Shown here: positions 1 to 17,470 of the stretch, one piece after another
How positions within the stretch are numbered: the stretch's first letter is position 1
Layout of the letters: every line of letters begins with the position of its first letter
Assembly: GCA_043822705.1 (NCBI GenBank)
Contig: JBDRBK010000059.1
Span: 1 to 17,470 of the forward strand
Source of the DNA: Fidelibacterota bacterium
GTDB lineage: Bacteria; Fidelibacterota; Marinisomatia; Marinisomatales; TCS56
Reading direction: 5' to 3'
DNA: 17,470 nt
Notes under the pieces: model-generated
Database searches by the model: none
The model's input: the letters and a program-made list of their open reading frames with translations, nothing else
What the model was told of the DNA's origin: nothing
Position numbers and translations under genes: made by a program

Positions 1-2457
1 CTGCTCGCGCCACTGGCGGAAGGGCTTGCCCGAATGGTCGGGAATCAGCGCCCCGGCCGCGTCGCGGAGAAAATTGCCATCGCCATCGATTCGGAACAAC
101 AGGCGGTCGCCGCTGGAATCGGAAATGTACTCCGATTTATAAGTCACAATCGTTTCGATCATCGAAATCGGGGCCGGGTCCAGCGGCGTCTCGGCCCGCC
201 CCAACTTGCCGACCACCGATTCCACTTCCGGCACCGAATAAAGCGCCATATCCAGTTTGCGCAATACATCGCTGGCCTCTTCTATCCCGGCGTGGGGCAT
301 GGTCGTCGGCATATACAAAAACGAGCCTTCGTCCAGGGGCGGCATGAACTCCTTGCCGATCCCCGGAAAAGTATGATTAAGCGACTGGTAGACCCGGTTC
401 GATTTCAGAATATCCGGCAGAAATCCCGTGAGATTATTAAAGCCCAGCCAGGCGGTGAAACCGACGACGATCAGGGCGCCGGGAACGGACAGGGCCGGTA
501 ATTTATGGTCCAGGGCCCAGCGCAGAATCCGTGGATAAGCGCGCGTGAACAGCATGATCGCCCCCATTACCAGTGTCAGCAATACCGCCACGAAACCGAT
601 ATTGATCCACCAGCTACGGTCATATCCGAGGGGTGCCCAGGTGGCCGCCAGAATACCGCCGACCAACAGGATCGCGGTGCCGTTCACCAGCCACGGCAGG
701 CGGGCTGTCCACGATTCGCGCAGATATTTCTTCATGAACGGAAACAGGCCAAATGCTACGATAATCACACCGATCCACCATTTCACCAGCAGAGCGGCGG
801 CAAGTCCGAGCAGCACGATAGCACCATTGATGAACTGCTTCAGGCGGCCTTCTTTCAGTTTACCGGCGTATAGAATATGCGCCAGGGGCGGCAATACCGT
901 CAGGGCGATGATCACCGAGGCGACCAGGGCGAAGGTTTTGGTATAGGCCAGCGGTTTGAACAGCTTGCCCTCCGCCGCTTCCATGGTGAATACCGGCAGA
1001 AAACTGACCACGGTGGTAGACACGGCCGTCAGAACGGCGCCGCCCACTTCCGAGGCCGCCCTGAACAGAACGGCCAGTTTATCCTCGTTTTCATCGGCGT
1101 TTTCGAGATGCCTGAGCATGTTTTCCGAGATGACGATGCCCATGTCCACGATCGTGCCGATGGCGATGGCGATACCGGACAGGGCGACGATATTGGCGTC
1201 GACGCCGAACATTTTCATGCCGACGAATACCATCAGCACCGTCAACGGCAACAGACCGGTAATCAGCAACGATGTTTTCAGGTGCATCACCATCAGCAGA
1301 ATTACGATGATGGTGATCAAAATTTCATCGCGCAGGGCATGGTTCAGCGTGCCCAGCGTCTCATAAATCAGTCCGGTCCGATCATAAAACGGCATGATCG
1401 TCACCTGCGATCGGCGACCGTCCGGCAGTGTTTTCACCGGCAGGCCGGGACTGATTTCAATGATTTTCTTTTTGATGTTCTTGATGCCGGCCAGTGGATT
1501 TTCGCCGTAGCGCACGACGGCCACGCCACCCACTGTTTCGGCCCCCTCCTTATCCAGCACGCCGCGCCGTAGGGCCGGACCCAGCACCACATTGGCCACA
1601 TCCTTGATATAAATCGGCACGTTGTCCACCGATTTGATGACGGTATATTCCACATCATCCAGCGACTTGATGAAGCCCAACCCACGGACGATGTACTCAA
1701 CACGGTTGACTTCCACCGTCCGGGCGCCCACGTCCAGGTTGGAATTACGGATTGCGTTGAATATTTCCGGCAACGTAATGCCATGCGCACGCATCGCCGC
1801 CGGATCCACGTCGATCTGGTATTCCTTGATATGTCCACCCACAGAGGCCACCTCGGCGATGCCGTCCACCGACTGCAAAGCATAACGCACGTACCAGTCC
1901 TGGATGGTGCGCAATTCCTGCAGGTCCCAACCACCGATGGGTTGACCCTGCTCGTCACGGCCTTCGAGGGTGTACCAGAAGACCTGCCCTAGAGCGGTGG
2001 CATCGGGACCGAGAGCCGGCTGCACGCCTGGTGGCAGCGTGCCGGAGGGCAGCGAATTCAGTTTTTCCAGAATCCGGCTGCGGGTCCAGTAAAATTCGGC
2101 CTGCTCCTTGAAAATGATATAAATCGTGGAGAAACCGAACATGGAATAACTGCGAATTGTTTTCACCTCGGGGATGCCCAGCAGGGCTACGGTCAGCGGG
2201 TAGGAAATCTGGTCTTCCACATCCTGCGGCGACCGTCCCATCCATTCAGTGAACACGATCTGCTGGTTTTCGCCGATATCGGGGATGGCATCCACCGGCA
2301 CCGGGTCGCGGGGAATGCTGGCGATATTCCAGTCGAAGGGTGCCACGATAACGCCCCAGCCGATCATCAGCAGCACCAGCAGCCCGACGATCAGCTTGTT
2401 TTCCAGGCAGTATTTGATTACCCTGTCCACAAAAGACAGCCGCTCGATGTCATTCAT
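1..2457 (-). CDS. cusA: CusA/SilA-family heavy-metal (Cu(I)/Ag(I)) efflux RND permease, first 819 codons; 3' end lies outside the window
   Basis: Absent from the ORF track because there is no stop in the window; translated by hand. ATG at 2457 overlaps the cusB stop (ATGAATGA) and the frame is open to position 1. Motifs: VDAIPDIGENQQIVFTEWMGRSPQDVEDQISYPL, LGPDATALGQVFWY, ELRTIQDWYVRYAL, TM4 ALSGIAIAIGTIVDMGIVISEN, AEGKLFKPLAYTKTFA, and the CusA-type Met motifs GKEFMPPLDEG and DPAPISMIET. Confidence 0.96.
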   Translation of the reverse strand, partial: MNDIERLSFVDRVIKYCLENKLIVGLLVLLMIGWGVIVAPFDWNIASIPRDPVPVDAIPDIGENQQIVFTEWMGRSPQDVEDQISYPLTVALLGIPEVKTIRSYSMFGFSTIYIIFKEQAEFYWTRSRILEKLNSLPSGTLPPGVQPALGPDATALGQVFWYTLEGRDEQGQPIGGWDLQELRTIQDWYVRYALQSVDGIAEVASVGGHIKEYQIDVDPAAMRAHGITLPEIFNAIRNSNLDVGARTVEVNRVEYIVRGLGFIKSLDDVEYTVIKSVDNVPIYIKDVANVVLGPALRRGVLDKEGAETVGGVAVVRYGENPLAGIKNIKKKIIEISPGLPVKTLPDGRRSQVTIMPFYDRTGLIYETLGTLNHALRDEILITIIVILLMVMHLKTSLLITGLLPLTVLMVFVGMKMFGVDANIVALSGIAIAIGTIVDMGIVISENMLRHLENADENEDKLAVLFRAASEVGGAVLTAVSTTVVSFLPVFTMEAAEGKLFKPLAYTKTFALVASVIIALTVLPPLAHILYAGKLKEGRLKQFINGAIVLLGLAAALLVKWWIGVIIVAFGLFPFMKKYLRESWTARLPWLVNGTAILLVGGILAATWAPLGYDRSWWINIGFVAVLLTLVMGAIMLFTRAYPRILRWALDHKLPALSVPGALIVVGFTAWLGFNNLTGFLPDILKSNRVYQSLNHTFPGIGKEFMPPLDEGSFLYMPTTMPHAGIEEASDVLRKLDMALYSVPEVESVVGKLGRAETPLDPAPISMIETIVTYKSEYISDSSGDRLLFRIDGDGNFLRDAAGALIPDHSGKPFRQWREQ

Positions 2458-4306
2458 GGCCGGCGTGCCCCGCACTGGTATTTCCCGGTTGCTTCAATTG
2501 ATTCATGACCGGATCGATTTGATCATGGGCGGTCTGGGCTTCGGCGATATTTGACCAGTGGGGTGCATGCTCGACCGCTTGTAGTAACTGTGGTTCCGCC
2601 TGTCGCCAACTGTGCAATTCCTCGTCGGATAGTCCGATAATATCGAACTTTTGCGCCATAAACCCAACGGCCGACAGCGCTTCCCGGGCACCGTTAAAAT
2701 CACTATTGCCAAGAGCCAATTTCGACATTGACAGGGCTTCATCAAGCGGTTCAAGTCGTTGCCGGAATCGGGGTTGCCCCTGAACTGGTACCGCAACACT
2801 CACGCCGTCATGTCCATGTGCGGCGGTACTGACCCCGCCAGCGGGATTCATCATGCTGGGCTTGGCGGCAATCTGCATGGCACTGTCGATCTTGAAATTG
2901 CCGTTGGTCACGACTTCCTCGCCTTCCTGAAGACCGGCCAAAACGATATAATATTCGCCGGCACGGGGACCAACGGTAATTTCACGACTGACGAAAGTCG
3001 GTTCGTCGCGGCCGGGAATCCTGATATATACCAGGGCGCGGCGGCCTGTTTTCAAGACGGCGGTGGCCGGCACTAATAGCGGCTGGGCGGCCGTGGCGGG
3101 ACGGTGTACAATACCAAGTTTTTCCGCCGGCACCAGGTCCATACCGCAGACATCGCACTGGCCGAACCCGTCCTTCACTACCTCCGGATGCATGGGGCAG
3201 ATCCATTTGCCGACCAGACTGGTGTTCACCGCCAGCCCGCGGGCATCCAGTTCGGCTTTGATGATTGCACGGATAAACAGGCCCGGTTTCAGTTTGCCGT
3301 CGGGATTGGCCAGGTTTATGCGCACCTTCACCGTACGGGTTTTGTTGTCCAGTACCGGATCGATGAAAGCCACCAGTCCGGCGAACACCTCGCCGGGCAA
3401 AGATTCGGTGGTGAATTCCACCTTCTGTCCGAACCGCAGCCAGGCCAAATCTTTTTCATAGGCGTCCAGCACGATCCAAATCCGGCTCAGATCGGCGATA
3501 GTATAGATCGGCGTGCCGGTATTGACATACATGCCCTCGATCGCGTTTTTGTGAATGACGACGCCGGAAATCGGACTGAAAATCGTCAGCCGGTCCTCGG
3601 GACTGCCGCGCTTTTCGATGGCGCCGATCTGCTGGGCGGTGAGTCCCAGCAGGGCCAGCTTTTCGCGGGCTGCGTCCAATGTCAGACGGGCCGATTCGCG
3701 GACCATTTCGGAACCGGCGGTTTCAGTCTGCTTCACGGACTGGATCAGTTCTTCCTGGGCGGCGTACAGCTCAGGGCTGTACAACTCCACCAGATGATCG
3801 CCGCGGGCAACACTGATGCCGGTGTAATCAACAAATAGATGCTCCAGCCGGCCCGGAACCCAGGCAGTGATTGATTTTACGCGGGTTTCGTCGTATTCGA
3901 CTTTGCCCGAAAGCAGAATATCCGCCGTGGCGACACCCCGCCTGACCGGCGTGGTGGCAATCTCGGCGATCCTGACAGCGGTTGCGGACAATTTCAGCTC
4001 ACCGGGACCTTCGGCGCTACCGCCGGTTCGCAGTGGAATCAAATCCATGAAACAGATCGGACACTGTCCTTTCGACGGCAGTTTGATCTGCGGGTGCATC
4101 GAGCAGGTCCACCATTCGATATTCCCGCTTGCCGACGCGGCTTCGGTGATGGTTGGATTGGTCGCTTCGGCCGCGCCGCCCCCTCGAATCAGCAATCCAG
4201 CTGCGAAAGCCAGCACCACGATGGCCCAGGCCAGGCGCGGTAACGCATTGATTTTAAGTCCGGTGGAATTCAATAAATTTTTCAGATTGAAACCGGTTGC
4301 GTTCAT
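2450..4306 (-). CDS. cusB: CusB-family RND periplasmic adaptor (membrane fusion protein) with two heavy-metal-binding CxMHP...CxxCxMDL domains and a His-rich tail
   Basis: 618-aa ORF with an N-terminal TM. Metal domains WTCSMHPQI...CPICFMDL and WICPMHPEV...CDVCGMDL. MFP core LYSPELYAAQEEL, IFSPISGVV, TIADLSRIW, KTRTVKVR, LKPGLF, GLQEGEEVVTNGNFKIDS. Lies between the OMF and cusA with overlapping start/stop codons on both sides. Confidence 0.94.
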   Translation of the reverse strand: MNATGFNLKNLLNSTGLKINALPRLAWAIVVLAFAAGLLIRGGGAAEATNPTITEAASASGNIEWWTCSMHPQIKLPSKGQCPICFMDLIPLRTGGSAEGPGELKLSATAVRIAEIATTPVRRGVATADILLSGKVEYDETRVKSITAWVPGRLEHLFVDYTGISVARGDHLVELYSPELYAAQEELIQSVKQTETAGSEMVRESARLTLDAAREKLALLGLTAQQIGAIEKRGSPEDRLTIFSPISGVVIHKNAIEGMYVNTGTPIYTIADLSRIWIVLDAYEKDLAWLRFGQKVEFTTESLPGEVFAGLVAFIDPVLDNKTRTVKVRINLANPDGKLKPGLFIRAIIKAELDARGLAVNTSLVGKWICPMHPEVVKDGFGQCDVCGMDLVPAEKLGIVHRPATAAQPLLVPATAVLKTGRRALVYIRIPGRDEPTFVSREITVGPRAGEYYIVLAGLQEGEEVVTNGNFKIDSAMQIAAKPSMMNPAGGVSTAAHGHDGVSVAVPVQGQPRFRQRLEPLDEALSMSKLALGNSDFNGAREALSAVGFMAQKFDIIGLSDEELHSWRQAEPQLLQAVEHAPHWSNIAEAQTAHDQIDPVMNQLKQPGNTSAGHAGHE

Positions 4307-5643
4307 AAGTCCCTCCCCGCCAGCAGTTCGAGTCTGGCTACTGCTTTTTGGCCGGCCACTAGCGATCGTTCATGCTCCAACAGAAATTGCAGATAGCGCC
4401 GCTGGGCGTCCACCAGGTTGAGAAAGTCAAGTTTATCGGCCACGTAGGCTTTTTCAGTGGCCCGCAGTGATTCCAGACTCTTGGGAATAAGTCCGTCTCC
4501 GTACAGAGCGATCTTGCGGCGGGCGTCCTCCAACTCGAACCAGGCCTGCTCCGCCTCGGCCCGTAACCGGTTTTCCAGGTCGATGTATCGTTCCTCGGTG
4601 GCGCGGTACTGGTAGCGGGCGGCGCTGACGGCGCTACGGTTTTTTTTGAACCACAGCGGCAGGCTGGCCGAAACCATTACCACCAAAGGGTCCTTGCCAC
4701 TGCCGGATGTACCGCTCATCAATTTTTCTCCGGTGACAATGTAATCCAGTCCCACGCCCAGATCGGGATAATAATTCAGGCGTGCCTTTTTTATATTATC
4801 CGCACTCGCCTGCCTGCTCAATTCGGCGATTCTGAATTCCGGGTTGCTTTCGAGAATAATCGCCACAATTTCCTCTTGGGACAATAATCGGCCGATGGCG
4901 TCAAGTGAATCCGGAACAATGATTTCAGTCAGATTTTTGTCGTTCAGCGCCAGCCGGAATTTTTCGATCAGCGGTGATTGCTGCGCTTCCAGAGTCTTCA
5001 GATTGTCTTCCAGTTTCAGCAGTTCAATCTGCGTGTTGATCAGATCGGGGTGGCCGGCGCGGGCGGTGGCGTATTTGCTCGTAACCACTTTCTCCCAGTT
5101 ACGCACCAGGGCGATATTCTGTTGCGTCAGGGTGATCGAGCGCTGCAGGAAATAATAATCCAGATAAATTTCGGTGACCCGGTATTTGAGCTGATAGACG
5201 GCGGTGTTGACTTGTTCTGCTGCGATCTCCGCAGTCCGGGTCTGCAGTTGCCCGGCCAGACGCAGTTTTCCGAACCATGGCAGCATCTGGTTCAGACTGA
5301 TTTTAAGTTCCTGTGGACCGACGGCGGTCTCGATATTTTCCAGGAAATAACCCAGACTGGCAGTCGGATTTGGCAGTCCGCGGGCCACGGCAATCGAATT
5401 GACTTCCGCCTGCCAACGAGCCCAGGCGCTTTTTACAGCGGGATTATTGTGTGCTGCCGTCGTTAGATAATCGGCCAGGGTGGGATGTTCGGCCAGCGGC
5501 GCTGCTGGACTGTCGGTAAACCCGGTCTGCACCTGGTCCGCGCGCCACTGGTGTTCGCCGTCGGCACCGTTGACGGGATTGATCAGAACCGCCAGGACCG
5601 GCAACAGCAGCCATTTAAATATTTCAATCGGTGGATTGGTCAA
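4303..5643 (-). CDS. TolC/CusC-type outer-membrane efflux factor (446 aa from TTG 5643)
   Basis: OEP-type motifs AAHNNPAVKSA, LNQMLPWFGK, ARLNYYPDL, SLPLWFKKN, DFLNLVDAQR. The ORF track starts at 5748. TTG at 5643 is preferred: it has AAGGAG 7 nt upstream and is followed by a signal-like segment (KWLLLPVLAVLINPVNG). The stop overlaps the cusB ATG (ATGA). Confidence 0.9.
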   Translation of the reverse strand: MTNPPIEIFKWLLLPVLAVLINPVNGADGEHQWRADQVQTGFTDSPAAPLAEHPTLADYLTTAAHNNPAVKSAWARWQAEVNSIAVARGLPNPTASLGYFLENIETAVGPQELKISLNQMLPWFGKLRLAGQLQTRTAEIAAEQVNTAVYQLKYRVTEIYLDYYFLQRSITLTQQNIALVRNWEKVVTSKYATARAGHPDLINTQIELLKLEDNLKTLEAQQSPLIEKFRLALNDKNLTEIIVPDSLDAIGRLLSQEEIVAIILESNPEFRIAELSRQASADNIKKARLNYYPDLGVGLDYIVTGEKLMSGTSGSGKDPLVVMVSASLPLWFKKNRSAVSAARYQYRATEERYIDLENRLRAEAEQAWFELEDARRKIALYGDGLIPKSLESLRATEKAYVADKLDFLNLVDAQRRYLQFLLEHERSLVAGQKAVARLELLAGRDL

Positions 5644-5761
5644 ATCAGAACTCCTTGTTTTGATTAATAATACAGACAAACCCCGCACTGTCTTTCCCGG
5701 ACAACCGGACGTACAAGCGGGAAGCGGGCGCATGGCCCGTGCAATCAAGGAGTATCTAGAT
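5644..5761 (-). promoter_or_regulatory. Structured intercistronic RNA: anti-SD arm pairing with the RBS of the OMF gene
   Basis: mRNA 5' arm ATC-T-AGA-T-ACTCCTTG (5761-5746, includes the TAG stop of the upstream ORF) is complementary to 3' arm CAAGGAGTTCTGAT (5657-5644, SD plus spacer). This is 8 perfect bp, extending to 14 bp with two 1-nt bulges. Inner hairpins: CGGGC/GCCCG, CCCGC/GCGGG and CCGG-TTGT-CCGG. Confidence 0.7.
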
Positions 5762-6112
5762 CAGTAGTGGCAGCGGGTGGGCCGGAGGCGGCTCCGGGTC
5801 AACAGCCGGATTCATTTCCGGTCGATGGGAAAGCTGTTCGGATAAACGGATAACTGGAAACAGTGCAACGGCAATGATAGTCTGCTCTATCCTCTGTTCC
5901 ACCTTATTTAACGGCGCGACCACCAGTGTCAATAAAACCGGTGTATTGCAGGCCGCCAGGCTCGATTCGCATGTCACTACATTTGCCGCCATGCAGCAGC
6001 TTAATTCAGTGCGGCAGCAGGGCATGTTGCAATTGTCGAATTGCACCAGCGACAGCACCGGCGAACTCAGCAACAGCAACGTGGTAATGATGGATGTTAT
6101 CCTGTTCAGCAT
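5756..6112 (-). CDS. Small exported Cys-rich protein with C-terminal polyproline; CutF/CruR(DUF2946)-like regulatory upstream ORF of the cus operon
   Basis: 118 aa with an N-terminal signal-like segment. Seven Cys in residues 28-55 (CNMPCC, SCCM). C-terminus DPEPPPAHPLPLLI. First gene after a terminator and directly upstream of a Cu efflux operon. The CDS is well supported; the function is inferred. Confidence 0.7.
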   Translation of the reverse strand: MLNRITSIITTLLLLSSPVLSLVQFDNCNMPCCRTELSCCMAANVVTCESSLAACNTPVLLTLVVAPLNKVEQRIEQTIIAVALFPVIRLSEQLSHRPEMNPAVDPEPPPAHPLPLLI

Positions 6113-6160
6113 TTATTCAATTAGTATAATGCAAACTTACAAAAGTTCCCTCATACATGA
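6113..6160 (-). promoter_or_regulatory. Candidate promoter region of the cus unit
   Basis: AT-rich gap between the terminator and ATG 6112. Minus-strand TATACT (-10-like) at 6128-6123 lies 10 nt before the ATG, and TAAGTTTG (matches the Bacteroidota -7 element TAnnTTTG) is at 6139-6132. No convincing -35/-33 element and no SD. Confidence 0.3.
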
Positions 6161-6178
6161 TATTTTGATTTTCCCGGT

Positions 6179-6217
6179 AAAAAGAAATCCCCCGACCCTG
6201 CGCAGACCGGGGGATTC
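6179..6217 (-). terminator. Rho-independent terminator downstream of the OmcE-like gene
   Basis: Minus strand GAATCCCCCGGTCTGCGCAGGGTCGGGGGATTTCTTTTT: 9-bp perfect stem AATCCCCCG/CGGGGGATT followed by a U-rich tract, 20 nt after the stop at 6238. Confidence 0.88.
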
Positions 6218-6237
6218 GAATGTTACTTGATCGACTG

Positions 6238-6846
6238 CTATTTATTGTGGCAAGTCAGGCAGAGAGCACTGGCATCGTTGGCCATAACCAGAAACGAACC
6301 GCTGCCGTTGTCATGTACATCGTGGCAGGAAGAACACTCCAATTTATGATCGGCCAGCAGGTCGGCGTCGATAGTGCTGCCGAGTCCGGAGTTAACCGTG
6401 GTCGGAGCATACAGCCCGCCATCACTGGTGGCCAGAGCATCATCGTAGGTAAATGAGATCGGGTGATCATCACTGATGCTGGTGCCGATTTCATTGGCAC
6501 TGCTGATGTCCGTAGTACCGGTCGTGACACTGCCGAAATTATCAACCGCCACCGTTCCATCGTGACAGCTAAGGCAGAGTTTCGAAGAGCCGCTGGGTTG
6601 CCCCATGCTGGCATCAACAGAGAATGAGCTGTACAGTGTGTAGGTGGAAGATGTAACCTGGTGATTCCACAGCGGAGCGCCGGTGACATTTGTATTGGCG
6701 TTATGTGGAGTATGGCAGACGATACAGATTTCACCGGACGAATTCCAGCTGCTGGCACTGAAGTCGTGGGCCGAGCCGGCTATTTGCCCAAACACCATTG
6801 TACTTGCTATTATCAGAACAGTTAAAACACCTAATAGTCGCGACAT
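6238..6846 (-). CDS. omcE: OmcE-like secreted tetraheme cytochrome c (candidate extracellular cytochrome nanowire subunit)
   Basis: 202 aa with a Sec signal and four CxxCH (CIVCH, CLSCH, CSSCH, CLTCH). Motif order AHDFS / ICIVCHTPHNA / PLWN / YTLYSS / LCLSCHDG / GTSISDDHPISF / LECSSCHDVHDN / FL..LCLTCHNK-stop. This is collinear with G. sulfurreducens OmcE as I recall it (KHDLS / ICVFCHTPHNA / PLWNR / FTLYSS / CMSCHDG / GTDLSNDHPVNF / LECGSCHKVHDN / LCLGCHKK). RBS-like AAAGGG 7 nt upstream. Confidence 0.9.
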   Translation of the reverse strand: MSRLLGVLTVLIIASTMVFGQIAGSAHDFSASSWNSSGEICIVCHTPHNANTNVTGAPLWNHQVTSSTYTLYSSFSVDASMGQPSGSSKLCLSCHDGTVAVDNFGSVTTGTTDISSANEIGTSISDDHPISFTYDDALATSDGGLYAPTTVNSGLGSTIDADLLADHKLECSSCHDVHDNGSGSFLVMANDASALCLTCHNK

Positions 6847-6891
6847 GTCGATACCCTTTAATTATCGTATTGAATATATCCAGTACCATAG

Positions 6892-6907
6892 TACAAGAAC
6901 TATACCA
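6892..6907 (-). promoter_or_regulatory. Candidate sigma54 (-24/-12) promoter for the OmcE-like gene
   Basis: Minus strand TGGTATAGTTCTTGTA versus consensus TGGCAC-N5-TTGCW. GG-N10 spacing is correct, but -12 is GT instead of GC. Lies 45 nt upstream of ATG 6846 and just downstream of a sigma54 activator gene. Confidence 0.55.
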
Positions 6908-7012
6908 CTCAAGGTAAAGTCAGCTAATTAGTTACTGATTTTCACGATTGTGGCCATGAGCCGACGGAGTCGGGACAGTAGTCTCCTGAAATTATCGGCT
7001 AAAACAGCGCTT

Positions 7013-7030
7013 ATTGATCATTTAATCAAT
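7013..7030. promoter_or_regulatory. Dyad ATTGAT-N6-ATCAAT, candidate activator/enhancer site
   Basis: Perfect 6-bp inverted repeat about 105-125 bp upstream of the candidate -24 element, a typical enhancer distance for sigma54 activators. Confidence 0.3.
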
Positions 7031-7039
7031 GCTGGTAGT

Positions 7040-7071
7040 GGATTATCCCCCAGAATACTGCGGAATAATCC
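7040..7071. repeat. Inverted repeat GGATTAT...ATAATCC just after the response-regulator stop (hairpin or operator)
   Basis: Minus strand GGATTATTCCGCAG-TATT-CTGGGGGATAATCC forms a ~13-bp stem with one mismatch. No U-tract follows, so it is not a canonical intrinsic terminator. Confidence 0.5.
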
Positions 7072-7075
7072 CCAA

Positions 7076-8449
7076 TCAAGTCAAATTGTATTTTTTCATT
7101 TTATATCTGATCTGGTCGCGGGTCAGGCCCAGCAGACGAGCGGCACGCGATTGATTATTGTTCTCGCGCTGGAGTGCCCAGGCTACAATTTCATTTTCAA
7201 TTTCCGACCAGGTTTTACCCTTGAAATATTCATCCAGGATCGCGTGATCAACCACCGGGGCTCCGTTGCGGAAATGATTTTGGATGTGTTGCGGCAGATG
7301 CCAGACCGAAATCCGCTCCGGTTTTTCCAGCAGGAAAATCCGTTCCAGAGTATTTTTCAATTCCCGGATATTCCCCGGCCAGTCATACCGGTTCAGCATA
7401 TCTTGGGCGGCCTTGTCGATTCCGGTCACGTGCAGATTCAATTCCGAATTGAAGCGCTCAATGAATTTGCTGGTCAAATCCGAAACATCCTCCAGGCGTT
7501 CGCGCAGCGGCGGAATCGTCAACGAAATCACATTCAGACGGAAATACAAATCTTCGCGAAACGTTCCCGATTCCATCTCCTGGCGCAAGTCGCGATTGGT
7601 CGATGCGATAATCCTGACATTGACCTTCAATTCACGTACGCCGCCGACCCGGTAAAAAGACTGGGTCTCGATAAAACGTAGCAATTTGGCCTGAAAACCG
7701 ATCGGGATTTCACCGATCTCGTCCAGGTAAACAGAACCGCCGTCGGCCAGCTCGATCTGACCATGCTTCCGCGCCTTGGCATCGGTAAAGGCGCCTTTTT
7801 CATAACCAAACAGTTCACTTTCCAGCAGGTGCTCCGACAGCGAGGCGCAATTGACGATCACGAATGGTTTGTTCTGACGCAGCCCGTGTTCATGAACCAG
7901 GCGTGCCAGCATATCTTTCCCGGTACCGGTCTCTCCCAGAAGCAGGATGGTACCGGTATCGGTCTGTCGTAATTTACGGATCGTGCTCATTACTTCGCGC
8001 ATCCGAGGGGAGTGACTGACATAACTTCCCAGGCGAATTTCCTGGTCGCCGCGATGCTCAAGGATGCTGATTTTCTGGCTTTTCTCCCGCTCCTTGAAGG
8101 CCATTTCGATCAAAACCGTAACTTCGTCGAAGTTGACCGGTTTGTTCAGGTAGCGAAATGCCCCCAGACGCATAGCCTCCACCGCCACCTTATCGGTACC
8201 ATAGGCGGTCATGAAAAAAAATACCGTTTCGTTCCGGATACCCTGCAATTCCCGCAGGATATCGATACCATTCATGTCCGGCAAACGAAAATCCACAAAT
8301 AATACGTCCGGCGGATCCTGCAGGGCATGCGTCACGCCCTGGCCGCCATATTCGGTGATTGTTATTTCAAACCCAATTTTCTTCAAGTGTTCCTGGAGCG
8401 ACCAGGACACCAATTTTTCATCCTCGATTATCAAGGCGCGCAGATTCAT
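7076..8449 (-). CDS. NtrC/AtoC-family sigma54-dependent response regulator (REC, AAA+, Fis-type HTH)
   Basis: 457 aa. REC (IIEDE, VDFRLPDMNG, MTAYG, LNKP), Walker A GETGTGKD, ESELFGYEKGAFTDA, Walker B YLDEIGE, FREDLYFRLNV, WPGNIRELKN, HTH NQSRAARLLGLTR. Confidence 0.97.
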   Translation of the reverse strand: MNLRALIIEDEKLVSWSLQEHLKKIGFEITITEYGGQGVTHALQDPPDVLFVDFRLPDMNGIDILRELQGIRNETVFFFMTAYGTDKVAVEAMRLGAFRYLNKPVNFDEVTVLIEMAFKEREKSQKISILEHRGDQEIRLGSYVSHSPRMREVMSTIRKLRQTDTGTILLLGETGTGKDMLARLVHEHGLRQNKPFVIVNCASLSEHLLESELFGYEKGAFTDAKARKHGQIELADGGSVYLDEIGEIPIGFQAKLLRFIETQSFYRVGGVRELKVNVRIIASTNRDLRQEMESGTFREDLYFRLNVISLTIPPLRERLEDVSDLTSKFIERFNSELNLHVTGIDKAAQDMLNRYDWPGNIRELKNTLERIFLLEKPERISVWHLPQHIQNHFRNGAPVVDHAILDEYFKGKTWSEIENEIVAWALQRENNNQSRAARLLGLTRDQIRYKMKKYNLT

Positions 8450-8450
8450 T

Positions 8451-9965
8451 TTAATTTTCCTTCAAAGGACGGATCGGCAGCTCCACCGTAAAACAGGTTG
8501 ACCATTTCCAGTCATTGCTGTCGACAAGAATTCGACCGCCGTGGCTTTCAACGATCGCGAGTGACAGTGACAAACCCAGGCCTGTTCCTTTATGTTTGGT
8601 AGTAAAAAATGGTTTGAATATCTGTTGGCGGTTTTCCGTCGGTATCCAGCTGCCAGTGTTCTTGAATGAGATACGCACGATATCTGCAACAGAGTCGAAT
8701 TCGGTACCGATATCGATCCGGGGATTACGTGTTCCGCTGGTCGCCTGATAAGCATTCAACAGCAAATTGACAAAGACCTGCTTGAGTTGCTCGGGATCGC
8801 CTTCGATGGTCAATCCGCCGGTCAGAAAATTCTCCCTCAACTCAATTCCATCGCTAGCAATCTGCTGCCGGTGCAGACTGATTATCTGGTCCAGCGTCTG
8901 TTCCAGGTCCAGAGCCCGAAAATGTGGTTTCGAAGGTTTGGCGAAATCCATCAAATCCTGGACCGTTTTCAGCACGCGGTCAGCCTGTGATACCATTTCG
9001 GCGACAATTACCTCCCATTGCTCATTAAAAATGTGATTCTGGCGGCCCTTGAAAATTTCCAGCGCATTCCTTATCCCGGAAACCGGGTTCTTGATCTCGT
9101 GCGCCACGCTGGCAGCCAGCTCACCGATGCTGGCCAGTTGTCCGGCGCGATTGATCTGCCGGTGATGCAATTCATCGATTTCTGACCGATTCTGTTCCAG
9201 CTTGGCGGTCATGTTATTGATGGCACCGGCTAATCGCGACAGTTCCCCGCGGGTTCGCAGATCGATTCGCGTCGACAGATCCCCCGCTTCGATCCGCGCG
9301 ATCCCGGCCTGAATCCGGTATAACGGTTTTTGAAATACCTGCTGATGCAGCAGGCTGATTACCAGCGTTATCAATATCAGGAACAGGGAGTAAACCGCAA
9401 AATCCAATTTCAGAAATGTGGCCTGCGTACCGGCGCCGACCGCATTGGTCAGATCGATCGCCAGGTATCCCAGATGCGTCTGCACGGCTTCGTGACAGGC
9501 ATGGCAGTCGGGCTCGTTGACGATGCTGGTAAGCATGCGGATATCGGCGGACGATTCGGCCGGTAATCTGAAAATCCTGTGATCACTAACCGGGATACCA
9601 GCATCTATCATCTCCCGGTTGTCGATCAATTGGCCCAATTCCGTATTATCGTTACTGAATTTGATAACCTGATTCCCATCCAGCACGCGGATATGCCGAA
9701 TCTCCTCGGACACTTTGATATCCGCCAGCAGCGACTGGCAATGCCGGGCCGAATGATTGCGCATATCATGACGAATCTGGGCATCGATCAGGGACTCCAA
9801 TGGTTTTAACAGCTCCAGCCGGTATTCACGAAACATGTCGCCACGGATTTTATAAACCGCCAGCATGGCACCACTGCCGGCAATAAATACCGAAAACAGA
9901 ACCATCACGATCAGTTTATCGCGCCAGCGCAATTTTCTCAGCAGGGGTATCCCGGCAATTTTCAT
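8451..9965 (-). CDS. Membrane sensor histidine kinase with periplasmic heme c-binding domain, HAMP, HisKA and HATPase
   Basis: 504 aa. Two TMs flank a periplasmic domain containing IVNEPDCHACH. HAMP (GDLSTRI..GELSRLAGAINNM), H-box VAHEIKNPV, N-box QVFVNLLLNA, FKPFFTTK, GTGLGLS. Confidence 0.95.
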   Translation of the reverse strand: MKIAGIPLLRKLRWRDKLIVMVLFSVFIAGSGAMLAVYKIRGDMFREYRLELLKPLESLIDAQIRHDMRNHSARHCQSLLADIKVSEEIRHIRVLDGNQVIKFSNDNTELGQLIDNREMIDAGIPVSDHRIFRLPAESSADIRMLTSIVNEPDCHACHEAVQTHLGYLAIDLTNAVGAGTQATFLKLDFAVYSLFLILITLVISLLHQQVFQKPLYRIQAGIARIEAGDLSTRIDLRTRGELSRLAGAINNMTAKLEQNRSEIDELHHRQINRAGQLASIGELAASVAHEIKNPVSGIRNALEIFKGRQNHIFNEQWEVIVAEMVSQADRVLKTVQDLMDFAKPSKPHFRALDLEQTLDQIISLHRQQIASDGIELRENFLTGGLTIEGDPEQLKQVFVNLLLNAYQATSGTRNPRIDIGTEFDSVADIVRISFKNTGSWIPTENRQQIFKPFFTTKHKGTGLGLSLSLAIVESHGGRILVDSNDWKWSTCFTVELPIRPLKEN

Positions 9966-9969
9966 CTAA

Positions 9970-10929
9970 TCAGGGCAGAAATGTCGGCGCCAGTTTACTG
10001 GCGGCCTGTTCGGAAGATTGACGGTATTCCCGGGCGGCTTCTTCAGTCCGGCCCAGTGCTTCCATAATGCGCCCCCGCCAGTAATGAATCCGGTACATTT
10101 CCGGCAGGGCGTGTATGCCGTACAAATATTTTTCCGCCACTTCGATTTCGCCCCGGTTGAAGGCAATCAGACCCAGCCCCAGTTGGCCGTACTGGGCGCC
10201 GTTTGGATCGTCCAACAGATGCTGAAAAATCTCCTCGGCGGCACTGAAATCTTCCAGTTTGAGATAAATGAAACCCTTTAAAACCTGGCCTTTCACCGAC
10301 AGTGAATCCAATCCATCGAGCTGCCCCAGGGCCAGTTGGTAGCGAAAACGATAATATAATTTCCGGGCCAGCGATTCCTTGCGCAGGCGTTGTTTTTCAG
10401 CGGCTGCAAAAGCTACTTCCACTTCCGGGGGAAATAATTCCGGGAAAAATACCGCCAGCTCGGAATTCAACCCGCTGGCCGTCGCCGGCGTATAGCCGGG
10501 TAGATAACTGGCCAGACGACGGTCCGGCCCCAGCACAAAGATTGTCGGCAGGACCCGGACCCCGAATGTGTCGTACCAATGGTGGTCCGGATCGCCGATC
10601 CGATACCAGGCAGCGGCACGGTCCGTCTTAGCCGACGATCCGGTGACCACCTGGATAATGAAAATCCGATCGCGCAACGGTTTGGTCAGGACCGCTTTCA
10701 GGTCGCCTTCGATCCGGTCTGATAAACGCTGGTCGGCGCGGGTAAACACCAGCAGCAGGACGGCGTCGGGGGCCGGTGACTTGACAGCGTCGCTCAACAG
10801 TGACTGCAACAGGGTATCCGGAAGCGCCTCCCCGATACTCCAGACCCGGCCGGCGGTCGCCTTATCCTGAGCCCCTGCCAGTCCGCCGACGATCAGCAAG
10901 ACCAGCAGCAGTCTGATTCTAGCGGACAT
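9970..10929 (-). CDS. Exported thioredoxin-like-fold (no CxxC) plus TPR protein (319 aa from ATG 10929)
   Basis: The ORF track starts at 11130, inside the upstream cytochrome gene. ATG 10929 overlaps that gene's stop and gives a clean signal peptide (MSARIRLLLVLLIVGGLAGA-QD). The N-half is redoxin-like (IGEALPD, LLLVF, FGVRVLPTIFVLGPD). The C-half has TPR-like repeats (KGFIYLKLEDFSAAEEIF, LGLIAFNRGEIEVA, YWRGRIMEALGRTEEA). Confidence 0.75.
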   Translation of the reverse strand: MSARIRLLLVLLIVGGLAGAQDKATAGRVWSIGEALPDTLLQSLLSDAVKSPAPDAVLLLVFTRADQRLSDRIEGDLKAVLTKPLRDRIFIIQVVTGSSAKTDRAAAWYRIGDPDHHWYDTFGVRVLPTIFVLGPDRRLASYLPGYTPATASGLNSELAVFFPELFPPEVEVAFAAAEKQRLRKESLARKLYYRFRYQLALGQLDGLDSLSVKGQVLKGFIYLKLEDFSAAEEIFQHLLDDPNGAQYGQLGLGLIAFNRGEIEVAEKYLYGIHALPEMYRIHYWRGRIMEALGRTEEAAREYRQSSEQAASKLAPTFLP

Positions 10930-12214
10930 ATTCTTCGTATTTGTGGCACCCCGGCAGACAGGTGCCACCGTTGCTGGTGGCTTTGAAATTAATCGGTAAT
11001 TCCCAACTGCCGAAAGGCACTGCTGTCCGAATATGGTAAGGCTGGTTCGAGGCGTGCGTCTCATGACAGGCACGGCAGGTCCGGCCCTTGGTCCGGTTGA
11101 CATGCAGGAAATGCATGTTGTTCTGGCCATCGCGGAAATTGGTCATGGTGGTCGTCAGCGGGTCCTGCAGGTTTTCCGGTGGGTGACATTCGATACACAA
11201 CTGGTACTTCTCGAAATCGAATTCGCTGTAGAATTCCTTGGGATAATAATGCCGCAACAGCCGAAAATTGCCGGAACCGTGCGGTTCGTGGCAGCCGCTG
11301 CAGTCGCGGTCCTTGATCGGCCCGTGCCAGTTCTTGCTGCCTTTCAGCAGTTCATCGATCCCGGGGACCGCTATCTTGCCCCGCTTGACCGCCTGATCGT
11401 GACAACTCAGGCAGAGATCGAACGAATTGGATCTCAGGTTCCAACTGAAATTCGAACCGTGTGAATTGTGGCAGTTGTAGCAGGATAACTGGTCCTCGAC
11501 GGCTTCATGATGCGAATCGGCGCCGGCGATGATTCCCTGAATGTTGCCATGACATTCGAAACAGAGTTCCGGTGTGGTGGAAAGCAATTGAAACCGGTAA
11601 GCGCTGCTGTGGGGATCGTGGCAGCCGGAACAGGATTCGGCCACCGGCGCGTGAATATTGGCCAGCGCATTGATTTCCTCCTTTTTCATTTCATGGCAAT
11701 CATAACAGGCGGCGTTGACGCCATCGAATTTGAGCAGCCCCTGCCCCAGTTTTCCATGACTGGAATGGCAGACATCGCAGGCTCCCACGGCCACCGGTCC
11801 ATGGATGTATTTGTCCCCGGTCCCACCGGTATCGTGGCACTGATTACAGACTTCCCCGGCGGTCGCTCCTTTCAACATATCGGCCTGATCGCCCTGATGC
11901 GGATCGTGGCAGGCGGTACATTCGCCTTCGGCCACCGGCGGATGCTGATCGGCCTCGTCCAGGGGAGCATCGTGGCAGCCGGTACACAATTCGGCCACGG
12001 TACCGGCCAGGACCATTTCACTGCCTTTGCCGCCCGGATGTTTCTTCTTATCCTGCACGTGACAGACTCCGCAATCGCGCTCCTCTACCGGCAGGTGGGT
12101 TACTTTTTTCTGGAATAATTCCGCGTGGCAGCCGCCGGTTACGCAGTCCTGGGACCACAAACCGGCACTGAAAAAAATCAGCAGGACCGCCAGTCGCTGG
12201 GCAGTTTTATGCAT
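10919..12214 (-). CDS. Periplasmic multiheme cytochrome c with doubled-CxxCH repeats; 13 CxxCH + CX4CH + CX3CH (15 hemes possible), 431 aa
   Basis: Start moved from 12274 to ATG 12214 (GGGGA upstream, signal MHKTAQRLAVLLIFFSAGLWS-QD). Repeating unit HxPVxxGxCxxCHxxH...LCxxCH. Motifs counted by hand. Confidence 0.93.
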   Translation of the reverse strand: MHKTAQRLAVLLIFFSAGLWSQDCVTGGCHAELFQKKVTHLPVEERDCGVCHVQDKKKHPGGKGSEMVLAGTVAELCTGCHDAPLDEADQHPPVAEGECTACHDPHQGDQADMLKGATAGEVCNQCHDTGGTGDKYIHGPVAVGACDVCHSSHGKLGQGLLKFDGVNAACYDCHEMKKEEINALANIHAPVAESCSGCHDPHSSAYRFQLLSTTPELCFECHGNIQGIIAGADSHHEAVEDQLSCYNCHNSHGSNFSWNLRSNSFDLCLSCHDQAVKRGKIAVPGIDELLKGSKNWHGPIKDRDCSGCHEPHGSGNFRLLRHYYPKEFYSEFDFEKYQLCIECHPPENLQDPLTTTMTNFRDGQNNMHFLHVNRTKGRTCRACHETHASNQPYHIRTAVPFGSWELPINFKATSNGGTCLPGCHKYEEYVR

Positions 12215-12240
12215 TGGTTTCCCCGTAATTGAATTAAGCA

Positions 12241-13872
12241 CTAATGGATTTCTCCGTGACAGGTCAGGTAACATCTTAATTTTCTTGGATTGGCATCATC
12301 GAATAGGATCTGGCCGCCGCTACCGGCAGTGACATAATCCGGATTGAAATTTATCAACCGGGAATTATTGTATGATCCGTGGGGATCATGACAAGTCGTG
12401 CAACTGGTCTGGTTAGTCTCAACATGCAGCCGGTGCCGGATAAAACTCTGGTTCCCCAAAATACTGTTCCGGTCATGGCACCGATAGCACAATTCATAAA
12501 TCGTGGCGCTCTCAATATTATAGTCGTCAAATACCATCTGGCCCGCCAGCAGCGGTGCATAGTTGGAACCGTGAGGGCCGGCCGGTCCGGTGCCGACTCC
12601 GGCCTCGTCATTGCCATGACAATCACTACAGTAGATCAGGGAGTTCTCGGTGTAGGGTGTGATAAGGCTGGGACAACTGGAATTTTTTCCGGCCCCGAAA
12701 ACCGGATGGTAGGACGGATTGGTTTCGGCATATTCCAGACGGATACTGTTCTGGGCATCGACGCGCGCTACGTAAGTCGGAATCGACGGGATTACCGTGG
12801 CGTGACATTTCAGGCACACCTCATATTCATAAGTGACCGTAGTAACGGTGTTGCCGTTTTTATCGATACCGCCGACACCGGTCAAACACCCGGGGACATC
12901 CGGCGGCGTGGCGACGGTGGAATTGGCCTGGTGCGGGGCGTGGCAATCGCTGCATTCGACATGCAGCGACATGGTGGCCGGATCCTCACCCGGCAGGTGA
13001 ATCGAATTATAATCCGCCACCGGATGAGTCGATGATTTCAGCAGGGTCGCCTGGACATTTTTCGCGGCCACATTTCCGTTGTGGCAGACCAGGCAATTAT
13101 CCTCTTCGGCACTGGATTTCAACAGCCAGTAGGTGCTGGAGGCGCCGTGGGAAGTATGACAGTTATTACAACCGTTGGCCGCAACCGTGGTCCAGTCTGT
13201 ATACGGCCAGGGGTCGGGCAATGAACTGTTCCAGGTGGCGCTGGAAGTGTTGTGAATAGCGGCGCTCCAGCCGGTCTGAACGTGACATTGCAGACAGATG
13301 CCGCCATTGAGCGGGTCGACTTTTAGGAAGTGACCGTAGGTGTTATCATGGGCGTCGTGGCAGGAAGTGCATTCCAGGTTGCTGGTGGTGCCGGACTGGC
13401 TGTCATGACAACCGGTACAGGTATATCCGTCGGGATGGGTATCGATATTCAGGGGATGGTCGTCACCCAGATCATCGGAAAGGTTGCTGCGGTAGGTGAC
13501 AGGAATCTTATCGAAACCGACCGGGAAGGCGATCGGGTCGACCCGGTTCAGGACCGATCCCAGGGCGACTGTCCCGTCGTGGCAACTGAGACAGAGCCGG
13601 GATGTCGTCAGCGGCTGCTGGGTGCTGGCATCCATGGAAGGGCTGCCATACAATGTATAAGTAGCTGTGTTGTCGGAACGGTTCCACAACGGCGCCGTGG
13701 CCGAGCTGTTATGGGTGGTGTGGCAGAAAATACAGATACCGGTCTCGCTGGTGGCCTTGATCGCACCGGTTCCCAGCACCGACAGATTGTGTTTGGATGT
13801 AGCGATACTGCCCTGCCCCCAGAGCAGGGTCGCCGTTCCCAGGGCCAGCAGTCCGGTAATAATTCTATTCAT
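12241..13872 (-). CDS. Secreted multiheme cytochrome c with N-terminal OmcE-like module; 12 CxxCH + C-terminal CX3CH (13 hemes possible)
   Basis: 543 aa, signal peptide ending LLWG-Q. Motifs CIFCH, CLSCH, CTGCH, CTSCH, CLQCH, CNNCH, CLVCH, CSDCH, CLKCH, CSDCH, CYRCH, CTTCH, CYLTCH. The first ~195 aa align by eye with the 202-aa tetraheme. Confidence 0.93.
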   Translation of the reverse strand: MNRIITGLLALGTATLLWGQGSIATSKHNLSVLGTGAIKATSETGICIFCHTTHNSSATAPLWNRSDNTATYTLYGSPSMDASTQQPLTTSRLCLSCHDGTVALGSVLNRVDPIAFPVGFDKIPVTYRSNLSDDLGDDHPLNIDTHPDGYTCTGCHDSQSGTTSNLECTSCHDAHDNTYGHFLKVDPLNGGICLQCHVQTGWSAAIHNTSSATWNSSLPDPWPYTDWTTVAANGCNNCHTSHGASSTYWLLKSSAEEDNCLVCHNGNVAAKNVQATLLKSSTHPVADYNSIHLPGEDPATMSLHVECSDCHAPHQANSTVATPPDVPGCLTGVGGIDKNGNTVTTVTYEYEVCLKCHATVIPSIPTYVARVDAQNSIRLEYAETNPSYHPVFGAGKNSSCPSLITPYTENSLIYCSDCHGNDEAGVGTGPAGPHGSNYAPLLAGQMVFDDYNIESATIYELCYRCHDRNSILGNQSFIRHRLHVETNQTSCTTCHDPHGSYNNSRLINFNPDYVTAGSGGQILFDDANPRKLRCYLTCHGEIH

Positions 13873-14833
13873 ATAATTTCCGGAAAACCTGGATTCGGTT
13901 GTTCATCGTATCGGACACATAAATCAGGTCGCCATCGATGGCGATATCGGTTGGCATGTAAAACTGTCCCTGACCGCTGCCGGTGGCGCCGAAATGCATC
14001 AGGAAACTTCCGTCCGCAGCAAAAATCTGCACATTATCAAAACTGTTGTCGACAACATACAAACGCCGGGCTCCATCCACGGCCACCCCCTTGGGACGAT
14101 TTAACTGTCCGCCGCTCACGCCGGCAGCGCCGATGGTTGCCAGCCAGGTGCCAGCGGGACTGAAATTCTGGACCCGGAAATTCATGGTGTCGGAAATATA
14201 GATCGACCCGTCCGCTCCGACGGTGACAAAAGTCGGGTAATTCAGTGAACCCGCCGCCTGACCGCGGCCGCTGATCAGCCGCTTAACGACGCCGTTCGCC
14301 TGCCGGCGCAACACCTGGTGCCCCGGCGTATCGACCAGATACAGACCGCTGCCGGAACCGGCAATCCCGGTAAGCCGCTGGGCGTCGGCCGACAGATCGA
14401 GCCGGCCCCGATAATCACCGCCATAATCGAACACGAATGGATTTTGCGCCAGCGACGAGGTAACGAAAATCCGGTCTTCACTCAGACAGACATCCAGCGG
14501 CGCGAACAGGTGACTGACACCCGCCGCCGGCTCCAGGAAGACGGTGGTGCCGGCTTGCAGATTAATCAGGAACACACCCCCGGCACCGGGATCAGCAACT
14601 GCCAGATAGCCGTCACGAGCATCCACTCCCATCGGGCGCGCGAACTCACTCCTGACCGGCGGCCGGATCAGGTTCGTCAGGCGCTGCCACCAGTTCCGGT
14701 CGGCGTTAATCGCCGGCGGCTCAGCCAACACACGCTCGAGGACGATCCGCGTCGTATCCGGTGGGCGCGGCCAGAGCACCTGCTGGGCAGCTACCAGGTT
14801 GACCAGGATACAGCCGATCAGCGCGATCATCAT
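13865..14833 (-). CDS. Exported NHL-repeat beta-propeller protein (about 322 aa)
   Basis: NHL repeats LNYPTFVTVGADGSIYISDTMNFRVQNF, LNRPKGVAVDGARRLYVVDNSFDNVQIF, FYMPTDIAIDGDLIYVSDTMNNRIQVF; N-terminal LWPRPPDTTRI. Start placed at the ATGA overlap with the barrel gene stop (14833). ATG 14860 is an alternative; 14962 from the ORF track is unlikely. Confidence 0.9.
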   Translation of the reverse strand: MMIALIGCILVNLVAAQQVLWPRPPDTTRIVLERVLAEPPAINADRNWWQRLTNLIRPPVRSEFARPMGVDARDGYLAVADPGAGGVFLINLQAGTTVFLEPAAGVSHLFAPLDVCLSEDRIFVTSSLAQNPFVFDYGGDYRGRLDLSADAQRLTGIAGSGSGLYLVDTPGHQVLRRQANGVVKRLISGRGQAAGSLNYPTFVTVGADGSIYISDTMNFRVQNFSPAGTWLATIGAAGVSGGQLNRPKGVAVDGARRLYVVDNSFDNVQIFAADGSFLMHFGATGSGQGQFYMPTDIAIDGDLIYVSDTMNNRIQVFRKLYE

Positions 14834-16785
14834 GGTCTGATATCGATGCTCAGCGACCATCGTGAATCCTGTTCCTTTTCCCGGAAAAATTTTCGTTCGG
14901 AATATTCGTACTGCAAATTCGCCGTCAGTTTGCGAACTTCGTAGCGAACCGTTCCCTGCCATTTCTGCTCGCGCAGATCGTTCATCGAACCACGGATTTC
15001 CCGCTGCCCCCAGGATACCTGGGCCTTCAGATTGCGCGATAACCGCCGAAAATATTCCATGACAATCCGGTTGAATTCCTGGGAATCATCCCGCAGTGGT
15101 AATTCCTGAACACCAACCTGAACTTGGGCCATCAGATACTGGCTCAGATATGAGCCCAGGATACCGTTCAGCGACAGCGTGGTGTTGGTATAGGGGGTGA
15201 TCCGCGAATCGGAAGACTCGCGCGTCAGCTCCAGCATGAGCGGATTATAATCGAGTTTGAGAAACCAGTTGTGGTCCCGCCGTTCATCGTATGAATAGAA
15301 CGAGACCGGACTCACCCCGGAATAATTGATCGAATTGCCCTTATAACCGGCAATCAGTCCCCAAAAAGATTGATACTGGTAGGTCACACCGTAACTCAGA
15401 TTGTCATAGGCGGTCGTTTCGGTCCGTTCGCCGGTGTAAACGAAACGCACCAGAATATCGACCGAGTCGGGAATGGCGCTGACCGGCGTACGCTGAATTT
15501 CGACCGTTGTCCCGACTTCATAGATATTATAGTCAAACTCATTCAGATAATTGATCAGCCCCGTAAGATCGCTGATTTCCACCGTTCCCGGGACTACGCC
15601 GCTGACCGGCAGCAGCAGCGACACCGATTCGCTGAAATTATGGGTGATCTCACCACGCCGGGTGACTCCCTGGTCGCTGTTGATTTCAGTCCAGTGCGGT
15701 TTGTACTCCAGATTGGCCGACAAGCGGCCGGCCGGCAGTTTTTTAGTATACTCCCAACCCAACCGGTATTCCAGATCGCGTTTCCGGTAGGCATCCTCCT
15801 GATAGAATTCCCAGTTGATACCTGCCGTGGAGGTCAGGCTTAGGTATAGCTGATGTTGAAGATTGGAATTCAGGCGGTGGGTCTGCGCCACCGTGCCGCT
15901 GTTCAGATAATACTGGTAATTGTACTGGGCGGTACTGCGCAGATTACGTCCCAGCTCCTGCTGAATACGGTTGTTCCAGGTGATGCTGGTAACGGTGTCG
16001 GTTCCGACGATATTATTTCCATACAGCGAGGCCTGATAGCTATTGCGCCGGTTGGCGCCCAGCGGCAGCGAAAAGCCCGATTGAACGGTGGTGTTTTCGA
16101 TCTGTATGTCGTACAGGCCGATTTCCCGGCGGTGTATTTGCGAATGGTTTGCACGGACATTGCCTCTGAAAGATTCCAGTCCGCCCCAGGCCCCGGACAG
16201 GGAGTAACGTTCTTCGTCGACCAGAACCTGCCGGCTGCCGAAATATTCTTCGCGCTGGTCGGTGGTGTAGCCAAAACTGAGTGGCAATCGGCGGTTGCGC
16301 CAGGTCGCGTTAAGATTGGCACGCCGTGTCAGGTCTTCCGAATCCTGGAAAAAATCATTGTTCAACTGACGGTATTTGCGCAAATAGCCCAGGCTCATAC
16401 TCAGCGGTTTTTTGCTGAACAGGACACTCTGAAAAGTAACATTGCGGAAAAATCCCCGGTCGGTTGATTGCGACTGCTGCGGACCGGCCCAGGAAAACAG
16501 GTTCTGATTCAGACCGGCATCCAATGCCAGGGAATACACCATTAGATTGGGATGATAAATACTGCCGTCGCCGCCGATTTCTAGTACTTCCCTGAGTGCC
16601 TGCCGACGGGAGCGGCCGTTATAGGAGGCATCCTCGATCCGGCGCAGCTTGGATTGGAAATCGCCCGTAAAATGCAGTTCGTAATCGGTAATCCGGTACT
16701 GGAATAATTTGACCATCGGGAGCTGCTGGGCCGTCAATAGACAGGGTGCAACCGCCGCTATAATATAAAACCGCCAACTGCTCAT
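14830..16785 (-). CDS. Putative large outer-membrane beta-barrel (porin of a porin-cytochrome conduit), 651 aa
   Basis: Start at the ATGA overlap 16785 gives signal MSSWRFYIIAAVAPCLLTA-QQ. The mature chain has no long hydrophobic helix, is Tyr/Asn/Gln/Ser/Arg-rich and shows many alternating amphipathic strands (LRSTAQYNYQYY, LTSTAGINWEFY, YRLGWEYTK, LTANLQYEYSER). Flanked by multiheme cytochrome genes. Confidence 0.8.
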   Translation of the reverse strand: MSSWRFYIIAAVAPCLLTAQQLPMVKLFQYRITDYELHFTGDFQSKLRRIEDASYNGRSRRQALREVLEIGGDGSIYHPNLMVYSLALDAGLNQNLFSWAGPQQSQSTDRGFFRNVTFQSVLFSKKPLSMSLGYLRKYRQLNNDFFQDSEDLTRRANLNATWRNRRLPLSFGYTTDQREEYFGSRQVLVDEERYSLSGAWGGLESFRGNVRANHSQIHRREIGLYDIQIENTTVQSGFSLPLGANRRNSYQASLYGNNIVGTDTVTSITWNNRIQQELGRNLRSTAQYNYQYYLNSGTVAQTHRLNSNLQHQLYLSLTSTAGINWEFYQEDAYRKRDLEYRLGWEYTKKLPAGRLSANLEYKPHWTEINSDQGVTRRGEITHNFSESVSLLLPVSGVVPGTVEISDLTGLINYLNEFDYNIYEVGTTVEIQRTPVSAIPDSVDILVRFVYTGERTETTAYDNLSYGVTYQYQSFWGLIAGYKGNSINYSGVSPVSFYSYDERRDHNWFLKLDYNPLMLELTRESSDSRITPYTNTTLSLNGILGSYLSQYLMAQVQVGVQELPLRDDSQEFNRIVMEYFRRLSRNLKAQVSWGQREIRGSMNDLREQKWQGTVRYEVRKLTANLQYEYSERKFFREKEQDSRWSLSIDIRP

Positions 16786-17384
16786 CCTGAACCGCCGCCC
16801 TCCCGCGGCAGAAATTGGCTGCGATCGGAGAAATGGGGCGAATGACACTCGATGCAGACCCGATTCTCGTTAAGAACATGGGCGGCTACCCGTTCACGAT
16901 CGATTTTTTCGTGGCAGAATGTACAGATTTTATCTCCGCTCCTGGTCAGCAGTTTTTTGCCGCGCGACCGATGGGGATCATGGCAGGCCAGACACTGCCC
17001 CACCGCTACCGGACCGTGGATATAGGCATAAGGTCGGGCAAACTGTTCGTGGCAGGTGCGACAGACAAAATCGGTCCTGGCCGCCAGCAGACTTTGTCCG
17101 GACTGATCCTGATGGCATTTATTGCAGTTGCGGCCCTTATACGGTTCATGCAGGAACCAGGTGACCTGGGTGCGGTTGGTCCGCGCGAAGCCGGGGGTTA
17201 CTCCGGTTAATGGCACGATTGGAACTGTCCGGGTGGTGTCAGCCTGCTGGGCAACAACCAGGGACGGCGGCAGCGGGACGCCGTCAAAAAAAAACGACAG
17301 AACCCGATAAGTAGTTTCGTCCCGGCAAGCGGATAAACACAAAACCACCGACAGGCCCAACAACGAACGACAGGTAAAAATCAT
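16782..17384 (-). CDS. Pentaheme cytochrome c lipoprotein
   Basis: 200 aa. Lipobox LSAC, then VLSFFFDGVP and a Pro/Thr-rich linker. Five CxxCH (CNKCH, CRTCH, CLACH, CTFCH, CIECH) in doubled-CxxCH arrangement. Confidence 0.92.
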   Translation of the reverse strand: MIFTCRSLLGLSVVLCLSACRDETTYRVLSFFFDGVPLPPSLVVAQQADTTRTVPIVPLTGVTPGFARTNRTQVTWFLHEPYKGRNCNKCHQDQSGQSLLAARTDFVCRTCHEQFARPYAYIHGPVAVGQCLACHDPHRSRGKKLLTRSGDKICTFCHEKIDRERVAAHVLNENRVCIECHSPHFSDRSQFLPREGGGSG

Positions 17385-17470
17385 TGTGCCGCCGGCTCCC
17401 CACGCCGGTGGATACGTCCGTAAATGCCGATTTTGTCGGGTCCGTACTGATTGGTCACGATTATGATATA
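17381..17470 (-). CDS. 3' end of an upstream gene, probably a second NHL-repeat/beta-propeller protein (partial)
   Basis: Open frame YIIIVTNQYGPDKIGIYGRIHRRGEPAAQ-stop whose TGA overlaps ATG 17384 (ATGA). IVTNQYG..KIGIYG resembles a final NHL blade (IYVxD...RIQVF pattern). Only 29 residues are visible. Confidence 0.55.
   Translation of the reverse strand, partial: YIIIVTNQYGPDKIGIYGRIHRRGEPAAQ

Follow-up and report, generated by a model that had tools for sequence, protein, structure and literature searches.

In the SecM-secA, MifM-yidC2, and VemP-secDF2 systems, a small exported protein undergoes C-terminal arrest, and the stalled ribosome melts a helix that sequesters a Shine-Dalgarno (SD) sequence. 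The stall sites of these systems are located inside the ORF, the helices are local stem-loops, and the targets belong to protein export.

This study concerns ORF118, a small ORF in the window (the whole stretch of 17,470 nt of DNA from a Fidelibacterota bacterium that was analysed), and the gap between it and an outer-membrane-factor (OMF) gene. The closest published system is CutF-cutO of Rhodobacter capsulatus (PMC9973294; bioRxiv 10.1101/2025.02.05.636593). According to the available text of PMC9973294, CutF, like ORF118, is encoded by a small ORF heading a metal-homeostasis operon, and both proteins have an N-terminal export signal (putative in ORF118), a Cys motif, and a conserved C-terminus containing Pro. 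In both cases, an RNA structure shields the SD of the next gene, which for ORF118 is a computational and comparative result. CutF itself works exclusively in cis, depends on being translated, and responds to metal. In the same source, CutF-like ORFs are followed most frequently by the OEP of an RND pump (section 11), and unfolding was judged improbable for long gaps (section 12).

CruR (Bp2923) of Bordetella pertussis, a DUF2946 protein, resembles ORF118 in its Cys motif, its arrest-like C-terminus, the conserved spacing of these two motifs, and its position at the head of a metal-related operon, as far as the available text of PMC9426467 describes it. There, copper relieves the arrest and the signal peptide is dispensable. 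Unlike ORF118, CruR acts through Rho-dependent transcription termination with a RAPP motif (PMC9426467, same text); ORF118 has no RAPP, and its conserved element is an SD-shielding helix, designated P1 below. In rpmI-rplT and MS2 coat-lysis, as in P1, the ribosome binding site (RBS) is paired with a sequence that the upstream-translating ribosome covers, and in those two pairs it is set free when the upstream gene is translated (PMC12548453, available text).

Results

Organization of the locus

All features described here are on the minus strand. ORF118 (5756..6112) consists of 118 codons followed by TAG (5756..5758), and a 112-nt gap separates this stop codon from the start of the OMF gene (4303..5643), which encodes 446 aa with an OEP domain (PF02321). 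Next are the genes for a CusB-like periplasmic adaptor (MFP; 2450..4306), which has two HMBD stretches, and for an RND inner-membrane transporter (ACR_tran; 1..2475), which runs off the window end. The overlaps between these genes reported in a preliminary description of the locus were found again: the adaptor ATG overlaps the OMF stop codon as ATGA (4306-4303), and an in-frame ATG of the RND gene at 2457 lies 5 nt ahead of the adaptor stop codon, overlapping the last codons of the adaptor. The OMF start at 5643 also stood, as this TTG is accompanied by an SD and a hydrophobic N-terminus, and TTG after AGGAG is likewise present in the two closest relatives (L004 and L005). The host genome uses SD sequences, with SD-type 4-mers peaking at -14..-9.

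A terminator-like hairpin with a T-run (6185..6217) is located downstream of the cytochrome gene that precedes ORF118; therefore, ORF118 is probably the first gene of its own transcription unit. A candidate sigma-54 promoter upstream of ORF118 was dismissed by eye because of its wrong spacing. Against Rfam release 15, the region 5400-7100 returned no match other than two to snoRNAs, both attributable to chance (E 1.5 and 7.6) and far under the gathering scores.

The ORF118 protein family

The preliminary description had regarded ORF118 as a short leader ('uORF'). Instead, relatives were found throughout the class, in 106 of 307 genomes and 16 of 21 families, and in 41 of 61 relatives. Their median length is 118 aa (range, 100-127), identical to that of ORF118. 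Judged from these sequences, ORF118 represents a conserved family of the CutF kind and not a short leader.

ORF118 has a hydrophobic helix at its N-terminus, followed by a Cys cluster (C28, C32, C33, C40, C48, and C55), a variable linker, and a C-terminal PEPPPAHPLPLLI. AlphaFold predicted a helix for residues 2-22 alone, with low pLDDT for the remainder, and showed no folded domain. By analogy with CutF, the N-terminus is a putative export signal and the Cys cluster a putative metal-binding site. Between the last Cys and the C-terminus, the spacing is nearly constant (median, 62 residues; IQR, 61-63; n = 103), while the linker itself is not conserved. The protein ends with a conserved 12-mer (consensus, xPPxFxxPL[LR][ILV]), in which P-L-[LR]-[ILV] is kept although all four Pro codons and six Leu codons are used, so that selection acts on the peptide. 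The stop codons of the family were TAG in 65, TAA in 43, and TGA in 1 of the 109 members, whereas the other ORFs of these loci ended with TGA in 20 of 54 cases. PPP was found in 32/109 members, exactly 8 residues ahead of the stop codon in 31 of them. When PP was counted together with PPP, the number rose to 77/109, and neither occurred within the last 15 residues in 32/109.

Database searches with ORF118 gave no match in Pfam at E<=0.01 or in NCBIfam. A PDB sequence search with the family profile returned nothing (best E, 0.67), and a protein atlas returned unnamed clusters only, the nearest named families, DUF6769 and DUF8199, being leads only. The DUF2946 HMM (PF11162) matched 0/26 family members at E<=10, 0/51 remote relatives at E<=1, and nothing in the host genome at E<=10. 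This absence of a DUF2946 match and the Cys pattern (CxxxCC...CC...C...C) distinguish ORF118 from CutF, and RAPP occurred in none of the 109 family C-termini. When compared with the rules for CutF-like ORFs as given in section 10 of PMC9973294, ORF118 is within the length limit (118 aa against <150 aa), has a C-terminus of the required kind in PEPPPAHPLPLLI, and is followed by an OEP gene after the 112-nt gap.

Helix P1 between the ORF118 stop codon and the OMF start

The two ends of the gap had been described as complementary, starting 2 nt after TAG and covering the OMF SD, and this proved exact. ACUCCUUG (5753-5746), separated from TAG (5758-5756) by AU, is a perfect 8-bp complement of CAAGGAGU (5657-5650), within which the OMF SD, AAGGAG (5656-5651), lies 7 nt upstream of TTG (5643-5641). 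In the minimum free energy (MFE) fold of 5800-5630, P1 was present and lengthened to 15 bp, rather than the 14 bp stated previously, with GAUC.AGA.ACUCCUUG paired to CAAGGAGU UCU GAUU. The two single-base bulges and the continuation through the stop codon up to TTG agreed with the earlier claim. The 5' arm (anti-SD arm; 5746..5762) runs from G5762 through the stop codon, of which A and G are paired, to the end of its core, and the 3' arm (5643..5657) reaches the first U of the OMF start codon.

Between the arms, the MFE fold contained the hairpins that had been said to bring the arms together. Hairpin 1 (5739-5725) has 5 bp and a loop of 5, and hairpin 2 (5722-5681) has a two-part stem. Hairpin 3 (5680-5659) is weak and A/U-rich; it appeared in the MFE fold only and was reduced in the centroid. 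The folding of the free RNA of the window gave a mean unpaired probability of 0.022 for the OMF SD region (-14..-5), consistent with the SD being hidden as proposed.

The energy of P1 in this single sequence is unexceptional. The fold energy had a z of -1.69, with 11/200 shuffles equally stable, and the same duplex test applied to the ends of ORFs of at least 200 aa in the same genome gave <= -15 kcal/mol at 612 of 2980 ends (20.5%). The signal beyond chance lies in conservation and covariation across loci.

Conservation and covariation of P1

For each of the 109 loci, the best partner of [stop..stop+15] was sought within the next 170 nt and had to end within -8..+6 nt of the start codon of an ORF of at least 100 aa. 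In 79 loci, the SD/start of the next gene was the best partner for the 18 nt from the ORF118-family stop codon; these comprised 54 of the 67 loci with an OMF-like next gene and 25 with other next genes, distributed over 13-14 of 16 families by our own tally. Six of the 79 matches correspond to distal starts with gaps of >140 nt. The remaining 30 loci fell outside this automated criterion, 3 of them falling within a looser one.

The 5' arms paired with their own partners at -13.01 kcal/mol and with permuted partners at -9.74 +/- 0.21 kcal/mol (0/10000 as low), and after removal of similar arms (50 loci) the values were -13.10 and -10.01 +/- 0.32, respectively (0/10000 as low); since the loci are related, these permutation figures overstate independence. 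A permutation of the arms only (-13.0 vs -6.83) is descriptive, as its 79 loci were preselected by the helix, and the unbiased test is the first comparison with permuted partners. At eight other offsets, 18-nt windows gave -9.5 to -10.8, and offset 0 alone reached -13.0. When 23 sequences were aligned with MAFFT without fitting, paired cells made up 74.7%, compared with 63.6 +/- 1.8 after shuffling (0/500) and 37-52% after sliding, and 7 of 10 P1 pairs showed compensatory changes. The covariation by which the proposed stem could be checked was thus found, both against swapped partners and within the alignment.

P1 was present in the MFE fold of 74/79 gaps. Across the 79 loci, pairing of the 5' arm begins between -2 and +5, counted from the final base of the stop codon, and extends as far as +6..+15. 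On the 3' arm, pairing ends for the most part at -4 to 0 relative to the start codon. P1 juxtaposes the stop and start codons, which are base-paired with each other in one subgroup. The gap that P1 closes is about 65-125 nt (median spacing, 99 nt). The next gene varies, encoding OEP, HMA, a CusB-like adaptor, CcmF, or small CxxC proteins. Because the helix is kept whatever the next gene is, the gate belongs to ORF118.

RNAalifold gave no consensus structure when 23 gaps or 22 hairpin windows were aligned with MAFFT, because the loop lengths differ; a consensus was obtained only with 7 and 5 close sequences. Two covariance models, R1 and R2, retrieved few right-strand loci at E<=1 (12 at first, later about 14-17), and all right-strand matches spanned stop-6 to start+6; because the models also matched some seeds on the reverse strand, the locus counts do not draw on them. 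Taken together, the comparative and folding data indicate that P1 exists, covaries, and sits on the stop codon and the SD/start.

Interior of the gap

Most relatives have a first hairpin at the position of hairpin 1. Relatives also carry a hairpin with GGAUYCGU as its 5' strand, and hairpin 2 of the window is a diverged form at the same place. GGAUYCGU was found in 27/67 OMF-type loci at +35..+42 after the stop codon (background, 0.02 per 130 nt), and its hairpin was paired in 22/22 windows. It occurred in 1/42 loci with other next genes, which keep P1 round one small hairpin. TTGATT (5747-5742) and AATCAA (5664-5659), from which an alternative pairing had been proposed, are both in the sequence, but the pairing was not conserved: the 5' arm and the interior gave -6.86 with own and -6.73 with permuted partners (1251/5000 as low), and the SD arm and the interior gave -7.25, weaker than the permuted -7.86.

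Ribosome position and opening of the SD

Opening of the SD was modelled with a ribosome footprint of -12..+15. The unpaired probability of the SD, 0.022 in the free RNA, was unchanged at 0.022 with a ribosome whose P site held the second Pro of PPP, was 0.03 with the P site 4 codons ahead of the last codon, and rose to 0.596 once the stop codon occupied the A site. In the model, therefore, P1 is opened solely by a ribosome at the stop codon among the positions considered. Averaged over the 79 loci, the modelled opening was modest, from 0.25 to 0.43. Stalling on PPP, put forward as the opener in the preliminary description, was not supported by these values; its caveat that termination might open the stem is now the favoured form, as the presence of PPP in a mere 32/109 members also argues.

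Discussion

On balance, we favour the reading that the 112-nt gap is a translational gate coupled with a metal-sensing ORF118. P1 would pair a stretch that begins at the stop codon and extends some 10-15 nt further with the OMF SD and start codon, the interior hairpins drawing both arms together, and free 30S subunits would therefore be unable to initiate on OMF. On reaching the end of ORF118 (its last codons or its stop), a ribosome would cover and unwind the 5' arm, freeing the SD about 100 nt downstream, yet spatially beside the terminating ribosome. OMF would then be translated, followed by the adaptor and RND genes via their overlapping stop and start codons. At termination, the invariant C-terminal motif would be within the exit tunnel. 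As ORF118 is built like the nascent-chain metal sensor CutF, the dwell at its end is probably governed by metal on the exported Cys cluster. That OMF is off by default, that it needs ORF118 translation, and that arrest and metal control of a given sign take part, we infer from the analogous systems.

A more specific version, which we put forward tentatively, is that ORF118 is a termination-stage arrest peptide and an interchangeable metal sensor cassette that gates a gap of ~100 nt. Here, xPPxFxxPL[LR][ILV] together with UAG or UAA, almost never UGA, would slow peptide release, and the Cys cluster, ~62 residues from the peptidyl-transferase centre, would signal periplasmic metal via the nascent chain. 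The ribosome parked at the stop codon would keep P1 open with the stop and start codons side by side. Given this arrangement of sensor and P1, one cassette could therefore turn on whichever metal gene follows. If so, there would be two sequence-unrelated families of transmembrane nascent-chain metal sensors, this second one working at termination instead of through polyproline.

It is possible, if doubtful, that P1 serves plain unregulated coupling by RNA unfolding, as in rpmI-rplT, and that ORF118 is an ordinary exported metal-binding protein with neither arrest nor metal-dependent dwell. Every RNA result is equally compatible with this account, unfolding operates across +52 nt in rpmI-rplT (PMC12548453, available text), and in the modelled structure the RBS is paired with the sequence under a ribosome finishing ORF118, which is the arrangement of such coupling. 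Nevertheless, coupling for fixed stoichiometry fits poorly with a next gene that differs between loci, the 62-residue spacing, the invariance of the four terminal residues, and the near-absence of TGA stops would each need another explanation, and AlphaFold shows no folded domain in ORF118. P1 also departs from the pairs described in the available part of PMC12548453 by its longer spacing (median 99 nt against +52 nt in rpmI-rplT). Unlike in rpmI-rplT and MS2, moreover, its anti-SD arm follows the stop codon, its stop and start codons are juxtaposed, and its partner gene is interchangeable.

A riboswitch-type RNA, in which a ligand or protein would bind the gap and the hairpins would set P1 stability without ORF118 translation, is very unlikely. 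The GGAUYCGU hairpin in the OMF-type loci, paired in 22/22 windows, is what such a reading would build on, but it is nearly confined to those loci while the others retain P1, no Rfam match was obtained, no alternative pairing of arm and interior is conserved, and a pure riboswitch would not need a 5' arm fixed to the stop codon. More improbable still is a ribosome stalled on PPP that melts the helix as in CutF, with EF-P relieving the stall. PPP is present in the ORF of the window, mostly at a fixed distance from the stop codon where it occurs in the family, and CutF stalling requires PPP and EF-P (bioRxiv 10.1101/2025.02.05.636593, available text); against this, such a ribosome would have its P site about 28 nt or more short of the first base paired in the 5' arm, the footprint on PPP leaves the SD closed, and PPP is missing in 77/109 members while the helix is found in 79/109 loci. 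We give hardly any credence to chance complementarity or another role such as mRNA stability or a processing site, with OMF expressed from an internal promoter, since, despite a duplex energy ordinary for the genome and one sigma-70-like match within the gap (5694-5667; 9/12), that match equals the shuffle expectation (mean, 0.9), and covariation with positional conservation over 13-14 families is not expected by chance.

The favoured translational gate shares with CutF the shielding of an SD behind a putative sensor ORF, but its geometry differs. Here the helix is long-range, with its 5' arm on the stop codon, closing about 65-125 nt, whereas the CutF structure is a local stem-loop (PMC9973294, available text). 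It is a ribosome at the stop codon, not one on PPP, that the modelled geometry suggests, and PPP is dispensable in most ORF118-family members, both unlike CutF. SecM, MifM, and VemP control export factors (Sec/YidC) and not metal efflux, whereas the next genes in the ORF118 family encode OEP, HMA, an adaptor, CcmF, or small CxxC proteins. Arrest by ORF118 as in these three systems is putative, its indirect signs being the conserved C-terminal 12-mer, the 62-residue spacing, and the TGA avoidance.

The available text of the CutF paper (PMC9973294) contains no comparative RNA or covariation analysis, and such covariation analysis was not found in the CutF, CruR, or DUF2946 literature to the extent that it was available. 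The natural covariation in about 80 loci identifies the SD-shielding helix as the selected element behind a CutF-type sensor ORF. P1 also illustrates how a gap of ~100 nt may be bridged, with the anti-SD arm on the stop codon and interior hairpins closing the loop. The reading makes sharp predictions for the stop-codon position, for UAG versus UGA, for the spacer of 62 residues, and for the four C-terminal residues. For annotation, an ORF118-type ORF with its gap should not be taken for an ordinary gene plus spacer. The regulatory class would thereby gain an unannotated family, recorded as 'hypothetical protein' without a Pfam match, in Marinimicrobia and Fidelibacterota-type genomes.

Operon organization and the helix in the window

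In the window, the operon lies on the minus strand and starts downstream of a terminator-like hairpin (6217-6185). Its first gene is ORF118 (6112-5756), a 118-codon ORF followed, after a gap of 112 nt, by the outer-membrane-factor (OMF) gene with a TTG start at 5643 (OEP, E 1.8e-46), a gene for a CusB-like adaptor (2450-4306), and an RND transporter gene, the last of the operon seen, which runs past the window end. The adaptor is long (618 aa), and the heavy-metal-binding domain PF19335 (28 residues) occurs in it in two stretches. The overlapping start and stop codons noted in the preliminary description were found downstream: the adaptor ATG shares ATGA with the OMF stop, and an in-frame RND ATG lies 5 nt ahead of the adaptor stop. 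A sigma-54 response regulator, a histidine kinase, and multihaem cytochromes are encoded upstream of the operon.

That description had also proposed that the two ends of the gap pair in a long-range helix (P1) that masks the Shine-Dalgarno (SD) site, and the layout was as it stated. The TAG at 5758-5756 is followed by AU and then by ACUCCUUG at 5753-5746, whose exact complement, CAAGGAGU, is found at 5657-5650, with the SD AAGGAG 7 nt ahead of TTG 5643. SD sequences are in use in this organism, with SD-type 4-mers showing a roughly ten-fold peak at -14 to -9. In the MFE fold of 5800-5630, P1 reached 15 bp with two bulges of one base each; it drew in two stop-codon bases and the start codon's first base, and its interior formed two G+C-rich hairpins and a weak third. 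Taken alone, P1 of the window is not remarkable energetically: the fold z-score of 5800-5630 was -1.69, with 11 of 200 shuffles equally stable, and when the 18 nt starting at the stop codon were paired with the best partner in the next 170 nt, a duplex of -15 kcal/mol or lower was obtained at 612 of 2980 long-ORF ends of the same genome. No Rfam family matched the gap region.

One sigma-70-like promoter match (9/12) was seen in the gap at 5667-5694 (minus strand), downstream of the 5' arm; this single match is as many as shuffled sequences would give (mean 0.9). Two antisense ORFs of 95 codons (5480-5767, plus strand) and 60 codons (5485-5667, plus strand) run across the gap and the OMF start. 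Neither has support, and the pattern of conservation is that of the minus strand.

The ORF118 protein family

ORF118 had been called a uORF; it is a conserved gene and not a short leader. Of 61 related genomes, 41 had it in the protein search, and a profile of 26 members placed the family in 106 of the 307 genomes of the class (16/21 families) and in 110 clusters among 1.84 billion representative proteins. Sources that name these proteins call them "hypothetical" and give the organisms as Marinimicrobia or Fidelibacterota. We assembled 110 loci, and the counts below refer to the 109 in which the ORF end lay within the locus.

The family proteins have a hydrophobic N-terminal segment, near-invariant cysteines (C28, C32, C33, C40, C48, and C55), a poorly conserved linker, and a conserved C-terminus of the form PEPPPxFxxPLLI. 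AlphaFold with the alignment predicted only a helix at residues 2-22, with low confidence elsewhere in ORF118. The spacing between the last cysteine and the C-terminus was nearly constant (median 62, IQR 61-63, n=103) though the linker sequence is unconserved, and it is a ruler-like feature. The last four residues were kept as P-L-[LR]-[ILV], and every synonymous codon for Pro and Leu is used, so it is the peptide that selection maintains.

Furthermore, the family avoids TGA and prefers TAG as the stop codon. TAG, TAA, and TGA occurred in 65, 43, and 1 of the 109 loci, respectively (at 5756-5758 in the window), against 10, 24, and 20 for the remaining ORFs of 200 aa or more at these loci (Fisher p about 2e-10, not corrected for kinship); for the long ORFs of this genome, the counts were 245, 603, and 634. 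This bias could arise from release-factor specificity or from avoidance of read-through. The cysteine ruler, the C-terminal peptide, and the stop bias are signs that ORF118 may be more than a coupled gene; they would fit a nascent chain sensed by the ribosome with the Cys cluster already outside the membrane. In one genome (G025), two family copies with identical helix arms (L096 and L097) lie 2.5 kb apart on one contig, and the OMF-like ORF next to the second is only 127 aa long, possibly disrupted.

Conservation and covariation of the helix

When the same 18-nt duplex test was applied to each locus, the partner ended -8 to +6 nt from the start codon of an ORF of at least 100 aa in 79 of the 109 loci, comprising 54 of the 67 with an OMF-like next gene and 25 with another next gene. 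Three of the remaining 30 passed a looser rule and 27 failed. Six of the 79 positives matched a distal start (gap >140 nt), and in most of the six a helix onto the proximal SD was visible in folds or by eye. P1 lay within the MFE fold of 74 of the 79 gaps.

The arms vary widely among loci yet change jointly; an 11-base arm, for example, has a distinct sequence in each of five loci (L019, L024, L027, L011, and L014), matched by its own partner. The duplex mean was -13.01 kcal/mol with the own partner versus -9.74 ± 0.21 kcal/mol with swapped partners (0/10000 permutations as low), and -13.10 versus -10.01 ± 0.32 (0/10000) when similar arms were removed (50 loci kept); in an unfitted MAFFT alignment of 23 gaps, 4 of them out of register, picked by eye for shared interior hairpins from 49 distinct OMF-type gaps, a ten-pair helix had 74.7% of cells paired versus 63.6 ± 1.8 when shuffled (0/500) and 37-52% when the partner was slid, with two-sided changes at 7 of the 10 pairs. 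The 18-nt windows at eight other offsets gave only -9.5 to -10.8, so that the stop-codon window alone stands out. P1 is conserved and covaries across loci. The figures overstate independence because the loci are kin; even so, the positive loci span 13-14 of the 16 gene-bearing families. For neither arm was a conserved alternative partner found in the interior; SD arms, if anything, avoid their own interior.

Pairing of the 5' arm begins -2 to +5 from the last stop-codon base and runs to +6 to +15 (the test window extends no further than +15), and in most loci the end of the 3' arm is -4 to 0 from the start codon (median P1 length, 11 bp; median gap, 99 nt). In the consensus fold of one subgroup, U and A of the stop codon pair with G and U of AUG, and thus the stop and start codons are adjacent at the helix base.

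A second interior hairpin with the conserved 5' strand GGAUYCGU, about +35 to +42 nt after the stop (L009-L084 gaps), was seen in 27 of the 67 OMF-type loci and in 1 of the 42 others (background 0.02 per 130 nt); the motif was paired in 22 of 22 hairpin windows, and its equivalent in our window, at 5722-5681, is a diverged copy. Three loci (L017, L033, and L053) have a mini-ORF of 5-6 codons between the shielded SD and the OMF start, ending 4-9 nt ahead of the OMF ATG, which could be a relay of coupling. At L033, the complementarity of the 5' arm is lost.

Ribosome position and opening of the helix

Stalling at the triple proline (PPP) near the ORF118 C-terminus had been proposed to open the helix, with the caveat that termination might do so instead. 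As that description had suggested, folding was conducted, here by partition function, with a ribosome footprint of -12 to +15 around the P site forced unpaired. The mean unpaired probability of the SD region in the window was 0.022 in free RNA, still 0.022 with the second Pro of PPP in the P site, 0.03 with the P site four codons before the last codon, and 0.596 with the stop codon in the A site, which favours the caveat. A crude average over the 79 loci rose from 0.25 to 0.43 at the stop position and was unmoved at upstream positions. Of the 109 members, only 32 have PPP, 45 have PP alone, and 32 have neither; PPP stalling accordingly cannot be the general opener. In this model, general opening can come from a ribosome that has reached the last codon or the stop, a better reading than PPP stalling.

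Genes downstream of ORF118

The next gene is OMF-like in 67 of the 109 loci. The helix was also found ahead of genes for an HMA protein (L007 and L074), a CusB-like adaptor (L006), and CcmF (L025 and L081), a cytochrome c assembly protein (PF01578 and PF16327) and not a metal exporter. A small protein of about 128-158 aa, hydrophobic at its N-terminus and bearing a conserved CxxC motif of the GLVCSFC type, is encoded next at L020, L021, L023, L037, L039, L040, L043, L049, L050, L056, L058, L059, L061, L065, L066, L068, L077, and L105; the four of these proteins scanned had no Pfam match at E up to 0.001. Non-OMF loci with the helix had a shorter gap of 65-78 nt with one hairpin. Because the helix persists with differing next genes, the gate would be a property of ORF118 and not of the pump.

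Comparison with known systems

CutF of Rhodobacter capsulatus is a small protein exported through Sec that has a CxxxC motif and a C-terminus rich in Pro, and among the 5,334 "CutF-like" proteins listed by its authors the commonest downstream neighbour is the OEP of RND pumps (PMC9973294, section 11). The overall design of the ORF118-gap system has already been published for CutF, and ORF118 agrees with the rule-based definition of CutF-like proteins apart from the signal peptide, known here as a hydrophobic segment (PMC9973294). The family may already be within list D of those authors. It had no match to Pfam DUF2946 (PF11162), and ORF118 lacks the RAPP motif by which DUF2946 is defined in the paper on CruR of Bordetella pertussis (PMC9426467). 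Of 16 papers mentioning DUF2946, the 13 judged by title or abstract included no evident comparative RNA study.

The "RNA unfolding" form of translational coupling, as outlined in PMC12548453, is the general principle that the proposed ORF118 gate shares. Section 12 of the CutF paper regards unfolding as an unlikely mechanism for gaps of about 100 nt or more, and the word "covariation" is absent from that paper (PMC9973294). Compared with known systems, the ORF118 helix is long-range and anchored at the stop codon, its geometry indicates a ribosome at the stop codon and not at the polyproline, the downstream gene is interchangeable, and covariation gives comparative proof of the helix. The stop-anchored, SD-shielding helix of the preliminary description was confirmed, and its interpretation was supported only in part. 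Taken together, the ORF118 gate is a lineage variant of an already known regulation, with new details.

Follow-up and report, generated by a model that had tools for sequence, protein, structure and literature searches.

The window analysed here, a stretch of 17,470 nt that constitutes an entire contig, carries a cluster that is co-oriented throughout on the minus strand, running from 17470 to 6185 and made up of nine genes (g1 to g9; all coordinates below are on that strand) and the tail of a further one. This tail, the last 86 nt of the window (17385..17470), comprises the 28 C-terminal codons of the gene for a first NHL beta-propeller lipoprotein (NHL'), which is cut by the contig end; the cluster therefore extends past the contig. 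Frame 0 of the tail reads YIIIVTNQYGPDKIGIYGRIHRRGEPAA and matches the C-terminus of a 365-aa NHL lipoprotein on contig C172, whose DNA is 91.5% identical to positions 16147-17470 of the window. With the genes read from their signal-peptide starts, the junctions comprise overlaps of 4, at most 31, 8 and 11 nt and gaps of 26, 4 and 1 nt, and the sequence reading sets the tetrahaem gene g9 229 nt apart from the gene before it. For the barrel, NHL, 15-haem and TPR genes, the preliminary description implied starts located upstream of these likely signal-peptide starts. All of its component calls proved correct, both in haem counts (5, 13 and 15 in the larger cytochromes, one in the kinase, four in the tetrahaem) and in Pfam domains, which over the window are NHL repeats, TPR, HAMP/HisKA/HATPase and Response_reg, Sigma54_activat and HTH_8.

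Placement of RpoB assigns the host to the Marinimicrobia (Fidelibacterota), an uncultured lineage of the SAR406 type, in agreement with the earlier guess of an FCB-group bacterium. Other contigs of the genome carry CbcL-like and NrfH/ImcH-like cytochromes and Ccm genes, and rpoN is present on contig C32. In Geobacter, cytochromes of the CbcL and NrfH/ImcH types oxidise quinol. The system had been presented as self-contained, which does not hold: the cluster is cut by the contig end, and the quinol-oxidase and Ccm candidates lie elsewhere in the genome. No secretin was found in this 93%-complete genome, and thus a type II route for the cytochromes is without support.

The pentahaem cytochrome g1 (16782..17384) is a lipoprotein of 200 aa with five CxxCH motifs, the lipobox LSAC and a Paired_CXXCH_1 match (E 7e-25). 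The 543-aa product of g4 (12241..13872) is a 13-haem cytochrome (12 CxxCH and one CX4CH), whose residues 7-198 match 7tfs_A with E 2.6e-30. Residues ~20-200 form a complete OmcE-like module, or head, followed by a tail of ~340 aa, and the tetrahaem profile matches g4 solely in this N-terminal module. The g4 family shows 58% column identity and 28 invariant His, and its members outside Marinimicrobia have 11 CxxCH. Downstream, g5 (10919..12214) encodes a 431-aa MtrA/DmsE-like cytochrome with 15 haem motifs (13 CxxCH, one CX4CH and one CX3CH, counted in the 451-aa ORF), which matches the MtrA chain 6r2q_A (E 7e-15) and scores 128.9 bits against TIGR03508 (E 2e-37), under the cut-off of 192.2.

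The 651-aa protein encoded by g2 (14830..16785) carries a signal peptide and is predicted to form a large beta-barrel in the outer membrane. This prediction draws on a period-2 amphipathic signal (z 6.4 against shuffles), on Porin_4 matches in 3 of 60 members of its family (549 representatives of ~650 aa at E<=1e-3) and on the MtrB/PioB structural neighbour of its ESM Atlas model, whose TM of 0.52/0.47 makes it a lead only. No Pfam or NCBIfam family was found for g2, and MtrB_PioB (PF11854) matched neither g2 nor any of the 60 family members. Membership in the family of the Desulfuromonadia omcE-cluster barrel was considered and rejected: the g2 barrel HMM returned nothing at E<=1e-3 in six Desulfuromonadia-type omcE loci, and hhalign gave the pair a probability of 18.6% over 80 C-terminal columns. 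The earlier comparison was with the Ext/Omb-type conduit layout; by sequence, g2 groups neither with the Mtr/Omb/Ext porins nor with the barrels of Desulfuromonadia omcE clusters.

The second NHL beta-propeller, g3 (13865..14860; NHL E 3e-20), is a probable lipoprotein (LIGC) and is 27-32% identical over ~330 aa to both NHL lipoproteins of the Desulfuromonadia omcE loci. Gene g6 (9970..10929) encodes a secreted, Cys-free protein of 319 aa, for which the earlier reading as a thioredoxin-TPR protein was upheld by TPR matches and by a thioredoxin-like front half (Thioredoxin_2 at E 0.006, below the cut-off; Redoxin+TPR fusions as Atlas neighbours). It was found in 8 of 10 Marinimicrobia loci, these being the 8 whose sequence spans its place after the 15-haem gene and before the kinase, and had zero matches among 80 loci from other phyla; by these searches g6 is specific to the Marinimicrobia version of the cluster.

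The sensor histidine kinase g7 (8451..9965; HAMP, HisKA, HATPase_c) has a periplasmic sensor domain with a haem-c motif (CHACH), and 29 of 29 cluster-linked homologues carry one CxxCH at about residue 142-182. The sensor-domain profile matches 3b42 (E 3e-6) and 3b47 (E 6e-5), the periplasmic haem-c PAS-like domains of Geobacter chemoreceptors, over nearly their whole length and with the CxxCH aligned, consistent with the haem-binding kinase proposed before. Unlike in those chemoreceptors, the domain in g7 is joined to a HAMP-histidine kinase whose partner is a sigma-54 activator. The latter, g8 (7076..8449), is an NtrC-type response regulator (Response_reg, Sigma54_activat at E 1e-64, HTH_8). 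A candidate -24/-12 promoter of the sigma-54 type, TGGTATAGTTCTTGTAC (6891..6907), lies 61 nt ahead of the tetrahaem start and deviates at -12, with TTGT instead of TTGC. Across loci, the 150 nt upstream of the tetrahaem homologue contain TGG-N8-TTG in 17 of 23 cases where an activator gene stands just upstream, as opposed to 4 of 54 where none does. In its domains, rpoN and this association of motif and activator, the system fits sigma-54 two-component control of the NtrC type.

The tetrahaem g9 (6238..6846) is a secreted protein of 202 aa, followed by an intrinsic terminator (6185..6217), a hairpin with a 14-pair stem and then a T-run; with the promoter candidate upstream, this agrees with the separate promotion and termination noted in the first description. 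Its assignment to the OmcE type was equally sound, since g9 matches both solved OmcE filament subunits over its full length (9yuq_N, E 1.5e-24; 7tfs_A, E 1.2e-23). An alignment with five Desulfuromonadia-type OmcE homologues, in which eight haem-ligand positions were checked, shows the four CxxCH and four other His common to OmcE all conserved, including the ligand His near the mature N-terminus. The g9 branch forms a clade apart from Desulfuromonadia OmcE (support 99), is unusually conserved across phyla (72% mean column identity) and has a ninth invariant His, in PLWNH, where OmcE and g4 have R. We infer that g9, as a candidate subunit, would form filaments. The loops of OmcE are described as variable (PMC13712944, section 7); the strong conservation of the tetrahaem, unlike these loops, would also suit a carrier with many fixed partners. 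In G. sulfurreducens, OmcE is reported to be dispensable both for the reduction of Fe(III) oxide and for current (PMC13194489).

OmcE structures have been published for the G. sulfurreducens filament (PDB 7TFS) and for D. soudanensis bundles (PDB 9YUQ; Petersen et al. 2026, PMC13712944), and the Desulfuromonadia omcE cluster is laid out there as purHDE-resB-ccsB-9haem-8haem-NHL-OmcE-NHL-barrel. Our comparison set consisted of six loci fitting this layout, whose tetrahaem matches 7tfs with E 8e-46. The window resembles them in its OmcE-homologous tetrahaem (g9, 33-35% identical), two NHL propeller lipoproteins (both 24-32%), MtrA-like cytochrome (g5, 35-37% identical to the 9/10-haem cytochrome, E 1e-52 to 1e-62), large barrel and co-orientation. 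The 8-haem protein of these loci gave repeat-level matches only, and g4 and g1 have no counterpart in the loci compared. In addition, the window encodes a 13-haem cytochrome whose head is OmcE-like as well as a pentahaem lipoprotein, has 15 instead of 9-10 haems in the MtrA-like protein, and possesses its own haem-sensor kinase and sigma-54 activator, while it is without the glycosylation genes and the purHDE/resB/ccsB frame. Its barrel is of another family and shorter (~650 aa as opposed to 746-807 aa), and g9 is shorter than Desulfuromonadia OmcE, lacking the long loops and reading PLWNH in place of PLWNR.

Similar parts recur in other known systems. The uet cluster of Candidatus Tenderia electrophaga, linked to electron uptake, is reported to encode a tetrahaem and an extracellular undecahaem along with a large barrel and two NHL proteins (10.1101/2022.05.06.490989). 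Going by that description, the features common to the window and this Tenderiales cluster are a tetrahaem predicted to be extracellular, a large barrel, a pair of NHL proteins beside a long extracellular multihaem and a TPR protein nearby; family searches of the window found no PPIase, cupredoxin or c7 trihaem genes, whereas the UetA-J set as described includes a PPIase and a cupredoxin as well as three trihaem c7 proteins. With MtrCAB, OmaB/OmbB/OmcB and ExtABCD the window has in common the layout of a lipoprotein cytochrome, a barrel and a periplasmic MtrA/DmsE-like cytochrome; unlike in the Mtr/Omb/Ext conduits, the barrel has no MtrB_PioB match, g5 falls under the DmsE-family cut-off and, as opposed to Mtr conduits, an MtrC/OmcA-type decahaem is missing. 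The osc (OmcS companion) operon of G. sulfurreducens (Shen et al. 2025, as cited in PMC13194489 and PMC13712944), likewise combines, as far as its description goes, a filament cytochrome gene with secretion or folding helpers and a barrel (a 'porin-like pathway'), but OmcS is a hexahaem and unrelated.

The gene set is widespread. Close relatives of the tetrahaem are encoded in at least 579 species genomes, in most cases with the same partners alongside, and gene order is identical, as far as the contigs reach, in 10 loci from 9 other Marinimicrobia genomes. In other phyla, the ORF next to the tetrahaem is an NHL gene in 51 of 57 loci, 45 of 57 have a g1-like gene no more than 7 kb downstream of the tetrahaem, and a g2-like barrel and a g5-like gene occur in 45 and 40 of 57, respectively; g4 is found somewhere in the locus in 40 of 41. 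This kind of OmcE-type nanowire cluster is in print for five other phyla, Marinimicrobia not being among those named (PMC13712944). The claim of novelty was therefore overstated: the locus is, by its gene content, the Marinimicrobia version of a set with which Geobacter relatives assemble conductive OmcE cytochrome filaments. As this set occurs widely in related phyla, we take the locus for a variant of its lineage rather than a system of a new type.

We consider, with moderate confidence, that the locus is an OmcE-type cytochrome nanowire cluster providing a path from periplasm to filament. Menaquinol electrons would pass through the inner-membrane cytochromes encoded elsewhere in the genome to the periplasm, where the 15-haem g5 would carry them through the barrel g2, with the pentahaem lipoprotein g1 as a membrane-bound partner. 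Outside the cell, g9 would polymerise head-to-tail as OmcE does, each subunit lending one His to a haem of its neighbour, and g4, with its complete OmcE-like head, may link the filament with the conduit or act as its cap. Both NHL propeller lipoproteins, together with g6, would serve as assembly or docking factors. Through its own c-type haem, the kinase g7 would sense a small ligand or the redox state of the periplasm and, by way of g8, activate sigma-54 promoters ahead of g9 and probably of the operon as a whole. The sequence shows the homologies, the conserved gene neighbourhood, the association of motif and activator and the host phylum; from it we infer polymerisation, export or secretion, occupancy of the barrel and the direction of electron flow.

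The cluster might instead encode no more than a porin-cytochrome conduit, in which g5, g1 and the barrel, with a surface-exposed g4, would carry electrons across the outer membrane, while g9 is an abundant, non-polymerising monomeric carrier, periplasmic or surface-bound. We regard this as unlikely. The g1-barrel-g5 series does have the layout of lipoprotein cytochrome, barrel and MtrA-like protein, and the g9 branch, highly conserved end to end and with its ninth invariant His, is a clade separate from the proven filament formers. However, g9 retains all haem-ligand positions of OmcE, that near the mature N-terminus included, and is flanked by two propeller lipoproteins as in the proven omcE loci; a separate strong promoter and a terminator for a small subunit suit a polymer, and an abundant carrier too. 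A periplasmic multihaem reductase acting on a soluble substrate, in which the barrel is an ordinary porin and extracellular electron transfer is absent, seems to us highly improbable. In its favour, the barrel family is without a curated model. Against it, family searches found no catalytic-type haem enzyme in the cluster, the genes are strongly conserved alongside an OmcE homologue across many phyla, and the partners have homologues in proven omcE loci.

The same machinery could also run inward, so that Fe(II) minerals, a surface resembling a cathode or a partner cell would supply the electrons, as has been proposed for uet, whose parts list is similar and tied to electron uptake (10.1101/2022.05.06.490989). 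The 11 CxxCH of the g4 homologues outside Marinimicrobia would suit this direction. Multihaem wires are reversible in principle, which counts for it as well. Against it, the window is without the PPIase, trihaem c7 proteins and cupredoxin of uet, and the other cytochromes of the genome are of the CbcL and NrfH/ImcH types, quinol oxidisers in Geobacter. Inward flow appears distinctly unlikely to us, and outward flow, that is respiration, somewhat more likely than uptake.

Within the nanowire reading, g4 may be the missing adaptor: its head would join the g9 polymer by the His-to-haem handshake, and its haem tail of ~340 aa would reach the barrel-bound conduit. We put this forward tentatively, as a doubtful though conceivable arrangement. 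If true, this cluster of the FCB group and Marinimicrobia would be the first to let the base (or tip) of a nanowire be identified, the nanowire would be switched on by a haem-based redox sensor, and lineages of SAR406, a phylum among the most abundant of the dark ocean, would be wired for extracellular electron transfer.

The 3.34-Mb host assembly comprises 218 contigs, one complete contig of which (17,470 bp) is the window, and all genes between 17470 and 6185 lie on its minus strand. With gene starts chosen as those yielding signal peptides, the run begins with the last 28 codons of a first NHL propeller lipoprotein, NHL' (17470-17385; the last 86 nt read in frame as its C-terminus). It continues with the pentahaem lipoprotein g1 (17384-16782; 200 aa, lipobox LSAC, five CxxCH), the barrel g2 (16785-14830; 651 aa), a second NHL propeller g3 (14860-13865; LIGC), the 13-haem cytochrome g4 (13872-12241; 543 aa, 12 CxxCH plus CYLTCH), the 15-haem MtrA/DmsE-like g5 (12214-10919; 431 aa, 13 CxxCH, one CX4CH and one CX3CH), the TPR protein g6 (10929-9970), the histidine kinase g7 (9965-8451; a single CHACH) and the activator g8 (8449-7076; receiver, sigma-54 AAA+ and HTH). 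After a gap of 229 nt follow the tetrahaem g9 (6846-6238; 202 aa, four CxxCH) and, 3' of it, a hairpin with a 14-pair stem and a T-run (6217-6185). Gene calls, motif counts, Pfam and a terminator scan bear out the haem counts and gene order of the preliminary description, which had proposed a candidate OmcE-type nanowire system here. The terminator scan of the window was not above chance (10 found, 12.3 expected), with only the hairpin after g9 standing out; neither was the sigma-70 promoter scan (12 found, 10.1 ± 3.3 expected), and an Rfam search of the window gave no match.

The contig end recurs in the same genome on contig C172 (locus L085), where positions 1-1321 are 91.5% identical to window positions 16147-17470 over 1,324 nt. 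C172 carries a complete NHL lipoprotein gene (365 aa, with a lipobox), followed by near-copies of g1 (94% at the amino-acid level) and of the first 213 residues of the barrel (93%). Because both contigs break inside their common region and the genome (93% complete) has 6% contamination, C172 is probably a strain variant, with strain heterogeneity breaking the assembly, and not a true duplication. Whichever way C172 is read, the operon starts with a second propeller lipoprotein, as in relatives. RpoB of the host is 79-81% identical to its homologues, and six of the seven rows that name an organism are Candidatus Neomarinimicrobiota, Candidatus Marinimicrobia or Fidelibacterota, the seventh being a partial sequence labelled Nitrosopelagicus. 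The nearest named relatives of the barrel also belong to this phylum; the FCB-group host that had been guessed is therefore correct. Among the sequencing runs listed there was no RNA run, and only three DNA runs had small shares (0.07-0.11).

Along its whole length, the tetrahaem g9 matches both OmcE filament subunits of solved structure (9yuq_N, E 1.5e-24; 7tfs_A, E 1.2e-23), and residues 7-198 of g4 match 7tfs better than g9 does (E 2.6e-30). The possibility that g4 consists of three fused OmcE modules was rejected, as the tetrahaem profile fits only residues about 4-197 and the rest of g4 gives motif-level matches only. In alignments A3 and A6, the tetrahaems of the branch formed by g9 and its relatives (FCB-type) have a ninth invariant histidine in PLWNH, which is His62 of g9 (window 6661-6663), whereas this position is arginine in the Desulfuromonadia OmcE homologues and in the g4 head. 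The ninth histidine may act as an additional ligand or pair with a haem propionate. The FCB-type tetrahaems are also without the long loops of OmcE; two rows of the alignment with OmcE homologues, being C-terminal pieces of g4 homologues, were disregarded. The g4 proteins contain 12 CxxCH motifs in Marinimicrobia compared to 11 in other phyla. The CTGCH at g4 residue 152 (window 13405-13419) falls within the OmcE-like head and is presumably the additional motif. A head with an additional CxxCH recalls the 5-haem OmcE-like proteins described in section 9 of PMC13712944.

Relatives of the tetrahaem are abundant: at least 7,323 were found among 8,000 candidates scored, the best being 59-70% identical and about 205 aa long, and an alignment of 25 tetrahaems from six or more phyla has a mean column identity of 72%. 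We searched for related loci with the tetrahaem alignment A3, the barrel alignments A1 and A2 being too diverse for this, and obtained at least 579 stretches encoding a relative (one genome per species). The best 80 of these at least 579 come from Calditrichota, Ignavibacteriota, Bacteroidota, Planctomycetota, Nitrospirota, Gemmatimonadota, Pseudomonadota, KSB1, Verrucomicrobiota and others. Close homologues are also encoded in public records labelled Ignavibacterium, Melioribacter or Caldithrix, those inspected being metagenome-assembled genomes. Of the 80 loci, 57 extend 6.5 kb or more downstream and were used to count downstream neighbours: an NHL gene is the next ORF in 51, g1-like genes and g2-family barrels are found in 45 each, a g5-like gene occurs in 40, and 34 have the full set of four. 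Upstream, 33 of the 48 loci with enough DNA have a g4-like gene and 16 an activator; where both flanks are available (41 loci), g4 is present in 40 and the entire core in 28. The usual order in other phyla is NHL-g4-(kinase-activator)-g9-NHL-g1-barrel-g5. Two tetrahaems of the set, from L039 (labelled Hyphomicrobiales) and L057 (labelled Ignavibacteria), are nearly identical (branches 0.05-0.07), which suggests mis-binning or a very recent transfer.

Within Marinimicrobia, 18 of 401 sampled genomes and 12 of 114 genera carry the tetrahaem (match at E ≤ 1e-20), the present genome included. Ten loci from nine genomes are all consistent with the order NHL'-g1-g2-g3-g4-g5-g6-g7-g8-g9; two show it in full from NHL' to g9, the rest being limited by contig ends or by the stretch fetched. 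As this order is shared and g6 has no match in the 80 loci of other phyla, the arrangement of the window is a permutation, specific to this phylum, of a cluster that is very widespread. A second tetrahaem copy lies close by at the cluster end in four of the nine Marinimicrobia genomes (L093 in G203, L094 in G206, L096 in G314 and L098 in G308), while the window has one copy; the pairs recall paralogy of the omcS/omcT type.

We compared the cluster with six Desulfobacterota loci, taken from a scan in which 44 of 401 genomes had a match. Four of the six (L101-L104) consist of purine genes and/or resB-ccsB, 9/10-haem and 8-haem cytochromes, an NHL protein, the tetrahaem, a large barrel (746-807 aa) and glycosyltransferases, the layout given for omcE clusters in section 8 of PMC13712944. 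A second NHL ORF stands between tetrahaem and barrel in L101 and L104, with none in the ORF lists of L102 and L103; the L104 tetrahaem matches 7tfs at E 8e-46. Compared to these Desulfuromonadia loci, g9 is 33-35% identical, g5 35-37% (E 1e-52 to 1e-62) and the two propellers 24-32% over about 330 aa. The g2 barrel is unrelated to their barrel at the level tested (no match of the A1 HMM at E ≤ 1e-3; hhalign probability 18.6% over 80 C-terminal columns), and proteins of the g4 or g1 type are absent from the fetched loci. A tree of 108 rows (FastTree) splits the 101 rows of FCB-type tetrahaems from the Desulfuromonadia type with a support of 99, places the g4 head on the Desulfuromonadia side on a long branch and scatters the Marinimicrobia rows within a poorly resolved FCB-type clade. 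PMC13712944 defines omcE clusters by a nearby barrel and propeller lipoproteins and, in section 7, places them in five phyla, none of the FCB group. Related layouts appear in a preprint on the uet cluster (10.1101/2022.05.06.490989) and in a 2026 preprint on peat (10.64898/2026.05.27.727921). The cluster is very probably a relative of the omcE cluster.

This kind of system is thus already known as omcE clusters, and its FCB/Marinimicrobia branch is a variant for which no description was found in the literature searched. Among the papers listed, none tied Marinimicrobia to OmcE, OmcS or nanowires, and none described the branch, whether under Marinimicrobia with multihaem cytochromes or extracellular electron transfer or under OmcE in Ignavibacteria, Calditrichota or Bacteroidota. 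The branch, or a wider distribution, might be covered by Shen et al. 2025, Wang et al. 2022 or Baquero et al. 2023. None of the cluster terms is present in PMC9473688.

The g5 cytochrome matches chain 6r2q_A (E 7e-15), which we take to be MtrA of the MtrCAB complex, and scores 128.9 bits against the DmsE decahaem family, below the cut-off of 192.2. The barrel g2 has no family in Pfam or NCBIfam. A word-indexed search with g2 returned g2 alone, so an exhaustive search was used, giving 549 family representatives about 650 aa long; the hydropathy averaged over this family has a strong period-2 signal (z 6.4 versus shuffles). Porin_4 is matched by 3 of 60 family members and MtrB_PioB by none of the 60; the ESM Atlas model of the exact g2 sequence has unnamed 650-aa families and MtrB/PioB as neighbours (TM 0.52/0.47), which serves as a lead only. 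The front half of g6 matches Thioredoxin_2 below the cut-off (E 0.006) and its Atlas neighbours are Redoxin+TPR fusions; its 319-aa form contains no cysteine, so g6 cannot be a thiol reductase.

A profile built from 23 sensor domains of the g7 type matches, along almost their full length, two haem-c sensor domains from Geobacter, 3b42 (E 3e-6) and 3b47 (E 6e-5). The single CxxCH is at the same place in all 29 cluster-linked g7 homologues, four ORFs without it being low-scoring, unrelated kinases. In 17 of the 23 loci that have an activator just upstream, the motif TGG-N8-TTG (mostly TGGCAY-N5-TTGT) stands no more than 150 nt before the tetrahaem gene, as opposed to 4 of 54 loci without one. 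Scanning 250 nt upstream gave 23/76 on the coding strand versus 2/76 on the opposite strand. The copy of the window is TGGTATAGTTCTTGTAC at -61 before g9; C172 carries TGGCACGTTATTTGGAA 39 nt before NHL', and rpoN is present on contig C32. The association between motif and activator, together with rpoN, indicates that the tetrahaem gene is most likely sigma-54 dependent and under the control of g7/g8, as the whole operon probably is. In the window, matches to the strict form TGG-N9-TGC were about as many as expected by chance (16 versus 12.6).

The genome as a whole has 15 stop-to-stop ORFs with three or more CxxCH. A run of 11-, 4-, 17- and 11-haem cytochromes lies on contig C99 (29497-35770, L108). 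Two C99 cytochromes are fused to a CbcL-like cytochrome b domain of the formate-dehydrogenase-gamma type, below curated cut-offs, and are candidate inner-membrane quinol oxidases of the pathway. Contig C110 encodes an NrfH-type membrane cytochrome adjoining an HAO-like octahaem (matches also below curated cut-offs), and genes for Ccm-type assembly lie on C85. A search for a secretin (PF00263) gave none in this 93%-complete genome, which encodes at least two predicted extracellular cytochromes. Therefore no type II or type IV pilus export route is in view and, as far as an incomplete genome allows, the barrel would be the sole remaining candidate exporter.

Taken together, these data favour, with some reserve, a complete chain in which g9 would form an OmcE-type filament fed by a barrel-sheathed conduit of g5, g2 and g1. 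In this chain g4 would be an adaptor or cap, the propellers and g6 would help in assembly, and expression would be governed by a haem redox sensor. To our knowledge, the cytochrome nanowires observed so far are limited to two archaea and a few Desulfuromonadia. The same conduit could instead serve a tetrahaem that does not polymerise; we regard this as unlikely. Electron uptake by the same hardware, the role suggested for the uet cluster in Candidatus Tenderia, is somewhat more doubtful. A periplasmic system is very improbable. Even in Geobacter the importance of OmcE is disputed in published work (PMC13194489; PMC11077965).

The cluster version seen here and in its relatives is distinct and strongly conserved: its barrel differs, one of its cytochromes has an OmcE-like head, and a haem-sensing sigma-54 switch is often included. 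It spans hundreds of species in Bacteroidota, Ignavibacteriota, Calditrichota, Marinimicrobia and further groups. If the proposed filament chain is correct and wires are formed, extracellular electron transfer would be far commoner in sediments, aquifers and low-oxygen seawater than model organisms suggest. In that case g4 would offer a handle on nanowire anchoring or termination, a question raised in PMC13712944.

The rest of the window (1-6112, minus strand) holds an unrelated heavy-metal efflux operon of the CusCBA type, preceded by a 118-aa secreted Cys-rich ORF for which no family was found (6112-5756). According to Pfam, the operon encodes a TolC-like OEP (5748-4303), a fusion protein of the CusB type that carries two HMBD metal-binding domains (4306-2450) and a pump of the CusA/AcrB type, which is cut by the contig end (2475-1).

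Follow-up and report, generated by a model that had tools for sequence, protein, structure and literature searches.

The window analysed here is a stretch of 17,470 nucleotides from a Fidelibacterota bacterium (assembly GCA_043822705.1, contig JBDRBK010000059.1), the features of which are collected in Table 1. Open reading frame E encodes a secreted four-haem protein whose sequence shows a clear relationship to OmcE, the subunit from which Geobacter assembles conductive protein filaments. It adjoins genes for a sigma-54-dependent response regulator and a sensor histidine kinase, beyond which the contig carries a secreted TPR protein, the multihaem cytochromes c451, c543 and c200, an NHL-repeat β-propeller and a large outer-membrane β-barrel.

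Table 1. Features of E, its control region and the neighbouring genes (positions in the window)
Feature	Position	Strand	Remark
Intrinsic-terminator-like hairpin, 14 pairs (7 G-C), then T run	6185..6217	-	21 nt after E stop
OmcE-family tetrahaem cytochrome E, CDS	6238..6846	-	202 aa, ATG start, stop included
Haem motif 4, CLTCH, C196-H200	6247..6261	-	Two residues before C-terminus
His178 (DVH), next His after haem motif 3	6313-6315	-	Aligns with OmcE His
Haem motif 3, CSSCH, C171-H175	6322..6336	-	Motif read from translation
His128 (DDHP), distal ligand of internal haem	6463..6465	-	Aligns with NDHP His of 9YUQ and 7TFS
Haem motif 2, CLSCH, C91-H95	6562..6576	-	Motif read from translation
His62 (PLWNH), ninth His, branch-specific	6661..6663	-	Invariant in branch alignment
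His48 (TPH), next His after haem motif 1	6703-6705	-	Aligns with OmcE His
Haem motif 1, CIVCH, C41-H45	6712..6726	-	Motif read from translation
His27, N-terminal arm (AHDFS)	6766..6768	-	Candidate ligand donated to preceding subunit's haem
Predicted Sec signal peptide, residues 1-20	6787..6846	-	Cleavage before Q21 placed by eye
Purine-rich ribosome-binding stretch AAAGGG	6854..6859	-	7 nt before ATG
Sigma-54-type -24/-12 element TGGTAT-N5-TTGT	6893..6907	-	61 nt upstream of E ATG
Sigma-54-dependent response regulator (receiver, Sigma54_activat, HTH_8)	7076..8449	-	Pfam Sigma54_activat E 1.3e-64
Sensor histidine kinase (HAMP, HisKA, HATPase_c)	8451..9965	-	One CxxCH before HAMP
Secreted TPR protein	9970..10929	-	Long ORF form: weak thioredoxin-like match
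c451, multihaem cytochrome, 13 CxxCH + 2 variant motifs	10919..12274	-	Partner of barrel
c543, 12-13-haem cytochrome, 543 aa	12241..13872	-	OmcE-like head, then arm-like motif
NHL-repeat β-propeller, lipobox-like LIGC after internal Met	13865..14962	-	Pfam NHL E 3.2e-20
Large outer-membrane β-barrel, likely start 16785, 651 aa	14830..16848	-	AF2 and Foldseek
c200, pentahaem cytochrome, lipobox LSAC	16782..17384	-	5 CxxCH

E is a small, acidic protein with an ordinary predicted signal peptide and without a lipobox. Residues 2-19 form a helix in the AF2 model, and because conservation in the branch alignment reaches 90% or more at Q21, I22 and G24, these residues are probably part of the mature chain, in which His27 lies about 6-7 residues past the cleavage site placed by eye. 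Residues 21-202 contain 30 Ser, 18 Thr and 16 Asp (together 35%), three Lys, no Arg and 19 Asp plus Glu, in agreement with the original prediction of a mature chain rich in Ser, Thr and Asp and almost devoid of Lys and Arg. That prediction also correctly read the four CxxCH motifs (CIVCH, CLSCH, CSSCH and CLTCH, starting at residues 41, 91, 171 and 196), the position of the last haem two residues from the C-terminus (the chain ends CLTCH-NK-stop) and four further His (H27, H48, H128 and H178). Its inventory was incomplete in that, among the 10 His of E, it overlooked the branch-invariant H62 and the non-conserved H167. The AF2 monomer model of E (61-row alignment) has a mean pLDDT of 48.6 and a pTM of 0.39, too poor for fold comparison, and a two-copy prediction of residues 21-202 with four of the eight haems needed scored 0.26 against a mark of 0.42, which speaks neither for nor against binding. 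Among the runs searched for positions 5700-9000, no RNA run is listed, and the DNA runs share at most 0.12 of words.

The proposed relationship to OmcE is borne out over the full length of the protein. In phmmer searches of the PDB, the best match of E is 9yuq_N (E 1.5e-24, residues 2-202 against 2-218), followed by 7tfs_A (E 1.2e-23, residues 7-202 against chain 10-232), and all further matches have E values of about 1. A 61-sequence family profile matches 7TFS at 3.1e-37 and 9YUQ at 1.9e-34, and whether the query was E, this profile or c543, the PDB gave no significant match beyond these two OmcE chains. Relatives of E itself score at E 1e-83 and better, which takes the gene far outside what chance would give. 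Opposite each of H27, H48, H128 and H178, the two solved OmcE subunits also have a His. Of the 103 standalone modules found in related loci, 100, 93, 103 and 103, respectively, retain these residues; His27 is invariant in the branch alignment. By this alignment, all eight axial-ligand positions are retained in E. According to PMC13712944, the His beside N134-A137 coordinates an internal haem, and OmcE filaments complete the ligation of one haem with a His supplied by the next subunit (PMC9473688, PMC13712944). The earlier statement that E has enough His for all of its haems is therefore true of a polymer, in which the eight positions suffice, and not of a monomer. Both solved OmcE chains, like E, end two residues after the last CxxCH, and the chain end lies at most three residues past this motif in all 120 of the close relatives listed (P0001-P0120).

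At E<=0.001, the branch to which E belongs has 5121 representatives, and its members come from at least 545 species of many phyla. Most relatives are titled Calditrichota, Bacteroidota, Ignavibacteria-type, Chlorobiota, Gemmatimonadota, KSB1 and others, and the related loci include Fe(II)- and sulfur-oxidizer lineages (e.g. Thiobacillaceae and Acidiferrobacterales). The source of one close relative is given as Caldithrix abyssi, and the title of one related locus is that of an Ignavibacterium album MAG. All 120 listed relatives are 193-243 aa long and contain four CxxCH. Given this uniform size, E is compact, as had been claimed, when set against OmcE (202 vs 232 aa), but of normal length for its branch, and within a known and very large family it is an ordinary member. 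Among the papers searched, none describes OmcE-type filaments or the 202-aa branch in Calditrichota, Bacteroidota or Ignavibacteria.

The ninth His is specific to the E branch. The listed relatives P0001-P0120 all read WNH at this site and His62 is present in 91 of the 103 standalone modules, whereas the position is occupied by Arg in both solved OmcE subunits and in the c543 head, and by Arg in 41 and Lys in nine of 56 fused heads. With His62, a monomer would be able to ligate each of its four haems unaided. In their discussion, Petersen et al. suggest nine His with four haems for a non-propagating "anchor" (PMC13712944).

Control of E appears to reside in the genes directly upstream. The sigma-54-type element is the sole match in the window, against an expectation of 0.28 and with one or more matches in 51 of 200 shuffles, and the same element at the same distance precedes 16 of the 19 E genes that have the activator directly upstream, compared with 1 of 59 others (Fisher 9e-13); the genome also encodes rpoN. 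A sigma-70 promoter for E was looked for, and the gene's (minus) strand has no sigma-70-like match in the 229-nt gap 6847-7075. E does have its own promoter region, as originally proposed, although not a housekeeping one. In 18 of 79 related loci the gene next upstream of E, in the same orientation, is orthologous to the response regulator of the window, which is the likely activator of E. The kinase that follows contains the motif CHACH (residues 154-158, nt 9492-9506) in the segment ahead of its HAMP domain, and this CxxCH is retained in 16 of 17 full-length orthologues. On the 3' side of E the terminator hairpin is real and E is monocistronic; calling the terminator strong, as was done before, is a judgement, the 96-nt fold being ordinary against shuffles (z -0.76). 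Positions 5700-7300 hold two terminator-like sites against 1.4 expected.

The accessory genes recur to different extents in the 79 related loci. Matches to the NHL propeller are found in 75, to c451 in 59 (with coverage of at least 50% in 49), to c543 in 55, to c200 in 53 and to the barrel in 49, while the TPR protein has a match in none and is not conserved in related clusters. A second NHL propeller lipoprotein is encoded only on a variant contig of about 90% similarity (C172), directly upstream of its copy of c200 (likewise about 90%). E itself comes last in the cluster here, beyond the regulators, whereas in most related loci it stands at the cluster head; this position and the second propeller's place on another contig count against E forming an OmcE-type wire. 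The barrel (14830-16848) has no Pfam or NCBIfam family; its AF2 model (pLDDT 85.7) has about 30 long strands, and its Foldseek matches are all outer-membrane barrels, the best being MtrB (6r2q_B, TM-score 0.43). Petersen et al. picked nanowire-competent OmcE genes by an accompanying large β-barrel and β-propeller lipoprotein, and describe a minimal omcE cluster of two multihaem cytochromes, two β-propeller lipoproteins, OmcE and a large β-barrel (PMC13712944). Here the large barrel, propeller lipoproteins (the second on C172) and the multihaem cytochromes c200 and c451 are all found, with c543 as a third cytochrome.

The first ~200 aa of c543 form an OmcE-like head with five CxxCH, which is 46% identical to E and matches 7TFS at E 2.6e-30; a search with this head gave 2677 relatives, none of them named as Geobacter. 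In 54 of 55 c543-type orthologues a His is located exactly 10 residues past the last CxxCH of the head, and the whole arm motif H-x2-S/T-x3-W-N is repeated after the head in 52 of 55 c543-type proteins. The 56 fused heads form one clade (support 0.999). The C-terminal two thirds of c543 were rejected as degenerate E modules, since their weak matches are confined to the generic paired-CxxCH part of the profile, to which c200 and c451 match as well. Natural tandem fusions of E modules occur in 4 of 149 family representatives, and a single chain can hold as many as five module-like stretches. Their spacers between the last CxxCH and the next arm His measure 8, 8, 8, 9, 9 and 17 residues, and the tail of E (two residues) plus its predicted mature arm (six, with the cleavage site placed by eye) amount to 8. 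These spacers, together with the arm copy that c543 carries in cis, indirectly suggest head-to-tail packing of the modules. Two of five multi-module relatives scanned (P0242 and P0246) have PKD domains, a kind of domain typical of proteins at the cell surface, and this is only a hint at an extracellular location.

The reading that we favour, with a probability of about 0.65, is that E is secreted and forms the subunit of an extracellular cytochrome wire of the OmcE type; that E polymerizes is what we infer from sequence comparison. After removal of the signal peptide, the 182-residue chain would bind four c-type haems, three of them with bis-His ligation within the subunit. The arm QIAGSA-His27-DFS would reach the preceding subunit and give its C-terminal haem a sixth ligand, a role as interface-crossing ligand that is suggested for His27 by the fusion spacers and the c543 arm copy. 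Such arm exchange would stack the subunits head to tail and join their haems into one continuous chain. The wire would be mounted on, or fed by, an outer-membrane module encoded on the same contig, comprising the lipoprotein pentahaem cytochrome, the ~30-strand barrel, the 13-haem cytochrome, the NHL propeller lipoproteins and the 12-13-haem cytochrome with the OmcE-like head. Conserved synteny and promoter comparison suggest that E is expressed from its own sigma-54 promoter and switched by the adjacent activator, which, again by conserved synteny, may answer the membrane sensor kinase, the periplasmic domain of which would bear the c-type haem motif.

Nine conserved His for four haems could also describe a protein that does not polymerize, namely a soluble, monomeric periplasmic tetrahaem shuttle between the inner membrane and the barrel-cytochrome conduit, in which His62 closes the remaining haem. 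The small, acidic chain with its ordinary signal peptide and no lipobox would suit such a role, as would a cluster that already has a complete barrel and two possibly membrane-spanning cytochromes, and a distribution over at least 545 species, many in lineages not known for mineral respiration. We nevertheless consider a shuttle unlikely, because Arg or Lys at the position of His62 in solved OmcE and in c543 heads suggests a haem-propionate partner as a simpler role for this residue than an axial ligand, because the invariant His27 of the N-terminal arm would be needless in a self-sufficient monomer, and because the tandem fusions and the c543 arm copy preserve an inter-module geometry. Somewhat less probable still is that arm exchange occurs but only docks E, singly or as a short stack, onto the c543 head or the conduit, giving a discrete outer-membrane complex in place of a micrometre-long wire. 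The co-occurrence of E and c543 in 55 of 79 loci is in keeping with docking, as are the separation of E and the c543 heads into two clean, ancient clades, one of them formed by the 56 fused heads, and the free N-arm His of c543, the interfacial haem of which is capped in cis. Against it, E has both a donor arm and an acceptor end, as an open-ended polymer needs, natural fusions reach five module-like stretches per chain, and both solved homologues are long filaments (PMC13712944, PMC9473688).

The extracellular wire that we favour could also operate in either direction. Inward flow, with electrons taken up from Fe(II), cathodes or partner cells, is a physiological rival that is compatible with a filament, and was proposed for the Uet cluster of Tenderiales (preprint 10.1101/2022.05.06.490989). 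The similar make-up of Uet (tetrahaem UetA, barrel UetC, NHL proteins UetH/UetI and undecahaem UetJ) and the related loci in Thiobacillaceae and Acidiferrobacterales lend this some plausibility, but the direction of electron flow is not readable from sequences and UetA is likened to E by the published gene list, and we hold inward flow to be about as improbable as the shuttle. For the ends of a wire built from E-branch subunits, a tentative proposal, which we think possible though on balance doubtful, is that the filaments are capped or seeded by c543. The interfacial haem of c543 would then be closed in cis by its built-in copy of the His arm, leaving the N-arm His available to occupy the open haem where a filament ends, so that c543 would serve as an end-piece, anchor or tip; until assembly, His62 might temporarily ligate the open haem. 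On a tip protein, the discussion of Petersen et al. states "Currently, no such candidate...", and the single anchor candidate named there lies outside the OmcE gene cluster (PMC13712944).

The cytochrome filaments with solved structures come from only a few organisms. If the E branch polymerizes, conductive protein wires would be common among bacteria of sediments and groundwater, far outside the circle of classical metal reducers. The spacer of the fusions, the c543 arm copy, the ninth His and the haem-kinase/sigma-54 switch would provide handles on how such wires are joined, ended and switched.

Compared with OmcE of G. sulfurreducens (7TFS), E has four CxxCH in the same order, four aligning distal His, the same N-terminal HD arm and PLWN motif, and a C-terminus two residues past haem 4. 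It differs in being shorter, with gaps between the conserved haem motifs, in having His where OmcE has Arg after PLWN, in its lineage as judged from the titles of its closest relatives, and in the sigma-54 and haem-kinase control module that adjoins it; OmcE has been solved as a filament by cryo-EM, with a rise of 34 Å (PMC12954529), and E is a predicted subunit of one. The OmcS filament of the same species also has an insulated haem chain in which the second His of one haem per subunit comes from the neighbour (PMC9473688), but OmcS has six haems in place of four and no sequence match to E. Likened by composition only, the set of genes on the contig matches the omcE cluster of DSOUD_2954 (Desulfuromonas soudanensis WTL, 9YUQ) as published, from which it differs in gene order and in the extra 12-13-haem cytochrome with an OmcE-like head. 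The homologue phyla named in that paper are Thermodesulfobacteriota, Pseudomonadota, Aquificota, Campylobacterota and Nitrospirota (PMC13712944), while most relatives of E are titled as other phyla.

The Uet cluster of 'Candidatus Tenderia electrophaga', for which the authors raise possible conductive polymers, brings together a tetrahaem cytochrome, a barrel, two NHL propellers and an undecahaem cytochrome (preprint 10.1101/2022.05.06.490989), a resemblance drawn from the published gene list; the triheme c7 cytochromes, cupredoxin and PPIase listed for Uet are not seen here. In Pcc and Mtr conduits a lipoprotein cytochrome, a large barrel and a many-haem cytochrome stand in a row, as they do here, and Geobacter-like pcc porin homologues are reported in Ignavibacterium, Melioribacter and Caldithrix (PMC6137239). 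The barrel in the window differs from those of Pcc and Mtr in having about 30 predicted strands and no Pfam or NCBIfam family, and classical Pcc or Mtr systems include neither an OmcE-like subunit nor propellers.

Sequence, ligand set and chain ends all place the tetrahaem cytochrome E in the OmcE family. A phmmer search with E against all PDB chains returned four sequences, of which two are significant and both are OmcE filament subunits: 9yuq_N (E-value 1.5e-24, query residues 2-202 against chain residues 2-218) and 7tfs_A (1.2e-23, 7-202 against 10-232). The remaining two have E-values of about 1. Both matches are strengthened by a 61-member family profile (3.1e-37 for 7TFS and 1.9e-34 for 9YUQ). 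7TFS is OmcE of G. sulfurreducens (as cited in PMC12954529), and 9YUQ is a filament of Desulfuromonas soudanensis WTL, made of DSOUD_2954 (PMC13712944). E contains four CxxCH motifs (residues 41, 91, 171 and 196) and, as the original prediction had it, distal His at residues 27 (AHDFS), 48 (TPH), 128 (DDHP) and 178 (DVH), which lie opposite His in both alignments. The C-termini of the three proteins coincide, two residues past the last CxxCH (CLTCH-NK-stop in E, as had been noticed), and a PLWN motif is common to all. The resemblance to OmcE is thus real homology over the full length. The mature chain is Ser/Thr/Asp-rich and almost free of Lys/Arg, as described (30 Ser, 18 Thr, 16 Asp, 3 Lys and no Arg in residues 21-202). 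The AF2 model of E alone is poor (pLDDT 48.6); haem-packed coil proteins often model poorly when folded without haem. The observation at 6238-6846 is confirmed, and its OmcE interpretation is supported.

E is a new member of a very large branch with uniform size, motifs and neighbours. A word-indexed search with E scored at least 8000 candidates, at least 7323 of them at E≤0.001. When 1.84 billion cluster representatives were searched exhaustively, 5121 reached E≤0.001, of which 3429 were at or below 1e-10 and 458 at or below 1e-30. The best 120 relatives in the word-indexed search (P0001-P0120) are 59-70% identical to E and 193-243 aa long, and all 120 have exactly four CxxCH, end at most three residues past the last, and carry WNH after the PLW motif. 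The compact size of E is therefore the branch norm and does not make it a special minimal form. Among contigs from one genome per species, at least 616 stretches match the patterns and at least 545 encode a relative. Record titles of the 79 loci kept include Calditrichota, Melioribacteraceae, Ignavibacteria, many Bacteroidota, Chlorobiota, Gemmatimonadota, KSB1, Omnitrophota, Sumerlaeota, Opitutales, several Proteobacteria, Desulfobacterota and others. Many related clusters encode two to four standalone E paralogues (e.g. loci L003, L040, L052, L049 and L060), 30-56% identical to the E of the window and placed in tandem or after c451; the E of the window is the only standalone copy in its genome.

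All genes of the window are on the minus strand, and E, separated from the activator gene by a 229-nt gap, is followed by a terminator hairpin, an unrelated small Cys-rich ORF that matches neither Pfam nor NCBIfam families, and an RND efflux operon, whose CusB-like adaptor carries two heavy-metal-binding domains and whose pump gene is cut by the contig end.

Features of the window in reading order, with tblastn matches of their proteins in 79 related loci (many truncated by contig ends)
Feature	Coordinates	Strand	Description	Loci matched	Loci with ≥50% coverage
c200		-	first; pentahaem cytochrome, lipobox LSAC	53	53
Barrel		-	second; 651-672 aa, without family	49	36
NHL propeller		-	third	75	74
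c543	12241-13872	-	fourth; 12-13 haems, OmcE-like head		55
c451		-	fifth; 13 CxxCH and two variant motifs	59	49
TPR protein	9970-10929	-	secreted; between c451 and kinase; weak thioredoxin-like match of the long ORF form	0	
Sensor kinase	8451-9965	-	CHACH at nt 9492-9506 (residues 154-158)	18	16
Sigma-54 activator		-	eighth; receiver, Sigma54_activat and HTH_8 domains	26	20
E	6238-6846	-	202 residues		
Small Cys-rich ORF	5756-6112	-	118 aa, signal-peptide-like start; between E terminator and efflux operon	0	
RND efflux operon	1-5748	-	heavy-metal type; OEP, CusB-like adaptor, ACR_tran pump	0 (each gene)	

The model of the barrel protein (pLDDT 85.7) has about 30 long antiparallel strands, and its sole PDB matches are outer-membrane barrels (best TM-score 0.43, MtrB). 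The window is a single whole contig (17,470 bases) of a 3.34-Mb genome bin with 218 contigs and 6% estimated contamination. Contig C172 (3730 bases) of this bin is nearly a copy of the window end: it carries the barrel start and c200 (roughly 90% similar by eye), and upstream of c200 it encodes a second NHL lipoprotein as well as a family-less 325-aa protein. Either strain variation or a duplication would explain it. The set thus comprises a large barrel, two propeller lipoproteins (the second on C172), multihaem cytochromes and a tetrahaem subunit, the same composition as the minimal omcE cluster of Petersen et al., who used barrel and propeller lipoprotein genes to select nanowire-competent OmcE homologues (PMC13712944). 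Compared by composition alone, the locus fits an omcE-type cluster in gene content. Related loci usually run NHL-c543-(kinase-activator)-E-NHL-c200-barrel-c451, and further E paralogues often come next; in the window these parts are permuted and E stands last.

No sigma-70-like site was found on the gene's strand in the gap upstream of E. The sole match to TGGYAY-N5-TTGY in the window lies at 6893-6907 (minus strand), 61 nt before the E ATG. With 0.28 matches expected by chance (at least one in 51 of 200 shuffles), this putative sigma-54 element is weak taken alone, and is made a strong candidate by comparison across loci. The strict motif occurs 40-110 nt before the ATG in 9 of 19 E genes with an activator directly upstream (18 loci and the window), versus 2 of 59 others (Fisher 2e-5), and the looser GGYAY-N5-6-TTG in 16/19 versus 1/59 (Fisher 9e-13). 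Sigma-54 is encoded in the genome. The kinase has a single CxxCH ahead of its HAMP domain, kept at residues 142-168 in 16 of 17 full-length orthologues adjoining OmcE-like genes (the exception is a 1155-aa kinase of different type), and probably senses redox state or a gas in the periplasm through its haem. E is thus read as monocistronic, under an inducible sigma-54 promoter of its own, and as probably responding to this sensor. The promoter region anticipated for E is matched by a sigma-54-type element, and the terminator is present (a hairpin of 14 pairs, then a T run); calling it 'strong' is a matter of judgement, and the local fold is unexceptional against shuffles.

The geometry of naturally fused relatives bears on how E might assemble. 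Directly joined E modules occur in four of the best 149 representatives (P0241, P0242, P0243 and P0248), and the six junctions place 8, 8, 8, 9, 9 and 17 residues between the last CxxCH His and the next arm His. In E, the tail (NK) and the conserved stretch before His27 (QIAGSA) add up to 8, and the spacers and the E arm have a common I/L-x-G-S/T-x-H-D pattern. The modules have thus been fused repeatedly, with the spacing that would follow from an N-arm starting at the end of the previous subunit. P0241, P0242, P0243, P0246 and P0248 are metagenome proteins of 459-1400 aa with two to five E-module stretches per chain, resembling natural covalent 'mini-wires'. PKD domains in two fusion proteins and a Sortilin/BNR-like region in one hint at a surface location.

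A related arrangement is found in c543, whose first ~200 residues form an OmcE-like head (7TFS, E-value 2.6e-30; 46% identity to E) with one extra CxxCH. Exactly 10 residues past the last CxxCH His of the head, 54 of 55 c543 orthologues have a His (the exception is the 740-aa protein of L061), and the whole arm motif H-x2-S/T-x3-W/Y-N/S/T is at the same place in 52 of the 55 (H-x2-S-x3-W-N in the window). Across all 309 multihaem ORFs examined, the motif is found only 140 times, and 65 of 103 standalone modules carry it N-terminally; in c543 it resembles the N-terminal arm of a following subunit, copied into the same chain. A FastTree of 159 modules separates the 56 fused heads from every standalone module as a single clade (support 0.999), so E and c543 are old, distinct partners rather than recent duplicates. 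No support was found for the rest of c543 being further E modules. As read from its motifs, c543 has its N-arm His free and its own interfacial haem closed in cis, and its only possible binding site on an E stack would be the end with the open haem, where it would extend the haem chain by approximately eight further haems. This makes c543 a candidate, purely as a hypothesis, for the cap, seed or tip of the stack. For a filament tip protein, Petersen et al. write 'Currently, no such candidate...', and their sole anchor candidate is outside the OmcE gene cluster (PMC13712944).

Read most simply, an OmcE-type module requires, for the haem at its C-terminal end, a His arm contributed by whatever comes after it; the fusions and c543 would supply this arm in cis, and free-standing E could receive it only from another chain, in agreement with the unsatisfied OmcE haem reported to need a His from the next subunit (PMC13712944). 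The donated residue would be His27. The main rival is that E is a self-sufficient periplasmic monomer using His62, one of two His (with H167) beyond those first named. Petersen et al. remark that nine His would allow a four-haem OmcE-like protein to fill its open site itself and serve as an anchor (PMC13712944), and a hand-picked alignment of 61 of the 120 listed relatives has nine invariant His (four motif, four distal and H62), with His at this position in 91 of 103 standalone modules (79 loci and the window). The same position is Arg in both solved OmcE subunits, and among the 56 OmcE-like heads found in c543-type proteins it is Arg in 41 and Lys in 9; this exchange suggests most simply a haem-propionate partner, an axial ligand being the less likely role. 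We consider the monomer unlikely. The best explanation, with a probability of about 0.65, is that E is a secreted subunit, induced via sigma-54, whose N-terminal His would ligate the last haem of the preceding subunit, giving a head-to-tail stack on an outer-membrane cytochrome-barrel module.

No description of OmcE-type filaments in Calditrichota, Bacteroidota or Ignavibacteria was found in the literature searched; Geobacter-like porin-cytochrome genes are reported for Ignavibacterium, Melioribacter and Caldithrix (PMC6137239). What defines OmcE is a filament in which His ligation crosses between subunits; the likeness of E to it is here one of sequence, ligand set and chain ends, and the accessory genes resemble those of Desulfuromonadia omcE clusters in composition. 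A similar parts list is published for the Uet cluster of Tenderiales, whose authors likewise raised the possibility of polymers (10.1101/2022.05.06.490989).
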